Shown: positions 1 through 18,488 of the stretch, one piece after another
How positions within the stretch are numbered: position 1 is the stretch's first letter
Layout: each line of letters begins with the position of its first letter
Source: a virus
Direction: 5' to 3' (one strand)
Length of the DNA: 18,488 nucleotides
UHGV virus genome: UHGV-1333851
Notes under the pieces: model-generated
The model's input: the letters and a program-made list of their open reading frames with translations, nothing else
Told to the model about the DNA's origin: nothing
Databases searched by the model: none
Made by a program: the position numbers and the translations under genes

Positions 1-550
1 AACAACCAGTGCGTGGGTATATGCAAACAGGTTTTCTATTAATAGTGGTTCAACCTCATGGATTGATATGCGAAACCAAAATGTCATTTTTGGTAAAAAC
101 GCGGTATCAACAAGTTCCGCCCAAGCATTATTAAGACAAGACCATGCTGACAGAAAGTTCTTTATTGGTGGTCTTGGTAATAGCCAATTCGGCTTTTACA
201 TGATTAACAACTCAAGAACCGCAAATGGAACAGATGGTCAAGCATTCCTTGATAGCAGTGGTAACTTCCAGTGTGGTGGGCAAATAGTTCCCGCCAATTA
301 CAGTAATTTTGATTCCAGATATGCACTGAGAACATCTTACGTTTCCAGCGTAAGGATGGGGTCCGTTGCCAGTTATAGCCCACCAAACAACGAAACCTCC
401 TGGACTAAGAACCTTGGTAGCGGACTGGTTATGACAGGGATTATTGTTCAGGAAACAGGAAAAGCTTCTGCCGATAACATCGGTGGTATTTATTATCGGC
501 CAGTTCAATATTGTATCAACGGTACCTGGTATACAGCAGCATCAGTATAA
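1..550 (+). CDS. Tail fibre protein, C-terminal receptor-binding part (5' end outside window; fibre module A)
   Basis: Reading frame open from position 2 to TAA at 548-550 with no stop, so the gene continues upstream. The C-terminus (NYSNFDSRYAL...RPVQYCINGTWYTAASV) is paralogous to the C-terminus of the minus-strand fibre gene at 1684-2781. Followed 14 nt later by a tail fibre assembly gene with a strong SD. Confidence 0.8.
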   Translation, partial: TTSAWVYANRFSINSGSTSWIDMRNQNVIFGKNAVSTSSAQALLRQDHADRKFFIGGLGNSQFGFYMINNSRTANGTDGQAFLDSSGNFQCGGQIVPANYSNFDSRYALRTSYVSSVRMGSVASYSPPNNETSWTKNLGSGLVMTGIIVQETGKASADNIGGIYYRPVQYCINGTWYTAASV

Positions 551-564
551 AAAGGAGGCAGTAT

Positions 565-1080
565 ATGAATAATTTTAAAAACTTCACTTCCTACACGCCG
601 GGAGAAGATAAAAAAGAGCTTATTGATGCTGGAGTTTTATTCCTTCAGGATGAAAACGGTAATGACTGGTATGAATGTCAGAAGTTGTTTTCAGAATCTA
701 CAAGAATAGTTGCATATGATAGTAACGATATAGTTGTCAGCATTACTGATGACGTTTCTACCCTTTGGCCTATAGGATTGTCTGTAGCTGAAGTAGGAAG
801 TTTACCTGAAGATGTAGATATCAACGGTAATTGGGTGTTTAGAAACAACTCAGTTGTTAAACGCATATATTCTGATACAGAATTACAACAGCAAGCTGAA
901 TCAAAAAAGGCAGCCTTGCTTTCACACGCCGAATCAGTAATCGCAACTCTTGAGCGGGCAGTTAAATTGAATATGGCAACTGATGAGGAACGAGAAAAAC
1001 TGGAAGCGTGGGAGCGTTATAGCGTGTTGGTTTATCGTGTAGATACAGCTAAACCAGAATGGCCTGAAGAACCGGAGTGA
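565..1080 (+). CDS. Tail fibre assembly protein (Tfa/U-like)
   Basis: ATG at 565 preceded by AAGGAGG; the ORF-track start at 511 lacks an RBS. The N-terminal ~95 aa are highly similar to the convergent ORF at 1120-1665 (MxNFKxFTSYTP.EDK.EL..AGV.FL.DENGNDWYECQK), as expected for phage Tfa/U proteins. Confidence 0.85.
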   Translation: MNNFKNFTSYTPGEDKKELIDAGVLFLQDENGNDWYECQKLFSESTRIVAYDSNDIVVSITDDVSTLWPIGLSVAEVGSLPEDVDINGNWVFRNNSVVKRIYSDTELQQQAESKKAALLSHAESVIATLERAVKLNMATDEEREKLEAWERYSVLVYRVDTAKPEWPEEPE

Positions 1081-1085
1081 AGTAA

Positions 1086-1112
1086 AGGCCCGATTTATCG
1101 GGCCTATTTCAC
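1086..1112. terminator. Hairpin between convergent tfa genes, putative bidirectional terminator
   Basis: GGCCCGA-TTTA-TCGGGCC stem-loop followed by a T-rich tract (TATTTCACTTT), lying between the convergent 3' ends at 1080 and 1120. Confidence 0.5.
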
Positions 1113-1119
1113 TTTCCTT

Positions 1120-1665
1120 TTAAACTGGCTCAGTAGGCCAGGCGATCGCATTGAAAGTGGCTTTATCTGTTATTGTGTTGAAATCTAATGCATTAACAGC
1201 ATCTATATAGTCCAGCCAGGCGTCAAGAGCTGACTGTTCATCTTCAGATAATATTCTGCCGCGTAGTAATTTTGTCTGGCTAATGACGAGCTGTTGACGT
1301 GCGCTGTTAAGTCGCTCAGTGCGTCTTGATTCCGCCATGTTTTTTAACTCATCTGCGGTTCTTACTCTTTCAACCACATTTTCTCCGTCAAATATCCAGT
1401 TCCCATCAATATCTACTCCATCAGGCAGAGTTTCTATTTCTGCTACAGATGCCCCCACAGGCCAGAGTGTTGAAACATCGTTTGAAATACTCACGACGAT
1501 ATTATCGCTGTCATAAACTATCTTTATCGTATTCTCATGAAAAAATTTCTGACATTCATACCAGTCATTACCGTTTTCATCACGTAAAAATACAACTCCA
1601 GCTTCAACAAGCTCTGACTTATCTTCATCTGGGGTGTAGGATGTGAACTTTTTAAAATTAATCAT
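1120..1665 (-). CDS. Tail fibre assembly protein (Tfa-prime/U-prime-like)
   Basis: Paralog of 565-1080. Start placed at the ATG at 1665 (MINFKKF...), which has GGAG 7 nt upstream; the ORF-track start at 1677 has no RBS. The C-terminal half differs from the plus-strand copy. Confidence 0.85.
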   Translation of the reverse strand: MINFKKFTSYTPDEDKSELVEAGVVFLRDENGNDWYECQKFFHENTIKIVYDSDNIVVSISNDVSTLWPVGASVAEIETLPDGVDIDGNWIFDGENVVERVRTADELKNMAESRRTERLNSARQQLVISQTKLLRGRILSEDEQSALDAWLDYIDAVNALDFNTITDKATFNAIAWPTEPV

Positions 1666-1683
1666 TGTTTGCTCCATTAATAA

Positions 1684-2781
1684 TCATGCTGTGGCTGCTG
1701 TATACCAAGTGCCATTAATGCAATACTGTAAAGGCCTCAATCTTGCTGGGTCGTCACCATCAACTTCACCAATAATCCCAAGCCCTGTAATGACATAGCC
1801 AGCAGTTTCAAACATCGTGCCTTTCTGCATGGTATGAGTTTTATATGCCCCAAGTCTGACGCTGGTCACACAAGCCGTCTTTAATGCGTAACGAGAGTCA
1901 AAATTACTATAATTAGAGGGGGACACCTGACCATTTACAGCAAATGTTATGCTGTTATCAGTATTTCTCTGACTATAAAAATGCCATCCTGAATCATCAC
2001 CTAATTCAGCTACAACAGGACGAGTAGAAGCACCCCATAAATTAAATGTTACGTTCTTTGTGGATGTGTTAGAACTTGATAGTGAAAAAGTTTTACTATC
2101 TCCGGCCAGCAATTTTTTTAAAGAAAAAGCCGCATCATTCTGAAAGCGGAATACTCGCTGACCATTAGCGTAAACATCAAGAATGCCATCACCATTCTGT
2201 TTAAAACCAGTATCATTATCGCCAAGGACGATAGAGTTACCACCAAGAGCATTTGCAGTACCCAGACCAACAGAACCATTAACAGTTAAACCATTACCGA
2301 TTGAAACAGCACCATTGGCGTTGTTAATGGTAAGCGGCCTTAAACTATTCCATGTTCCCAGGCTGTCGCCCGAATTGGTCAACATGAAGTATGTGCTTGA
2401 ACCATCGTTTCGGATAAAGAATCCATAGTCACCCTGTACGATGCGGAAGCCATTTCCTGACTTGGAGACAATCTCACCATCAACCGTTAAACCGCCGGTA
2501 AGAGTTCCTCCGGTTATTGGCAATGCATCAATATCTTGAGGCGTGAGGTTAATGTCTTTTGAACCATCAAACGAAACGGAATTAATCTTTCTCGCGGTTT
2601 TCAGCTTTGTAGCCGTTGAGGCATTGCCGGACAGCTCACCAGAAATGCCACCAACAACTGTTAGATCACCAGTTATTGTGCCGCCTGAACTTTCCAGTTT
2701 TTTAGCAACATCACTCTTAATAGAGTCGATTTCTTTTTTCAGATTAGTTATATCTGCTGGTATCGTTGTCACTGTTGCCAT
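1684..2781 (-). CDS. Tail fibre protein, alternative receptor-binding module B, with its own start codon
   Basis: 365 aa. Contains a phage tail fibre repeat-like motif (NASTATKLKTARKINSVSFDGSKDINLT) and Gly-rich fibre sequence; the C-terminal ~80 aa are paralogous to module A (…RPLQYCINGTWYTAATA). ATG at 2781 has AAGGA 9 nt upstream. Confidence 0.8.
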   Translation of the reverse strand: MATVTTIPADITNLKKEIDSIKSDVAKKLESSGGTITGDLTVVGGISGELSGNASTATKLKTARKINSVSFDGSKDINLTPQDIDALPITGGTLTGGLTVDGEIVSKSGNGFRIVQGDYGFFIRNDGSSTYFMLTNSGDSLGTWNSLRPLTINNANGAVSIGNGLTVNGSVGLGTANALGGNSIVLGDNDTGFKQNGDGILDVYANGQRVFRFQNDAAFSLKKLLAGDSKTFSLSSSNTSTKNVTFNLWGASTRPVVAELGDDSGWHFYSQRNTDNSITFAVNGQVSPSNYSNFDSRYALKTACVTSVRLGAYKTHTMQKGTMFETAGYVITGLGIIGEVDGDDPARLRPLQYCINGTWYTAATA

Positions 2782-2790
2782 ATTAATTCC

Positions 2791-3069
2791 TTACGCCCAT
2801 TCCCGCAGCGGTTGTTCTAATTGAACTTCAAAACCATCAAACATTTGTTGTTTCAAACTGTTGTTTAAAATACGAACATTAACGAAGAAGCCATCATTTT
2901 TAATCACTGTTGGTTCTTCGTTCTCGCCGTTTGGTATTTCGGTATATGTAATACCTACAACATCAAGAAGGATGTTGTTTTGCAGTTCTTCATTATCGTG
3001 CCAGGATATACTCTCTAAAAAAGAGTCGTATTCTTCCCTGTCTCTGAATTTCAACGTAATATCTTTCAT
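2791..3069 (-). CDS. Small protein translationally coupled to the upstream fibre gene; putative fibre chaperone/assembly factor
   Basis: 92 aa. Its ATG overlaps the stop of the 3069-4568 fibre gene (TAATG); its stop lies 9 nt before the start of the next fibre gene. The chaperone role is inferred from position only. Confidence 0.4.
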   Translation of the reverse strand: MKDITLKFRDREEYDSFLESISWHDNEELQNNILLDVVGITYTEIPNGENEEPTVIKNDGFFVNVRILNNSLKQQMFDGFEVQLEQPLREWA

Positions 3070-4568
3070 TAAATAACCTCAGCCATTTGTTGGTCTGTTA
3101 ATGCTTTATGCCATATTCTGAAATTCCTGATATGACCAAATAAATGACGTAACCCTGCTGTAGTCTGGCCTCCAATACGGATGGTTGCAGAGTTCTGAAT
3201 ATAGGACCACGTAGTCTTTTTTTCGCTGGATATGCGCCCGTTACTTACTGAGCACGTAGACTGATCTGATTTTACACGCATCCCCATAACCATTTTTTCA
3301 AGCGATGCGTTTTCGTTTACCCGTCTGTTAGCTCCTCCAATATCGCAATAAGGAAATCCGTCTGGCCCATCTGCCGAAGATCCGAACCCAAGAATAATAG
3401 CCGCTCCGGTTTGATGACCGCTGGTATCAAAAACACGTGGCGCTGCATTTGGCGTTTTATACCAGTTCTTATGTACCTCACAAAGAACCGTAAAAGGAAG
3501 ATTATAAAGATTATTATTAATTGGAACTGTAACTATATCGCTTGCGCGGGTAGCCGCCGTCGTTCCTGAGATAATAAAAGATGATGCACAAGAACCATCC
3601 TCAACTTGAGGGGTAGACAGATAAATATAGTCTCCAGATACGGTTGCTCCGCCCTGCTTAGGAGAATACTGTATCTGAGATCCTATTTTTAACTCATCAT
3701 CAATTGCCTGGATTGTTGCCTCTGCAAAAATCCATCCAGTAGCTTCGTCCTTTCTGACTCTCGCTGTAATCCTTGATGCCGCGCCACCTGTCATATTAAT
3801 TTCAAGCGTTTGTGTATCAATATATGCATCACCAAGAAAAGTTGTTGCACTACCGTCATATTTATCAAAGCGGATACGCAACCTTACCTGTCGTTCTGTT
3901 TTAAAACGACATGAGGTTGTCACGTACTTGTTATCGCCTGAAACATCAACTGACTTTGTAGCAGCAATTGATGCCATATTAATGGCTGATGTTTGCCCAA
4001 TCAGAGAATCGTTACAGACAAACTTTCCATAGGTAAAACCAAAACTATCCGTCCCGGTTTCGGGAACATCCATATTTGACGATCGCCCCCAACTGGCAGG
4101 GTTTTCCGAATTGAGCATGTAGTTTGTTCGTTGTCCCTCAATAAGCAGGCCATCACGTTCAAATCGTGGCTCGTCAATGGCAGCCTCTGTCAGCACACCA
4201 GATTTATTTATATAGGTTGCTTTCGATGCGCGTTTAAACTTAACAACCTTGTCGCCAGGCATTGTTATTTCGTCGTCGCCAATAACAATCTTTTTATATG
4301 ATGGAGAAAAGCCCGCAATCATATCCAGTGAATCATTAAACGGTATCCACACATCTGGCAGCGGTTGAATAATCTTCCTGGCATCCTCCAGTGACAATGC
4401 TTCGACATCCGAGGCTGTTAAAGAAATATCTGCCGAACCGTCAAATGAAACGTTGTTAATCTTCCGCGCTGTTTTCAATTTCGTCGCGGTGTCGGCATTC
4501 CCTGTCAGCGCCCCGGTGATCCCGCCGTTGAAAGTCTGGCGTGCACTCCATGTGTTAGCCGTGCTCAA
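3069..4568 (-). CDS. Tail fibre variable segment C with a C-terminal LamG/concanavalin-like domain; probably expressed only as a fusion after inversion
   Basis: 499 aa from a TTG (ORF-track start) that has no SD. The frame stays open upstream through the crossover site to a stop at 4647-4649. Contains a tail fibre repeat (NADTATKLKTARKINNVSFDGSADISLT). The C-terminus (…LFGHIRNFRIWHKALTDQQMAEVI) resembles the terminal strand motif of LamG-like jelly-roll lectin domains. Confidence 0.7.
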   Translation of the reverse strand: MSTANTWSARQTFNGGITGALTGNADTATKLKTARKINNVSFDGSADISLTASDVEALSLEDARKIIQPLPDVWIPFNDSLDMIAGFSPSYKKIVIGDDEITMPGDKVVKFKRASKATYINKSGVLTEAAIDEPRFERDGLLIEGQRTNYMLNSENPASWGRSSNMDVPETGTDSFGFTYGKFVCNDSLIGQTSAINMASIAATKSVDVSGDNKYVTTSCRFKTERQVRLRIRFDKYDGSATTFLGDAYIDTQTLEINMTGGAASRITARVRKDEATGWIFAEATIQAIDDELKIGSQIQYSPKQGGATVSGDYIYLSTPQVEDGSCASSFIISGTTAATRASDIVTVPINNNLYNLPFTVLCEVHKNWYKTPNAAPRVFDTSGHQTGAAIILGFGSSADGPDGFPYCDIGGANRRVNENASLEKMVMGMRVKSDQSTCSVSNGRISSEKKTTWSYIQNSATIRIGGQTTAGLRHLFGHIRNFRIWHKALTDQQMAEVI

Positions 4569-4598
4569 CAGGGGGATCTTTTCACCGCTGGTACCGAG

Positions 4599-4624
4599 TT
4601 CTCTTAAACCAAGGTTTAGGATTG
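4599..4624. other. Site-specific inversion crossover site (hix/gix/cix-like)
   Basis: TTCTCTTAAACC-AA-GGTTTAGGATTG: two 12-bp imperfect inverted half-sites around a 2-bp core, matching the Hin/Gin/Cin family architecture (TTnTCnnAAACC NN GGTTTnnGAnAA). It is the only canonical AAACC-NN-GGTTT found in the window. Confidence 0.75.
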
Positions 4625-5176
4625 AAATGATGACGCCGGAAACTTCTTATAAAGCGTGGAAACAGCCACATCATAGATGATTGCAACCTGCTTACGGGGG
4701 ATACCCTTCTCCAGCAATCGCCGCATTTGCTGCCATGTTTCTTCTTGGTATTTAGGCCGACGCCCACCTATACGACCTTCTGCGCGAGCTGCATCAAGTC
4801 CAGCGCGTGTACGTTCAACGATAAGCTCACGTTCCATTTCTGCCAGCGCACCCATTACGTGAAAGAAAAAGCGCCCCATTGGTGTACTGGTGTCGATGGA
4901 GTCAGTGAGACTCCGGAAGTTAATGCCTCTGTCACGCAGCTCTTCCACCAGCACAACTAAGTGACGCATGCTGCGCCCAAGACGGTCTAACTTCCATACG
5001 ACCAGGGTATCACCTCTGGAAAGCATACGGAGTACCTTTTTTAACCCAGGGCGCTCAGCCTTTTTGCCGCTCGCCTTGTCCTCAAAAATTAGCTCACATC
5101 CTGCGCTTTCAAGAGCGTTTCGTTGTAAAGCAGTGTTTTGTTCATTTGTTGATACACGTACATAGCCTATTAGCAT
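4616..5176 (-). CDS. cin: DNA invertase, small serine recombinase of the Hin/Gin/Cin/Pin family
   Basis: 186 aa. MLIGYVRVSTNEQ…GDTLVVWKLDRLGRS…GRFFFHVMGALAEMERELIVERT…STLYKKFP matches the resolvase/invertase catalytic domain (catalytic Ser in VRVST) and the C-terminal HTH. ATG at 5176. The stop codon lies inside the crossover site. Confidence 0.95.
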   Translation of the reverse strand: MLIGYVRVSTNEQNTALQRNALESAGCELIFEDKASGKKAERPGLKKVLRMLSRGDTLVVWKLDRLGRSMRHLVVLVEELRDRGINFRSLTDSIDTSTPMGRFFFHVMGALAEMERELIVERTRAGLDAARAEGRIGGRRPKYQEETWQQMRRLLEKGIPRKQVAIIYDVAVSTLYKKFPASSFQS

Positions 5177-5302
5177 ATTTTCTGCTCACTATCGTTATTT
5201 ATAGCAAGCTGCGGATTTTAATTAACAAAACCAGTGTGTGTGGAAATCACAAAGTACATACCGTTTCCCAATGATGTTTATTTAACCATTAAGGAAATAG
5301 TT

Positions 5303-5584
5303 ATGTTTGATCTAAAAATCATTTTCATATCCATCTTTGGCGGAGTGCATTCGTTTCTGAATGGGGTTCGTGAAAAACGTTACGAAGCATCATGCAGGCA
5401 ATTGCTGGCCGAGTGTCTTGCTGCCGTACTTGCAGGCTTTATAGGCATGTGTTTCGCGGAATATAAGGGTATGGATGAAAGTCTTCAGAATTGCGTGACT
5501 CTTATTTGCAGCATCAATAACAGGCTCATTCTTGAAAGGTTACAAAGGCTTATCGATTCGTACCTCAATAGAAATGCCTCTTAA
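5303..5584 (+). CDS. Small membrane protein, holin-like (possibly LydC-like)
   Basis: Start placed at the ATG at 5303 (AAGGAAA 7 nt upstream) rather than the ORF-track start at 5234. Two hydrophobic segments (IIFISIFGGVHSFL, LAAVLAGFIGMCFA). First gene downstream of the invertase on the opposite strand. Confidence 0.4.
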   Translation: MFDLKIIFISIFGGVHSFLNGVREKRYEASCRQLLAECLAAVLAGFIGMCFAEYKGMDESLQNCVTLICSINNRLILERLQRLIDSYLNRNAS

Positions 5585-5604
5585 GCAACAAATGACCGGT
5601 TGAG

Positions 5605-5625
5605 AAGTTACTTTGCATACCATTA
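5605..5625 (+). promoter_or_regulatory. Candidate late-type promoter upstream of lydA-like gene
   Basis: GTTACTTTGCATACCAT: a TTTGCAT element abutting a TANNNT hexamer (TACCAT). The same arrangement occurs upstream of lyz. Possibly a late-activator-dependent promoter. Confidence 0.25.
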
Positions 5626-5651
5626 CCTCCTGACAACGTAGGAGGGAACTT

Positions 5652-5981
5652 GTGCTTGACACACAGGAATTAGCTCCAGTTGCTATTGCGCTCCTGCTTT
5701 CAGTAATTGGTGGGATAGGCACGTTCCTGATGGATGTCCGAGATGGTCGCCAGTCTGGCAATTTGTTGGGATTGGTTACGGAGATCTTTGTTGCAGTGAC
5801 AGCTGGCGCGGTGGCGTACCTATTGGGGCAACACGAAGGCTGGGAGTTATCAATTACGTACTTAATGGTAACGATAGCCAGCAATAACGGTCATGAGGTG
5901 ATTTCAGGGATGAAACGAGTGAATATCGATAGCATTCTGAATGTTCTTACAAGTTTGGTGAAAAAGGGAGGTGGGAAATGA
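5652..5981 (+). CDS. lydA: Holin-like membrane protein (LydA-like)
   Basis: 109 aa. GTG start at 5652 with GGAGGG just upstream. Two or three predicted TM segments (VAIALLLSVIGGIGTFL, IFVAVTAGAVAYLL). Lies immediately upstream of the Hdf/DarA-like genes, as lydA does in P1 by my recollection. Confidence 0.55.
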   Translation: MLDTQELAPVAIALLLSVIGGIGTFLMDVRDGRQSGNLLGLVTEIFVAVTAGAVAYLLGQHEGWELSITYLMVTIASNNGHEVISGMKRVNIDSILNVLTSLVKKGGGK

Positions 5982-6421
5982 TTGGCTGGGGTGTATGCGT
6001 TCTTGCGTTAGCCTTAGCCGATCGCTATTTGCTAAAACGCAAGGACATCACGCATTTAGAACTTGGTGATGTGGAAATTAAACAGGGCTTCATCCGGGTG
6101 CCGTTCAAATACCGGTCTAAATTCCCGTTTTTGCGCGGCGCAACGGTCAGATATTGGATCCGCGATGTTCAGAAGCCAACGACAGTGATTGAAGGCGAAC
6201 AACGTTGTCTGACGTCGGCTGAACAGGGCGAAAACAGTGAATGGTTGTACATACCCACTGAATATATGGGTAAAGGAGAGCGACTGTGGCATTTCAACGT
6301 CATGGTTACGCATGGCGACTCGTTCATTAACCCGTTGTATCGGATTTTCCCTGTTACTCAGAAAATCCGCAGAAGTTACGTAATAAATCTCGCACAGGAT
6401 GTGTCAGATGACGAAAAATAA
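5978..6421 (+). CDS. lydB: LydB-like protein (putative holin antagonist/lysis regulator)
   Basis: 147 aa. ATGA start/stop overlap with the preceding gene and a strong SD (GGGAGGTG). N-terminal hydrophobic segment. Assignment rests on position and size only. Confidence 0.45.
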   Translation: MIGWGVCVLALALADRYLLKRKDITHLELGDVEIKQGFIRVPFKYRSKFPFLRGATVRYWIRDVQKPTTVIEGEQRCLTSAEQGENSEWLYIPTEYMGKGERLWHFNVMVTHGDSFINPLYRIFPVTQKIRRSYVINLAQDVSDDEK

Positions 6422-7010
6422 GTATGCAACGGTCGATTTTGACCAGGTTAATGAAAAGGGGCTGAAATCCCTTATCGCGGCGATCAATAAAACCGGTGTT
6501 ACGGTAATTGAGGTTGACTCCAGCAACCGCGCAACAACGAAAGATGGCGTTAAAGTTAAAACCGCAAAGCTGGTTCTTAACGACGGACAAATTCTTGCCA
6601 TACAGGTAAACGATACTGGCGATATATCGTCTGTGAAACTGAATGGAAAAGCTATTCCTAACGCTCAGTCGCCGGATATCAAGACGCTTGGTACCGTCAT
6701 GGGACAGGCGGCCCGCAAAAACTCCGCAAAATTCCAGAAATCACTGATCGCCAAAGCGAAGCGTGTTGCCAATCCGGTAGACAAGAAACCGGCAGTTAAA
6801 TCCAACTTTCAGCGCCTGCAAGAAGCAAAACAGCGGAATGCTCAGGTGGTTGCCGCTTATAAGTCCGCGCAGAATTCGGTGTCTTTCAATCAACAGCAGA
6901 TCACTGATTTGCGGGCGAAGCTGGATAAGGAGACGGGCCGACTCAATAACGAAAAGGCACGGAATGGCGAACTTAAACGTCGTCTTAAGCAACTGAAAGC
7001 AGGAAATTAA
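6408..7010 (+). CDS. hdf: Hdf-like protein (paralog of a DarA fragment)
   Basis: Start at the ATG at 6408 (AGGA 9 nt upstream). Shares a region with the next, larger gene (L.DGQ…NSAKFQ.…K). C-terminal coiled-coil-like K/R/E-rich tail. Confidence 0.55.
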   Translation: MTKNKYATVDFDQVNEKGLKSLIAAINKTGVTVIEVDSSNRATTKDGVKVKTAKLVLNDGQILAIQVNDTGDISSVKLNGKAIPNAQSPDIKTLGTVMGQAARKNSAKFQKSLIAKAKRVANPVDKKPAVKSNFQRLQEAKQRNAQVVAAYKSAQNSVSFNQQQITDLRAKLDKETGRLNNEKARNGELKRRLKQLKAGN

Positions 7011-7011
7011 C

Positions 7012-8931
7012 ATGGAACAGTTCAATATCAATAAAGGGGTGACGATCAAGCCTGGGCTTGACGTGCTTCCCCCGCCAGTGACTGATGATGAATATCGCGC
7101 ATTAATGGCCGGTGAGGACCGCTATCTGATGACGGAATCCAACACCCTGGAGGAAATCGAGGCTACGTTCTTCTATGACACGCCGATCCACTGGTGTGCT
7201 ACGGATTTACTGGAGGCGATTAGTTCTACTCGTTTGCAGTTACACCGGACCATGCAGGCATTTGTCCGGGCATTGAACCAGAAGCTGAATGGTACCGGAA
7301 TCTCTGCGGGGAGTGATAAAACGGGGGATGTGGCCCAGAGCGGCGCGCGCGCGATCGGCGGCGCTGAAATTGGTCGGGCACGTAACGTTAACGGGCTGCC
7401 GGTCCTGCCAGCCATTATTCCGCTCAGTGATGGTCAGACTATCAGCATTTTGTTTCATAGCCCGACAGCGGAAAACCGGATCACCAATAGCGATACGCTG
7501 GTTGCTTTCCAGTTCTTACTGAATAAAAAAGACGTTACTCACACCGTTGCTCCGATGAGTGGACGTGATATGACGCTGGCGCAGGTCACCATGAAACTTG
7601 CCAACCTTGCAGAGAAAAACTCGGCAAAATTCCAGCGTGCGCAGAAGAAGAAAAAAGCCCTGGTTGATGAAATAACCCAACTACAGGCTGACAGTGACCA
7701 GAAAGAGGATGCCATGAGCGACCTCGCGGATCAGGTGGCAGCGGTAGAAGGCCAGAAGGCAGATCTGGAGCAGAAAATTAACGCGGTTGCTTCGGAAGCG
7801 GATTCTCTTTATCAAGAAAATGAGCGTTTGCAGGCGGAGATTGATCAGCTCAATCGCACTGGTGGGCGCGATACCATTGCTCCAGCGGGGATGACTGGTG
7901 GGCACTCTCGCGCGCTGACGGATCGCCTTGCCAGTATCAAAAATCGTATGCATATGGACGGGGAAGCGACGCTCAGTAATGGTGCATCAATGAAGCAATT
8001 CATTGGGGATGGCGAAGGGTATATCCAGTTAACCGATCCGGATGGCAGCGTATACATGATCAAGGCTAAATCCATACAGGGTGTGGACATGGCAGAAGCG
8101 ATCGGCAAGCTGTTTAAAGCCTATAAAGCGGGTAATGTATCGGAATATCTGGTCCAACCAGAAGAACATAAACCGGAAAACGTCGAACCTGAACCAGCGG
8201 AGGATACCGGTAGCTCTTCGCCTGAACCAGAAGTCTCTGTAGGTGCATATCGATATGCCCTGCAAATGCGTCCGGCGGCCCCTGGCGCAATACCTGAAGG
8301 TAACAAAGCGATTCTGCCGCGCCCTGATGAAGGTGACCCGTATTATGAATATGCACGCTACGGCATTGCTACTTACGATACCCCGCTTTCTGATCAGCAA
8401 ATGAGTGAGTACGACCTGAAGTTATTGCCTCGCGAGGATTCTTTCGACTTCCTGGCGAAGACACTTACTAATGGTCCGTTTGGCAAATATGCACAAAAAG
8501 CTCTGGAGCTGGCCACCAGCTCACCAGACGAGTTCCGCGTAATGCTGAAAACTCAGTTTCAAAAAACTTTCCCCAATATTGCGTTTCCTGGGGGCACTGG
8601 CACCGAGAAAATGGTGCAGAGCATGATCAATGCATTGCAGGCCGAAGTCGGTGAGATTACTCAGCCAGAACCGGCCCCGGCACAGCCTGATGAAACGGTT
8701 AGCGAAGCAGATGCAGAGGCTAATAAAGCCATTGAATATCTCAATAACGTGATGGATATGCAAAGCACTGACATGGCGGAGATCCGTAACGCCCGGGGTA
8801 ATGTCCGGGAAGCTATTGCAGCCCTTCAGGCTGCCGGGCGTTTTGAGGAAAACGAAGAGCTGGTTAATGGCGCAGCTCGCCACCTGGCTGATCTGCTGGT
8901 AGCAATCCAGAAAGCGGGGGTAGCGGCATGA
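7012..8931 (+). CDS. darA: DarA-like head-internal antirestriction / head morphogenesis protein
   Basis: 639 aa with an internal coiled-coil segment (QLQADSDQKEDAMSDLADQVAAVEGQKADLEQKINAV…). Paralogous to the preceding Hdf-like gene. Size and operon position match P1 DarA by recollection; not verified. Confidence 0.55.
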   Translation: MEQFNINKGVTIKPGLDVLPPPVTDDEYRALMAGEDRYLMTESNTLEEIEATFFYDTPIHWCATDLLEAISSTRLQLHRTMQAFVRALNQKLNGTGISAGSDKTGDVAQSGARAIGGAEIGRARNVNGLPVLPAIIPLSDGQTISILFHSPTAENRITNSDTLVAFQFLLNKKDVTHTVAPMSGRDMTLAQVTMKLANLAEKNSAKFQRAQKKKKALVDEITQLQADSDQKEDAMSDLADQVAAVEGQKADLEQKINAVASEADSLYQENERLQAEIDQLNRTGGRDTIAPAGMTGGHSRALTDRLASIKNRMHMDGEATLSNGASMKQFIGDGEGYIQLTDPDGSVYMIKAKSIQGVDMAEAIGKLFKAYKAGNVSEYLVQPEEHKPENVEPEPAEDTGSSSPEPEVSVGAYRYALQMRPAAPGAIPEGNKAILPRPDEGDPYYEYARYGIATYDTPLSDQQMSEYDLKLLPREDSFDFLAKTLTNGPFGKYAQKALELATSSPDEFRVMLKTQFQKTFPNIAFPGGTGTEKMVQSMINALQAEVGEITQPEPAPAQPDETVSEADAEANKAIEYLNNVMDMQSTDMAEIRNARGNVREAIAALQAAGRFEENEELVNGAARHLADLLVAIQKAGVAA

Positions 8932-9293
8932 CACTATCAGCTATTGAGTTAATGGACCTCAGCGATAAGTTGGATGCTCTGATGTCCAAAGCGGCTACCG
9001 CGAGTGGCATGGAGTTGCTGGATATCAGCGATGAAATTGACCAGATCATGCAACAGATGGGGTACGGCGCGTCTGGCGGCGGTAGTGGCGAGGAGAAACA
9101 ACCTTCGGAACATGATGGTGTGCCAAAACTGGTTGCTGATTTCCTGGCTGATAAATTCGTCGATCAGAGCACTGATGCATTTATCGGTACGTTACAGGAC
9201 TTGAGTCAATATGTTGGCACATACATCGACCTGGACCAGGTTAAACAGCACACGGCGGCATGGATAGCCGCCAACATTAAAGAGGCAGCATAA
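8928..9293 (+). CDS. ddrA: DdrA-like small acidic protein
   Basis: 121 aa. ATGA overlap with the darA-like stop. Positional analog of P1 ddrA. Confidence 0.4.
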   Translation: MTLSAIELMDLSDKLDALMSKAATASGMELLDISDEIDQIMQQMGYGASGGGSGEEKQPSEHDGVPKLVADFLADKFVDQSTDAFIGTLQDLSQYVGTYIDLDQVKQHTAAWIAANIKEAA

Positions 9294-9305
9294 GGCGTAA
9301 CAGGG

Positions 9306-12293
9306 ATGAGCTTAAGCGATCAGGTGGTAATGGCCACCAGCATAGAAACGCTGATCGAGCTGCTAAAGAACCTGCCCGATTATGGGCGGGTTTCGTATGT
9401 GGTGACAGCGAAGGGAGACGAGGTAAAAACAGCGTTTGATATCGTCGATGCCTCAGCTCTTTTGGTATCCAATACTCTGGATGGGAAAATTAATCCTGAC
9501 TATCCCCAGGAACTTCAACCGCGCGACCGGACCCGCGCATCCAGCCTTCTTCAGGTTAACCAGATATCCAAAGATTTGCGGCCTGCTCAGCTTACCGACT
9601 CCGGTTTATCCAGCCATGGCGCGCCGATAATTGGTGAGGACAATGCCGTTGAGTCAGGTAATGGGCGGACCATGGGGATCATTAAAGCCTATCAGGACGG
9701 TAATGCGGATCGGTATCGGGAGTACCTGATTGAACATGCGACCGAATTCGGCATACGGCCTGAAAAGGTTGAATCAATGACGGCTCCGGTACTGGTGCGC
9801 CGCCGGTTAACGAAGGTTGACCGTGTTCAGTTTGCCAAGGACTCAAATATTTCTGATCTCCAGGAAATGGCAGCCAGTGAAAAGGCTTTTGTTGATGCCG
9901 ACAGCATAACTCCGGCGATGATGGCGCTTTTTAACCCGTCAGAAAGCGGAGATCTGCTTAGCCGCAGTAATGACGCGTTTATTCGCGGATTTATGACGCA
10001 AGTTGGTGCCACACAGGCGGCTGGCCTTGTAACTGAAGATGGGCGACCAACACGGCAACTTGTAGACCGTATACAAAACGCGATCTTTGCCAAGGCATAT
10101 AAGGATGCGCGCCTGGTAAGGATGGTTGCAGAAGAACCTGATCCGGATATGCGTAATGTTCTGACGGCGCTTAATGCGGCAGCCAATGATTTTGTCCAGA
10201 TGCAGGCTTTATCAGGAGAAGCGCACAAGCAGGCTGTGACAACTATTGTTGATGGCATTGAGACAGCGGATAGCCTCGATAAAAAGGCGCTGGCAGCATT
10301 GAAAGATGCGGTAGACCTGGTAAGGCAATCGAAGGAGTCAGGCCAGCATATTACCGATGTTATTGCTCAGGGGGATATGTTCAGCGAAACGGCCCCGGAA
10401 GTGAAAGCACTCGCGTTGTTCATCGTCGCGAATAACCGTAGCGCGAAGCGTATGGCCACCGCCTTTAAGTTGATGGCTCAACGTATCAATGATGAGTTAC
10501 AGCACCAGGGCCAGGCGCTGGGGGATATGTTTGGCGGCGGCGATGTGTCGTTACAGGATATCCTTCGCCAGGTGTCTCAGGAACTGGAAAACGAAGGCAT
10601 GCAAGGGATATCCGGCGGTCTTTTCGAGTCCGTTTCCGGCGGTAGTTACAACGGTGTTGCTCCGTATACCAGTTTGCTATTACATCGGGCATCCGGCATC
10701 AAAGACATTATTCATCTGATCAGGCTGCTTTCCCGCACAGATCCCCAGGATGAACAGCTTGTACAAGTGCTTGCGCATTTTGTTCGAATGCCTGTTGCCG
10801 ACGTGAAAAAATGGTGCCGATTATTCGGTATCAGCAATTCGTTACTTCGCGGCTTGTTAAATCACGCATCCTCCCTTGGGCGCGATGGCTTTGACGAGAT
10901 AGCGCAGGCGATAAAAAACGGAGATATGCCACCAGCTATTGACTGGTTTTCCATTCGCCCAACCAGGGTGAAAGCATTCCTTAGCGCGGCGCATTCGGCA
11001 TCACCATTGGCAGAAATGGTTCAGAGGTTGTCGCTCATATTCACAGACCATAGCGCGTTGGGTGATCTGACTCTGGACGAGATGAAAGAAGCCTCCATTC
11101 AGTGGGCCGATCAACAAAATGAGGTTAACTCAGACTTCTTGCCAGCATTCAGGAAGGCCGTTAGTAAAGTGGATGATGCCCGTGGAATTCTGAAGGCATT
11201 TAAGGCATTGCAAAGTCGGGTTAATAAACATGTCGGTGATATCGATGGGGTAACGGCGGAAGGCAGGGATATCCTTAAAGAGCACGGCATAACGCCAGAG
11301 TTTATTGATGAGATCAGGACGGATATGCAGCGTGAGGTCGTATCGTCCCTGCAAATCGTAGCCAGAGCGTTGGCGGATGCTAATCCGAAGAGTGCGGCCA
11401 TTGTTAACCGGGTTATTGGTGATATTGAAGCATCGGAGGGCATGGGGGCGCTGAAACTCTTCCTTTCGCGAGCGTTTAATCCTAACGGCAATATTCTCCC
11501 CAGCATTATTGGTGAGGCTAAAAAGCATGTCAGTGAAGAAGAACTTGAGCAGCTTAACCAGCTACTCAATCGATTTTCATATATCCCGCAGAAACGCTGG
11601 CAAATGAATCAGCGTAGTATGGATTCGGTCTACGAGAAAGTGTTATCTGCCATGAACAGTGCGATCGCCAACTCATCCGTATCAGAAGAAAAAGCTCTTG
11701 AGTGGGCCGACTCTTTTATCACGGAAGAAGTGGAAGAAGCCCGCGCTGGACAGAATGGTGGAATAGACCTGCGCAAGGAACTTGCTGATATTTATCGCCT
11801 GACCGGCGGGAAAATATCAACCTTATCAAGGGTAATTCACCACAAGGGTAGGGCGTATGCAAATCTTAATGGTGTTGTTGCTGTCGATTTGCACGATGAA
11901 AATGCAAATGCACTGTGGCACGAGCTGGGTCATCATCTTGAGTACAGTAACCCGGGTTTGTTAGAGAAAGCCAGGTCATTCCTGAAGGCCAATGTTGAAG
12001 GGGATAAGCCATCTTTCGTTAATATTGGTGGGCGTGGCAAGCCTGAATGGTGCTTCAGATCTCGATTGAGTGATATTTATATGGCGAAGGTATACCCGCC
12101 TGTCTCAGTGAGTAATTCTGGTAAATTTCGACACAAATCTCCGACAATTTCCAAAACGTCAGCAACGGAAGTATTCTCTATGGCTCTTCAGTTGTATCAT
12201 GACAAAGAGGCCGCTGCCGCATCACTGATGAATGGTGACGGATTGCTGGAACTGTTATTAGGTGTGGCAAAGGAGCTAAATAATGCAGATTAA
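9306..12293 (+). CDS. ddrB: DdrB-like large virion-associated multidomain protein with a zincin HExxH motif
   Basis: 995 aa. HExxH motif near the C-terminus (ALWHELGHHLEYSNPG). N-terminal region has a possible ParB/Srx-like signature (ESGNGRTMG), unverified. Last large gene of the Dar-like operon. Confidence 0.5.
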   Translation: MSLSDQVVMATSIETLIELLKNLPDYGRVSYVVTAKGDEVKTAFDIVDASALLVSNTLDGKINPDYPQELQPRDRTRASSLLQVNQISKDLRPAQLTDSGLSSHGAPIIGEDNAVESGNGRTMGIIKAYQDGNADRYREYLIEHATEFGIRPEKVESMTAPVLVRRRLTKVDRVQFAKDSNISDLQEMAASEKAFVDADSITPAMMALFNPSESGDLLSRSNDAFIRGFMTQVGATQAAGLVTEDGRPTRQLVDRIQNAIFAKAYKDARLVRMVAEEPDPDMRNVLTALNAAANDFVQMQALSGEAHKQAVTTIVDGIETADSLDKKALAALKDAVDLVRQSKESGQHITDVIAQGDMFSETAPEVKALALFIVANNRSAKRMATAFKLMAQRINDELQHQGQALGDMFGGGDVSLQDILRQVSQELENEGMQGISGGLFESVSGGSYNGVAPYTSLLLHRASGIKDIIHLIRLLSRTDPQDEQLVQVLAHFVRMPVADVKKWCRLFGISNSLLRGLLNHASSLGRDGFDEIAQAIKNGDMPPAIDWFSIRPTRVKAFLSAAHSASPLAEMVQRLSLIFTDHSALGDLTLDEMKEASIQWADQQNEVNSDFLPAFRKAVSKVDDARGILKAFKALQSRVNKHVGDIDGVTAEGRDILKEHGITPEFIDEIRTDMQREVVSSLQIVARALADANPKSAAIVNRVIGDIEASEGMGALKLFLSRAFNPNGNILPSIIGEAKKHVSEEELEQLNQLLNRFSYIPQKRWQMNQRSMDSVYEKVLSAMNSAIANSSVSEEKALEWADSFITEEVEEARAGQNGGIDLRKELADIYRLTGGKISTLSRVIHHKGRAYANLNGVVAVDLHDENANALWHELGHHLEYSNPGLLEKARSFLKANVEGDKPSFVNIGGRGKPEWCFRSRLSDIYMAKVYPPVSVSNSGKFRHKSPTISKTSATEVFSMALQLYHDKEAAAASLMNGDGLLELLLGVAKELNNAD

Positions 12294-12594
12294 AATCGCA
12301 GCGCCATTAGGCGGAGATGCCATTATCGAATTTGATGATAATGAAGAAGTTTCCGGGCGTTTAAGCATTATCTCCGGTGACATTACCGAGGACATGATCG
12401 CTGAAGCCATAGCTGGGGCAAATCCCAATAGCTATATGGGATTCGTTAACACCCTTGATGCTCCCGCAAGTGATGTTCTCCGAACGCTGCATCTTTACGC
12501 TGGCTGGTTTGTTGATTGGCCAGTAGTAGATGGTGGCGATGAGGACGACGACGACGATGATTTTGGTGATCATGTAGACCAGATCGTATATTGA
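12283..12594 (+). CDS. Small highly acidic protein with a poly-Asp tract
   Basis: 103 aa. Start overlaps the ddrB-like stop (ATGCAGATTAA). C-terminal DGGDEDDDDDDFGDHVDQIVY. Followed directly by a strong terminator. Confidence 0.5.
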   Translation: MQIKIAAPLGGDAIIEFDDNEEVSGRLSIISGDITEDMIAEAIAGANPNSYMGFVNTLDAPASDVLRTLHLYAGWFVDWPVVDGGDEDDDDDDFGDHVDQIVY

Positions 12595-12596
12595 AG

Positions 12597-12628
12597 AAAT
12601 CCCGCCAATCGGCGGGATTTTTTTTAAT
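12597..12628. terminator. Rho-independent terminator, bidirectional between convergent operons
   Basis: AAATCCCGCC-AATC-GGCGGGATTT, a perfect 10-bp stem, followed by a T run. Sits between the plus-strand stop at 12594 and the minus-strand stop at 12624. Confidence 0.75.
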
Positions 12629-13412
12629 CGCTTTCCACTTCTTCCGTGGTGTTTTCTTGCAGTTCTGTTAATGCAGCACGACATAGGTTCCGGGCATTGG
12701 CTATAGCCACACTTTTGACTTCATCCGTCATCGTGCAGGTAATGTACTGATCGAGTTCTTCAGCGCGGATGATGCTTTTGCCAATCAGAAACTGTATTTG
12801 CCAGAGCAGATCGGCATCCATAATCAGAATTTCTGCCGGGCCTTCAGGGCCAGCCGGGAAGGAAACATAAGACTGTTTGCCCAGGCCGATAACTCGACAA
12901 CTTGCTTCAAGAATTGCGCGCTTGAGGTCTGACTTTGTAACGGAAACAGGTTGGTTTTCACCAGTGATTATGCCGTTGACATGGAAGTGGAAGGGCATGT
13001 AGCTTGAAATACGCTCTACTTTCCACACGCCAGCAAGCGATCCTTCATGCAGCACAATGGGGGTAACCGCGAGTTTCATCTCACCATATAACTGCTGGCA
13101 GATAGCTGGATTGCTGAATACATCCAAAGGTTCACACTCAAACAGCGGCGCAATCTGCATGAGGTCCATCATGGTCATACCAGGGGTACGAGCAGTAATG
13201 AATCTGCGCATGCCAGTATCCATTGTGCGCCAGATAGCTACACCATGCTTTTTGCTCACTTCTTCAGTAAAGCCAAGGTGGCACATGATGGTTTTTTCGA
13301 TAGCCAGATCAGAGATCGAAACCTTTTCGCCAGGCACACCATCATTATTGATGGTCACTTCGACACTCTGACCATTACGCAGGCGGTATTGAATTGCTTT
13401 AGTATTTTCCAC
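12624..13412 (-). CDS. Hypothetical protein, function unknown
   Basis: 262 aa. GTG start at 13412 with GGAGTG 8 nt upstream; start lies 7 nt after the stop of the preceding gene. No motif I can assign. Confidence 0.55.
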   Translation of the reverse strand: MENTKAIQYRLRNGQSVEVTINNDGVPGEKVSISDLAIEKTIMCHLGFTEEVSKKHGVAIWRTMDTGMRRFITARTPGMTMMDLMQIAPLFECEPLDVFSNPAICQQLYGEMKLAVTPIVLHEGSLAGVWKVERISSYMPFHFHVNGIITGENQPVSVTKSDLKRAILEASCRVIGLGKQSYVSFPAGPEGPAEILIMDADLLWQIQFLIGKSIIRAEELDQYITCTMTDEVKSVAIANARNLCRAALTELQENTTEEVESD

Positions 13413-13418
13413 GTTAAA

Positions 13419-14096
13419 TCACTCCACTACAAACCAGTCACATGCCAGTAAGTCGCCTACAGAAGGAACCCACGGAACAACTACACCTTGTGCATTTTTT
13501 AAGGCGAAATAAGCACCATACGGAACGAGGTCGCCGGGGAAATATCCCTTAATGGCTTCCATTCGTGCCGGGTACTGTCCTTCAGGAACCAGCCAGCAGA
13601 ATTGGTTTTCGCCGTTCCACCCGCGTCGAGCAACTTTCTTGCCATCCTTCAGCCACATCAGCGCGTCAGAAAAGTCGGCTGCTTCAAGGTCGATTTCTTC
13701 TTGTAGAGTAGCGATACCGCCAGCAGAAATAGTTACGTCCCTGGCTGTAATGAATGTCACCCCATTGTGACCTTCAATGCTGAGCAATGCCCCATTTTCG
13801 AAGAAGTCGTTAGTCCGACTAAAGCCTTCTTCAAATGTTTTTTCTGGTGAATAGGACAGAGATCCGTCCTCATAAGCGACCAGATATCCGCCAATTTCTG
13901 GTCGGTGTTTTTGCAAAAACATTTTATCAACATGGACTTTTACCCCTTCTGGCTCAACGACTTCGATGTTGCAAAGAAGGACCACATCCATTAGGGCGAT
14001 AATTTCGATATCTTTGATTTTTGAGGCACGAACTGTTTTATGGCTTTTGTATTTTGGAAGTGCCGTCAAAAGCTCTTTCGTTGTCATGTTATTCAT
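13419..14096 (-). CDS. Two-domain protein with a C-terminal DUF2829 (Tad2-like) domain
   Basis: Start placed at the ATG at 14096 (AGAGGAAA 5 nt upstream), not the ORF-track GTG at 14264, whose extension is R/K-rich and lacks an RBS. The C-terminal ~85 aa (FSDALMWLKDGKKVARRGWNGENQFCWLVP…PWVPSVGDLLACDWFVVE) match the DUF2829 signature as I remember it. Confidence 0.6.
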   Translation of the reverse strand: MNNMTTKELLTALPKYKSHKTVRASKIKDIEIIALMDVVLLCNIEVVEPEGVKVHVDKMFLQKHRPEIGGYLVAYEDGSLSYSPEKTFEEGFSRTNDFFENGALLSIEGHNGVTFITARDVTISAGGIATLQEEIDLEAADFSDALMWLKDGKKVARRGWNGENQFCWLVPEGQYPARMEAIKGYFPGDLVPYGAYFALKNAQGVVVPWVPSVGDLLACDWFVVE

Positions 14097-14293
14097 AGTC
14101 TTTCCTCTGCTTAAAACCTGATGTATTGCGCCTTCAGGTGGGGCAGGATTGTTTTCCCACCAGCGAAAGCAATATCTCGGGGTGTTCTTTTCGTGAAAAG
14201 CGCGTGCCATTGCCAACTTTGGCGTTTGTTTGCGAGTTCGTGCTTTTGTCGGCGTCTGGACCACCGCTTTTCTTTCAGTCGTTTTTTACACAT

Positions 14294-14782
14294 TCAAAAC
14301 GGAATATCGTCGTCAAAGTCCATTGGAGGCTCGTTATTGGCGTTGCTCTGAGGTTTACCGCCACCACTGTATTGCTGGTGGTTTTGAGGTTGGTTTGATT
14401 GCCCCCAGCCATTTGAGGACTGTGAATCGTCACGGCGAGCGCCGATCATTTGCATGGTGCCGCCCTGGCTGACGATAATTTCCGTCGTGTAACGTTCTAC
14501 ACCGGCGTCATCTGTCCACTTACGGGTTTTAAGTTTCCCTTCGATGTATACCTGAGAACCTTTTCGTAAATACTCACTCGCAATTTCAGCAAGTTTTCCG
14601 AACAAAACGACTTTATGCCATTCTGTTTGCTCTTTCTGTTGGCCCGTTTGCTTGTCGCGCCATGATTCATTCGTTGCGATGCTGAGTCTTCCGACCGCGC
14701 CGCCATTTGGTATATACCTGATCTCCGGGTCTTGCCCCAAGGTACCAATCAGTATGACTTTGTTTACACCGCGTTGTGCCAC
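14294..14782 (-). CDS. ssb: Single-stranded DNA-binding protein
   Basis: 162 aa. Near-identical in organisation to E. coli SSB: OB-fold ([23 protein letters not shown]…[29 protein letters not shown]), Gly/Gln-rich linker and acidic tip [14 protein letters not shown] start with AGGTAAG upstream. Confidence 0.97.
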
Positions 14783-14844
14783 TTATCTTACCTAATAAAA
14801 TAAATTAATTAGAGCAATAATGTATATCTTTGAAACGTAGCTAA

Positions 14845-14866
14845 CAAGTGATTTGCATTATCCTGT
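14845..14866 (+). promoter_or_regulatory. Candidate late-type promoter upstream of lyz
   Basis: AGTGATTTGCATTATCCT: a TTTGCAT element abutting TATCCT (TANNNT), about 85 nt upstream of the lyz ATG. Confidence 0.25.
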
Positions 14867-14951
14867 GCCTTCTAAAGGGATCGAGTCAGTCGGTATTGGC
14901 TGTGAATGGGTGTTTGTCCTGGAGCGTAAAAAATTCGCTTATGAGGTCTTT

Positions 14952-15509
14952 ATGAAGGGAAAAACAGCCGCAGGAGGCGGTGCAATTTGCGCTATCGCGG
15001 TGATGATTACCATCGTGATGGGTAATGGCAATGTGCGAACCAACCAGGCGGGGCTTGAGCTTATCGGAAACGCTGAAGGTTGCCGACGTGATCCATACAA
15101 GTGCCCGGCGGGTGTATGGACTGACGGGATTGGTAATACACACGGGGTAACGCCTGGCGTGCGAAAAACCGACCAGCAAATCGCCGCTGATTGGGAAAAG
15201 AATATCCTGATCGCTGAACGCTGTATTAACCAGCACTTCCGGGGCAAAGACATGCCCGATAATGCCTTCAGCGCAATGACAAGCGCGGCATTCAATATGG
15301 GATGCAATAGTTTACGGACCTACTACAGCAAAGCGCGAGGCATGCGAGTCGAAACGTCCATCCATAAGTGGGCGCAGAAAGGGGAATGGGTGAATATGTG
15401 TAACCATCTCCCTGATTTTGTGAACAGTAACGGCGTCCCCCTGCCCGGGTTAAAGATTCGCCGTGAAGAAGAACGCCAGCTTTGCCTGACGGGGCTTGTC
15501 AATGAATAA
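14952..15509 (+). CDS. lyz: SAR-type endolysin (T4-lysozyme family, P1 Lyz / P21 R-like)
   Basis: Start at the ATG at 14952 (GAGG upstream). N-terminal signal-anchor-release-like segment (AAGGGAICAIAVMITIVMG) followed by the lysozyme catalytic region (GLELIGNAEGCRRDPYKCPAGVWTDGIGNTHG). Confidence 0.9.
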   Translation: MKGKTAAGGGAICAIAVMITIVMGNGNVRTNQAGLELIGNAEGCRRDPYKCPAGVWTDGIGNTHGVTPGVRKTDQQIAADWEKNILIAERCINQHFRGKDMPDNAFSAMTSAAFNMGCNSLRTYYSKARGMRVETSIHKWAQKGEWVNMCNHLPDFVNSNGVPLPGLKIRREEERQLCLTGLVNE

Positions 15510-15756
15510 ACTCCGGCAGCTCCGCCGACTTTCGACAATGAAGTTATCGCTGGCGGCGATAGTTTTTGACTCGATTTTCATGGCGGTATATGTGCTCAAT
15601 GAGACGTGGCCACTGGAACCGCTATTATATGCCGGGCTTCGGCTGTGCCTGACATTTTTGAGCATGGCTGCAAGATTGATGCAGCAGAAAGAAACCGCTT
15701 CAGATTGCCCACGTCGCGCGGTGCGCAAATATATGGCACGCAGACGAAGGCGATAA
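15502..15756 (+). CDS. Small membrane protein overlapping the endolysin 3' end (lysis accessory, holin/antiholin-like)
   Basis: ATG at 15502 overlaps the lyz stop (ATGAATAA). Two hydrophobic segments (LSLAAIVFDSIFMAVYVL, LLYAGLRLCLTFLSMAARL) and a basic C-terminus (RRRRR). Confidence 0.4.
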   Translation: MNKLRQLRRLSTMKLSLAAIVFDSIFMAVYVLNETWPLEPLLYAGLRLCLTFLSMAARLMQQKETASDCPRRAVRKYMARRRRR

Positions 15757-15767
15757 TAGTTAACGAT

Positions 15768-15797
15768 AACCCCGGCAGCCGCCGGGGTTATTTTTGG
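15768..15797. terminator. Rho-independent terminator
   Basis: AACCCCGGC-AGCC-GCCGGGGTT stem-loop followed by ATTTTTGG; lies between the convergent gene ends at 15756 and 15801. Confidence 0.65.
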
Positions 15798-15800
15798 TGG

Positions 15801-18488
<2,688 letters not shown>

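Follow-up and report, generated by a model that had tools for sequence, protein, structure and literature searches.

A probable Cin-invertible tail fiber segment of a P1-like phage-plasmid with a predicted lateral tail fiber cassette

Genes and sites of the locus

The window, by which we mean the whole stretch of viral DNA that was analyzed (18,488 nt), begins inside tail fiber gene S. Its first feature is variable part A (Sv), the 3' end of that gene (1-550, plus strand), which has matches to tail fiber PHROGs and whose frame, open at the left edge of the window, contains no stop between base 2 and its TAA (548-550). In the window's orientation, A is the arm joined to the constant part of the fiber, Sc. 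Beside it lies the gene for its chaperone, TfaA (565-1080, plus strand), which is of the U/Tfa type (Pfam Caudo_TAP, 1.8e-29; phrog_136, 3e-68). A G+C-rich hairpin (1086-1105) separates the two convergent arms. The terminator scan gave it eight pairs, six of which are G-C, and folding gave -25 kcal/mol (z = -4.8), a stability equaled by 0 of 200 shuffles; it is likely a terminator serving both arms.

Four coding parts, all on the minus strand, make up the other arm. Nearest the hairpin is Tfa' (1120-1677), a chaperone of the U'/Tfa' type for fiber B (Pfam Caudo_TAP, 5.4e-21; phrog_136, 4e-56), whose start in the annotation of relatives is placed 12 nt further in, giving 181 aa. The two chaperone genes form an inverted repeat with each other (276 nt, 74%). 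Fiber B itself (1684-2781; Pfam Gp34_trimer, 5.7e-31) is a free-standing protein of 365 aa with its own RBS (AAGGAA) and ATG. It is laid out as a conserved peptide in the first ~25 aa, a Gp34_trimer/Mu S-like shaft at residues ~50-175 and a P1/Mu-type tip whose C-terminal end is QYCINGTWYTAA, and it matches the Mu tail fiber S in the PDB (5yvq, 4.6e-37).

Upstream of B is orf92 (2791-3069), a member of a protein family of unknown function (phrog_1361, 1.8e-35), which is translationally coupled to the preceding fiber part by a TAATG overlap. It had no match in Pfam or NCBIfam, and the best match in a PDB sequence search was at chance level (E = 0.16). Its AF2 model (pLDDT 84) has a small alpha/beta fold, for which fold searches returned only weak ribosomal S10/PII-like matches in the PDB (E of at least 0.016, TM of at most 0.45) and only uncharacterized phage proteins in BFVD. 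Fiber part C, the Sv' equivalent (3069-4611, from the crossover point to the stop; phrog_1419 tail protein, 5.8e-236), lacks a separate N-terminus in the window's orientation, and its frame is open from cix (ILNLGLRELGTSGEK...) through to the stop. Its domain matches are to NCBIfam GTA_spike_fiber (1.4e-14) and to the head spike fiber 6tb9 of the PDB (3.8e-6), with a weak match to Laminin_G_3 at the C-terminus.

Adjoining these fiber genes is cin (4616-5176, minus strand), whose product is a small serine recombinase in which a resolvase domain is followed by a C-terminal HTH (Pfam Resolvase, 4.6e-51; HTH_7, 1.9e-18). The protein contains the catalytic-serine motif YVRVST and aligns to P1 Cin with identity at 186/186 aa. 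The 26-bp crossover site cixL (4599-4624) overlaps the final codons of cin; its sequence, TTCTCTTAAACCAAGGTTTAGGATTG, shows no difference from the annotated P1 cixL, and its central AA lies at 4611-4612. At up to three mismatches the site occurs once in the window, with 0 expected from 200 shuffles, and no additional cix-like site was found in the window at up to 6/26 mismatches. A predicted Fis-dependent recombinational enhancer (5087-5158) lies in cis inside the 5' part of cin, at the position that it has in P1, and is identical to the enhancer annotated in the P1 record AF234172 at 71/72 nt. The region that follows (5177-5306, minus strand) corresponds in a global alignment to the annotated P1 cin promoter region (P1cin/P2cin), with ~6 differences in 130 nt. 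Thus the convergent fiber and assembly-gene cassettes, the Cin-type invertase and the single crossover site reported in the preliminary description are all where it had placed them, and the Mu G/P1 C-type layout that it had proposed is, given the matches of Cin, cixL and the enhancer, P1's own system.

Extent of the segment and its orientations

A partner crossover site had been expected upstream of the window, and comparison with related sequences supports this expectation. In plasmid L001 (97% identity), ~1.5 kb left of the position of the window start, there is a cixR with exactly the P1 sequence. In addition, an exact protein look-up identified a contig, L015 (assembly GCA_006675745.1), that has 100% identity to positions 1-4582 of the window and reaches 1,547 bp further left as a single open fiber frame. 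Leftward, this frame reaches TSGEKIPLL..., whose coding sequence lies immediately inside cix. The contig carries the left-hand terminal inverted repeat in exact register with the cixR of L001 and stops 19 nt before the crossover. The sequence that we expect to the left of L015, the predicted cixR, is TTATCCAATACCTTGGTTTAAGAGAACTCGG.

Measured with L015, the invertible segment is ~6,177 bp long, with a plus arm of 2,646 bp and a minus arm of 3,492 bp. The window holds its right-hand three quarters together with cin, and the cut lies within the plus arm. The arms had been described as very unequal; ~1.1 kb against 3.5 kb is indeed what is visible, but the strong length gap comes mostly from where the window starts, whereas the inequality in gene content stands, the plus arm having two genes and the minus arm four, with B and C both on the latter. 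The right-hand terminal inverted repeat (4458-4611) encodes a peptide common to both fiber variants and matches the left end of L015 over 135 nt with 97% identity; the corresponding repeat in L001 is 197 nt (90%). In both arms the frame across cix reads ...QY followed by LGLRELGTSGEK.

In each of six P1-like plasmids there are two cix sites and no more, inverted relative to each other, and cixR is identical to that of P1 in 6/6. As judged from the outer half-sites, cixL adjoins cin and cixR lies inside S in all six, and no third cix-like site was found in any relative at up to 2/16 mismatches. Fiber part C adjoins cin in three of the six and is fused to Sc in the other three; in L002, L007, and L008 its sequence is the 3' part of an Sc-C gene of ~966 aa (967 aa as annotated in L002). 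Sc-A in L001 and Sc-C in L002 are each annotated as one gene. The sequences therefore indicate that the segment supplies alternative 3' ends of S, in frame with a constant 5' part outside it, and that both orientations exist among relatives. The flanks of L001 and L002 are 99.93-99.96% identical and their segments ~99.5%, yet the orientations are opposite, and the cix half-sites are swapped in just the way expected of conservative recombination at the core. Two plasmids this similar are thus set apart by little more than the orientation of the segment, which indicates that inversion takes place in nature. Breaks of contigs close to cix (L015-L017) were not used as a sign of mixed orientation, since inverted repeats are by themselves enough to interrupt an assembly from short reads.

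We consider it highly probable that the locus is the Cin/cix-invertible C segment of a P1-like phage-plasmid, flipping between an Sc-A and an Sc-C set. In the mechanism that we propose, Cin, aided by the enhancer in its own gene, would recombine cixL with an inverted cixR inside S, ~1.57 kb beyond the left edge of the window, and thereby flip the ~6.18 kb segment. The window's orientation would produce the Sc-A fusion, with TfaA co-transcribed, by analogy with P1, from a late S-operon promoter upstream of S, which we take from knowledge of that phage. In the inverted state Sc would be in frame with C, and the same transcript would carry orf92, B and Tfa'. Since inversion would exchange two fiber sets, each lysogen population would be expected to release virions of two kinds, distinguished by their receptor-binding proteins: one with the P1/Mu-type tip of A and the other with the lectin-like lateral fiber tip of C, probably accompanied by B as a second P1/Mu-type fiber.

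Fiber B and the lateral tail fiber cassette

The gene order of C, orf92 and B has counterparts in lateral fiber loci of T1-like and lambdoid phages. In tunus, PeterMerian, and Tritos a C-type fiber is followed by a 92-aa ORF and a third gene, which begins, as B does, with a conserved MATVT.IP.DI..LK peptide. Over the N-terminal ~25-35 aa, B has 47-62% identity to these third genes, while the remainder has just 24-33%. These siphovirus loci are fixed, without invertase control, and belong to phages with non-contractile tails; their third genes also differ from B, in which the conserved N-terminus joins a Mu S-type shaft and tip needing a Tfa chaperone. Proteins of the orf92 type (92-93 aa) are found immediately downstream of a C-type fiber in T1-like, lambdoid, P2-like, and P1-like elements.

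B fits the LtfA/LtfB pattern of a second fiber that lacks its own virion-attachment domain and has a short conserved N-terminus next to variable distal parts. Among multi-protein lateral fibers of siphoviruses we compared it with LtfA/LtfB of the T5-like phage DT57C and with gp14/gp15 of phiEco32, and the likeness of B to LtfB and gp15 is one of gene layout and N-terminal pattern, not of directly compared sequence. In the published model for branched lateral fibers, the conserved N-terminus of the second fiber docks on the first (PMC4728585). If the same held for the present phage, the switch would alternate between one-receptor and two-receptor virions, B docking on the Sc-C trunk through its N-terminal peptide (candidate interface, MATVTTIPADITNLKK) and orf92 serving as adaptor or chaperone. 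We put this forward tentatively, as a possibility that we would rate clearly below an even prospect. It would amount to a branched fiber derived from siphoviruses on a contractile-tail phage, under the control of an invertase.

In every relative the B frame opens at the same ATG and runs for 326-365 aa without interruption, and orf92 and both chaperone genes are likewise intact. In four relatives PGAP had called B an N-terminally truncated pseudogene, an assignment that we rejected because the RBS, the ATG and an open frame are present in all. The intact frame, RBS and ATG recur in 7/7 P1-like copies and also in a P2-like plasmid and in siphoviruses, with the tips shuffled. For the N-terminal half of B dN/dS was 0.28-0.37, on small counts; the values for B and orf92 are based on 3-15 substitutions, too few to decide. 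A comparison of C with L006 was discarded, since it was out of register.

These observations bear on a different reading of the minus arm, in which the switch concerns A versus C only and B, perhaps with Tfa' and orf92, is a passenger left by insertion of a cassette into an older Sv' and is absent from the virion. In its favor, C-orf92 with the N-terminal part of B is mobile and turns up as a cassette in many backgrounds, and the C-terminal half of B, which varies as a mosaic among relatives, is similar to resident P1-type tips, as recombination of the cassette into an existing Sv' would lead one to expect; moreover, we know of no requirement of C-type tips for a Tfa chaperone. However, a passenger would not be expected to keep its frame, RBS and ATG throughout the P1-like, P2-like and siphovirus copies despite the shuffled tips, nor an N-terminus of ~25 aa conserved at 47-62% where the rest is at most 33% identical, and the dN/dS of the N-terminal half, small counts notwithstanding, points the same way. 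We regard this alternative as unlikely, though it deserves to be kept in mind.

Returning to the two-set switch, A-Tfa and B-Tfa' correspond to the classical Sv/U pair. Together, C-orf92 and the N-terminal part of B make up a lateral tail fiber cassette, shared with T1-like, lambdoid, and P2-like elements, which in P1-like phage-plasmids has come to lie within the Cin-invertible segment.

Comparison with known inversion systems

The C segment of P1, which is also found in P7, is the closest known system. Besides the identical recombinase and cixL and the nearly identical enhancer at the same place in cin, the two share the gene order lydC, cin, cixL, segment, cixR, Sc, R and the alternative S 3' ends with one chaperone apiece. 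They differ in length, the segment being 4,256 bp in P1 and ~6.18 kb here, and in the terminal inverted repeats, for which roughly 0.6 kb is usually quoted in P1 against 135-197 nt here. The cin-proximal arm comprises C, orf92, B and Tfa', compared with Sv' and U' in P1, and its fused tip is of the siphovirus lateral fiber type rather than the Mu/P1 type. The Gin/gix-controlled G segment of Mu likewise exchanges S/U for S'/U' by inversion between two sites, and Mu S is homologous to B; but the Mu segment is 3 kb, with one fiber and one chaperone per arm, and it has neither a second free-standing fiber nor orf92.

Given this agreement with P1, we think it very unlikely that the element is a frozen relic whose cixR is missing or mutated so that inversion no longer occurs. 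It is true that cixR is absent from the window and from L015, which ends 19 nt before the expected core, and that decay happens in the family, as in L009 cixL has one mismatch and C is frameshifted. Nevertheless, Cin, its crossover site cixL and the enhancer are all undamaged and agree with their P1 counterparts, L015 has an intact left inverted repeat as far as its end 19 nt from the crossover, and all six relatives retain a cixR identical to that of P1.

The Min region of p15B, a P1-related element, resembles the present segment in having more than two fiber-coding modules within an invertible region; it has six crossover sites and many isomers, in contrast to the two sites and two states here. 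A multiple inversion of this kind, with B as a third switchable 3' end having its own crossover site, is barely credible: there are three fiber-type coding parts, and ATKLKTARKIN, the motif after cix in A and C, also occurs in B, but we rejected a Min-like shufflon, which needs more than two crossover sites, since neither the window nor the relatives yielded a third site at the thresholds given above and B, which has an RBS and an ATG of its own, is translated separately. The three-module architecture of the preliminary description therefore holds as a layout but not as a third switchable arm, because there are just two cix sites; it is an Sv/U pair with an inserted lateral tail fiber cassette.

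The switch is textbook P1 and raises no new mechanistic question on recombination; the combination of cargo is the new part, and what it adds is information on how host-range cargo is assembled. Papers on P1-like phage-plasmids give cin-Sv'-U'-U-S as a variable region; in that literature we found no paper dissecting the cassette-bearing arm, nor did we find one on the C-orf92-second-fiber module as such. P1 serves as a delivery vehicle. Natural variants with a different, possibly dual, receptor-binding set in one state would be useful for host-range prediction and engineering. P1-like phage-plasmids also disseminate antibiotic-resistance genes (PMC9600943). Among the P1-like phage-plasmids compared, the cassette is found in either arm of the segment and, in one relative, in both.

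Inversion system and its segment

The 18.5-kb window comes from a P1-like phage-plasmid. It gave BLAST matches over 1-5400 to phages P1 and P7 and to hundreds of P1-type plasmids from Escherichia and Salmonella, and its recombination system is P1's own, already known Cin/cix system. The invertase gene cin (4616-5176, minus strand; Resolvase and HTH_7 domains) encodes a protein identical to P1 Cin at 186/186 residues, and its promoter region is nearly identical to that of P1. The 26-nt crossover site cixL (4599-4624), present once in the window against zero copies expected by chance, is identical to the annotated cixL of P1 record AF234172 and overlaps the final codons of cin, as it does in P1. 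The 72-nt recombinational enhancer inside cin (5087-5158) matches the annotated P1 enhancer at 71/72 positions.

A preliminary description had proposed a Cin-type invertase beside a canonical crossover site, in the layout of the Mu G and P1 C systems, with convergent fibre and assembly-gene cassettes; all of these are present, and the layout is that of P1 itself. On the plus strand, a fibre gene (A, the variable part, Sv) that is open at the window edge is represented by its last 182 codons, and a chaperone gene (Caudo_TAP) follows it. The minus strand carries fibre part C (3069-4611; 514 codons), whose frame is open right up to the crossover site, the 92-aa orf92 (2791-3069), the 365-aa fibre B (1684-2781; Gp34_trimer domain, homologous to Mu S, PDB 5yvq) and a second Caudo_TAP chaperone, Tfa' (1120-1677). 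A strong hairpin (1086-1105) sits between the convergent arms.

The window start cuts through the plus arm. Searching for proteins that match the plus-arm chaperone exactly recovered the left flank, on a 6,129-bp contig (L015, GCA_006675745.1) that agrees with window 1-4582 at 100.000% identity and reaches 1,547 bp further left. Its fibre frame is open from base 1 and begins TSGEKIPLLSTANTW..., a peptide that the other arm also encodes immediately inside cixL, and its first 135 nt recur in inverted orientation, at 97%, as window 4458-4592. Set in register with the 97%-identical P1-like plasmid L001, the contig starts 19 nt inside the cixR crossover, which would place the partner site upstream of the window start, as had been anticipated. 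On this register the segment of the window's own element comes to about 6,177 bp; its plus arm, measured from the crossover to the stop codon of the chaperone gene, is 2,646 bp long, and its minus arm 3,492 bp. Given a plus arm of that length, the strong inequality originally reported (1.1 vs 3.5 kb) is mostly an effect of the window start, and what stands is the difference in gene content (two vs four genes). The central part of Sv in L015, fibre residues ~296-417, left of the window (TPRAIGTINSTTMSFSGGAGWFRLATV...), gave no alignment to L001 Sv, with both ends aligning at 87-93%; we interpret this stretch as a further instance of mosaic exchange in the plus arm.

Inversion in related plasmids

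Six P1-like plasmids bearing the C-orf92-B arm (L001, L002 and L007-L010) were compared. All six have exactly two cix sites, in inverted orientation, and the outer half-site tells cixL, adjoining cin, from cixR, which lies inside S and is that of P1 in 6/6. Multiple inversion of the p15B Min type is excluded by there being only two sites. The crossover-to-crossover length is 5,961-7,435 bp, the longest segment holding an IS2, vs 4,256 bp in P1. C adjoins cin in three of the plasmids, as in the window, and in the other three is fused to Sc, the constant 5' part of S, the fusion being annotated as a single fibre gene of ~966 aa. L001 and L002 share 99.93-99.96% identity over 4.5 kb on either side and 99.5% over the segment itself, which is inverted between them, and their outer cix half-sites are swapped exactly as predicted for conservative recombination at the core. 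This exchange, along with the two positions of C, is good evidence, from relatives rather than from the window's own element, that the segment flips in nature.

In L009 (NZ_CP195366.1, 3258-10103), each arm of the 6.8-kb segment has a C-like fibre part, orf92 and a B-like gene; cixL differs at one position (AAGC, not AAGG), the cin-proximal C is annotated as frameshifted, and the segment may represent a decaying or locked switch. In L010 (NZ_AP045735.1) an IS2 inserted in C (10270-11498) knocks out the C arm of that plasmid, the segment being otherwise 98.8% identical. A public assembly contig (L014, ENA ERZ807525 NODE_35) is 100% identical to window 312-5400, and its positions 1-49 are an Illumina TruSeq adapter (...GTGACTGGAGTTCAGACGTGTGCTCTTCCGATCT), untrimmed at the contig end.

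Origin of the four-gene arm

Compared with P1, the segment is longer and its cargo differs: the arm here has four genes, importing a siphovirus-type tip and a second free-standing fibre. The cin-Sv'-U'-U-S region is a hot spot of variation in P1-like phage-plasmids (PMC6906374, PMC9603915), and we found no description of the C-orf92-B-Tfa' arrangement in the literature on these elements, those two papers included. The arrangement is rare (only ~7 P1-like plasmids among 5,426 complete E. coli genomes), and the window's A tip has at most 93.5% identity to any of the ~7 P1-like plasmid records.

We assign A-Tfa and B-Tfa' to the classical Sv/U and Sv'/U' pair of P1 and Mu, based on the fact that the A shaft pairs with the B shaft as a 261-nt inverted repeat (86%, in L001), that the two chaperone genes likewise form an inverted repeat, and that A and B have a common C-terminal tip motif, QYCINGTWYTAA. 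C and orf92, together with the first ~170 codons of B, make up a separate unit. Over window 2275-4615 there is 95-96% identity to P2-like phage-plasmids of ~48 kb, a family with baseplate J, I, V and D and tape-measure genes, in which C ends the fibre gene; members L006 and L013 (NZ_CP173594.1, 47.8 kb) carry the C-orf92-B-Tfa cassette at 95-96%. Inside the fibre gene of these plasmids is a cixR-like site, TTCTCTTAAACCAAGGTACTGGATAA, with one mismatch to P1 cixR (L006 8322-8347), and no invertase gene was found near it in ~17 kb; the site may be left over, in a now fixed segment, from an ancestor that could invert.

Over its distal 430 aa, C has 93% identity in lambdoid phage Tritos, 84% in T1-like tunus and 62% in T1-like PeterMerian. 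Gene order is constant in these phages and the P2-like plasmids: a C-type fibre, a 92-93-aa ORF joined to it by a TAATG-type overlap, and a third gene beginning MATVT.IP.DI..LK. Three elements stay conserved across backgrounds: the C-terminal ~35 aa of C, orf92 (46-52% identity with the siphovirus copies) and the N-terminal ~25 aa of the third gene product (47-62%). Free variation is seen in the body of C, which binds receptors, and in the distal portion of the third protein. The cassette occupies the arm with the A-type tip in L008 and both arms in L009. The simplest reading is a mobile lateral-tail-fibre cassette that entered the P1 segment by recombination at two conserved motifs, ATKLKTAR... 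and Gp34_trimer. Tritos has a PinR-type recombinase gene (L005 1485-2075) ~600 bp past its fibre module, and 9 kb of Tritos held no cix 16-mer site at two or fewer mismatches.

In four relatives, PGAP/RefSeq labels B as incomplete with a missing N-terminus (L007 8393-9286, L008 6630-7547, L009 5339-6148 and L010 8326-9243). Such a loss is refuted by alignment, as the orf92 stop, AAGGAA ribosome-binding site and ATG are the same in all four and the frame from this conserved ATG is intact (326-365 aa) in all relatives; we therefore regard the labels as annotation artefacts. Against more diverged copies, dN/dS is 0.2-0.5 for orf92 and for B in its N-terminal half, from only 6-15 substitutions. 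orf92 had no match in Pfam or NCBIfam, its one match being a PHROG family without an assigned function; 14 proteins came up in a homologue search, none of them named, one from Salmonella phage L6jm. Its AlphaFold2 model, built from the alignment, is a confident one (pLDDT 84) with a small alpha/beta fold, for which Foldseek gave weak non-specific PDB matches and uncharacterised phage proteins in BFVD. The tight coupling of orf92 to C suggests, as a guess, a chaperone or adaptor.

Proposed working of the switch and adjoining genes

The machinery, frame logic and two-state topology of the switch are established. In P1 a late promoter lying upstream of R drives the S operon, so a complete fibre would come only from whichever arm is joined to Sc. 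In the window orientation Sc-A and its chaperone would be made, and C is without its own N-terminus; in the inverted state Sc-C would be made, with orf92, B and Tfa' on the same transcript, each from its own translation start. A terminator scan came up empty for the stretch between cin and C. Transcription running on from the cin promoter could in principle, though this is speculative, also yield orf92, B and Tfa' in the "off" state.

T5-like phages and phiEco32 have a branched lateral fibre in which the second fibre docks by a short conserved N-terminus (PMC4728585), and siphovirus lateral fibres can comprise two or more proteins (PMC8594841, among the BASEL papers). The conserved N-terminal peptide of B fits the T5-like/phiEco32 docking pattern, and B may, though rather less likely than not, be a virion protein docked as a member of a branched fibre. 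If so, the invertase would switch the phage between a single fibre and a branched one with two receptors.

To the right of the switch are the P1 genes lydC, lydA, lydB, hdf, darA, ddrA, ddrB and hxr, then ssb, a lysozyme gene and ORFs matching tail-fibre and portal PHROG families, all in the same order as in annotated relatives. At 12624-14264 (minus strand), the locus where P1 has isaA-IS1-isaB, the window has two ORFs, of 262 aa (phrog_2326) and 281 aa (C-terminal Tad2-like/DUF2829 domain, Pfam 2.5e-22). Based on the fact that Salmonella phage SJ46 is 98% identical over the full length of this stretch and P1 covers only 58% of it, the P1 copy has probably been disrupted by IS1, its intact counterpart being a gene with a Thoeris-anti-defence-like domain.

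What the first reader, a model, noticed from the sequence alone, without database searches (positions are those of the whole stretch)
1684..3069. Fibre module B has its own RBS and ATG inside the invertible segment
In Mu and P1 the alternative variable fibre parts lack start codons and depend on fusion at the crossover site. B starts at an ATG with AAGGA 9 nt upstream, just after orf92. It could be made as a free 365-aa fibre-like protein in either orientation: by read-through from the invertase gene in the present one (no terminator visible between 4568 and 4616), or from the late fibre promoter after inversion. It may be an accessory fibre or the product of a cassette insertion that split an ancestral Sv-prime.
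Basis: partly seen in the sequence, partly recalled or inferred. Interest (0 to 1): 0.55.

Follow-up and report, generated by a model that had tools for sequence, protein, structure and literature searches.

The report
Free second fibre gene in P1 switch
One arm of this P1-like phage's invertible tail-fibre switch carries a borrowed four-gene fibre kit, so flipping the DNA swaps a one-protein fibre for a likely two-protein one, whose second protein (B) is a complete gene with its own start.

Summary
B (1684-2781, minus strand, 365 aa) is an intact ORF. Its ATG comes 12 nt after an in-frame TAA, and an AAGGA overlaps the orf92 stop codon.

It is not an artefact. The same junction occurs in 20 complete E. 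coli genomes and 13 PLSDB plasmids, and the segment is found in both Cin orientations.

B is a mosaic:
- Residues 1-85, orf92 and the lectin-like end of Sv' form a 1.9-kb cassette.
- That cassette replaces about 1.06 kb of shaft in a relative (MH422554), where the B tip is contiguous with a 1149-aa S protein.

The gene order [quoted passage not shown] recurs in T1-like, T5-like, lambdoid, Seuratvirus/Nonagvirus and P2-like phages. The distal parts of those second fibres are unrelated.

Best reading (inferred, not shown): B is a second fibre subunit. It is co-transcribed with Sc::Sv', docks by its N-terminus on the Sv' end or on orf92, and carries a Mu S-type tip folded by U'.

The module is analogous to DT57C LtfA/LtfB but not homologous to it. 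I rate it a new variant of known kinds, of moderate interest.

The parts
4616..5176 (-). cin-type serine DNA invertase (186 aa). It reads toward the invertible segment.
   Evidence: Pfam Resolvase 4.6e-51 plus HTH_7; PHROG DNA invertase; 97% nucleotide identity to P1 cin.
4599..4624 (.). cixL crossover site TTCTCTTAAACCAAGGTTTAGGATTG, with central AA at 4611-4612. It overlaps the cin stop codon and is the only cix-like site in the window.
   Evidence: Related plasmids carry the recombinant junction AGTTCTCTTAAACCAAGGTATTGGATAACA, which joins the Sv' half to the Sc half.
3069..4610 (-). Sv': an open frame with no start codon, fused to Sc only after inversion. From about residue 64-88 onward it is a lectin-like fibre end shared with many unrelated phages.
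   Evidence: Translation is open up to the cix site. NCBIfam GTA_spike_fiber 1.4e-14. PDB 6tb9 RcGTA head spike fibre 3.8e-6. Laminin_G_3 matches below its cut-off. Identity to the fibre ends of nine other phages is 41-97%. It is annotated as a 966/967-aa fused S in U2501 and AREA_494.
2791..3069 (-). orf92: a small protein that always directly follows this type of fibre end. Function unknown; it may be a cap, connector or chaperone.
   Evidence: PHROG 1361, 1.8e-35. 188 phage records hold a homologue, each next to a tail-fibre gene. The AlphaFold2 model has pLDDT 86.6. No solved-structure match; only uncharacterised phage proteins match in BFVD. 40 representative clusters.
2788..2792 (-). Shine-Dalgarno AAGGA for B, overlapping the orf92 TAA stop (2791-2793).
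   Evidence: Read directly from the sequence.
1684..2781 (-). B: a free-standing second fibre protein of 365 aa.
2527..2781 (-). B residues 1-85, the cassette-derived part. Residues 1-16, MATVTTIPADITNLKK, are the motif shared with second fibres of other phages and are the proposed docking peptide.
   Evidence: Breakpoint at 2526 against MH422554. N-terminal alignment of seven second fibres. tblastn of the N-terminus finds 46 phage records. 22 motif-initiated ORFs occur in the fetched loci.
2275..2526 (-). B residues 86-169 (Gp34_trimer-type domain). An inverted copy of this stretch lies in the other arm, just left of the window start. It is the recombination junction between the cassette and the P1-type tip.
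   Evidence: In U2501, window 2275-2429 matches locus positions 156-2 on the opposite strand at 98.7%. In AREA_494, 2275-2526 matches 3346-3095 at 87%. The inner segment is inverted in L018 and L020.
1684..2274 (-). B residues 170-365: a P1/Mu S-type distal receptor-binding tip.
   Evidence: 92.7% identical to the end of the contiguous S of MH422554. PDB 8ju3 Mu S/S' tip, 2.8e-6.
1120..1677 (-). U': tail-fibre assembly chaperone matched to the B tip. The likely start is the ATG at 1665, which has GGAG upstream.
   Evidence: Pfam Caudo_TAP 5.4e-21. 93.5% identical to the U that follows the homologous tip in MH422554.
1086..1105 (.). G+C-rich hairpin between the two convergent arms, terminator-like.
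565..1080 (+). U: chaperone of the arm that is currently expressed.
   Evidence: Pfam Caudo_TAP 1.8e-29.
2..550 (+). C-terminal end of Sv, the arm currently fused to Sc. The frame enters from the left edge of the window.
   Evidence: PHROG tail-fibre hits; translation.

Best explanation
The window is the C segment of a P1-like phage-plasmid, caught with the Sv-U arm fused to Sc. The silent arm is a four-gene fibre module: Sv' (no start codon, ending in a lectin-like domain), orf92, B and U'.

Shown:
- B is a complete gene with its own RBS and ATG.
- It is a mosaic. A cassette made of the Sv' end, orf92 and B residues 1-85 was recombined into an older contiguous Sv'. The joint lies in a conserved shaft domain (B residues 86-169).
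- Closely related P2-like phage-plasmids carry the same module without an invertase in the 12.6 kb examined (L005).
- Cin inverts the segment at the cix core.
- The same B N-terminal part is found on at least five different distal tips.

Inferred:
- After inversion the late fibre transcript encodes Sc::Sv', orf92, B and U' together.
- Trimeric B, whose Mu S-type tip is folded by U', attaches through its first ~16-30 residues to the Sv' end, to orf92, or to both.
- The result is a composite fibre, either branched or jointed end to end. The Sv' end, which resembles a GTA head-spike fibre and a lectin, may supply a second binding site.
- The switch therefore toggles between a one-protein fibre (Sc::Sv plus U) and a two-protein fibre.
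- B is controlled by operon position, as U and U' are, not by translational fusion.
For: - ORF and signals.
- Fibre nature of B and chaperone nature of U'.
- Breakpoints: window 1-2526 and 4426-4622 are colinear with the contiguous S of MH422554, while 2527-4425 is new. Window 2275-4615 is 95% identical to the P2-like plasmid pMB9880_3, which has fibre, orf92, a 346-aa second fibre and a Tfa next to baseplate genes.
- Recurrence: orf92 homologues occur in 188 phage records. In 10 of 13 contexts inspected the next gene is a fibre protein starting M[AV]xTxTxIPxDITxLK. These include Tritos, VogelGryff, tunus, JenP2, L6jm, L011 and the plasmids. In 13 Drexlerviridae records listed in both searches, the motif starts a few to about 16 nt after orf92.
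- Docking inference: the first-fibre proteins share only their last ~430-520 residues, so their N-terminal parts fit different virions. The second fibres share only their N-termini. The only partners common to all these virion types are therefore the Sv'-type end and orf92.
- Constant N-terminus with variable tips: 22 intact ORFs; residues 1-168 are mostly 86-100% identical among the plasmids (73-74% over the first ~100 residues in L006 and L023), on at least five distinct tips.
- Inversion: the window, L018 and L022 carry the 'off' junction. L002, L007, L019, L020 and L021 carry the 'on' junction and an intact fused S, 966/967 aa in L002, L007 and L019.
- E. marmotae plasmids carry the four-gene layout on both arms.
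- In E. coli genomes the B N-terminal DNA is found in the same 20 genomes that hold the orf92 junction.
Against: - There is no direct evidence that B is in the virion or contacts Sv' or orf92.
- Three orf92-bearing phages (phage 21, rolling, FFH2) lack a second fibre. orf92 therefore cannot be only a connector for B, and the Sv'-type fibre works without a partner.
- The orf92 fold gave no functional clue.
- Divergence among the P1-like copies is too low to measure selection on B.
- The E. coli co-occurrence reflects recent common ancestry and is not independent evidence.
- One relative (L006) has its B-type gene flagged as partial by PGAP, although an intact 296-aa ORF is readable.
Confidence: 0.6

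Rival explanations
1. B is a leftover. The cassette brought a self-sufficient Sc::Sv' fibre plus orf92, and the cut-off old tip happens to retain a start codon. It is made or not made without consequence and is not part of the virion.
For: Phage 21, rolling and FFH2 use the Sv'-type fibre plus orf92 with no second fibre. PGAP flags a B-type gene as partial in the ST2747 record. No selection signal could be measured.
Against: The ATG, RBS and first ~16-25 residues are homologous to second-fibre N-termini in virulent phages of five other groups. All 22 copies are intact, and they carry at least five different tips, each followed by a matching chaperone. The same layout is kept in P2-like plasmids and on both arms of the E. 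marmotae plasmids. A decaying remnant would not keep being re-tipped.
Confidence: 0.12
2. B is a virion fibre but attaches directly to the baseplate or to Sc, independently of the Sv' end and orf92. It would be a true separate accessory fibre present in either orientation if transcribed from cin.
For: B lies downstream of cin on the same strand with no terminator-like site between them. No contact with Sv' or orf92 has been shown.
Against: The same N-terminal motif occurs in siphoviruses (T1-like, T5-like, lambdoid, Queuovirinae) and in myoviruses (P2-like, P1-like). Their tail tips and baseplates are unrelated. The only shared neighbours are the Sv'-type end and orf92.
Confidence: 0.08
3. B is normally joined to Sc by a further site-specific inversion at an internal crossover site, as in the multiple-inversion Min system of p15B. 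The ATG would then be irrelevant.
For: Relatives differ by inversion of an inner segment that swaps the two tips.
Against: The window has a single cix-like site, and related loci have only the two outer sites. The inner inversion is bounded by a 252-bp inverted repeat that encodes a conserved shaft domain, which fits homologous recombination. In the swapped forms B keeps its own N-terminus and ATG.
Confidence: 0.04
4. The split is a sequencing or assembly error in what is really one long Sv' ORF.
For: MH422554 has the B tip contiguous with S.
Against: The difference is a 1.9-kb replacement holding two extra coding units, not a frameshift. The arrangement is found at 97-100% identity in 20 complete genomes and 13 plasmids from different laboratories, and in both orientations.
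Confidence: 0.01

Closest known systems
P1 C segment / Mu G segment (Cin/Gin-invertible tail-fibre switch: Sc + Sv/U versus Sv'/U')
   Same: It has an adjacent serine invertase and a 26-bp cix site that overlaps the cin stop codon. Sv' lacks a start codon and is fused to Sc at the crossover. There are two convergent arms, each ending in a Tfa/U chaperone gene with its own start.
   Different: One arm holds four coding units instead of two. Sv' ends in a lectin-like domain taken from lateral or side fibres of other phages. It is followed by orf92 and by a complete second fibre gene, B. The P1-type tip that needs U' is therefore on a separate polypeptide, switched by operon position rather than by fusion.
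Multi-subunit or branched lateral tail fibres, e.g. LtfA/LtfB of T5-like phages DT57C and DT571/2 (PMC4728585, PMC10713586); multi-protein LTFs noted in the BASEL phages (PMC8594841)
   Same: There are two tandem fibre genes. The second lacks any virion-attachment domain and has a short conserved N-terminus that is shared across phages while its distal part varies. This is the same genetic logic that led to the LtfB-on-LtfA model.
   Different: There is no sequence homology. The B N-terminus against the LtfB N-terminus gives E = 1.4, Sv' against LtfA gives nothing, and no orf92 homologue lies in the 30 kb around the DT57C ltf genes. DT57C has no small gene between ltfA and ltfB. B uses a separate U-type chaperone, not a C-terminal S74 self-cleaving chaperone. 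The locus is under invertase control.
Three-gene side or lateral fibre module of lambdoid, Drexlerviridae, Queuovirinae and Tequintavirus phages (e.g. Tritos TRITO_19-21, VogelGryff bas25_0022-0024, tunus_81-83, JenP2, L6jm ORF134-132)
   Same: The Sv'-type fibre end is homologous (41-90% identity) and so is orf92 (46-64%). The second-fibre N-terminal motif and the gene order are the same, with a 9-12 nt spacer before the second gene in most.
   Different: In those phages the second protein ends in an S74-type or other tip and has no Tfa gene. Here, and in the P2-like plasmids, the tip is of Mu S/P1 S type with a Tfa/U chaperone. The first gene has no start of its own because Cin fuses it to Sc.
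T4 long tail fibre (gp34, gp35, gp36, gp37 and chaperone gp38)
   Same: A fibre built from separately encoded trimeric segments joined end to end. The gene order is proximal subunit, small joint protein, distal subunit, chaperone. B contains a Gp34_trimer domain.
   Different: orf92 showed no similarity to any solved structure, and orf92 also occurs where there is no distal subunit. The resemblance is only in layout; any homology between orf92 and gp35 was not tested specifically.

Membership tests
Cin/Gin/Pin-type invertible tail-fibre segment | Serine invertase gene next to the segment | tested here: met
   Resolvase plus HTH_7 domains; 97% nucleotide identity to P1 cin.
Cin/Gin/Pin-type invertible tail-fibre segment | Inverted 26-bp crossover sites at both ends, with exchange at the central dinucleotide | tested here: met
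   cixL lies at 4599-4624. The second site is off the left end of the window, but near-identical plasmids show both parental and recombinant junction halves.
Cin/Gin/Pin-type invertible tail-fibre segment | Variable fibre part without its own start, expressed only as a fusion to the constant part | tested here: met
   This holds for Sv': the frame is open to the cix site with no plausible start, and it is fused into a 966/967-aa S in L002 and L007. It does not hold for B, which is a complete gene. That is the point of the finding.
p15B Min-type multiple inversion system / shufflon | Several crossover sites inside the segment | tested here: not met
   There is one cix-like site in the window and only two outer sites in related loci.
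DT57C LtfA/LtfB (phiEco32 gp14/gp15) branched fibre family | LtfB-type N-terminal ~45 residues and an LtfA-type docking region | tested here: not met
   No significant similarity of B to the LtfB N-terminus (E = 1.4) or of Sv' to LtfA. DT57C and phiEco32 were absent from the 46 tblastn hits.
DT57C LtfA/LtfB (phiEco32 gp14/gp15) branched fibre family | Second fibre physically carried by the first | not testable with these tools
   This needs virion proteomics, cryo-EM or complex prediction.
Sv'-type fibre end, orf92, second-fibre module (no published name found) | Fibre gene ending in the conserved ~430-aa lectin-like domain, with the orf92 start overlapping its stop | tested here: met
Sv'-type fibre end, orf92, second-fibre module (no published name found) | The next gene begins M[AV]xTxTxIPxDITxLK and has a variable distal part | tested here: met
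Mu S / P1 S-type distal fibre with Tfa/U chaperone | Homology to the Mu S shaft and tip, with a Caudo_TAP chaperone gene immediately downstream | tested here: met
   5yvq 4.6e-37 and 8ju3 2.8e-6. U' matches Caudo_TAP at 5.4e-21. Tip and chaperone are co-inherited at 93% identity with MH422554.

The most novel reading that the evidence does not exclude
A single ~4.6-kb segment would generate four fibre states through two nested inversions.

- Cin inversion at the cix sites chooses between a one-protein fibre (Sc::Sv) and a two-protein composite fibre (Sc::Sv' with a lectin-like end, orf92 and docked B).
- A second inversion between the 252-bp inverted repeats in the shaft domain swaps the two Mu S-type tips, together with their chaperones, between the fused and the free subunit.

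The free subunit B would then be a plug-in receptor-binding protein. Its docking peptide works on siphovirus and myovirus fibres alike.
Probability: 0.3. Interest if true: 0.6.

Novelty: new variant of a known kind. Interest (0 to 1): 0.45.

Why it matters
P1 and its relatives are standard tools for transduction and for delivering CRISPR payloads, and their host range is set by the C segment. If B is a docked second receptor-binding subunit, three things follow.

- Some natural P1-like phage-plasmids switch between fibres of different architecture, not just between different tips.
- The short N-terminal peptide of B, together with the Sv'-type end and orf92, would be a portable adaptor. It would already be used by T1-like, T5-like, lambdoid, P2-like and P1-like phages, which is useful for engineering host range.
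- It would assign a role to orf92 (PHROG 1361) and to second proteins now annotated as 'hypothetical' or 'chaperone' in nearly 200 phage genomes.

If B is not incorporated into the virion, the finding is an ordinary recombination scar.

Tried and rejected
- Internal cix sites near the B start (a Min-like system): none found.
- dN/dS on the B N-terminus and orf92 among P1-like copies: only 0-13 nucleotide differences, so uninformative.
- Function of orf92 from its fold. The model is good (pLDDT 86.6), but the best PDB matches are insignificant ribosomal or PII-like folds with TM about 0.4. BFVD returns only uncharacterised phage proteins. A profile search against PDB sequences returned nothing, and there is no Pfam or NCBIfam hit.
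- Homology to DT57C LtfA/LtfB: none.
- A B-specific promoter: one weak sigma-70-like match inside orf92, with fewer promoter-like sites in the region than in shuffled sequence (8 against 13.2 expected). This is not evidence.
- The search for related loci with orf92 as a single protein gave only 4 loci. The search for homologous proteins gave 14. Context was therefore taken from annotated phage records instead.
- Literature searches for this module in P1-like elements or lambdoid side fibres found no description. Two searches failed because 'P1' is too short a search term.
- My first impression that the E. marmotae plasmids have identical fibre ends on both arms was wrong. orf92 and the start of the second gene are identical (831-bp inverted repeat), but the two fibre ends are only 38% identical.
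Full report
**Setting.** The window comes from a P1-like phage-plasmid. Positions 4468-5400 are 97% identical to P1 cin and its flank. Positions 5200-18488 are 97-98% identical to SJ46 and other P1-like phages, covering the holin/lysis genes, darA, portal and head-processing genes.

On the minus strand lie, in order:
- cin, at 4616-5176.
- A single cix site, at 4599-4624.
- Sv', an open frame without a start codon, at 3069-4610.
- orf92, at 2791-3069.
- B, at 1684-2781.
- U', at 1120-1677.

On the plus strand are the end of Sv (to 550) and U (565-1080). A terminator-like hairpin at 1086-1105 separates the two convergent arms.

**The observation.** B is a 365-aa ORF. Its ATG (2781-2779) is preceded by CGTAAGGAATTAAT. 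The AAGGA overlaps the TAA stop of orf92, and that TAA is in frame with B, so the ATG is the first possible start. orf92 begins in TAATG, overlapping the Sv' stop. U' begins 6 or 18 nt after the B stop. B is clearly a fibre protein: Pfam Gp34_trimer at 5.7e-31, PHROG tail-fibre families, and solved relatives Mu S (5yvq, 4.6e-37), T4 gp34 and the Mu S/S' tip 8ju3.

**Not an artefact.** The 601-bp junction holding the B start, orf92 and the Sv' end is found at 97-100% identity in 13 PLSDB plasmids and 20 complete E. coli genomes. These include the AREA_494 plasmid, where the junction is 100% identical. The segment occurs in both orientations:
- The window, L018 and L022 have the Sv' half-site joined to the cin half-site (AGTTCTCTTAAACCAAGGTTTAGGATTGAA in the window and L018; a slightly diverged copy in L022).
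- L002, L007, L019, L020 and L021 have it joined to the Sc half-site (...AAACCAAGGTATTGGATAACA).
- In that second group PGAP annotates an intact fused S, 966/967 aa in L002, L007 and L019, followed by orf92 and U'. The B-type ORF between them is annotated in L002, L007 and L020 and readable in the others.

**Origin.**
- In the P1-like phage MH422554, B residues 80-365 are the last 286 residues of a contiguous 1149-aa S protein (92.7% identity). The gene that follows is 93.5% identical to U'.
- At the DNA level, window 1-2526 and 4426-4622 are colinear with that phage. Window 2527-4425 (1.9 kb) replaces about 1.06 kb of its shaft sequence.
- The replacement carries the Sv' end, orf92 and B residues 1-85.
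- The start codon was not a by-product of the split. Window 2275-4615 is 95% identical to 48-kb P2-like phage-plasmids such as pMB9880_3. There a 792-aa fibre gene next to baseplate genes is followed by orf92, a 346-aa second fibre and a Tfa chaperone, with no invertase in the 12.6 kb examined.

**A recurrent module.**
- orf92 belongs to PHROG 1361. Homologues occur in 188 phage records, always beside a tail-fibre gene.
- The groups include Drexlerviridae, Tequintavirus/Epseptimavirus, Nonagvirus/Seuratvirus, Dhillonvirus, lambdoid phages and Vequintavirinae.
- The upstream fibre proteins share only their last ~430-520 residues with Sv' (41-97% identity). Their N-terminal parts differ, as expected for attachment to different virions.
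- In 10 of 13 contexts inspected, the gene after orf92 is a fibre protein beginning M[AV]xTxTxIPxDITxLK. The rest of that protein is unrelated between phages: S74-type ends in Tritos, VogelGryff, JenP2 and L6jm, and Mu S-type ends in the plasmids.
- In 13 Drexlerviridae records that appear in both searches, the motif starts a few to about 16 nt after orf92.
- Phage 21, rolling and FFH2 have the fibre end and orf92 but no second fibre.

**Constant N-terminus, variable tip.**
- Across the fetched loci I found 22 intact motif-initiated ORFs.
- Among the P1-like, D6-like and P2-like plasmids, residues 1-168 are mostly 86-100% identical to B (73-74% over the first ~100 residues in L006 and L023).
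- The distal parts fall into at least five types, each followed by its own chaperone gene.
- Two E. marmotae plasmids carry the four-gene layout on both arms of the invertible segment.

**Inner inversion.** Window 2275-2526 (B residues 86-169) has an inverted copy in the other arm, just beyond the left edge of the window. In pCFSAN058545_02 and pEC361_3 the ~2.3-kb inner segment between these repeats is inverted relative to the window. There the free protein carries the Sv-type tip with U, and the fused protein carries the B-type tip with U'. No cix-like site bounds this inner segment, so homologous recombination is the simplest cause.

**Mechanism.**

Shown:
- The gene structure.
- The mosaic origin.
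- Inversion at the cix core.
- Recurrence of the module.
- Re-tipping of B.

Inferred:
- In the Sv' orientation the fibre transcript encodes Sc::Sv', orf92, B and U' together.
- B trimers, folded at the tip by U', dock through their N-terminal peptide on the Sv' end and/or orf92 to give a composite fibre.
- The comparative argument is that the motif is shared by phages with unrelated tail tips and baseplates, and the only common neighbours are the Sv'-type end and orf92.
- The Sv' end resembles the RcGTA head spike fibre (NCBIfam 1.4e-14; 6tb9 at 3.8e-6). It also has a sub-threshold Laminin_G_3 match, so it may bind glycan itself.

Unresolved:
- The geometry, branched or end-to-end.
- The role of orf92. 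Its model is confident (pLDDT 86.6) but resembles nothing characterised. Because orf92 also occurs without a second fibre, it must serve the Sv'-type end in some way.

**Expression in the present orientation.** orf92, B and U' lie downstream of cin on the same strand, with no terminator-like site between. Sc::Sv' cannot be made in this orientation, so under the docking model free B would have nothing to dock on.

**Comparison with known systems.**
- The locus meets the defining features of a Cin-type invertible fibre segment.
- It fails the test for a Min-type multi-site system.
- It works like the LtfA/LtfB branched fibres of DT57C (PMC4728585, PMC10713586) and like the multi-protein lateral fibres noted in BASEL (PMC8594841). 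It is not homologous to LtfA/LtfB, and the 30 kb around the DT57C ltf genes holds no orf92 homologue.
- I found no paper that describes this module or its presence in P1-like switches.

**Verdict.** This is a real feature of moderate interest. It is a new variant that combines two known kinds: an invertase-controlled fibre switch and a multi-subunit fibre. The sequences are already public but unexplained.

Noticed in passing
window 2275-2526, and its inverted copy just left of window position 1 (seen in L002 2-156 and L007 3095-3346): A 252-bp inverted repeat encodes the shaft domain of both fibres. The ~2.3-kb inner segment, which holds both tips and both chaperones, is inverted in pCFSAN058545_02 (L018) and pEC361_3 (L020) relative to the window. 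This swaps the tips between the fused and the free fibre.
   Followed up: partly
window 2779-2793: The orf92 stop codon TAA is in frame with the B ATG (TAA GGA ATT AAT ATG). A 9-nt spacer, also in frame, is seen in Tritos, JenP2, L6jm and pMB9880_3, and a 12-nt spacer in tunus. VogelGryff has 2 nt, so programmed read-through is unlikely. The conservation probably reflects the RBS.
   Followed up: partly
L021 and L022 (E. marmotae plasmids NZ_CP099353, NZ_CP056699): Both arms of the invertible segment carry fibre end, orf92, second fibre and Tfa. An 831-bp inverted repeat (98.6%) spans orf92 and the start of the second gene. The two fibre ends are only 38% identical.
   Followed up: partly
L005 7945-7974 (pMB9880_3, a 48.9-kb P2-like phage-plasmid): A cix-like sequence, AGTTCTCTTAAACCAAGGTACTGGATAACA, sits inside the fibre gene of a phage-plasmid with no invertase gene in the 12.6 kb examined. 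It may be a relic or a target for an invertase supplied in trans.
   Followed up: no
L006 4116-4661 and L023 2862-3149: In the ST2747 record and in pPSS-10_3, the B-type protein has a different tip (ending ...NIAFNYIVRLA). An acetyltransferase gene (serine acetyltransferase or DapH-like) lies in the fibre region between the Tfa gene and the lysis genes; no cin gene was seen in these two loci.
   Followed up: no
window 1086-1105: A G+C-rich hairpin, AGGCCCGATTTATCGGGCCT, lies exactly between the convergent U and U' genes. It probably terminates whichever arm is transcribed.
   Followed up: no
P0032 (3172 aa) and P0048 (590 aa): Two long proteins contain 9 and 7 repeated stretches that match orf92 residues ~8-57. 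This suggests the N-terminal half of orf92 also exists as a repeat unit in large proteins.
   Followed up: no
phage records MG065692 (Campylobacter phage C13) and MG065666 (Campylobacter phage A12a), plus Listeria-labelled records: Records labelled as Campylobacter or Listeria phages carry coliphage-type fibre, orf92 or other window-like sequences at about 80% nucleotide identity. They are probably mislabelled or contaminated entries.
   Followed up: no
window 5200-18488: The rest of the window is ordinary P1-like backbone (holin/lysis genes, darA, portal and head-processing genes), 97.6% identical to Salmonella phage SJ46. The match is split into 2 pieces there and 3 in the P1 records. SJ46 has an insQ transposase annotated under the match, so there may be an insertion or deletion difference.
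   Followed up: no

Follow-up and report, generated by a model that had tools for sequence, protein, structure and literature searches.

What does the tail fibre region of this viral genome exchange when it inverts, and what does its silent end contribute? The DNA analysed here, a stretch of 18,488 nucleotides (UHGV-1333851, hereafter the window), carries three fibre-like modules beside an invertase gene. A first-pass annotation of the letters alone proposed that these modules, A, B and C, are interchangeable, and that one switch may alternate between a Tfa-assisted tip, as in A and B, and a lectin-like tip, as in C, possibly to address protein versus glycan receptors.

A two-site Cin switch in a P1-like phage-plasmid

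The window derives from a P1-like phage-plasmid whose C segment is inverted by Cin, and module C makes up the silent arm of this segment. The serine DNA invertase gene cin (4616-5176, minus strand) encodes Resolvase and HTH_7 domains and shares 99.2% nucleotide identity with P1 cin. On the cin side of the segment, a cix site identical to P1 cixL occupies positions 4600-4621, with its core AAACCAAGGTTT at 4606-4617 and the crossover near 4611/4612, and forms the right-hand boundary of the invertible DNA. Scanning with a tolerance of at most 3 mismatches in the core and at most 7 in the 28-mer returned this one site for the window; no further cix-like sequence was detected in window positions 1-5300 or in the complete relative L014, and none lies between or inside B and C. 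The partner site is located off-window, beyond the left edge, where the constant part of the fibre gene, Sc, meets the variable part; the complete relatives L014 and L001/L013 contain it. Complete relatives hold exactly two cix sites, the outer halves of which are swapped between the plasmids pCFSAN058545_02 and U2501, and the collinearity of U2501 with the window breaks at 4600-4621. Three hallmarks of a Cin-type switch are at hand, namely an adjacent serine invertase, two inverted crossover sites (one inside the fibre gene) and both orientations of the segment. The window and pCFSAN058545_02 represent Sc::A, and U2501 represents Sc::C with reciprocal junctions, these being separate isolates and not members of one population.

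Arm A consists of the 3' end of the currently expressed variable part of S (Sv; 1-550, plus strand; PHROG 454), which is truncated by the left window edge and whose equivalent in pCFSAN058545_02 is part of a full S coding sequence. It is followed by a U-like Tfa gene serving tip A (511-1080, plus strand; Caudo_TAP, E 2e-29), the annotated homologue of which in U2501 corresponds to window positions 565-1080. This arm is the classical one of P1, the flanking backbone matches P1 at ~98% identity, and with cin 99% identical and cix identical, both systems exchange the C-terminus of the S fibre by inversion between two sites. The second arm differs: in P1 it is composed of Sv' and U', whereas here it holds a LamG-type tip, a small protein termed orf92, an independent second fibre and a Tfa, and the C segment measures 4.2 kb in P1 compared with ~6.1 kb in the complete relative pCFSAN058545_02.

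Module C (3069-4568, minus strand; PHROG 1419 'tail protein', E 6e-236) is an alternative, Sv-type variable C-terminus of the S tail fibre. The open reading frame is present as first described, with 499 amino acids counted from the first TTG and the C-terminal end ...FGHIRNFRIWHKALTDQQMAEVI. Upstream of the TTG at 4568 the frame stays open to the cix crossover near 4611 (...LGLRELGTSGEKIPLLSTANTW...), and in plasmid U2501 the Sc::C fusion is a coding sequence of 966 amino acids. The fusion in U2501, together with the opposite orientation of the window and pCFSAN058545_02, confirms that the S fibre has module C as a genuine alternative end. That it might instead be a decaying, non-functional remnant gained by recombination is hardly credible: the module is promoterless and silent in the window's orientation, lacks an annotation in pCFSAN058545_02 and occurs in few P1-like plasmids (~7 of the 605 records that match, judged by us from record size and replicon), but its 499 codons are intact and continuous through cix, copies of 99% identity are expressed as Sc fusions, and every family-invariant residue is kept. 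We found no description of the module in P1-like elements in the literature searched, nor in the paper on Gifsy-1 Stf.

A four-gene cassette in the silent arm

Downstream of module C, its stop codon overlaps the start of orf92 (2791-3069, minus strand) in a TAATG, so that the two genes are translationally coupled. The earlier pairing of module C with a small protein other than a Tfa holds, as orf92 displays neither a Caudo_TAP match nor a Tfa-like fold; its predicted fold is otherwise uninformative. Nine nucleotides past the orf92 stop, module B (1684-2781, minus strand) starts with its own AAGGA Shine-Dalgarno sequence and ATG. It encodes a second fibre protein of 365 amino acids with a Gp34_trimer Pfam match and the tip ...QYCINGTWYTAATA, and in U2501 it is annotated as a stand-alone coding sequence. 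The adjoining U'-like gene (1120-1677, minus strand; Caudo_TAP, E 5e-21; PHROG 136) encodes the tail fibre assembly protein, Tfa, that serves B. In agreement with the first-pass annotation, the tips of A and B share a Tfa-dependent end (...QYCINGTWYTAA; 45% identity over ~100 amino acids), which the LamG-like jelly-roll end of module C does not resemble.

The N-terminal peptide of B-type second fibres, M-T-T-IP-DI--LK, is invariant in 8 elements. Besides B, its carriers are the 'second fibre' genes located after orf92 homologues in other phages; T1-like phages have similar N-termini. The order fibre, orf92, second fibre is found again in lambdoid, T5-like, Seuratvirus and P2-like elements as well as in chromosomal prophages. 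A P2-like phage-plasmid of 48 kb has C-orf92-B-Tfa as a single block, and the part of it that was examined bears no invertase annotation. B is hence an independently translated second fibre that belongs to one cassette with C, orf92 and a Tfa. Its position directly downstream, its own start and its conserved N-terminal peptide are those of a branched-fibre gene.

These observations bear on the idea of a multi-site shufflon in which Sc can be fused to any of three alternative tips, A, B and C. The Min system of plasmid p15B is a precedent for multiple inversions, three fibre-like reading frames reside within one invertible region, and B and C have the shaft motif TATKLKTARKIN in common. A shufflon of this kind has more than two crossover sites, a number that neither window positions 1-5300 nor L014 reaches. 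With one cix in the window and exactly two in complete relatives, with no cix-like sequence between or inside B and C, with a ribosome-binding site and ATG of its own for B, and with the block in the 48-kb plasmid lacking an annotated invertase over the part examined, we rejected the three-tip reading, which retains next to no probability. The number of cix sites, the separate start of B and the existence of the cassette without an annotated invertase in that part together indicate a switch with two sites and two states, A plus Tfa versus the set of C, orf92, B and Tfa. The proposed alternation between a Tfa-assisted and a lectin-like tip is accordingly only half right: the lectin-like arm is real, but the second state contains both types of tip. 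On inversion, a set of two fibres, which may be branched, probably takes the place of the single tip.

Outside P1-like elements, coliphage fibres that combine PHROG 1419 with a following PHROG 1361 are found in phage 21 (Stf), Tritos, PhiR46_1, IrisVonRoten/Bas32, SP15, SA126VB, nomo and lambdoid prophages. Their C-terminal module shares 27-94% amino-acid identity with module C, an orf92 homologue follows directly, and the next gene usually encodes a second fibre bearing that N-terminal peptide of B. In contrast to the situation in the window, the module has a fixed place on siphovirus or other fibres, outside the control of an invertase, and the second fibre usually matures by its own Peptidase_S74 domain instead of a separate Tfa. 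Module C is a new example of a known and widespread E. coli phage module, and its assignment to the LamG fold is routine; the useful part is the corrected architecture of a four-gene cassette in a two-state switch. P1 serves widely as a vector for transduction and delivery, and resistance genes are spread by P1-like phage-plasmids. If the C segment swaps a single tip for a lectin-plus-fibre set, host range would be widened by importing a whole siphovirus/P2-like fibre cassette, and such a composite cassette would be a ready-made modular part to retarget P1 particles.

Tandem jelly rolls at the C-terminus of module C

Residues 1-60 of module C (4389-4568, minus strand) form a fibre-shaft segment with the motif TATKLKTARKINxVSFDGSxDIxLT, which is also found in module B. 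The segment yields short matches to many tail-fibre PHROGs and has low pLDDT in the monomer model. The neck that follows (residues 61-140; 4149-4388, minus strand) is the most conserved part of the family, with invariant alignment columns in PLPDVWIPFNDSL...RASxATYINKxG...PRFExxGLLIEGQRTN; the identity of homologues is 39-78% in the neck but falls to 18-40% in the jelly rolls, so that the distal domains are more variable than the neck. As a monomer the neck is poorly modelled, with pLDDT below 50 at residues 80-96 and 102-134. At E<=0.001 the module matches 2293 representative clusters, and it is always located at the extreme C-terminus, after unrelated N-termini. In NCBI records, homologues are named 'LamG-like jellyroll fold' or 'phage head spike fiber domain' proteins.

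The LamG/concanavalin-like domain had been placed at residues ~300-499 as a single unit. Its fold was called correctly, although the region extends over residues ~140-499 and comprises two jelly rolls. The first one (residues 142-342; 3543-4145, minus strand; pLDDT ~77-94) is a 'GTA head spike fibre' domain, which matches positions 1-181 of the 182-position NCBIfam profile NF048003 (GTA_spike_fiber) at E 1.3e-14 and 55.2 bits, above the curated cut-off of 36 bits. The second (residues 346-499; 3072-3533, minus strand; pLDDT ~69-92) is LamG-like, of the Laminin_G_3 type, and bears the motif FGHIRNFRIWHKALTDQQM at residues 477-495 (3084-3140). Module C itself matches Laminin_G_3 (PF13385) below the gathering cut-off of 27.6 bits, with 17.9 bits and E 0.0035 for residues 444-494 on profile positions 99-149 of 151. 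Among its aligned homologues, however, 35 of 80 match PF13385 at E<=0.01 (best 2e-8, 34.9 bits), and three of the eight that were scanned individually exceed the cut-off (P0121 with 34.9 bits, P0157 and P0239). These matches fall on module C residues 362/388-496, and the sequence comparison thus supports Laminin_G_3 membership of module C by transitive homology. The LamG-type motif is not a chance resemblance either, as its H, R, W, L and Q are invariant in 10 phage homologues that are 27-92% identical.

Structure prediction agrees with the profile evidence. The AlphaFold model, computed for a monomer of what is presumably a trimeric fibre, is confident over residues 140-499 and visualizes a jelly-roll beta-sandwich that can be superposed on LG, pentraxin or CBM domains. 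Foldseek matched it to tandem laminin LG4-5, neurexin L2-L3, CRP, CBM40 and the binding domains of BoNT; as the fold output gives no query ranges, matches were assigned to jelly roll 1 or 2 by means of the Pfam and NCBIfam mapping. Identity to members of the LamG/ConA-like superfamily (Laminin_G_3, CBM40, pentraxins, laminin and neurexin LG domains, BoNT Hc) is just 8-18%, and module C differs from them in that it revealed no conserved site for Ca2+ or sugar, nor was a ligand identified. Alternatively, the ConA-like head might be catalytic, a glucanase or depolymerase that degrades surface polysaccharide in the manner of a tailspike. We regard this as very unlikely and rejected the glucanase reading on the grounds that the GH16-type ExDxxE motif is absent from module C and that all higher-scoring fold matches are non-catalytic binding modules (CBM40, AbnA domain 4, pentraxins, LG domains, BoNT Hc); in addition, Pfam and NCBIfam scans matched no glycoside hydrolase or lyase family.

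The only characterized sequence homologue of module C is the head spike fibre of the gene transfer agent RcGTA, Rcc01080 (NF048003; PDB 6TB9 chain), which aligns with residues ~111-357 (E 3.7e-6 for the single sequence), including the C-terminal part of the neck; with the family profile of module C, the match to Rcc01080 (6tb9_F3) reaches E 2.4e-26. This chain was also the sole significant hit in a direct PDB sequence search, but only its residues 2-10 are resolved, and consequently there is no experimental template for the module C domain. Rcc01080 (325 amino acids) is a flexible, beta-rich, lectin-like protein that binds capsular polysaccharide (PMC7296036, PMC10218006). Unlike module C it is a single subunit on capsid pentamers and not a tail-fibre end, and no counterpart of the LamG-like domain was detected in the alignment over 111-357.

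Receptor binding and a possible branched fibre

The suggestion that the two states address protein versus glycan receptors is not supported; the P1 S and S' fibres, both of the Tfa type, reportedly bind O-antigen and the core sugars of LPS (PMC13172314, citing Huan et al. 2022). Glycan binding by the module C head is favoured indirectly by the capsule-binding RcGTA homologue, by the constant location of the module at the extreme C-terminus and by the variability of its distal domains. It is also in line with the host range of IrisVonRoten: the first fibre of this phage bears a module 65% identical to module C, and no other T5-like BASEL phage infects K-12 in which the O16 antigen has been restored (PMC8594841). 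The O16 phenotype of this phage might stem from its second fibre.

Cin acts on the cix site at 4600-4621 and on the off-window cix at the Sc/variable junction. In the present orientation Sc is fused to tip A, followed by Tfa; inversion joins Sc in frame to module C, which comprises a short shaft, the conserved neck and a tandem of ConA-like jelly rolls (142-342 and ~346-499). The switch probably toggles between the single tip A and a composite of C plus B, not among three tips. The jelly rolls may constitute a non-enzymatic binding head for surface polysaccharide, such as O-antigen, capsule or a similar glycan, and probably need no Tfa. The same transcript would then yield orf92, the second fibre B and the Tfa of B, with the translationally coupled orf92 as a putative accessory, chaperone or adaptor protein. 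The conserved N-terminal peptide of B is a likely handle for docking onto the C-type fibre or onto orf92, and gene order together with this peptide suggests that virions in the C state would bear a branched fibre with two tips. Taken as a whole, the model of a two-site switch, a tandem jelly-roll, glycan-binding C head, co-expressed orf92, B and Tfa, and a likely branched fibre appears to us likely to be correct.

The jelly-roll head could alternatively act mainly as a structural hub that anchors B in the manner of E217 gp45 and Pa193 gp46, leaving receptor binding to the Tfa-dependent tip of B. Among phage proteins, these two are the best structural and profile match of module C (E 2.5e-5 with the family profile), and gp45 of E217 uses an attachment loop to anchor the tail fibre, the trimeric N-terminus of which it holds (PMC10329688). 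A second fibre with the conserved N-terminal peptide usually comes after the module, and the neck, residues 61-140, is at once its most conserved and its least confidently modelled part. Nevertheless, the E217 and Pa193 proteins are baseplate subunits ('triplex' or wedge 2) and not fibre tips, their homology to module C is confined to the jelly roll, and the loop that E217 uses for attachment is not part of the homologous region (PMC10329688). RcGTA, too, has the conserved neck motif, and its homologue, a terminal fibre to which nothing else is attached, binds polysaccharide (PMC7296036, PMC10218006). The jelly rolls diverge fast, as expected of receptor-binding domains, and phage 21 and nomo carry the module without an adjacent second fibre. 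We thus judge a mainly structural hub unlikely and retain the glycan-binding head as the preferred reading.

For the fibre as a whole, the closest architectural parallel is LtfA/LtfB of the T5-like phages DT57C and DT571/2, likewise two consecutive fibre genes, both with receptor-binding ends; according to the available text of these reports, the LtfB-type second fibre has no virion-attachment homology, and its conserved N-terminal peptide is proposed to dock on the first fibre (PMC4728585, PMC10713586). As described there, DT57C LtfA ends in an autocleavable S74 chaperone domain and not in a LamG-like domain as in module C; we therefore rejected it as a direct homologue and treat it as an analogue only. 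The same text describes no orf92 equivalent, and the comparison with B is one of architecture. By extension, and more tentatively than the overall model, since we consider it possible rather than probable, inversion might exchange the simple Sc::A fibre for a branched fibre of dual specificity, in which a chaperone-independent, tandem-lectin C carries the Tfa-matured B, docked directly or via orf92. Under this extension, orf92 (PHROG 1361) would be an unrecognized adaptor or assembly factor across lambdoid, T1-like, T5-like, Seuratvirus, P2-like and P1-like phages. Phages 21 and nomo have kept orf92 along with the module in the absence of an adjacent second fibre, which indicates that orf92 is not strictly tied to B. 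PHROG 1361 is an uncharacterized family of small proteins that accompanies the module across many groups of coliphages, and its role is directly testable.

The Cin switch and its two states

The window belongs to a P1-like phage-plasmid. Positions 5200-18488 (lydC/A/B, hdf, darA, ddrA, ddrB, prt and others) are ordinary P1 backbone, ~98% identical to P1 and SJ46, in which nothing unusual was seen. The invertase gene cin (4616-5176, minus strand; 186 aa with Resolvase and HTH_7 domains; 99.2% DNA identity to P1 cin) is followed on the same strand by module C (3069-4568, 499 aa), orf92, which encodes a small non-Tfa protein (2791-3069), module B (1684-2781, 365 aa) and a gene for a tail fibre assembly protein, Tfa (1120-1677). 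The plus strand carries a second Tfa gene (511-1080), opposite in strand to the first, and fibre tip A, of which the 3′ end (to position 550) falls inside the window and the rest lies beyond its left edge.

A single cix-like site, that is, a crossover site of Cin, occurs in the window, between cin and module C (4600-4621); it is identical in sequence to P1 cixL, and the module C reading frame stays open across it. Plasmid U2501 is collinear with window positions 4-4622, but past the site it has Sc, the constant part of the S fibre, instead; it carries an Sc::C coding sequence of 966 aa, and its cin adjoins arm A. The Salmonella plasmid pCFSAN058545_02, in the same orientation as the window, has exactly two cix sites and an Sc::A fusion. 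The inner half-sites are identical and the outer half-sites remain with their flanks, a pattern as expected for simple inversion. Together, the Sc::C coding sequence and the two-site inversion anatomy show that module C is a genuine alternative terminus of the S fibre and can be expressed.

The first-pass annotation had envisaged A, B and C as three interchangeable tips. This is incorrect for B: a site scan of the window and a complete relative found no cix-like sequence between B and C, and B has its own start, an ATG 9 nt past the orf92 stop preceded by an AAGGA Shine-Dalgarno sequence (2782-2790 region). The orf92 start in turn overlaps the module C stop (TAATG). Within a cassette that also holds C, orf92 and Tfa, B stands as a gene of its own and forms no switchable Sc fusion.

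Two jelly rolls in module C

Module C had been proposed to end in a LamG/concanavalin-like domain recognizable by HMM search. On its own, the module C sequence falls short in that search: its sole Pfam match, Laminin_G_3, arises from the C-terminal stretch (residues 444-494 against profile positions 99-149 of 151; E 0.0035) and scores 17.9 bits, below the cut-off of 27.6 bits. The assignment is nevertheless sound and the proposed fold correct. Module C terminates in GLRHLFGHIRNFRIWHKALTDQQMAEVI; across 10 phage homologues (27-92% identical), the motif positions H, R, W, L and Q never vary. PF13385 is matched by 35 of 80 aligned homologues at E<=0.01 (best 2e-8, 34.9 bits) and by 7 of 8 homologues scanned singly, 3 of them above the cut-off; all seven of these matches lie at the extreme C-terminus, and the homologues' matches correspond to module C residues 362/388-496. 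In some sources, homologues of this kind are listed as 'LamG-like jellyroll fold domain-containing protein'. An AlphaFold2 model built from an 80-sequence alignment is all-beta over residues 140-499 (pLDDT 75-94), and Foldseek matched it in the PDB to tandem laminin LG4-5, neurexin L2-L3, C-reactive protein, CBM40 and botulinum toxin binding domains.

The tandem LG pairs align with module C across >400 alignment columns, which fits two consecutive ConA-like jelly rolls (~141-345 and ~346-499) rather than one. Residues 142-342 match NCBIfam NF048003, 'GTA_spike_fiber', with 55.2 bits (cut-off 36 bits). The RcGTA head spike fibre chain is matched by the single module C sequence (E 3.7e-6) and by the family profile (E 2.4e-26), which also matches Pa193 gp46/E217 gp45 (E 2.5e-5).

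The most conserved segment of the family is the neck, residues 61-140 (4149-4388, minus strand), with 39-78% identity across the family versus 18-40% in the jelly rolls; RcGTA shares part of its motif. In the monomer model the neck has pLDDT <50, and its folding may require a trimer or a binding partner, for example orf92 or the second fibre.

A recurring fibre-orf92-second fibre cassette

Second-fibre genes of unrelated phages encode the N-terminal peptide of B, MATVTTIPADITNLK, in conserved form, and the pattern of its first 15 residues, M-T-T-IP-DI--LK, is invariant in genes after orf92 homologues (Tritos, PhiR46_1, IrisVonRoten, SP15, SA126VB, a 48-kb P2-like phage-plasmid and pCFSAN058545_02). 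Beyond these residues the second-fibre proteins differ. Peptidase_S74-type fibre genes of many T1-like phages begin with similar N-termini. In pCFSAN058545_02, which shares 99.6% DNA identity with the window across module C, orf92 and B residues 1-60, the second fibre (4102-5082) has 326 aa versus 365 aa in B (1684-2781), suggesting that B keeps a fixed N-terminal handle while its distal part is exchanged.

The order module-bearing fibre, orf92, second fibre recurs across several phage groups: lambdoid prophages (J-Lom-Stf-orf93-S74 fibre, orf93 being the orf92 homologue), T5-like phages and one Seuratvirus, and the 48-kb P2-like plasmid, where a Tfa gene follows and no invertase is annotated within the stretch examined around the cassette. 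The virions bearing it have little else in common. The conserved peptide of B would most plausibly serve to attach the second fibre to orf92 or to the first fibre. Such docking would follow the logic of the branched-fibre arrangement proposed for DT57C LtfA/LtfB (PMC4728585, PMC10713586). Which of the two fibres orf92 partners appears ambiguous: phage 21 and nomo have orf92 after the module and no adjacent second fibre, whereas between Tritos and PhiR46_1 orf93 and the second-fibre N-termini are near-identical and the first-fibre heads very different.

In phage 21 (4093-6302), Stf-orf92 is followed by genes for a small membrane protein and the sitBCD iron/manganese transporter, with no second fibre; this stretch looks like cargo inserted at the relatives' second-fibre position. 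The fibre locus of Tritos is lambda-like (J and 'lambda stf homolog'), and a PinR-type recombinase gene (485-1075) lies beside its cassette (1303-5342).

Receptor recognition and distribution

The top fold matches of module C are non-catalytic carbohydrate- or ligand-binding modules, and a search of the module for a GH16-type motif found none. Capsular polysaccharide is the ligand of the one sequence homologue that has been characterized, the RcGTA head spike fibre (PMC7296036, PMC10218006). The module, for which 2293 representative clusters give matches at E<=0.001 (465 at E<=1e-10), is always C-terminal, after unrelated N-termini, and its jelly rolls diverge faster than the neck. A 65%-identical module is carried by the first fibre of IrisVonRoten, the only T5-like BASEL phage infecting K-12 with restored O16 antigen (PMC8594841); this phenotype could also stem from its second fibre. 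Putative glycan recognition is thus the best-supported reading. The suggestion that the switch alternates between protein and glycan receptors finds no support. In P1, where S and S′ are each of the Tfa type, these fibres reportedly bind LPS core and O-antigen (PMC13172314).

Databases already have names for this widespread domain family. The block from C through orf92 to the start of B shares 96-98% DNA identity with 48-kb P2-like phage-plasmids, and the module C head is 93% identical in lambdoid phages such as Tritos and HannyBb. The module is present in 28 plasmid records (full-length in 11). As judged from record sizes and replicons, P1-like carriers make up only ~7 of the 605 plasmid records matching window 1-5300. 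The module and whole two-fibre cassette in the P1 C segment are an uncommon variant, of which we found no description in the literature searched. Three records whose labels name Campylobacter phages (C13/C12) or a Listeria phage (LM 4-11-1) carry this E. coli-phage module at 45-89% amino-acid identity (80% DNA identity for C13); they are probably mislabelled or contaminated rather than evidence of true cross-genus sharing.

Follow-up and report, generated by a model that had tools for sequence, protein, structure and literature searches.

The window analysed here, the whole 18,488-nucleotide stretch of virus genome UHGV-1333851, opens with tail fibre and fibre assembly chaperone genes, continues with a serine DNA invertase gene whose 3′ end overlaps a 26-bp recombination site, and closes with a long backbone related to that of phage P1 (Table 1). 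Positions 4456–12000 hold cin, lydC, lydA, lydB, hdf, darA, ddrA and ddrB and are 97.9% identical to phage P1, and the P1 backbone continues through positions 12000–18488 with isaA, ssb, lyz, pro and prt. By its sequence, the window belongs to a P1-like phage-plasmid (Punavirus). Region 12000–18488 aligns to Salmonella phage SJ46 as one colinear piece with 100% coverage and 97.8% identity and to P1 as three pieces with 89% coverage, a pattern consistent with the absence of the IS1 that P1 carries beside isaA.

Table 1. Features of the fibre and invertase region, by position in the window.
Feature	Position	Strand	Basis and remarks
3′ end of the currently expressed S fibre gene	2–550	+	phrog_22609 and phrog_454 tail fibre; runs off the left window edge
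Tail fibre assembly chaperone of the currently expressed set (U-type)	511–1080	+	Pfam Caudo_TAP, E 2.3e-29; converges with the 1120–1677 gene
Tail fibre assembly chaperone of the silent set (U′-type)	1120–1677	-	Pfam Caudo_TAP, E 5.4e-21; phrog_136
Second fibre gene, 365 aa	1684–2781	-	Own SD AAGGAattaatATG; Pfam Gp34_trimer, E 5.7e-31; phrog_454, E 1.3e-92
92-aa ORF	2791–3069	-	ATG overlaps the fibre stop (TAATG); phrog_1361, unknown function, E 1.8e-35
Predicted silent variable fibre cassette (fibre C, Sv′-type)	3069–4613	-	514 codons, junction codon CTT to stop; frame and SD scan
cin-proximal arm of the inverted repeat flanking the segment, about 145 bp	4468–4612		Match to the cixR side of NZ_AP029607
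cixL-type 26-bp recombination site	4599–4624		Inner half 4599–4610, core AA 4611–4612, outer half 4613–4624
cin, serine DNA invertase, 186 aa	4616–5176	-	Stop TAA 4618–4616; Pfam Resolvase, E 4.6e-51, and HTH_7, E 1.9e-18
Putative recombinational enhancer (sis), within the 5′ part of cin	5087–5158		Identity to P1 feature
Counterpart of the predicted P1 promoter P1cin	5215–5247	-	Position equivalent to annotated P1cin, with an indel

The recombination site is an imperfect palindrome, TTCTCTTAAACC AA GGTTTAGGATTG, that occurs once in the window, where no chance match is expected at up to three mismatches, and it is identical to cixL of phage P1 at 26 of 26 bases. GenBank record AF234172 annotates the homologous 26 bp as the recombination site cixL with its crossover between nucleotides 32224 and 32225, the position that the 2-bp core at 4611–4612 occupies here, and the 31-bp Cin protein_bind feature of the same record matches window 4595–4625 without a difference (31/31). 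These matches establish the identity of the site as a 26-bp imperfectly palindromic crossover site with a 2-bp core. The neighbouring gene encodes a small serine recombinase, with the resolvase catalytic domain at its N-terminus and an HTH domain at its C-terminus, that is identical to P1 Cin over all 186 amino acids. Within the 5′ part of this gene, 71 of 72 bases agree with the AF234172 feature described as 'enhancer of Cin-mediated C-segment inversion', and by this likeness the element would act in cis as a recombinational enhancer. Upstream of cin, a consensus scan returned a minus-strand promoter-like site at 5244–5215, identified as a consensus match only.

An earlier note on this DNA had placed the invertase stop codon within one half of the crossover site, and the ORF coordinates confirm that the TAA lies within the outer, cin-side half-site. 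The heading of that note, which put the crossover site inside the stop codon, was right about the overlap but reversed its direction, as the stop lies inside the site and the core lies outside the stop. Three bases (4613–4615) separate the strand-exchange core from the TAA, so inversion would never alter cin. AF234172 likewise shows the cin coding sequence ending four bases from the crossover, with the adjoining sequence annotated as Sv′, an alternative C-terminal moiety of tail fibre S. Because cixL, the Cin-binding region, the enhancer and Cin all match P1, the stop-codon overlap and the open fibre frame that runs from the site are the known anatomy of P1 cixL. The earlier note did not identify the arrangement as the textbook P1 Cin/cixL/Sv′ system. 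A text search of the literature for the overlap of stop codon and site gave only irrelevant papers, and the comparison is based on the GenBank annotation of AF234172.

Position 1 of the window already falls within the invertible segment, which leaves the partner site and the constant fibre part (Sc) beyond the window; both were taken from sibling plasmids. One sibling, NZ_AP029607 (L003), has the orientation of the window and is colinear with window 4–12200 at 97.5% identity over 12.2 kb. Its cixR, TTATCCAATACC TT GGTTTAAGAGAA, lies at L003 5482–5507 inside a 1137-aa S gene with whose end window 2–550 is colinear, and this sibling accordingly has an inverted second site in the constant fibre part. 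In S, codon CTT (Leu454) is made up of the last base of the outer half-site and the core TT, and the cassette of the window is in phase with it, reading CTT GGT TTA AGA GAA. Inversion had been proposed to fuse an external constant fibre part to fibre C in frame at the 2-bp core, a proposal that an out-of-frame junction would have contradicted. We rebuilt the inverted junction in silico by joining the window cassette at the core to Sc of L003, a 97%-identical sibling and not the window's own genome, and obtained an in-frame, uninterrupted ORF of 967 amino acids. This fused ORF is identical at 963 of 967 positions to the annotated fibre WP_419867207 of plasmid NZ_CP123334 (L004), and the junction peptide ...VIQY/LGLRELGTSGEK... 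(slash, junction) is the same in the window fusion, L003 and L004. Exchange at the core thus preserves the reading frame for either variable part.

Both orientations of the segment exist in nature. In a survey drawn from complete E. coli genomes, the cassette adjoins cin in three plasmids (NZ_AP045735, NZ_AP029607 and NZ_CP195366), and four P1-sized plasmids (NZ_CP123334, NZ_CP098912, NZ_CP124376 and NZ_AP027414) and one chromosome, NZ_CP007392, lose homology to the cassette at window 4622, where the site has its outer edge. Of the four plasmids, NZ_CP123334 has an annotated Sc fusion, and we read its reciprocal half-site junctions: this plasmid is in the opposite orientation, matches the window only to 4622 and then continues into Sc, with CAATCCTAAACC TT GGTTTAAGAGAA at the junction beside cin and TTCTCTTAAACC AA GGTATTGGATAA at the junction in S. 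The L002 and L004 junctions are the exact reciprocal half-site combinations predicted by exchange at the core. The L003 and L004 plasmids, which differ in orientation, share many identical annotated proteins: the invertase, the 92-aa and 365-aa products, the two chaperones and proteins of the backbone.

The inverted repeat around the site is visible in these comparisons as well as in public contigs. Window 4468–4622 matches the cixR side of L003 at 96% in inverse orientation; reading inward from the core, the arms of L003 agree perfectly over 125 bp, and those of P1 show no mismatch for 557 bp. With a repeat of only about 145 bp, the two variable fibre ends have a short N-terminal part in common, about 48 codons. 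Contig JAKXJR020000119.1 (L007, 5889 bp) is 99.98% identical to window 1–4467, extends a further 1.4 kb leftward, and stops on both sides at the inner edge of the repeat, so that it comprises the unique interior of the invertible segment and its ends at both repeat edges imply the second, inverted site. Such ends are an assembly signature of the repeat or of inversion heterogeneity, as expected when assemblers meet a unique stretch between inverted repeats, and assemblies that break at the 145-bp repeats are to be expected. Another contig, ENA ERZ807525 NODE_35 (L006), is 99.99% identical to window 312–12781 and ends inside the segment. Both contigs came from an exact-protein look-up aimed at the window's own left flank, and neither reaches Sc.

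These data bear on the possibility that the switch is a fossil, a set of P1-like sequences that no longer inverts and has left the cassette as a permanently silent remnant. P1-like plasmids with damaged cin or C segments have been documented (PMC6906374), the inverted repeat is shorter here than in P1, and the partner site is not visible in the window. Yet Cin, cixL and the enhancer are essentially identical to the functional elements of P1, the cassette and all genes downstream of it have intact reading frames, near-identical plasmids occur in either orientation with the site as the breakpoint, and in a 99.98%-identical element the assembly ended precisely at the two inverted repeats. We consider a fossil very unlikely and infer that the window's own copy of the switch is active.

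We then examined how the cassette could be translated in the present orientation. As the earlier note described, the minus-strand fibre frame follows a TAA at 4649–4647 and is open through the site from 4646 to 3069. Its use of this openness held for one part of the frame and failed for the other: from 4613 downward the frame matters as the coding sequence joined by the fusion, but the 11 codons at 4646–4614 overlap the cin 3′ end in another frame and carry no weight, since the estimated chance that 11 codons are free of stops, (61/64)^11, is about 0.6. The nominal start, TTG 4568, is merely the first start-type codon that an ORF finder meets in the fibre frame. The absence of an SD at fibre C was borne out by the scan, as no AGGA, GGAG, GAGG or AAGG occurs 3–16 nt upstream of the six in-frame ATG, GTG or TTG codons from 4568 to 4262, across the first ~390 nt of the fibre frame. 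PGAP annotates the cassette in NZ_AP029607 as a pseudogene 'missing N-terminus'. The lack of initiation signals supports the proposal that the cassette is silent in the present orientation, and its silence at the protein level is likely on this evidence.

Transcription is a separate matter. The invertase gene and the cassette run in the same direction and a search of the minus strand at 4400–4620 found no terminator-like site, so low-level transcription of the cassette from the cin promoter is probable, and downstream genes with their own SD might not be wholly silent in the present orientation. Such read-through would lend plausibility to the idea that the cassette is an independent gene translated from TTG 4568 whatever the orientation, for which a 499-aa ORF exists mechanically and was reported by the gene caller on the ENA contig L006. 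However, neither TTG 4568 nor any of the next five in-frame starts has an SD, this TTG lies in the inverted repeat, where the identical sequence forms an internal Leu codon of the expressed S gene, and the 499-aa product would be without the Sc part. PGAP flags the cassette as N-terminally incomplete and siblings carry the Sc-fused form, and an independent gene is in our judgement highly improbable.

A second crossover site was sought in the window with the 26-mer at up to three mismatches, the central 14-mer at up to two and the 12-mer at up to one, and none was found in the segment part. The sole other 12-mer match, AGTACAGTAACCCGGGTTTGTTAGAG at 11941–11966 inside ddrB, has one mismatch to the central AAACCNNGGTTT of the cix site and a near-identical copy at the same place in P1, and is probably a chance resemblance. 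P1 is known to have quasi-cix sites. A search for internal secondary sites of the Min type gave no convincing candidate, the internal matches requiring at least three mismatches in the 12 specified bases, and the window has a single good site and complete sibling segments have two, where a Min-type system has more than two. Multi-site shuffling like that of Min of plasmid p15B, which would yield many fibre permutations in place of a two-site flip, is suggested by the label 'fibre C' of the earlier note, with its hint of three modules, and by the presence of more fibre-type genes in the segment than in P1, two of them on the silent side, but it is exceedingly improbable, as TAAACCNNGGTTTA occurs only once in the window at up to two mismatches, only weak chance-level matches appear inside the segment at up to three (window, L003, L004 and L007), and the 365-aa gene is preceded by its own ATG and SD and not by a crossover site. 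A plasmid shufflon, in which the tyrosine recombinase Rci works on numerous short sfx repeats, was rejected as a candidate; the recombinase here is a serine resolvase/invertase, and no sfx-like repeat family was found in the window.

Together, the data lead us to conclude with high confidence that the site at 4599–4624 is cixL bounding the invertible C segment of a P1-like phage-plasmid, and that the adjoining cassette is probably silent until inversion fuses it to Sc. By analogy with the identical P1 elements, Cin would pair cixL with an inverted cixR in the constant part of S, predicted about 1.5 kb to the left of the window, and with the enhancer inside cin would exchange strands at the 2-bp core, flipping about 6.2 kb. 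As the segment now lies, the late S transcript would leave Sc for the other variable module, of which 2–550 is the 3′ end, and pass on to the chaperone gene at 511–1080, while the cassette at 4613–3069 would remain untranslated behind the cin 3′ end, where it has no initiation signals. After inversion the late S promoter and Sc (453 codons) would be read into the cassette to produce the 967-aa fibre, and the genes for the 92-aa protein, the 365-aa protein and the chaperone (1677–1120) would be co-expressed. Junction-spanning peptides containing ...VIQYLGLRELGTSGEK... followed by cassette-specific sequence are predicted in the inverted state only. Inversion would presumably shift host range, the change described for P1 S and S′ (bioRxiv 10.1101/2022.07.24.501295).

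The cargo of the segment is where this locus departs from P1. The silent side is a four-gene cassette (window 1684–4613, minus strand) made up of a Stf-type fibre end, the 92-aa phrog_1361 ORF, the 365-aa Gp34_trimer gene and a chaperone gene. The fibre end matches phrog_1419 tail protein (E 5.7e-236) and the NCBIfam GTA_spike_fiber domain, and its distal part, 3100–4367, shares about 93% identity with the Stf-like side tail fibres that lambdoid phages carry. The 92-aa gene follows a Stf homologue in phage Tritos and in 48-kb plasmids as well, the order of fibre, small ORF and second fibre recurs at L005 4938–8338 and L008 2639–6342, and the silent-side cassette looks as if it was imported as a unit.

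Several internal homologies link the fibre genes of the segment to one another. Both fibre genes of the silent side contain a common 61-aa linker, at 2515–2697 (residues 29–89 of the 365-aa ORF) and 4389–4571 (cassette residues 15–75), with 61% identity and the shared motif GNA.TATKLKTARKIN.VSFDGS.DI.LT. In MH422554, the DNA equivalent to window 1684–2526 is the 3′ end of S, fused to Sc without a separate gene start. This fusion and the shared linker suggest that the 365-aa gene may be a displaced former Sv′ that gained its own start. Inverted homology also connects window 2275–2526, in the 365-aa gene, with the other variable module at L003 6741–6992 (about 250 bp, 87%), and an inverted repeat, I1, lies between the chaperone genes (565–840 versus 1390–1665, 74%). 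Such internal inverted homologies could in principle allow Cin-independent homologous inversion of sub-segments.

The composition of the silent side raises a further reading, which we advance only tentatively and regard as unlikely, in which the switch would toggle between two fibre architectures and low-level expression of the 365-aa fibre while the cassette is off would give mixed virions. One state would build a single-chain S fibre of Mu/P2 type; the other would build a chimera of P1 Sc and the lambdoid Stf-type end with its GTA head-spike-fibre domain, which would recruit the separately encoded 365-aa Gp34_trimer fibre through the 92-aa protein. No terminator could be detected where cin reads into the cassette, and the 365-aa gene is equipped with an SD of its own, so this fibre could be made at a low level when the cassette is off.

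For annotation, the preferred conclusion of a cixL-bounded C segment means that the cassette beside cin is best labelled as an alternative 3′ part of S, in place of the labels pseudogene and 499-aa gene. The imported lambdoid cassette is an example of the way in which receptor-binding modules are swapped behind a conserved cix/linker junction in P1-like phage-plasmids, and such module swapping is useful for host-range prediction and for the engineering of P1-based delivery vectors. The mechanistic significance is small, as the switch is the classic P1 host-range switch.

The closest known system is the C segment of P1 and P7 (Cin, cixL/cixR, Sc-Sv/Sv′ and U/U′), which has the same Cin, cixL, enhancer and surrounding backbone, with the cin stop within the outer half-site and Sv′ abutting the cin 3′ end as in the window. 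The junction motif ...IQY/LGLRE..., common to the window, L003 and L004, belongs to this likeness, and the P1 C segment and its cix sites are described alike in the literature (bioRxiv 10.1101/2022.07.24.501295; PMC6906374). The site and its invertase follow the P1 descriptions of the 1980s, as does the in-frame fusion, and what we report is a rediscovery of the known P1 C-segment switch, whose mechanism is not new and of which only the cargo differs; the fibre cassette found here has been sequenced before and is unstudied. P1 carries a Mu-like Sv′-U′, whereas the segment here carries a lambdoid Stf-type end, the 92-aa ORF, a separate 365-aa fibre gene and a chaperone gene, and it is longer (about 6.2 kb versus an annotated 4.26 kb) with shorter inverted repeats (about 145 bp versus about 0.6 kb). 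The G segment of Mu is inverted by Gin, a member of the same serine invertase family, and its gix sites, Sc-Sv/Sv′ and U/U′ likewise link one constant N-terminus, through a 26-bp site, with alternative C-termini, each paired with a chaperone. In Mu, gin is located outside the G segment with transcription directed away from the segment, so its stop codon and gix do not overlap. The fibre modules found here differ from those of Mu. The annotation of P1 (AF234172) notes extensive Mu homology, and the inversion logic of the Mu type is comparable (bioRxiv 10.1101/2022.07.24.501295). Min of p15B shares with this locus a P1-related replicon, a Cin-like invertase and fibre gene variation, but the segment here has two sites where Min has multiple crossover sites. 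Six crossover sites are used by Min of p15B. The 48-kb RepA plasmids carry the same fibre genes followed by a fibre assembly gene, with no annotated invertase in the region examined. Phage Tritos, a lambdoid phage with a Pin-type system, matches the cassette in content and order (phrog_1419 fibre end, 92/93-aa ORF and 346–365-aa fibre) at about 93% identity over 1.27 kb, and its PinR invertase gene lies about 0.56 kb beyond the fibre cluster. The Tritos fibre is a complete Stf gene, carried by a siphovirus, whereas here the C-terminal part alone is grafted behind the P1 cix site and a conserved linker.

Follow-up and report, generated by a model that had tools for sequence, protein, structure and literature searches.

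A P1-type darA operon in the genome of a P1-like phage-plasmid and its natural variation relative to phage P1

Introduction

Phage T4 carries IPI*, a single protein of small size that targets a type IV enzyme. The Dar system of phage P1 differs from it in being made up of six proteins that act in cis (PMC12707154), that are docked in the capsid and that are directed against type I enzymes. IPI*, which has been counted among the restriction-enzyme-binding proteins (PMC5512222), and the polyvalent proteins bearing DarA_N or DdrB-ParB domains are likewise loaded into the capsid, injected with the DNA and active before phage gene expression (PMC12810830, PMC5512222).

According to PMC12707154, which refers to Iida et al., knowledge of the P1 Dar system dates back to 1987, and its genetic dissection in 2017 is credited to Piya et al. 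in three later papers (PMC9024508, PMC12810830, PMC12707154). Mass spectrometry of P1 virions has been published together with a table of Dar roles (PMC9024508), in which DdrB is listed as helping DarB to be added to the capsid and in which virions were found to be rich in this protein (39 unique peptides). In 2026, cryo-EM showed the Dar proteins in situ, with 55 DarA-Hdf pairs lining the inner capsid wall (PMC12810830). The homology of Hdf to a DarA fragment, the packaging in the head and the protection from type I restriction are all published for P1 (PMC9024508, PMC12810830, PMC5512222, PMC12707154). Other P1-like phage-plasmids of Enterobacteriaceae include Salmonella phage SJ46 and Escherichia phages RCS47, JL22 and P7.

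Here, we analysed a stretch of 18,488 nucleotides from the virus genome UHGV-1333851 (hereafter, the window), in which a first-pass annotation had proposed a complete, Dar-like antirestriction operon at 5234–12594.

Results

Identity of the locus

The window derives from a P1-like phage-plasmid (Punavirus). Between positions 4456 and 12592 (about 8.1 kb), it was 97.8% identical to phage P1 (AF234172 / NC_005856) at the nucleotide level, with two gap openings, so that the locus can be taken, from its sequence and with a probability of about 0.96, to be the darA operon of a temperate, P1-type myophage maintained as a plasmid. At approximately 98% identity, the looser description of a merely “Dar-like”, distant analogue was rejected; the darA operon found here is an already known system and not a new one.

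The order of the annotated P1 record (lydC, LPdar, lydA, lydB, hdf, darA, ddrA, ddrB, hxr) was kept throughout, and the gene-for-gene match involved a single strand (+) with a constant offset of 34 nt. The order lydA lydB hdf darA ddrA ddrB, which the first-pass annotation had given for P1, is exactly that of the P1 GenBank record, and the ORFs were found at the positions it had given. The first position of its span, 5234, corresponds to the GTG that opens the maximal lydC ORF, while the P1 start corresponds to 5303. All eight ORFs were intact, without any frameshift or premature stop, and of the same length as in P1, with the sole exception of Hxr. Protein identity to P1 ranged from 96.9 to 100% for LydA, LydB, Hdf, DarA, DdrA, DdrB and Hxr, and was 86% for LydC. 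Homology to the four P1 proteins with which comparison had been proposed was thus evident (Hdf 99.0%, DarA 98.6%, DdrA 98.3% and DdrB 96.9%).

Synonymous differences from P1 outnumbered nonsynonymous ones in hdf (5:2), darA (21:9) and ddrB (48:31) and no reading frame was broken, which indicates purifying selection on these genes. Identity to P1 was also about 98% for the head and lysis genes that flank the operon (lyz, pro, prt). At gathering thresholds, no Rfam RNA family was found in the window.

Lysis genes and late promoter

The first gene, lydC (5303–5584), encodes a 93-aa homolog of the LydA-like holins, 80 of whose 93 residues are those of P1 LydC. Alignment to P1 places an AAGGA motif before its ATG, and its match to Pfam Phage_holin_3_3 (E = 2.4e-6, 28.0 bits) fell just below the curated cut-off of 28.4. 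Since the late promoter LPdar (5605–5623) is located downstream of lydC, this gene is a neighbour of the unit driven by LPdar and stands outside it.

LPdar, which is annotated in P1, was recovered here as the exact 9-bp -22 box AAGTTACTT (5605–5613) followed by the -10 hexamer TACCAT (5618–5623), and the interval between the lydC stop and the lydA start, promoter included, was 100% identical to P1. Allowing one mismatch, the 9-mer was matched 4 times in the window for 3.5 expected, i.e., at chance level. Because the 9-mer alone is non-significant, the promoter call rests on positional identity with P1 and not on motif count, and the motif is of no use for locating other late promoters in the window. 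Over 5100–12800, a scan for sigma-70 promoters returned 5 sites, for 10.1 expected from shuffled sequence; such a generic scan is uninformative here, as is to be expected where a late promoter depends on Lpa. The terminator scan of the same interval gave 11 sites for 7.0 expected from shuffled sequence, which is not above chance.

Downstream of LPdar, lydA (5652–5981, GTG start) encodes a holin of 109 aa, identical to P1 LydA over 100% of its residues, with a Phage_holin_3_3 match of 30.1 bits (cut-off 28.4). Its stop overlaps by 4 nt (ATGA) the start of lydB (5978–6421), which encodes the antagonist of the LydA holin (147 aa, of which 143 are identical to P1) and matches Pfam LydB over its full length (E = 3e-102).

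Hdf and DarA

The hdf gene (6399–7010) encodes a homolog of a DarA fragment, with 201 of 203 residues identical to P1 Hdf. This length of 203 aa applies to the ATG annotated in P1; the 200 aa initially given for this protein hold for a second ATG at 6408, which is preceded by AGGA 8 nt upstream and which agrees with the 603-bp hdf CDS (200 aa) annotated in the plasmid record CP134893.1. Hdf carries Pfam DarA_N at aa 13–109 (1.1e-21, 77 bits for a curated cut-off of 27), belongs to the PHROG “Hdf-like antirestriction” (5e-80) and matches, over its full length, chain H of the P1 cryo-EM structure (PDB 9ukm_H, 4e-122).

It is followed by darA (7012–8931), encoding defence against restriction protein A as a precursor of 639 aa, 630 of them identical to P1 DarA. 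Here, DarA_N was found at aa 66–204 (3.8e-42, 143 bits, same cut-off) and DarA_C at aa 411–472 (5.7e-17), and the match to P1 cryo-EM chain 9ukm_I was full length (E = 0). A second P1 cryo-EM entry, 9vz0, was also matched by both DarA and Hdf, again over their full length, in the PDB sequence search. Coiled-coil matches at DarA 199–283 (APG6_N, Troponin, HALZ) were below cut-offs and were discarded, as they reflect an alpha-helical domain and not homology.

When the two proteins were aligned with each other, Hdf 29–115 matched DarA 107–210 with 29% identity over 105 columns (BLASTP on the pair alone, E = 0.001), which confirms the common block L.DGQ ... NSAKFQ noticed beforehand in the translations; together with the independent DarA_N matches, the resemblance goes beyond chance. 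As judged from their sequences, Hdf and DarA are paralogs with a common DarA_N domain, to which DarA adds DarA_C; the proposal that Hdf is homologous to a fragment of DarA is thereby borne out, as already published for P1.

DdrA, DdrB and Hxr

The darA stop and the start of ddrA (8928–9293) share 4 nt. The 121-aa product of ddrA shares 119 residues with P1 DdrA and belongs to the PHROG “DdrA-like anti-restriction protein” (1e-57); when searched against Pfam, neither DdrA nor Hxr matched a family. The largest protein, DdrB (9306–12293, 995 aa, 964 identical to P1), bears an N-terminal Pfam ddrB-ParB domain (aa 36–167, 2.2e-39) and a C-terminal zincin (HExxH) motif, HELGH, at aa 872–876, in the same position as in P1. 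This ParB-like plus C-terminal metallopeptidase architecture is as described for DdrB (PMC5512222).

The DdrB stop overlaps by 11 nt the start of hxr (12283–12594), the last gene of the cluster, whose 103-aa product is identical to P1 at 101 of 102 P1 residues and has one extra Asp in its acidic tail. Hxr belongs to PHROG 2292, whose function is unassigned, and the gene was labelled a possible Xre-like repressor by the P1 annotators. It lies inside the span of the first-pass annotation, the text of which does not mention it. The overlapping or near-abutting stops and starts along the cluster fit with a single unit of transcription and translation.

Differences from P1 and relatives among plasmids

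Apart from the extra Asp of Hxr, the operon's proteins differed from those of P1 by point substitutions only, which numbered 2 in Hdf, 9 in DarA, 2 in DdrA and 31 in DdrB, those of DdrB being found mostly in the C-terminal third (22 of 31 within codons 703–996). Downstream of the operon, isaB and IS1 are absent, whereas a gene encoding a DUF2829 (Tad2-like) protein of 225 aa, which P1 lacks, is present two genes downstream of hxr, on the opposite strand. The C-terminal 89 residues of this protein match Tad2 anti-Thoeris sponges of solved structure.

We found 440 plasmid records that contain 80% or more of the operon, nearly all of them at 95–99% identity. In CP134893.1 (Escherichia coli plasmid pMB4926_2), it was 99.5% identical over 100% of its length and had the same neighbours as here, namely cin, the DUF2829 gene, ssb, lyz, pro and prt. 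In the two collections searched, no record matched the full 18.5-kb window from end to end, the best one covering 89%, because the tail-fibre C-segment (1–4455) is mosaic.

The start of prt is 34 nt past the right end of the window, and darB and ulx lie beyond that end in P1 as well as in the closest relative. In the P1 record, darB starts 76 nt beyond prt; in CP134893.1, prt is followed by a 6768-bp gene annotated “N-6 DNA methylase”, in the position of darB, then by a 441-bp gene. By analogy with CP134893.1, the source genome is likely to carry darB and ulx beyond the window. The word “complete” was thus right for the darA operon, which the window contains in full, but not for the six-protein Dar system, which it contains only in part.

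Discussion

Behind LPdar, which is the same as in P1, a single compact unit is arranged, with the genes of the holin LydA and the holin antagonist LydB, which control the timing of lysis, at its head, then hdf, darA, ddrA and ddrB for virion-internal proteins, and hxr at its end. Because the proteins are 97–100% identical to those of P1, we infer their further roles from the published P1 work. By analogy with P1, Hdf and DarA would pair via their common DarA_N fold, and 55 such pairs would be located at the penton-hexon junctions of the inner capsid surface, in contact with both capsid and DNA. These pairs would set head size, and the loading of all other Dar proteins would depend on them, while head maturation would remove an N-terminal piece of approximately 9 kDa from DarA. 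DdrA would be the component assigned against EcoA-type enzymes, DdrB would assist the loading of DarB, and DarB, with Ulx, would guard against EcoB and EcoK. On ejection, the Dar proteins would accompany the DNA out of the head and shield from type I restriction-modification (EcoA, EcoB, EcoK) only those molecules with which they had been packaged, i.e., act in cis.

The division of labour within this known system may be seen differently. It is possible, although we lean against it, that Hdf and DarA are chiefly capsid-assembly proteins, acting as head-size determinants and as a docking platform and not as antirestriction effectors, in which case the phenotype of hdf or darA mutants would be indirect and explained by heads that have lost DdrA, DarB and Ulx. 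Loading dependencies do complicate the interpretation of dar mutants (PMC12707154), in line with such a structural role, as is the lining of the inner capsid wall by the DarA-Hdf pairs. However, the N-terminal domains of both proteins contact DNA, and the pairs are released with it, a direct protective role having been proposed (PMC12810830); in any case, this question leaves the identity of the locus unaffected. Somewhat more doubtful is the view that DdrB is more than a helper in DarB loading, namely a polyvalent protein injected as an enzymatic effector, whose zincin peptidase would cleave DdrB itself and whose ParB-like domain, once in the new host, would act on DNA or nucleotides. Autoproteolysis to a packaged form of about 76 kDa and a nuclease or NTPase activity of the ParB type have indeed been predicted (PMC5512222), both the ddrB-ParB domain and the conserved HELGH motif are present here, and the abundance of DdrB in virions (PMC9024508) points in the same direction. 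By contrast, the role table of that same study lists only the addition of DarB to the capsid, and the PDB sequence search with DdrB matched no solved structure.

We consider it highly improbable that the operon is decaying and non-functional, as a remnant within a P1-like plasmid that is itself defective. Mosaicism is seen in many P1-like plasmids, and insertions do occur in this region in some relatives (insQ/TnpB or gldA beneath the match in H41 and H44). However, the eight full-length ORFs, the intact LPdar, the dominance of synonymous changes and the conservation of the flanking head and lysis genes argue against decay, and pseudogenisation was rejected on the intact frames and on the excess of synonymous over nonsynonymous differences.

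The preferred reading, against which nothing in the sequence speaks, is a darA operon belonging to a P1-type phage. The practical yield is that the window is securely identified as belonging to a P1-type phage-plasmid, that the first-pass annotation is validated and that the genes can take P1 names. The discovery value is little, the same operon being found in hundreds of sequenced enterobacterial plasmids. Natural variants are nevertheless offered to a P1 laboratory, in the form of the C-terminal substitutions of DdrB, the ambiguous start of hdf, the absence of IS1/isaB and the extra Tad2-like gene, none of which is surprising.

It is quite unlikely that two further ideas hold together, namely that the Dar operon and the Tad2-like gene form a small anti-defence island in this lineage and that the substitutions clustered around the peptidase domain of DdrB are adaptations to different host defences. 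Should both hold, P1-type phage-plasmids would have injected antirestriction proteins alongside a signal-sponge module that is expressed. The identity of the darA operon is left unchanged by either idea. One Tad2 paper in which phage P1 is mentioned does not deal with the DUF2829 gene, P1 having served there only as a test phage.

Identity and Organization of the Operon

The region 5234-12594, proposed in the first-pass annotation to be a Dar-like operon encoding head-internal antirestriction proteins, is the already-known darA operon of Escherichia phage P1, carried here by a P1-like element; that interpretation is supported. When the whole window was compared with phage records by megablast, P1 and its relatives (P7, RCS47, SJ46, JL22, and D6-type phages) aligned to 64-74% of the window with identities of 97-98%. 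In a direct comparison with P1 (AF234172), 4456-12592 aligned as a single block of 8138 columns, 97.8% identical, with 175 mismatches and two gap openings. P1 is annotated across this block with cixL, cin, lydC, the late promoter LPdar, lydA, lydB, hdf, darA, ddrA, ddrB, and hxr, plus iddB as an ORF antisense to ddrB, in line with the order lydA to ddrB given in the first-pass annotation.

On the + strand, 5234-12594 is a tightly packed run of ORFs, the stops and starts of which overlap or almost abut, and the coordinates and protein sizes proposed earlier were correct when set against them. The run comprises lydA (5652-5981, 109 aa; 109/109 residues identical to P1), lydB (5978-6421, 147 aa; 143/147), hdf (6399-7010, 203 aa; 201/203), darA (7012-8931, 639 aa; 630/639), ddrA (8928-9293, 121 aa; 119/121), ddrB (9306-12293, 995 aa; 964/995), and hxr (12283-12594, 103 aa; 101/102). 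The lydA/lydB and darA/ddrA junctions are both ATGA; the gap between hdf and darA is 1 nt, and that between ddrA and ddrB is 12 nt. Gene lengths are those of P1 throughout, except for Hxr, in which a C-terminal poly-Asp tract holds one Asp more (103 vs. 102 aa). Inside ddrB, the counterpart of iddB is a predicted antisense ORF (9827-10258, - strand), open over 143 aa here vs. 132 aa in P1 because its stop lies further downstream.

LPdar, with its -22 box AAGTTACTT (5605-5613) and its -10 box TACCAT (5618-5623), lies between the lydC stop and the lydA start, an interval 100% identical to P1. lydC (5303-5584, + strand), contained within a 116-aa maximal ORF opening at GTG 5234, lies upstream of LPdar and is therefore a neighbor of the late transcription unit, not part of it. 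It has diverged more than any other gene in this block (80/93 residues identical; 14 nonsynonymous and 4 synonymous codon differences), 7 of the 14 nonsynonymous changes being located in the first 12 residues.

The start of hdf is ambiguous (6396-6410). ATG 6399 (203 aa) is the start adopted in both the GenBank record of P1 and the PDB entry, while the 200-aa protein of the first-pass annotation corresponds to the same ORF read from the second ATG, 6408, which is preceded 8 nt upstream by AGGA (6396-6399). The hdf CDS annotated in the close relative CP134893.1 is 603 bp long (200 aa), and the PHROG Hdf family, 200 positions long, aligned to residues 4-203.

Hdf/DarA Paralogy and Protein Domains

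The suggestion that Hdf and DarA share a homologous block was borne out: BLASTP of the two window proteins aligned Hdf 29-115 with DarA 107-210 (29% identity, E = 0.001), including LNDGQ/LSDGQ and a KNSAKFQ present in each. Pfam DarA_N independently matched both Hdf (1.1e-21) and DarA (3.8e-42), the latter also carrying DarA_C, and both proteins matched deposited P1 cryo-EM chains over their full length (9ukm_I/H and 9vz0). The Asp and Asn of the two shared motifs, originally reported as L.DGQ and NSAKFQ, may correspond to residues described in a published study.

As for the other products, LydA matched the Pfam LydA-holin family, LydC fell slightly below its cut-off, and LydB matched the LydB family over its full length. 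DdrB contains a DdrB-type ParB domain (Pfam; aa 36-167) and a conserved HELGH (aa 872-876), the same ParB plus zincin-peptidase architecture as described for P1 DdrB; a PDB sequence search returned no solved relative of it. The Pfam search found no family for DdrA or Hxr, although P1's annotators named the latter an Xre homolog; DdrA matched the PHROG "DdrA-like anti-restriction protein" and Hxr an uncharacterized PHROG.

Completeness, Integrity, and Expected Function

The qualification "complete" holds for the operon but not for the Dar system, two of its six genes being outside the window. The window ends 34 nt before the start of prt, and in P1 darB starts 76 nt past prt. The closest relative is the E. 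coli plasmid pMB4926_2 (CP134893.1; operon 99.5% identical), where prt is followed by a gene of 6768 bp, occupying the darB position, and then by one of 441 bp.

Every operon frame is intact in the window, as is the promoter. Synonymous and nonsynonymous codon differences from P1 number 5:2 in hdf, 21:9 in darA, and 48:31 in ddrB, so that most are synonymous; ssb, lyz, pro, and prt, the lysis and head genes nearby, are approximately 98% identical to P1. At the sequence level, nothing suggests decay of the operon. In DdrB, 22 of the 31 amino acid differences are clustered in the C-terminal 294 codons (703-996; 11412-12293), around HELGH, and nucleotide identity of ddrB is approximately 93% at 11540-12140 vs. 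98-100% elsewhere. This cluster could stem from recombination with a different P1-type lineage or from selection, either relaxed or diversifying.

Given protein identities of 97-100%, the operon would be expected to act as it does in P1. There, the Dar system protects from several type I restriction systems and acts only in cis, shielding the DNA with which its proteins were packaged (PMC12707154). Mass spectrometry of P1 virions detected Hdf, DarA, DdrA, DdrB, DarB, and Ulx; Hdf and DarA are assigned to determining head size and incorporating the Dar system, DdrA to EcoA antagonism, DdrB to aiding DarB addition to the capsid, and Ulx to aiding DarB localization (PMC9024508). By cryo-EM, 55 DarA-Hdf pairs line the inner capsid wall at penton-hexon junctions, touching both capsid and DNA; DarA lacks residues 1-69, consistent with Pro-dependent processing, and the pairs are gone from heads after DNA ejection (PMC12810830).

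The operon is an ordinary, widespread module of P1-type phage-plasmids. Used as a query (5600-12594), it was found in 496 plasmid records, at an identity of at least 95% in 492 of them, and a single place covered at least 80% of the query in 440. The hosts were mainly E. coli, with some Salmonella, Klebsiella, Citrobacter, and Shigella.

Flanking Regions

To the left, cin (4616-5176, - strand; Resolvase and HTH_7) is preceded by an invertible tail-fiber C-segment (1-4455) unlike that of P1, with which it shares only short patches at 72-75% identity. No second cix site was found within the window. This segment is a mosaic, 3100-4367 being 93% identical to side-tail-fiber genes of other E. coli phages that do not belong to the P1 group, for example HannyBb, Tritos, and PhiR63_1. 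Two oppositely oriented tail-fiber assembly genes (511-1080, + strand; 1120-1677, - strand) form a 276-nt inverted repeat (74%), followed by a Gp34_trimer domain protein gene (1684-2781, - strand).

Downstream of hxr (12595-13412), there is no counterpart of isaB and the IS1 copy of P1 (approximately 1.7 kb there). On the - strand, a 262-aa ORF whose stop lies 29 nt past that of hxr is 96.6% identical to residues 60-320 of P1 IsaA (C-terminal 261). Between this homolog and ssb, a 684-bp segment (13409-14092) is absent from P1, and the annotated 57-aa N-terminus of P1 IsaA is equivalent to the leader preceding the DUF2829/Tad2-like gene located here, fused to the downstream gene. No Rfam family was found in the window. 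The Tad2-like neighbor and the clustered DdrB substitutions are the most novel residue of this analysis, as side notes outside the operon finding. The likely CDS of the former (13419-14096, - strand) encodes 225 aa from a probable ATG, within a maximal ORF of 281 aa (13419-14264), and matches Pfam Tad2-like (2.5e-22). Its C-terminal 89 aa match the solved Tad2 anti-Thoeris sponges 9eib (6e-20) and 8v3e (8e-20), the N-terminal part of approximately 135 aa lying outside this match. The gene is a candidate anti-Thoeris or signal-sponge gene beside the Dar operon. SJ46, vB_EcoM-Ro157c2YLVW, and pMB4926_2 carry it as well.

Follow-up and report, generated by a model that had tools for sequence, protein, structure and literature searches.

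The ddrB gene and the Dar operon

The window, by which we mean the whole stretch of 18,488 nucleotides of virus genome UHGV-1333851 that was analyzed, carries on its forward strand a set of genes in the order lydA-lydB-hdf-darA-ddrA-ddrB-hxr, as annotated in phage P1. The ORFs upstream of ddrB match the Pfam families LydA holin, LydB, DarA_N (twice, in Hdf and in DarA) and DarA_C (in DarA). The genes that bear most directly on our analysis are as follows:

6399-7010, + strand: hdf, named from the P1 annotation and a match to Pfam DarA_N; an upstream Dar partner in the same operon
7012-8931, + strand: darA, named from the P1 annotation and matches to Pfam DarA_N and DarA_C; an upstream Dar partner in the same operon
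8928-9293, + strand: ddrA, named from the P1 annotation; an upstream Dar partner in the same operon as ddrB
9306-12293, + strand: ddrB, 995 aa (109.0 kDa), ATG start, stop codon included, from the ORF list and its translation
12283-12594, + strand: hxr, 103 aa, overlapping the end of ddrB by 11 nt, with a strong AAGGAG 7 nt upstream

The ORF at 9306-12293 is open throughout without interruption, and it is the gene for DdrB, the Dar anti-restriction internal head protein of a P1-like phage. An earlier note, made from the sequence alone, had labeled the product "DdrB-like," which was too cautious: the protein is 96.9% identical in amino acid sequence to P1 DdrB (YP_006491.1, P1_gp022, of the Dar system), with 995/995 residues aligned and zero gaps, and the two genes have the same length and the same neighbors. 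At the nucleotide level ddrB is 97.2% identical to that of P1, and across P1, RCS47 and further Punavirus genomes the DNA identity is 97-98%. There are 31 substitutions relative to P1 DdrB, of which 22 fall within aa 700-950 and three within aa 1-480, and all of them leave the invariant columns of the peptidase domain untouched. The window differs from P1 on the 3′ side of hxr, where P1's isaB and IS1 are absent and an additional Tad2-like gene is present. The hxr product itself gave zero Pfam or NCBIfam matches.

The virion location of DdrB, its 76-kDa form and its role in the incorporation of DarB are taken here from the literature. DdrB has been detected in P1 virions (39 peptides, 59.5% coverage) and is listed as helping the addition of DarB to the capsid (PMC9024508). 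The order of incorporation into the head is Hdf/DarA, followed by DdrA, DdrB, DarB and Ulx, and DdrB has been assigned with DarB and Ulx to the EcoB/EcoK branch of Dar protection (PMC12810830). The maturation cleavages of MCP and DarA in the P1 head are ascribed to the Pro protease (PMC12810830), and this enzyme might cut DdrB as well. A processed DdrB form of 76 kDa was described by Iyer et al. in 2017, with self-cleavage as the proposed origin (PMC5512222). Dar proteins are packed into the capsid and exit together with the DNA, and an EcoSal review states that their protection operates in cis only, on co-packaged DNA. The earlier note had also taken DdrB for a polyvalent, virion-delivered counter-defense protein, and this agrees both with the presence of a ParB domain and a metallopeptidase (MPTase) in one ORF of the late darA operon and with the study of Iyer et al., in which P1 DdrB is a worked example of a polyvalent protein and the ParB family is named after it (PMC5512222).

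The two ends of DdrB and the region between them

The two-domain architecture of DdrB has been known since 2017 (PMC5512222), and the P1 genome annotation of 2004 had it as a "possible metallopeptidase" (PMC3650047), so that our finding of the domains is correct but ordinary. The features of the protein are:

9306-10640, + strand: N-module (aa 1-445), a ParB/Srx domain with a conserved helical extension, found as a stand-alone gene in related phages
9411-9806, + strand: DdrB-ParB domain (aa 36-167), ParB/sulfiredoxin superfamily
9516-9530, + strand: QPRDR (aa 71-75), an upstream ParB-type motif, all five residues invariant (n=27)
9651-9677, + strand: ESGNGRTMG (aa 116-124), the Gly-Arg signature that marks the active-site pocket in the ParB/Srx fold, R121 being its key arginine
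9807-10640, + strand: all-helical conserved region (aa 168-445)
10641-11627, + strand: middle region (aa 446-774), poorly conserved in alignment A2
11628-12290, + strand: zincin-like metallopeptidase domain (aa 775-995)
11916-11942, + strand: WHELGHHLE (aa 871-879), the HExxH zinc-binding/catalytic motif (aa 872-876) plus E879
12045-12095, + strand: E914, Y925 and Y930, invariant, in an insert between two core helices; probable lining of the active site
12165-12179, + strand: TEVFS (aa 954-958), where E955 opens a helix and is the likeliest third zinc ligand (a putative "glutamate helix")

The earlier note had pointed to a ParB/Srx-like signature near the N-terminus and a zincin motif near the C-terminus and had suggested structure prediction for both ends, and prediction gave a ParB/Srx alpha+beta fold at the one and a zincin fold at the other. 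At the N-terminal end the PF18763 HMM scored 134.8 bits against a cut-off of 27.6 (E 2.2e-39, profile positions 2-120/121), and residues E116, S117, G118, N119, G120 and R121 of the signature were invariant in 27 N-terminal homologs with 45-72% identity. Conservation of R121 is at least 90% among distant full-length relatives, and aa 1-440 as a whole are strongly conserved in alignments A2 and A3. The QPRDR sequence is presumably the counterpart of the "QPR" motif in chromosomal ParB. Unlike chromosomal ParB/KorB, DdrB has no HTH DNA-binding or dimerization domain after its N-domain but a family-specific helical extension, whereas with respect to the DdrB-ParB family (PF18763; ParB/sulfiredoxin superfamily) the protein is the prototype and there is no difference. 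Iyer et al. described a conserved active-site Arg in this family and predicted nucleotide binding/hydrolysis or DNase activity for it (PMC5512222). The ParB domain is most likely a nucleotide-binding, nucleotide-hydrolyzing or DNA-cutting enzyme, and we regard aa 1-445 as an autonomous cargo module in which a ParB/sulfiredoxin-fold domain is followed by the helical extension.

A single HExxH is weak on its own, because at least one occurs in 3.1% of composition-preserving shuffles of DdrB, but that of DdrB stands far above chance because it is conserved. H872, E873 and H876 were 100% conserved and E879 was 99% conserved in 149 homologs that are less than 60% identical to the query. In a 40-sequence alignment (23-40% identity) ten columns were invariant, those of the HExxH residues included; E955 and S958 are invariant there and T954 is conserved in at least 90%. 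The wider homolog set came from an exhaustive search, as a word-indexed search with the C-terminus returned six close relatives only. An AF2 model of the C-terminal domain (pLDDT 88.8) has a helix, three strands, the HExxH helix and a later Glu helix in that order, which DSSP placed, in fragment numbering, at 83-93 (helix), 103-106, 112-113 and 118-121 (strands), and 129-142 (HExxH) and 217-223 (helices). In full-length numbering the HExxH motif lies on the helix of aa 868-881 and E955 at the start of that of aa 956-962; this is one of the invariant glutamates that are candidates for the third zinc ligand, the others being E914 and E879. The order of helices and strands in the model is that of the zincin core described by Iyer et al., who named DdrB as an MPTase example (PMC5512222).

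The C-terminal model has structural similarity to solved zincins, of which lethal factor and the PPEPs were nearest, at 11-15% identity. The closest fold is that of the anthrax-lethal-factor-like peptidases. Weak Pfam matches among family members were to Zincin_1, Reprolysin_2-5, ATLF, M66 and M91, all of them zincin families. The C-terminal domain of DdrB itself belongs to no Pfam or NCBIfam family and, in PHROGs, to unannotated families only, and PDB sequence searches with the single sequence and with a profile of the 40 sequences gave nothing relevant. Membership in MEROPS M34 / Pfam ATLF was considered and rejected: DdrB had no ATLF match and only 1/40 family members had one, at E 0.042. 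We consider anthrax lethal factor and the Pro-Pro endopeptidases (M34; ATLF PF07737), and likewise MtfA (M90), to be structural analogs within the zincins and not the same family, with Y930 of DdrB as a possible counterpart of the catalytic tyrosine in lethal factor and the PPEPs.

From these features aa 775-995 would be a glutamate-zincin type metallopeptidase with a complete invariant catalytic set, in which H872 and H876 would be zinc ligands, E873 the general base and E955 the probable third ligand, with Y930, Y925, E914, E879 and R849 presumably lining the active site. Zinc binding, catalytic activity, the bond cleaved and the mode of cleavage, in cis or in trans, are what we infer; our literature search turned up neither biochemical nor genetic tests of the DdrB peptidase or its ParB domain. 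Most likely the peptidase is an active enzyme that has a role in Dar assembly or maturation. We put at about 0.8 our confidence that the gene is ddrB, that both domains are assigned correctly and that the peptidase is active and connected with Dar assembly.

Modularity and gene linkage in relatives

What is new here is that DdrB is modular, and that its peptidase-only relatives are nearly always encoded after a DarA_N gene and often before the gene of a giant effector. Stand-alone N-modules of 441-481 aa are 60-72% identical, with some clusters comprising hundreds to more than 1,000 member sequences. N-module-only genes occur in P1-like elements of Leclercia and Vibrio (loci L003-L005), which have retained a DarB-like gene together with the DdrB N-module and have no MPTase within 7 kb; nor did we find an MPTase concealed in the enlarged DarA of the Leclercia or Vibrio elements. 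At the other extreme, MPTase-only relatives of about 600-680 aa lie at the position of DdrB and have no other Pfam domain.

To survey these relatives the scan of viral contigs was seeded with a divergent lead sequence, a previous scan having given 80 near-identical P1-like loci. Where the upstream DNA sufficed, a DarA_N ORF lay upstream on the same strand in 32/34 de-duplicated MPTase genes of the main class, and in 25 of all 37 main-class genes it was within 500 nt of the MPTase gene. Downstream, an ORF of at least 1000 aa lay within 4 kb of the MPTase gene in 22/32 loci whose downstream DNA extends for 4 kb or more. As the loci are related by descent, all of these counts overstate their independence. 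Fusion of the ParB domain to the MPTase is confined to the P1-like group and the L131/L133 group; in other loci the ParB domain is carried by a DarA_N giant or by the giant ORF downstream. Among the small ORFs on the 3′ side of MPTase genes, a homolog of Hxr was present in a close relative only. This pattern of gene linkage suggests that, in many uncultured phages, the peptidase is part of a DarA-anchored cargo-loading machinery.

Possible substrates of the peptidase and comparison with other phage systems

A major question arising from these observations is "What does the DdrB peptidase cleave?" Does it process DdrB itself? In the simplest interpretation, self-cleavage in the middle region near residue 690 would leave an N-terminal product of about 76 kDa in the head; the calculated mass of aa 1-690 is 75.4 kDa, and if the 76-kDa product is N-terminal the processing site is probably within aa 446-774, a region that we regard as a fast-evolving linker. 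No conserved cleavage motif was found around residue 690 in the homolog alignment, and self-processing leaves unexplained the tight linkage to DarA_N genes of the peptidase-only relatives, in which no fused domain is recognizable. We judge cleavage of DdrB by its own peptidase to have a little less than an even chance of being correct. Or does the peptidase act in trans, docked on the DarA/Hdf (DarA_N) platform in the procapsid, where the giant effector (DarB in P1) or further Dar proteins would be processed by it or loaded with its help, with self-cleavage being incidental and the ParB domain a cargo that it acquired by fusion in the P1 lineage? Proteins of some 600-680 aa with the MPTase as their sole Pfam domain at the DdrB position, the DarA_N genes before them and large ORFs after them (32/34 and 22/32, respectively), and the shifting of the ParB domain between ORFs of the cassettes all argue for such a role, as do the help that P1 DdrB gives to DarB addition (PMC9024508) and its incorporation just before DarB (PMC12810830). 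However, gene linkage reveals no substrate, the relatedness of the loci makes the counts less independent than they appear, and we found no report of DarB processing in the literature searched. In addition, that the Leclercia and Vibrio elements have a DarB-like gene and an N-module but no MPTase of the DdrB type within 7 kb means that effector loading does not depend on the MPTase everywhere. We hold a role in trans only tentatively and as less probable than self-cleavage.

Two further explanations were considered. It is feasible that the peptidase is an injected effector that cleaves a host defense protein, such as a subunit of a type I restriction enzyme, which is among the possible roles of polyvalent-protein MPTases given by Iyer et al. 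(PMC5512222) and would fit with the assignment of DdrB to the EcoB/EcoK branch beside DarB and Ulx (PMC12810830). Its nearest structural neighbors, lethal factor and the PPEPs, are endopeptidases that cleave foreign targets with high specificity, and the concentration of differences from P1 in aa 700-950 (22/31) would fit a target-facing surface. Yet it has no known target, the peptidase would stay out of the host if the packaged form is the 76-kDa N-terminal product only, and protection in cis only (EcoSal review) is poorly compatible with a diffusible protease that destroys the restriction enzyme; we regard an injected protease as improbable. Far less probable again is that the C-terminal domain is a dead scaffold (pseudopeptidase) or that its HExxH arose by chance in a helical region. 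Inactive zincin homologs are generally common, one HExxH arises in 3% of shuffles, and the domain went unrecognized by Foldseek, Pfam, NCBIfam and PDB sequence searches. Pseudoenzymes, though, usually lose their catalytic residues, whereas in DdrB the H, E and H are absolutely conserved in 149 divergent homologs along with seven more invariant polar or aromatic positions that resemble an active site. This conservation effectively refutes the chance-motif reading.

Returning to head assembly, one wider interpretation is that a DdrB-type peptidase is less a self-trimming domain than the conserved middle gene of a widespread phage cassette, composed of a DarA_N capsid anchor, a metallopeptidase and a giant injected effector, in which it loads or matures cargo in trans, P1 DdrB then being a lineage-specific fusion with a wandering ParB cargo module. 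We consider this speculative and rather doubtful, but if it were true the unit of counter-defense delivery would be the cassette and not a single protein. With the gene-linkage pattern the substrate of the DdrB peptidase becomes a directly testable question, and our analysis supplies both residues for mutagenesis (H872, E873, H876, E955, Y930 and R121) and natural boundaries between the domains, at about aa 445 and 775. P1 itself is a workhorse among phages, and its Dar proteins are being put to use in protein delivery (PMC9024508).

[quoted passage not shown] There is a parallel, too, with the internal proteins of T4 (IPI-III and the gp21 prohead protease), since both systems load anti-restriction proteins into the procapsid, mature them by proteolysis and eject them along with the DNA (PMC9024508). 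The two differ in that in T4 it is the prohead protease that cuts, whereas in DdrB a cargo protein bears its own metallopeptidase, and in that the loading of the Dar proteins, unlike that of their T4 counterparts, depends on a DarA/Hdf platform.

The ddrB gene within the darA late operon

The 18.5-kb window derives from a P1-like phage (Punavirus), and the DNA of the target region is 97-98% identical to P1, RCS47, JL22, SJ46, P7 and others. The ORF in question is uninterrupted and lies within the darA late operon, where it is preceded by genes for two LydA-type holins, LydB, Hdf (with a DarA_N domain), DarA (DarA_N plus DarA_C) and DdrA. Features at and around the gene are as follows.

9306-12293, + strand, ddrB, product of 995 aa
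9827-10258, - strand, antisense ORF of 143 aa inside ddrB, annotated in P1 as iddB ("unknown protein function")
12283-12594, + strand, hxr, directly downstream and overlapping the ddrB stop by 11 nt
12624-14264, - strand, two ORFs of 262 aa and 281 aa

Because its product aligns with P1 DdrB at 96.9% identity and free of gaps, this is DdrB itself; the "DdrB-like" of the earlier note named the right relationship but too weakly. Across the whole gene, 31 non-synonymous and 48 synonymous codon differences separate P1 from the window. Most of the amino acid differences (22 of 31) fall within aa 700-950 (window 11400-12150), in the end of the linker and on the surface of the peptidase domain, and just three lie in aa 1-480.

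The hxr gene has an AAGGAG 7 nt ahead of its ATG and is translationally coupled to ddrB. Its P1 annotation reads "possible repressor, homolog of Xre"; neither a helix-turn-helix nor any other match to Hxr was found in Pfam or NCBIfam, and its C-terminus is an acidic tail rich in Asp. In other cassettes the hxr position, behind the metallopeptidase (MPTase) gene, is taken by ORFs of 91-98 aa with no detectable homology to Hxr. Nothing here supports the iddB equivalent as a genuine gene, and CRISPRi found iddB to be non-essential (PMC10695390).

Conserved residues and predicted folds at the two ends of DdrB

In the P1 RefSeq record the DdrB entry reads "unknown protein function; possible metallopeptidase", and in phage JL22 the protein is named "putative metallopeptidase". 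Iyer, Burroughs, Anand, de Souza and Aravind founded their "DdrB-like ParB" family on this protein and identified its C-terminal MPTase domain (Iyer et al., 2017; PMC5512222). The two-domain, polyvalent interpretation of the earlier note is thus correct and supported by our data but was already known; what our analysis contributes is a residue list ready for mutagenesis, natural domain boundaries and the gene linkage described below.

Both motifs were found where the earlier note had placed them, ESGNGRTMG at aa 116-124 and WHELGHHLE at aa 871-879. An HExxH on its own proves little, since 3.1% of shuffles of a protein of DdrB composition would be expected to contain one. An exhaustive HMMER search with aa 740-995 against 1.84 billion representative proteins returned 352 peptidase-domain homologs at E<=1e-3, and among the 149 aligned homologs sharing less than 60% identity with the query, H872, E873 and H876 were 100% conserved and E879 99%. 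In an alignment of 40 sequences (23-40% identity), ten columns were invariant (R849, H872, E873, H876, E879, E914, Y925, Y930, E955 and S958), all untouched by the 31 substitutions relative to P1 DdrB. At the level of sequence, this conservation settles the HExxH question and effectively excludes a dead scaffold or chance motif.

The C-terminal region had no match in Pfam, NCBIfam or PDB sequences. An AlphaFold2 model of aa 740-995 (40 sequences) was confident (pLDDT 88.8, pTM 0.84) and presents a helix, three short strands, the HExxH helix (aa 868-881), an insert and a helix starting from the invariant E955, the element order of the zincin core described by Iyer et al. (2017). Structural matches include the LF-like domains of Certhrax and edema factor and the M32 carboxypeptidases, and the next 40 are also mostly zincins, among them thermolysin, M1 aminopeptidases, ACE2, Wss1/Spartan and IrrE. 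From the model we assign the domain to the zincins, as one of the glutamate-zincin type whose predicted shape most resembles that of the lethal-factor-like group. Sequence membership of M34 was rejected by Pfam comparison of DdrB and family members. By analogy, E955, at the helix N-terminus in the motif TEVFS, is the likeliest candidate for the third zinc ligand, and Y930 likely corresponds to the tyrosine that LF and the PPEPs use in catalysis.

At the other end, aa 36-167 match PF18763 (ddrB-ParB; E 2.2e-39, 134.8 bits against a threshold of 27.6 bits), and both E116-S117-G118-N119-G120-R121 and Q71-P72-R73-D74-R75 are invariant in 27 N-terminal homologs (45-72% identity). Structure prediction agrees, so that sequence and model together support a ParB/Srx domain here, as the earlier note had suspected, with a zincin fold predicted at the C-terminus; the remaining N-terminal structure matches are generic helical ones covering the extension at aa 170-440.

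Modularity, gene linkage and the role of the peptidase

In full-length relatives aa 1-440 and 780-995 are strongly conserved and the stretch between them poorly so. In many P1-like plasmid-prophages the N-terminal module stands by itself as a complete gene (441-481 aa), with some stand-alone clusters holding hundreds to >1,000 member sequences. Two examples are listed here.

Leclercia loci L003/L004, 7001-8425, N-module-only ddrB, 474 aa
Vibrio locus L005, 7001-8446, N-module-only ddrB, 481 aa

These short genes still sit behind hdf, darA and ddrA. The next gene in Leclercia encodes a CHAP-domain protein, in Vibrio a 110-aa ORF comes next, and no MPTase of the DdrB family occurs within 7 kb of the short genes. 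DarA is far longer in these loci (1021 and 1597 aa, respectively, versus 639 aa in the window). An inorganic pyrophosphatase (InPase, PF18823) is fused ahead of the DdrB-ParB domain in ~614-aa proteins of Vibrio phages (P0028 and P0203-P0235, Vibrio and relatives); InPase also precedes DarA_N in a 1405-aa protein (L008 3658-7875), and one 1378-aa protein combines InPase, two ParB copies and an MPTase.

Most peptidase-domain homologs are ~600-680 aa long with neither ParB nor any other Pfam domain. All four ParB-less genes inspected singly had a DarA_N gene upstream (three adjacent, one across a 113-aa ORF), and in three a giant polyvalent protein follows, with a 91-98-aa ORF intervening in two. 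We then surveyed viral-contig loci, de-duplicated at <70% identity, with local profiles, that for DarA_N recovering 9/9 Pfam-labelled controls. Among main-class peptidase genes, 34/37 had a same-strand DarA_N ORF upstream within 3.5 kb and 25/37 within 500 nt. Upstream DNA was sufficient in 34 loci, and 32 of these had the DarA_N ORF. Downstream DNA extended for at least 4 kb in 32 loci, of which 22 had an ORF of at least 1000 aa no more than 4 kb downstream. Because the loci are mutually related, neither these counts nor those that follow represent independent events. ParB was present on the DarA_N giant or the downstream giant in 5/37 main-class loci, and its fusion to the peptidase is restricted to the P1-like group and one other. 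Not all of the family shows the linkage, since no DarA_N gene was seen near a lower-scoring subclass of ~458-aa proteins with a C-terminal domain (L134-L148, IMG/VR contigs; 120-150 bits to A1, the peptidase-domain profile). We did not find the DarA_N-peptidase-giant effector linkage stated in the literature examined, where Iyer et al. treat gene neighborhoods generally.

What, then, does the peptidase do? The best-supported picture of DdrB has three parts: a ParB/Srx enzyme module and its helical extension would make up aa 1-445, a variable linker would span aa 446-774, and a zinc peptidase, intact and probably active, would take up aa 775-995. Iyer et al. note that processing yields a 76-kDa form of DdrB prior to packaging and propose autoproteolysis, with the N-terminal ParB fragment as the packaged part (PMC5512222). 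The calculated mass of aa 1-690, 75.4 kDa, would fit this product if the linker were cut and the N-terminal part retained, as Iyer et al. hypothesize. The cut could also be made by the Pro protease, to which other P1 head-maturation cleavages (MCP, DarA) are attributed.

Purified virions contain DdrB (39 peptides, 59.5% coverage), which has been described as a helper of DarB addition to the capsid (PMC9024508); the Dar proteins enter in a set order, Hdf/DarA first, followed by DdrA, DdrB, DarB and Ulx (PMC12810830), and ddrB is non-essential (PMC10695390). A tentative reading, somewhat improbable but raised by the DarA_N-peptidase-giant linkage, is that the peptidase acts in trans as a maturation or loading factor of a DarA-anchored cargo system, and that the ParB module is cargo, joined to the peptidase by a fusion in the P1 lineage. 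That it is an injected effector protease directed against a host protein is less likely, because Dar protection works in cis on co-packaged DNA (PMC12707154) and the peptidase may be cut away before packaging.

A Tad2-like region that differs from P1

The C-terminal part of the 281-aa ORF downstream of hxr is a Tad2-like (Thoeris anti-defence 2-like, PF11195) domain (E 2.5e-22). In P1, IsaA (320 aa) corresponds to the N-terminal ~60 residues of the 281-aa ORF joined to the 262-aa ORF, so a deletion seems to have removed the Tad2-like part from P1. P1 also has IS1 and isaB between hxr and the isaA-region gene, whereas the window has neither.

Follow-up and report, generated by a model that had tools for sequence, protein, structure and literature searches.

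By sequence, the acidic 103-residue protein encoded at positions 12283–12594 of the window (the whole 18 488-nucleotide stretch of viral genome UHGV-1333851 that was analysed) is the ortholog of phage P1 Hxr (P1_gp021, YP_006490.1; PHROG 2292), which is already catalogued, and its gene is the last of the late darA (defence-against-restriction) anti-restriction operon. The best explanation that we can offer, held tentatively and with somewhat less than even confidence, is that Hxr serves DdrB as a small dedicated partner, specifically of its C-terminal half, which comprises a variable middle region and a zincin-like metallopeptidase domain. The PHROG 2292 profile matches the protein with an E value of 1e-59 and covers residues 1–103, and the protein departs from P1 Hxr only by N55D and one extra Asp; the statement in the first-pass annotation that the protein could not be placed in a known family was thus wrong. 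In P1, hxr occupies the same place after ddrB with the same 11-nucleotide overlap, but is followed directly by isaB and IS1, whereas here and in Salmonella phage SJ46 it is followed by a terminator and then by a convergent isaA-like gene. The features of the locus that bear on the analysis are listed below.

5605–5623, plus strand: late promoter LPdar, with −22 box AAGTTACTT and −10 box TACCAT, identical to the annotated P1 LPdar
9306–12293, plus strand: ddrB, 995 residues (Pfam ddrB-ParB, E = 2.2e-39; P1 annotation)
DdrB residues 36–167: N-terminal DdrB-ParB domain
DdrB residues ~441–830: poorly conserved middle region
DdrB C-terminal region: zincin-like metallopeptidase domain, with WHELGHH at residues 871–877 (nucleotides 11916–11936)
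12270–12275, plus strand: Shine–Dalgarno sequence AAGGAG for hxr, read from the sequence, inside the last ddrB codons and 7 nucleotides before the ATG
12283–12594, plus strand: hxr ortholog, ATG start, 103 residues plus stop
12283–12528, plus strand: globular domain of Hxr, residues 1–82
12529–12591, plus strand: polyanionic tail of Hxr, residues 83–103, net charge −11, no Lys or Arg
~12593–12625, no strand assigned: terminator hairpin and U-run, with core stem AAATCCCGCC / GGCGGGATTT, loop AATC and then eight T

In the P1 annotation LPdar precedes the operon lydA-lydB-hdf-darA-ddrA-ddrB-hxr, and the putative function of the identical sequence here follows that annotation. No promoter-like sites were found in the interval 11800–13600. 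P1 can form plaques without hxr, as it can without the other dar genes (PMC10695390). DdrB was assigned as a metallopeptidase (MPTase) that is processed to 76 kDa (PMC5512222), and its HExxH motif is invariant across seven lineages. The C-terminal domain of DdrB had no match among PDB sequences, and a word-indexed protein search with a profile of this domain returned mainly fragments.

The Hxr product contains 18 Asp, six Glu, one Lys and two Arg residues, giving a net charge of −21 and a computed isoelectric point of ∼4.05 (the floor of the tool), and ends in ...DGGDEDDDDDDFGDHVDQIVY. Its ATG (12283–12285) precedes the TAA stop of ddrB (12291–12293), so that the two genes overlap by 11 nucleotides. 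The first-pass annotation had described an acidic 103-residue open reading frame at the ddrB stop that closes the operon before a strong terminator, and both points hold: the hairpin begins three bases after the hxr stop and folds at −21 kcal/mol (z = −4.8, more exactly −4.77), with none of 200 shuffled sequences folding equally well. The hairpin was absent from the output of a simple terminator scanner and is supported by RNA folding instead. Because the gene at 12624–13412 (minus strand) converges on hxr and its 3′ end adjoins the hairpin, the terminator may be active in both directions. The same annotation had also proposed translational coupling to ddrB. The overlap and the Shine–Dalgarno sequence on which this proposal stands can be read directly; the coupling itself is what we infer from them. 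An open reading frame on the opposite strand (12361–12684, minus strand) was dismissed because it crosses the terminator and because the selection signal sits in the hxr frame.

hxr is a genuine gene. Close relatives, in which the first-pass annotation had suggested looking for its absence or frameshift, retain it: it is intact in 80 of 80 P1-like loci from IMG/VR, and the cluster of intact forms holds 848 sequences. Over codons 1–82 of 23 alleles pN/pS is 0.17, length differences among alleles amount to whole codons, and distant relatives carry homologs of ∼20–45% identity at the corresponding place. The notion that the reading frame arose by chance or is a non-functional gene remnant could draw on a few frameshifted or truncated versions (P0005, P0006, P0008 and P0009), but these form clusters of one or two sequences against the 848 intact ones. 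Together with the low pN/pS, the whole-codon length changes, the retention in place of remote homologs at ∼20% identity and the conserved Shine–Dalgarno sequence and overlap, this renders such an origin extremely improbable.

The globular part of Hxr (residues 1–82) is predicted to have the element order β1–β2–β3–α1–conserved loop (PNSxxGxVNT)–α2–β4–WP. Seven residues (Gly53, Val65, Leu66, Arg67, Trp75, Trp79 and Pro80) are invariant in the 22 aligned family members. The tail is predicted to be disordered, with pLDDT mostly below 50 over residues 83–103, and contains a run of Asp residues (Asp88–Asp93, nucleotides 12544–12561) encoded by GAC and GAT codons; it ends in a hydrophobic tip, IVY. 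Close alleles vary chiefly in the length of this run, from about four to about eight Asp. Across the family the tail sequence is free, but the net charge of the tail lies between −7 and −14 in all 22 members, and that of the whole protein between −11 and −22. The tip is fairly conserved as IVN or IVY; IVN or VVN closes most members, and IVY is confined to the P1 group. Calculation of the isoelectric point and charge distribution, which the first-pass annotation had proposed, thus bears out a polyanionic character that is kept across the family. In the protein from the window the predicted disordered tail accounts for −11 of the net charge of −21, leaving −10 for the globular part. Sequence and fold comparison revealed no similarity to solved proteins, DNA mimics included, or to Pfam families. 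An exhaustive HMMER search matched three large proteins (P0022, P0024 and P0026), each in several stretches. These matches were judged to be spurious, since the proteins are rich in repeats or are multi-domain proteins of no relation, namely one with SprB/DUF11 repeats, a surface protein with an Ig-like domain and a DUF3854 protein.

Since 2004 the P1 annotation has described Hxr as a 'possible repressor; homolog of Xre', a label that was carried by copying into later records. Its sole support is 28% identity to an Xre phage repressor over ∼58–80 residues. Against a transcriptional repressor of this type, HTH_3 and other HTH families are unmatched in Pfam (E ≤ 0.1), NCBIfam gave no hits and PDB sequences, which include all solved Xre/Cro-type proteins, gave no match at E ≤ 10. 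Xre domains are five-helix bundles, whereas the predicted Hxr fold is β-rich, opens with three β-strands and has only two short helices. An isoelectric point near 4 and a net charge of −21 are incompatible with DNA binding, and hxr is the final gene of a late structural operon and does not adjoin an operator. We regard the Xre-type reading as effectively refuted.

The evidence that carries the partner explanation comes from divergent P1-like phage-plasmids of Enterobacterales. At each locus examined that has the C-terminal end of DdrB, an Hxr-type acidic open reading frame follows directly. These loci comprise L003–L006, L087–L091 and L096 (E. coli-like, Serratia, Citrobacter and Rosenbergiella records), L097–L103, L106 (Chimaeribacter) and the 80 IMG/VR loci. 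The downstream frames encode 97–109 residues (184 in one tandem duplicate) and overlap ddrB by 1–17 nucleotides. The conservation at this position that the first-pass annotation had suggested checking in P1-family genomes was therefore found after every full-length ddrB examined. In contrast, the frame is absent from all four loci in which DdrB consists of the ParB half only (443–460 residues; L092–L095, from Enterobacter, two Pantoea and Erwinia), three of which clearly belong to one lineage. The Serratia and Chimaeribacter versions are remote homologs of Hxr (hhalign probability 88%, E = 3e-6). Identities to the proteins of the window at six loci are as follows.

L004: Hxr 40%, DdrB residues 831–995 50%, DdrB residues 1–440 91%
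L005: Hxr 35%, DdrB residues 831–995 47%, DdrB residues 1–440 61%
L089: Hxr 18%, DdrB residues 831–995 32%, DdrB residues 1–440 69%
L090: Hxr 20%, DdrB residues 831–995 35%, DdrB residues 1–440 68%
L091: Hxr 44%, DdrB residues 831–995 45%, DdrB residues 1–440 62%
L096: Hxr 19%, DdrB residues 831–995 29%, DdrB residues 1–440 58%

In these six non-independent comparisons the identity of Hxr tracks that of DdrB residues 831–995 and not that of residues 1–440. An identity correlation is also expected if the 3′ part of ddrB and hxr are inherited as one recombination block, and the joint loss with the C-terminal half of DdrB could be the result of one contiguous deletion or module swap; both points weigh against the partner explanation.

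If Hxr is a partner of DdrB, the following sequence of events may be envisaged. Transcription of hxr from LPdar would occur late, along with that of the genes of the packaged Dar proteins, as the P1 annotation and the promoter conserved here suggest. Ribosomes that terminate on ddrB would restart at the overlapping hxr start, served by the Shine–Dalgarno sequence inside ddrB, and the synthesis of Hxr would therefore follow that of DdrB in both place and amount. The α/β domain, in which Arg67 and a polar loop (PNS..G.VNT) are invariant, would dock on the C-terminal half of DdrB, as suggested by the strict co-occurrence of the two and by their correlated divergence. More speculatively, the disordered polyanionic tail might cover a basic or nucleic acid-binding surface or shield the peptidase, and might in this way keep DdrB soluble or inactive until its processing to the 76 kDa form and its loading into the procapsid. 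Charge complementarity between the tail and the C-terminal domain of DdrB was considered and is not evident, since that domain ranges from weakly basic to mildly acidic (net charge −5 to +6).

Two known arrangements resemble the proposed pair. Ulx is likewise a small protein encoded directly after a giant packaged Dar protein (darB) and has an acidic C-terminal tail, ending in EEVDDQDYEFESYDLEVE; it is listed as an aid to DarB localisation (PMC9024508). It differs in its length of 146 residues and in having been detected in virions, whereas Hxr receives no mention in that study. Homology between Ulx and Hxr was rejected (hhalign probability 0.8%), and the analogy is therefore architectural only. 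In the accessible parts of the Dar studies (PMC9024508, PMC12810830) Hxr is not named as a Dar component. The second resemblance is to the immunity-type partners encoded downstream of toxin or peptidase domains in polymorphic toxin systems, in that a small acidic open reading frame overlaps the stop of a gene with a zincin-like peptidase end, and strictly co-occurs and co-diverges with that peptidase-domain gene; the likeness of toxin–immunity systems to ddrB–hxr lies in gene layout, co-occurrence and divergence alone. The main text of the polyvalent-protein paper that defines the domain (PMC5512222) contains neither Hxr nor immunity proteins.

The first-pass annotation had proposed that the protein is a DNA mimic or anti-defence factor of the Ocr or ArdA kind. 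As a free-standing polyanionic effector, Hxr would bind to a host enzyme that itself binds DNA and would block it, candidates being a type I restriction–modification complex, RecBCD or another defence nuclease, and would act after injection from the virion or late in infection. Like Ocr (T7 gp0.3) and ArdA, Hxr is small, extremely negative (−21 in 103 residues) and encoded in an anti-restriction context, and the charge of its tail (−7 to −14) is conserved while the sequence of the tail is not. Its fast evolution relative to the N-terminus of DdrB would befit an arms race, and the length of the Asp run varies among near-identical phages. Ocr and ArdA, however, have rigid folds whose charge follows a DNA-like surface, and they are produced early or as the DNA enters, whereas the predicted fold of Hxr is an orphan unrelated to theirs and its gene belongs to a late operon, which would bring an unpackaged mimic too late for incoming DNA. 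The structure prediction that the first-pass annotation had asked for lends no support to mimicry: the predicted fold is unlike those of solved mimics, and about half of the charge resides on a predicted disordered tail and not on a rigid DNA-shaped surface. Hxr resembles no solved structure or Pfam family and hence none of Ocr, ArdA, Arn and Ugi. Its conserved positions are hydrophobic or polar and form no acidic array, and where DdrB lacks its C-terminal half Hxr is missing as well. The extreme charge and the anti-restriction context of the proposal therefore stand, but its likeness to Ocr and ArdA is one of charge, with no similarity of sequence or fold. Since the family keeps a polar loop and an arginine in place of an acidic surface pattern, a specific protein partner appears to fit better than generic mimicry, which we consider unlikely but a serious contender. 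The virion-proteome paper (PMC9024508) is without mention of Hxr, a further point against a mimic, but the protein has three tryptic sites and the study needed at least two unique peptides, so that its absence is weak evidence. The Hxr peptide IAAPLGGDAIIEFDDNEEVSGR is a candidate PRM target for targeted mass spectrometry.

Alternatively, Hxr might be packaged as a minor component of the Dar assembly, either an internal head protein or an ejection protein. It would be loaded with DdrB and then delivered into the cell, and its acidic tail would act as the signal for loading or for ejection. The Hdf, DarA, DdrA and DdrB products of the same operon are head-internal (PMC9024508; PMC12810830); DdrA is packaged and likewise strongly acidic, and the hydrophobic tip IVN/IVY of Hxr is fairly conserved. 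On the other side, Hxr is missing from the text and one supplementary file of the paper that reports 27 virion proteins (PMC9024508), and we judge this role to be improbable. It overlaps with the DdrB-partner explanation and does not exclude a partner.

The tail also recalls those of single-stranded DNA-binding proteins (...DFDDDIPF in E. coli or P1 SSB; T7 gp2.5), in which a disordered Asp/Glu run leads to a hydrophobic end, and the P1 SSB, 1.7 kb away in the window, ends in MDFDDDIPF. The SSB tip requires a terminal Pro-Phe, whereas Hxr ends mostly in IVN or VVN, with IVY in the P1 group, and has no OB-fold. Mimicry of an SSB tail was rejected because the terminal residue of Hxr is not conserved as an aromatic.

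The Dar system of P1 is the textbook virion-packaged anti-restriction system, for which the literature counts six components, and P1-like phage-plasmids are common in clinical Enterobacterales. hxr appears to be co-transcribed with the Dar genes, is set for coupling to ddrB and is kept beside full-length ddrB; it is catalogued under a repressor label but has never itself been studied. The Xre annotation, copied through databases, is misleading and should be dropped. There is some chance, which we rate as rather low, that Hxr founds a new fold class of polyanionic-tailed phage proteins, either working on a polyvalent virion protein in trans or serving as a DNA-mimic effector delivered with the Dar proteins. 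In the trans version it might, for example, inhibit or escort the zincin peptidase of DdrB and so set the timing of its self-processing and capsid loading. Either version, if true, would make Hxr the seventh component of the P1 Dar system. As a partner of DdrB, it would bear on the processing and loading of large polyvalent virion proteins; as a DNA mimic, it would represent a new anti-defence fold.

The window comes from a P1-like phage (Punavirus), and its region 12100–12700 matches 19 phage records at 95–99% identity, including P1, P7, SJ46 and RCS47. The features that bear on the gene and its expression are as follows.

12283–12594, plus strand: hxr ortholog, 103 aa, MQIKIAAPLGGDAIIEFDDNEEVSGRLSIISGDITEDMIAEAIAGANPNSYMGFVNTLDAPASDVLRTLHLYAGWFVDWPVVDGGDEDDDDDDFGDHVDQIVY
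12270–12275: AAGGAG, 7 nt upstream of the hxr ATG
5605–5623: late promoter LPdar, a verbatim copy of P1 LPdar

The first-pass annotation described an acidic 103-residue protein with a start–stop overlap with ddrB and a strong terminator after it. This is accurate, since the product contains 18 Asp, 6 Glu, 1 Lys and 2 Arg (net charge −21), its start codon falls 11 nt before the end of ddrB (TAA stop, 12291–12293) and behind the AAGGAG, and a hairpin with a U-run begins 3 bases past the hxr stop (−21 kcal/mol, z −4.8, with none of 200 shuffles as good). The hairpin was detected by RNA folding and had not been flagged by a consensus terminator scanner. Downstream of LPdar, the genes lydA, lydB, hdf, darA, ddrA, ddrB and hxr are tightly packed up to this terminator, and we infer that hxr is translationally coupled to ddrB. 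The same annotation could place the protein in no known family, which needs correction: the P1 reference genome carries the same ORF in the same place as hxr (P1_gp021), from whose product the window protein differs only by N55D and one extra Asp, and PHROG 2292 (unknown function) matches end to end (E 1e-59). The instance is therefore not new, as hxr is an already catalogued gene. In the literature searched it was found only in gene tables; a genome-wide CRISPRi screen scored it as non-essential, with EOP values of 1.6 and 1.2 (PMC10695390).

Absence or frameshifting of the ORF in close relatives with conserved flanks, the outcome that the first-pass annotation had set against its own proposal, is not what the relatives display. 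The ORF is intact in all 80 IMG/VR loci whose DdrB C-terminus is 93–100% identical to that of the window, with a length of 101–106 aa in the 78 caught by the start pattern of the search (the remaining two, which start with a Q2R variant, fall outside that pattern); pooled pN/pS is 0.17 (codons 1–82, 23 distinct alleles), and frameshifted versions occur only in clusters of 1–2 sequences versus 848 for the intact form. Thus, hxr is a real, constrained gene, and it is scarcely conceivable that the ORF is a non-gene. Variation among the IMG/VR loci lies mostly in the tail, where the Asp run at 12544–12561 is a GAC/GAT triplet repeat of ∼4–8 Asp among otherwise almost identical phages; one alternative tail, DDDDDEE[VG]FSDETVNQLLY, was also seen. 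The run always changes length in frame, a pattern suggestive of slippage that is either tolerated or under selection.

The stretch from the hxr terminator to ssb (∼12624–14290) varies in content among P1-like elements (L004, L005, L097, L098 and L101) and looks like a cargo hotspot. It holds isaA-like and Tad2-like genes in the window and IS1 in P1 (where isaB and IS1 are inserted right after hxr); L097 and a Klebsiella mcr-1 plasmid carry an OmpD-type porin there, L098 carries an Arc-like gene, and L004 is empty at this position. The Tad2-like ORF (13419–14264, minus strand, 281 aa) matches the Pfam family Tad2-like (Thoeris anti-defence 2) in its C-terminal part (E 2.5e-22) and is a candidate anti-Thoeris gene on a P1-like phage; the annotation of this gene in Salmonella phage SJ46 says no more than hypothetical. 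Residues 60–320 of P1 IsaA (320 aa; P1 locus L001 4600–7163 compared with window 12624–14264, minus strand) match a 262-aa ORF at 96.6% identity and residues 1–65 correspond to the beginning of the Tad2-like ORF at 84.6%. IsaA therefore has the look of two genes fused by a deletion, both of which the window retains intact, and P1 has apparently lost the bulk of the Tad2-like gene.

Searching exhaustively with a profile, and again with a word index, revealed a small Hxr family of 96–105 aa, 30–46% identical to the window protein, with named hosts in Klebsiella, Citrobacter, Cronobacter, Enterobacter, Salmonella and Rosenbergiella and many members on contigs of ∼80–94 kb, the size of phage-plasmids. 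In 22 aligned members Gly53, Val65, Leu66, Arg67, Trp75, Trp79 and Pro80 are invariant and a polar loop, PNSxxGxVNT, is nearly so. AF2 modelling on this alignment gave five agreeing models (mean pLDDT 74.6; ∼66–88 by ten-residue blocks over residues 1–80) with predicted elements β1 (2–6), β2 (12–16), β3 (28–32), α1 (36–44), α2 (62–71) and β4 (76–78), and the same topology was obtained with a shallower alignment. Residues 83–103 have pLDDT mostly below 50. In each of the 22 members this tail lacks Lys and Arg altogether and has a net charge between −7 and −14, while being otherwise free in sequence; the net charge of the globular part is −3 to −10, and the C-terminal end is (I/V)VN in most members and IVY in the P1 group. 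Hxr is thus predicted to be a two-part orphan fold. A tandem duplicate of 184 aa follows a normal-length DdrB in L097 (6001–6555), in which the full poly-Asp tail belongs to copy 2, and copy 1 bears just a short acidic linker.

The P1 annotation 'possible repressor; homolog of Xre', which derives from 28% identity over part of the length and has been copied in SJ46 and other records, is wrong. Neither Pfam nor NCBIfam gave an HTH family for the window Hxr, and none of the PDB sequences matched it at E ≤ 10; its predicted fold opens with three β-strands, its net charge is −21 and its gene closes a late structural operon. An Xre-type repressor was rejected on these grounds as extremely improbable.

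All Hxr homologs with a readable neighbourhood (L003–L006 and L097–L103) lie directly 3′ of a ddrB-type gene with an overlap of 8–17 nt; on contigs that are long enough the upstream gene is a ddrB-ParB gene of ∼930–1015 aa, and on short ones it is cut by the contig end. A reverse search with a DdrB profile, taking one genome per species, gave ten loci. An acidic ORF of 98–107 aa (net −14 to −21) overlaps the stop in all six with full-length DdrB (L087–L091 and L096) and in none of the four with only the ParB half (443–460 aa; L092–L095, from Enterobacter BRE11, two Pantoea and Erwinia), three of which represent one lineage. In a Chimaeribacter fragment, a DdrB C-domain 32% identical to that of the window is still followed, with the two genes overlapping by ATGA, by a 109-aa ORF whose net charge is −17. 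A simple HMM search missed or barely reached the Serratia and Chimaeribacter versions, which were joined to the family by profile-to-profile comparison (88% probability, E 3e-6).

Table. Identity (%) to the window proteins at six compared loci
Locus; Hxr; DdrB aa 831–995; DdrB aa 1–440
L004; 40; 50; 91
L005; 35; 47; 61
L089; 18; 32; 69
L090; 20; 35; 68
L091; 44; 45; 62
L096; 19; 29; 58

Since Hxr identity parallels that of the DdrB C-terminal domain and not of the N-terminal part (six comparisons, which are few), the C-terminal half of DdrB and hxr appear from sequence comparison to form one evolutionary module across Enterobacterales phage-plasmids, although a single deletion or block exchange would yield the same pattern. 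The N-terminal part of DdrB contains a DdrB-ParB domain (Pfam E 2e-39), and the C-terminal part a zincin-like peptidase domain whose WHELGHH motif is invariant in seven lineages. As the short DdrB of L092–L095 ends where conservation among full-length proteins collapses (∼aa 440), the ParB-containing part seems able to stand alone as a module, and the long form may have arisen by fusion. On a Rosenbergiella australiborealis chromosome contig (L105 6001–6800), a peptidase-domain fragment is followed by a deletion and frameshift and then an hxr remnant; this is a decayed relic of ddrB/hxr, with housekeeping genes and an MqsA-like antitoxin gene nearby.

We tentatively propose, at somewhat less than even confidence, that Hxr, made along with DdrB, is a partner of its C-terminal half. 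The conserved polar loop would be where the globular domain docks on this half. Up to the point at which DdrB is processed and loaded, the polyanionic tail may mask a surface that is basic or binds nucleic acids, or may protect the peptidase; packaged DdrB is a processed 76-kDa form, probably produced by self-cleavage (PMC5512222). The DNA mimic suggested by the first-pass annotation would fit the charge, operon context and fast divergence of Hxr, but half of the charge lies in a disordered region, no known mimic is similar, expression from the late operon would come too late for incoming DNA unless the protein is packaged, and the gene is tied to the DdrB C-terminal half, so that we regard a mimic as rather unlikely. 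A minor packaged protein, a reading that overlaps with both partner and mimic, is less probable still. The text and one supplementary file of the P1 virion proteome paper do not mention Hxr (PMC9024508), which is weak evidence, since Hxr has only three tryptic sites and the study required two unique peptides; the available part of a 2026 DarA–Hdf structure paper likewise has no mention of it and counts six Dar proteins (PMC12810830).

In layout, though not by homology, the ddrB–hxr pair matches P1 darB and ulx, the latter encoded directly 3′ of darB (Ulx: L108 2996–3436, minus strand, 146 aa; acidic C-terminal end EEVDDQDYEFESYDLEVE): behind the gene of a giant Dar protein comes that of a small, acidic-tailed putative partner. 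Ulx occurs in virions and is listed as aiding DarB localisation (PMC9024508). DdrA is also strongly acidic, and acidic small proteins recur in the Dar gene set (Ulx, Hxr and DdrA). For this catalogued gene the analysis adds that the annotation is wrong, that the predicted fold is a two-part orphan and that, throughout Enterobacterales phage-plasmids, hxr appears tied to the C-terminal half of DdrB; though not a first-order surprise, this makes Hxr a useful lead for work on the Dar system.

Follow-up and report, generated by a model that had tools for sequence, protein, structure and literature searches.

The gene at positions 13419..14096 (minus strand, stop codon included) of the window, the 18,488-nucleotide stretch of virus genome UHGV-1333851 analysed here, encodes a 225-aa fusion protein in which a Dec-like barrel and a linker precede a Tad2 domain. 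The product is probably a Tad2 sponge that is made early, acts in the cytoplasm on Thoeris signals and carries an accessory barrel; we infer its oligomeric state, its ligand, its timing and the role of the barrel. The Tad2 sponge part is ordinary, and the barrel is the point of interest. Residues 1-137 are a Dec-homologous β-barrel of ~90 aa and a ~40-aa linker possibly related to the Dec spike, and sequence comparison attaches this barrel to at least five unrelated sponge families: Tad2, Sequestin, Acb4, Acb2/Tad1-hairpin and RyR-Tad. As far as the literature shows, the following are apparently undescribed: (i) a Dec-like barrel with a spike-like linker at the N-terminus, together with the domain-wise mosaicism of the gene, and (ii) the tie that links the barrel with the N-domain of RyR-Tad and with four further sponge families. 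A literature search found no paper joining sponge, OB-fold, Thoeris and phage. Assigning a sponge is not new in kind, nor quite new for P1-like elements, given that a DefenseFinder survey recorded Tad2 in 56% of P1 phage-plasmids and in 93% of those of D6 (2025 preprint).

Gene model and genomic setting

The minus strand of 13419-14096 forms a single open reading frame of 225 codons and a stop (MNNMTTKE...DWFVVE, then the stop). Stop codons are abundant on the plus strand of the same interval, which is non-coding. The strand of the sponge gene is a detail absent from the original prediction. The DUF2829 residues that had been cited there, ALMWLKDGKKVARRGWNG...PWVPSVGDLLACDWFVV, are both present in the C-terminal part of the minus-strand translation.

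A GAGG Shine-Dalgarno-like motif can be read directly from the sequence 7 nt 5' of the ATG at 14096 (14104..14107, minus strand). An alternative open reading frame with a GTG start at 14264 would encode 281 aa, and the annotation of Salmonella phage SJ46 uses the GTG start. This longer gene model was dropped, and its 56 extra codons are probably not translated, on the following grounds: (i) the leader between ssb and the sponge gene (14097..14293, minus strand) is common with P1, which puts the 56-codon stretch before another gene body (isaA); (ii) homology to P1 runs from ssb through the leader and ends just past the ATG at 14096; (iii) the differences from P1 are all non-synonymous in the GTG frame of the leader (4/4) and all synonymous in ssb (6/6); and (iv) the GAGG motif is accompanied by a protein length of 225 aa, which is the size of the largest homolog cluster. 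The NCBI name for this cluster is 'DUF2829 domain-containing protein', and the same name appears in E. coli RefSeq records.

The DNA was first attributed to a P1-like phage, and the attribution holds: P1-like phages match the window at 96-98% identity, and SJ46 is the best of them. The 2.6-kb stretch around the sponge gene is 98.3% identical to SJ46 and ~97% identical to P1 where alignable. The neighbouring ssb, also named at the outset, occupies 14294..14782 on the same minus strand, directly upstream (5') of the sponge gene, and is annotated in both SJ46 and P1. A 17-nt C1 repressor operator, ATTGCTCTAATTAATTT (14802..14818, minus strand), lies upstream of ssb; it equals the operator annotated in P1 (Ossb/Op21; AF234172), and neither its sequence nor its surroundings differ from P1, where ssb is the gene annotated next after the C1 operator and promoters. 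An isaA-like gene of 262 aa (12624..13412, minus strand; phrog_2326, function unknown) is found 6 nt 3' of the sponge gene. The other genes around the locus are on the plus strand, namely ddrB (9306-12293), hxr (12283-12594) and lyz (from about 14853).

A search of the minus strand from ssb to the sponge gene found no terminator-like site, such sites being no more frequent than in shuffled sequence, and no promoter-like sites were found within the operon. We infer that ssb, the sponge gene and isaA constitute a C1-repressed operon. The P1 annotation suggests that the sponge gene is probably expressed early, because it is positioned behind the C1 operator annotated upstream of ssb in P1.

Compared with P1, the sponge gene is a clean indel, with 684 bp here versus 6 bp in P1. 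The locus holds isaA-IS1-isaB in P1, nmpC-odaA in P7 and sponge-isaA in the window, and the presence of nmpC and odaA in P7 marks the site 3' of ssb as a variable spot. Since laboratory P1 is without the sponge gene, results obtained with P1 may understate Thoeris evasion by its wild relatives. Among 5426 complete E. coli genomes, 213 contain the gene; there are 220 matching places, 213 of them plasmid-borne, and most of the listed plasmid records measure 89-112 kb. D6-like plasmids carry the sponge gene and its isaA-like neighbour at another genome position, after dut and near cre, which shows that the pair moves as a unit. The isaA-like gene is the constant neighbour of the DUF2829 gene in P1-like phages and D6-like plasmids. 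A Foldseek comparison of the predicted structure of IsaA (pLDDT 79.6, pTM 0.80; only 24 homolog clusters) with solved structures gave nothing credible (best E=0.048, prob 0.09), and the IsaA sequence found no match in the PDB.

The gene is a mosaic at its domain boundaries, and the linker segment recombines separately from its neighbours. When compared with one D6-type allele, the barrel and linker have a dS of 0.5-0.6 and the Tad2 segment has 0 differences in 88 codons; another allele pair has the opposite pattern. Phage D6 has a 146-aa form from which the barrel core is deleted, and another lineage carries a dUTPase-Tad2 fusion. Both parts are under selection, as judged from a dN/dS of about 0.27 in the Tad2 segment and of about 0.45-0.5 in the barrel.

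The Tad2 domain and its candidate ligand

The original prediction assigned the C-terminal ~85 residues to DUF2829, and an HMM search bears this out. The Tad2-like (DUF2829) sponge domain comprises residues 138-225 (13422..13685, minus strand), within which residues 141-224 match PF11195 'Tad2-like' over the full model (positions 2-73 of 73) with E=1.6e-22 and a score of 80.3 bits (curated cut-off, 25 bits). Neither NCBIfam nor PADLOC gave a match for the 225-aa protein or IsaA, and a Pfam EF-P OB match spanning the linker and the first part of the Tad2 domain (E=0.17) was sub-threshold and was disregarded. The domain has the Tad2 fold, in which an antiparallel sheet whose loops hold short helices comes after an N-terminal helix. 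The best sequence matches in the PDB are ModTad2, in its His-ADPR complex (9EIB, E=6e-20) and its apo form, followed by HgmTad2/AcrIIA7, SPO1 Tad2 and SptTad2.

The core residues of a Tad2-like ligand pocket, the feature by which the sponge reading was to be checked, are also present. The core contacts to ADP-ribose are made by W25, N26, W73, S76 and D79 in SPO1 Tad2 and by W21, N22, G23, W87, S90 and D93 in HgmTad2, and the alignment indicates that the core pocket residues are conserved here as W160, N161, G162, W209, S212 and D215. Together with the PF11195 match, these residues support the immune-signal sponge as the predicted function. The pocket comparison covered the generic Tad2 pocket. 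The SPO1 Tad2 contacts to adenine and ordered water are changed (T65 to N201, D67 to Q203, H71 to V207 and T78 to G214), and since these four peripheral positions differ, the ligand cannot be read from the sequence. In HgmTad2, R31 binds cGG and a long insertion is present, whereas the 225-aa protein has V170 in place of R31 and no such insertion; binding of cyclic dinucleotides is thus not expected. Alleles of the gene vary in the β2-β3 insertion of the Tad2 domain, an element that forms the second pocket in other Tad2 proteins. The second pocket of ModTad2 binds cUMP and cCMP.

The choice of ligand was approached through tested relatives. A screen of 84 Tad2 proteins (Hadary et al., 2025) includes Tad2_68, which is the tested protein nearest to the Tad2 domain here (68% identity over 82 residues). 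In Table S2 of that study Tad2_68 is scored positive on type II Thoeris (3/3 columns) and negative on type IV Thoeris, both CBASS systems and both Pycsar systems. By our reading of the same work, Tad2_68 is also plaque-positive on type I Thoeris, as its "n, N/A, y" pattern is that of the positive controls. The nearest tested relatives therefore point to Thoeris signals, above all His-ADPR, and away from CBASS or type III CRISPR signals. Our best guess for the ligand is His-ADPR of type II Thoeris, with 3'cADPR of type I a plausible second. The earlier idea of a sponge for Thoeris and related signals is accordingly supported and narrowed towards Thoeris, through Tad2_68 and ModTad2.

The N-terminal barrel and its sponge partners

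The N-terminal domain of ~140 aa and unknown function that was initially described does exist, but it divides into a Dec-like barrel of ~90 aa and a low-confidence linker of ~40 aa. In the predicted structure of the monomer, residues ~5-96 (13809..14084, minus strand) form a confident OB-type β-barrel (pLDDT 83-94), and the β-rich linker of residues 97-137 (13686..13808, minus strand) has four short predicted strands at pLDDT <50. The N-terminal part contains a Dec-type OB-fold domain: Foldseek aligned the barrel with Dec (E=1.5e-3, prob 1.0, 26% identity), a profile of 23 N-domains retrieved Dec from the PDB sequences (E=2.8e-5), and hhalign matched the full-length alignment to Dec (95.5%, E=1.5e-8), with residues 5-124 of the query on Dec 2-117. 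The linker is possibly kin of the C-terminal spike of Dec, by an alignment that stops at residue 117 of the 134 in Dec and whose individual columns have low confidence.

A search with a barrel profile recovered 5064 cluster representatives at E <=1e-3, and the best 150 of these 5064 are mostly stand-alone proteins of 80-130 aa. The barrel has no Pfam model and was found in 35 phage records. The family motifs are Y-K-x-H-K-x-V-x-A ... G-G-Y-L-V ... S-Y-S-P-x-x-x-F-E-x-G, and the 225-aa protein retains H19, K20, G69, G70, Y71 and S83-P84, with conservative departures at S79 and F92. Dec does not have the H-K and E-D-G-Y motifs that are conserved in the family and is thus a divergent member of it. 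Giant proteins (1781-4559 aa) that led the profile search were rejected as spurious, as their repeat unit resembles the GGY...DG..SYSP motif. The identification of the barrel with Lockin was also rejected, given that Lockin, a hexameric cog, is reported absent from INPHARED phages, whereas the barrel occurs in those 35 phage records.

The partners of the barrel were counted by a Pfam scan of the 136 best-scoring representatives of <=500 aa, a sample that may over-represent relatives of the query. Sequestin (PF21825) was present in 16 of the 136 proteins, Tad2 (PF11195) in 12, Acb4 (PF13876) in 4 and the Acb2/Tad1 hairpin (PF24729) in 2. Per-protein scans (P0148, P0165, P0263, P0154, P0126, P0143, P0226, P0258) placed the barrel first in every architecture; it is followed by Sequestin and Acb4, by Acb4, by a second barrel and Acb4, by Tad2 and Sequestin, by the Acb2/Tad1 hairpin, or by Sequestin. 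Close relatives of the protein (P0061, P0062, P0073, P0099) bear a C-terminal Sequestin domain. The barrel is also homologous to the N-domain of RyR-Tad (hhalign 92.4%, E=5e-7), which is gp68 of Pectobacterium phage vB_PatP_CB1 (2026 preprint). In the crystal this N-domain is a strand-swapped dimer, and the main text of the preprint draws no tie to Dec or to other sponge families. The Tad2 fusions appear to have been met before: homologs with a 6E3C-like or PF21825 domain were dropped from the 84-protein screen (Hadary et al., 2025), and the exclusion of 6E3C-like homologs indicates that barrel-type Tad2 fusions were among those encountered. Multi-domain Tad2 proteins of the barrel type hence lie outside the largest functional screen. 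An exact-string search of the supplementary files of that study found neither the sequence motifs of the 225-aa protein nor 'PF21825'.

This range of unrelated partners bears on whether the protein is a dual inhibitor, with a barrel that is itself active as a second sponge or as a binder of a defence protein. Such a protein would block two things at once, as the known Acb4-Tad2 and Tad2-Sequestin fusions do. We regard a dual inhibitor as unlikely, and the evidence is divided. Tal et al. established PF21825 as the Sequestin sponge and PF13876 as the Acb4 sponge, reported that fusions of one sponge to another are frequent, and discovered Sequestin by following Pfam families fused to known sponges. 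The same fusion logic would favour an active barrel, which could not surface in that search because the search was limited to Pfam families and the barrel is without a Pfam model. The stand-alone length of most barrel proteins is the usual size of a sponge, the near-invariant residues of the family include H, K, several Y, D, E and S, and the dN/dS of about 0.5 is a sign of selection. Against an active barrel, the RyR-Tad N-domain appeared inactive by itself against type I Thoeris, the only system reported, and the C-domain was sufficient (2026 preprint). In addition, phage D6 keeps the gene minus the barrel core, and Tal et al. did not report the barrel family from their structure-guided pipeline for sponges.

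The kinship with Dec raises a different role, in which residues 1-137 would bind the P1 capsid as a Dec-like trimer and the protein would be a decoration protein or a capsid-tethered sponge. The homology to Dec does span the OB domain into the spike region, and the poor folding of the linker as a monomer is in keeping with the C-termini of Dec, which form a spike in the capsid-assembled trimer. Major capsid proteins activate some Thoeris TIR proteins, which would give a rationale for a sponge or mask bound to the capsid. However, the gene is located with ssb, downstream of it and behind a C1-controlled promoter, and not in a late structural operon; its homologs in other phages are found among small accessory and regulatory genes; Dec is divergent from the family in its motifs; the RyR-Tad N-domain is a swapped dimer and no trimer; and intracellular signals would be out of reach for a sponge on the virion exterior. 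A capsid-associated protein is consequently very improbable.

The broader proposal that the barrel is an anti-immunity module in itself, either as a new family of sponges or inhibitors or as a tether that hides the capsid from sensors or places sponges at the source of the signal, is speculative and probably wrong, its tether form being drawn from the kinship of the barrel with capsid-binding Dec and from the capsid-triggered TIR sensors of Thoeris. Were it correct, the fusion to five sponge families would mark a general counter-defence design principle of phages. The barrel is a concrete and cheap experimental target, to which the same fusion reasoning applies as for Sequestin.

Predicted mechanism and comparison with known systems

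To our knowledge, type II CRISPR-Cas systems are not normally found in E. coli or Salmonella, the hosts of P1-like elements, which counts against an anti-CRISPR protein. An AcrIIA7-like DUF2829 domain that inhibits Cas9 was suggested by the deposition of the homolog HgmTad2 as AcrIIA7 (E around 1e-10), and it deserves almost no credence, as the domain is far nearer to ModTad2 and Tad2_68 than to HgmTad2, and HgmTad2 was shown to be a sponge in a study that could not reproduce Cas9 inhibition by it or other Tad2 homologs (Li et al.).

The preferred reading, an early cytoplasmic sponge with an accessory barrel, would operate as follows. The C1-repressed ssb promoters would drive the sponge gene, so that the protein is produced upon prophage induction or upon infection of a cell without C1. 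The Tad2 domain would assemble into a tetramer with ligand pockets at the subunit interfaces, as in the solved homologs, and would capture the ADP-ribose-derived signals of Thoeris TIR proteins, with the result that the Thoeris effector is never activated. A point against this reading is that Dec is a trimer on capsids, in contrast to the Tad2 tetramer; a trimeric N-terminal module would give an assembly unlike that of any known sponge. The Dec-like barrel and linker would serve as an accessory module placed before many kinds of sponge and would probably be dispensable for ligand binding; the likeliest input of the barrel would be oligomerisation or valency, or some second activity. P1 is a mainstay of bacterial genetics, and its phage-plasmid relatives of the P1-like kind occur commonly in clinical E. 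coli, Shigella and Salmonella.

Among known systems, SPO1 Tad2 (the founding member; 8SME-8SMG) and HgmTad2/AcrIIA7 (8KBI-8KBM) share the fold and the core ADP-ribose pocket residues with the Tad2 domain described here, but their identity to it is only 31-39%, depending on the method. ModTad2 (from a Myroides odoratus prophage; 9EIB/8V3E) and Tad2_68 are single-domain proteins of 87-88 aa, whereas the 225-aa protein has an additional 137 N-terminal residues. Within those residues, the barrel has detectable sequence homology to no solved structure other than Dec of phage L (6E3C; 24-26% identity), and Dec shares the layout of a barrel followed by a β-rich tail. Dec differs in being a late structural protein without a sponge domain, whose gene adjoins the terminase genes, in contrast to a sponge gene that probably belongs to an early operon. 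The N-domain of RyR-Tad gp68 occupies the same place as the barrel, ahead of a sponge domain, but is shorter, at about 70 aa, and precedes an unrelated sponge that is all-helical and made of RyR repeats. Lastly, Acb4-Tad2 (Pasteurella phage Pm86), Tad2-Sequestin and Acb4-Sequestin (Ab09 gp59) likewise join a sponge domain to a second small phage domain; in these fusions both halves are proven sponges, whereas in the protein described here the partner of the sponge is a putative accessory barrel.

Mosaic alleles and the barrel motif

Alleles of the putative sponge gene are mosaics whose breakpoints coincide with the domain boundaries. Comparison of the window gene (13419-14096) with its counterparts in three other loci (L010:1501-2178, L011:1501-2163 and L012:1361-2011) revealed that every segment (barrel, linker, Tad2) is nearly identical between the members of one allele pair but differs strongly (dS 0.5-0.8) between those of another. 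On a finer scale, the insertion between strands β2 and β3 of the Tad2 domain (residues ~169-195, about 13512-13592, minus strand) takes at least four forms among otherwise near-identical Tad2 domains in alignment A1: PEGQYPARMEAIKGYFPGDLVPYG, the longer PDKQGASRLTPIKHA..NGELEINFDSPLAPYG, the short LAGSVNLHGIQVPYG and PASDDSPYG. Since the β2-β3 insertion makes a second (cyclic nucleotide) pocket in other Tad2 proteins, these alleles may differ in specificity.

The top of the barrel-profile search was occupied by giant repeat proteins of 1781-4559 aa (P0121-P0123, P0127, P0142, P0198 and P0215), the repeat unit of which, GGTIVIAADGSYSYTPAPNFNG, resembles the barrel motif GGYLV..DG..SYSP..F. This repeat is only a mimic of the motif, and the giant proteins are a pitfall when building an HMM of the barrel domain.

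Derived and apparently disrupted forms

Two homologs have a rearranged domain architecture. The phage D6 form (L004:3048-3488; 146 aa) has lost the barrel core but still carries residues 1-20, the linker and the Tad2 domain. In another lineage, the 241-aa protein P0056 is a dUTPase-Tad2 fusion with its junction at the linker, which apparently arose via deletion between neighbouring dut and DUF2829 genes. The homologous gene of RCS47 (FO818745.1), a P1-like phage carrying blaSHV, is split in the annotation into ‘part 1’ and ‘part 2’ (15495-15896 and 25579-28136), which lie about 10 kb apart and adjoin an IS-family transposase; the gene was apparently broken by insertion. P1 itself has an IS1 element at the corresponding locus.

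Leader and neighbouring genes

The 197-nt leader between ssb and the next gene (14097-14293, minus strand) is conserved with the P1 locus (L002:4297-4467), where the annotation treats it as IsaA codons 1-56. Read in this 56-codon frame, all four differences from P1 (4/4) are non-synonymous, and the leader is thus probably non-coding. The start codons of P1 IsaA and SJ46 J46_0048 look mis-assigned. A start codon is also in question for lyz (14853-15509, plus strand), mechanically called as a 218-aa ORF starting at TTG vs. 185 aa for P1 Lyz (558-nt CDS); translation probably begins farther downstream.

The DUF2829 gene is consistently followed by an isaA-like gene (12624-13412, minus strand; 262 aa, phrog_2326). 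This pair recurs both in P1-like phages, where it follows ssb, and in D6-like plasmids, where it follows dut and lies near cre. The isaA-like protein has only 24 homolog clusters, and its fairly confident AF2 model (pLDDT 79.6, pTM 0.80) found no credible match in the PDB by fold, nor did its sequence. The gene may be a second anti-defence gene.

On the plus strand, ddrB and its preceding ORFs occupy 5978-12293, with ddrB placed immediately upstream by P1 and SJ46 annotation. These preceding ORFs match the anti-restriction genes of the P1 darA operon in size and order, the annotation comparison covering ddrB and hxr only. If the ORFs are indeed those genes, the sponge gene would have a cluster of known anti-restriction genes about 1.1 kb away.
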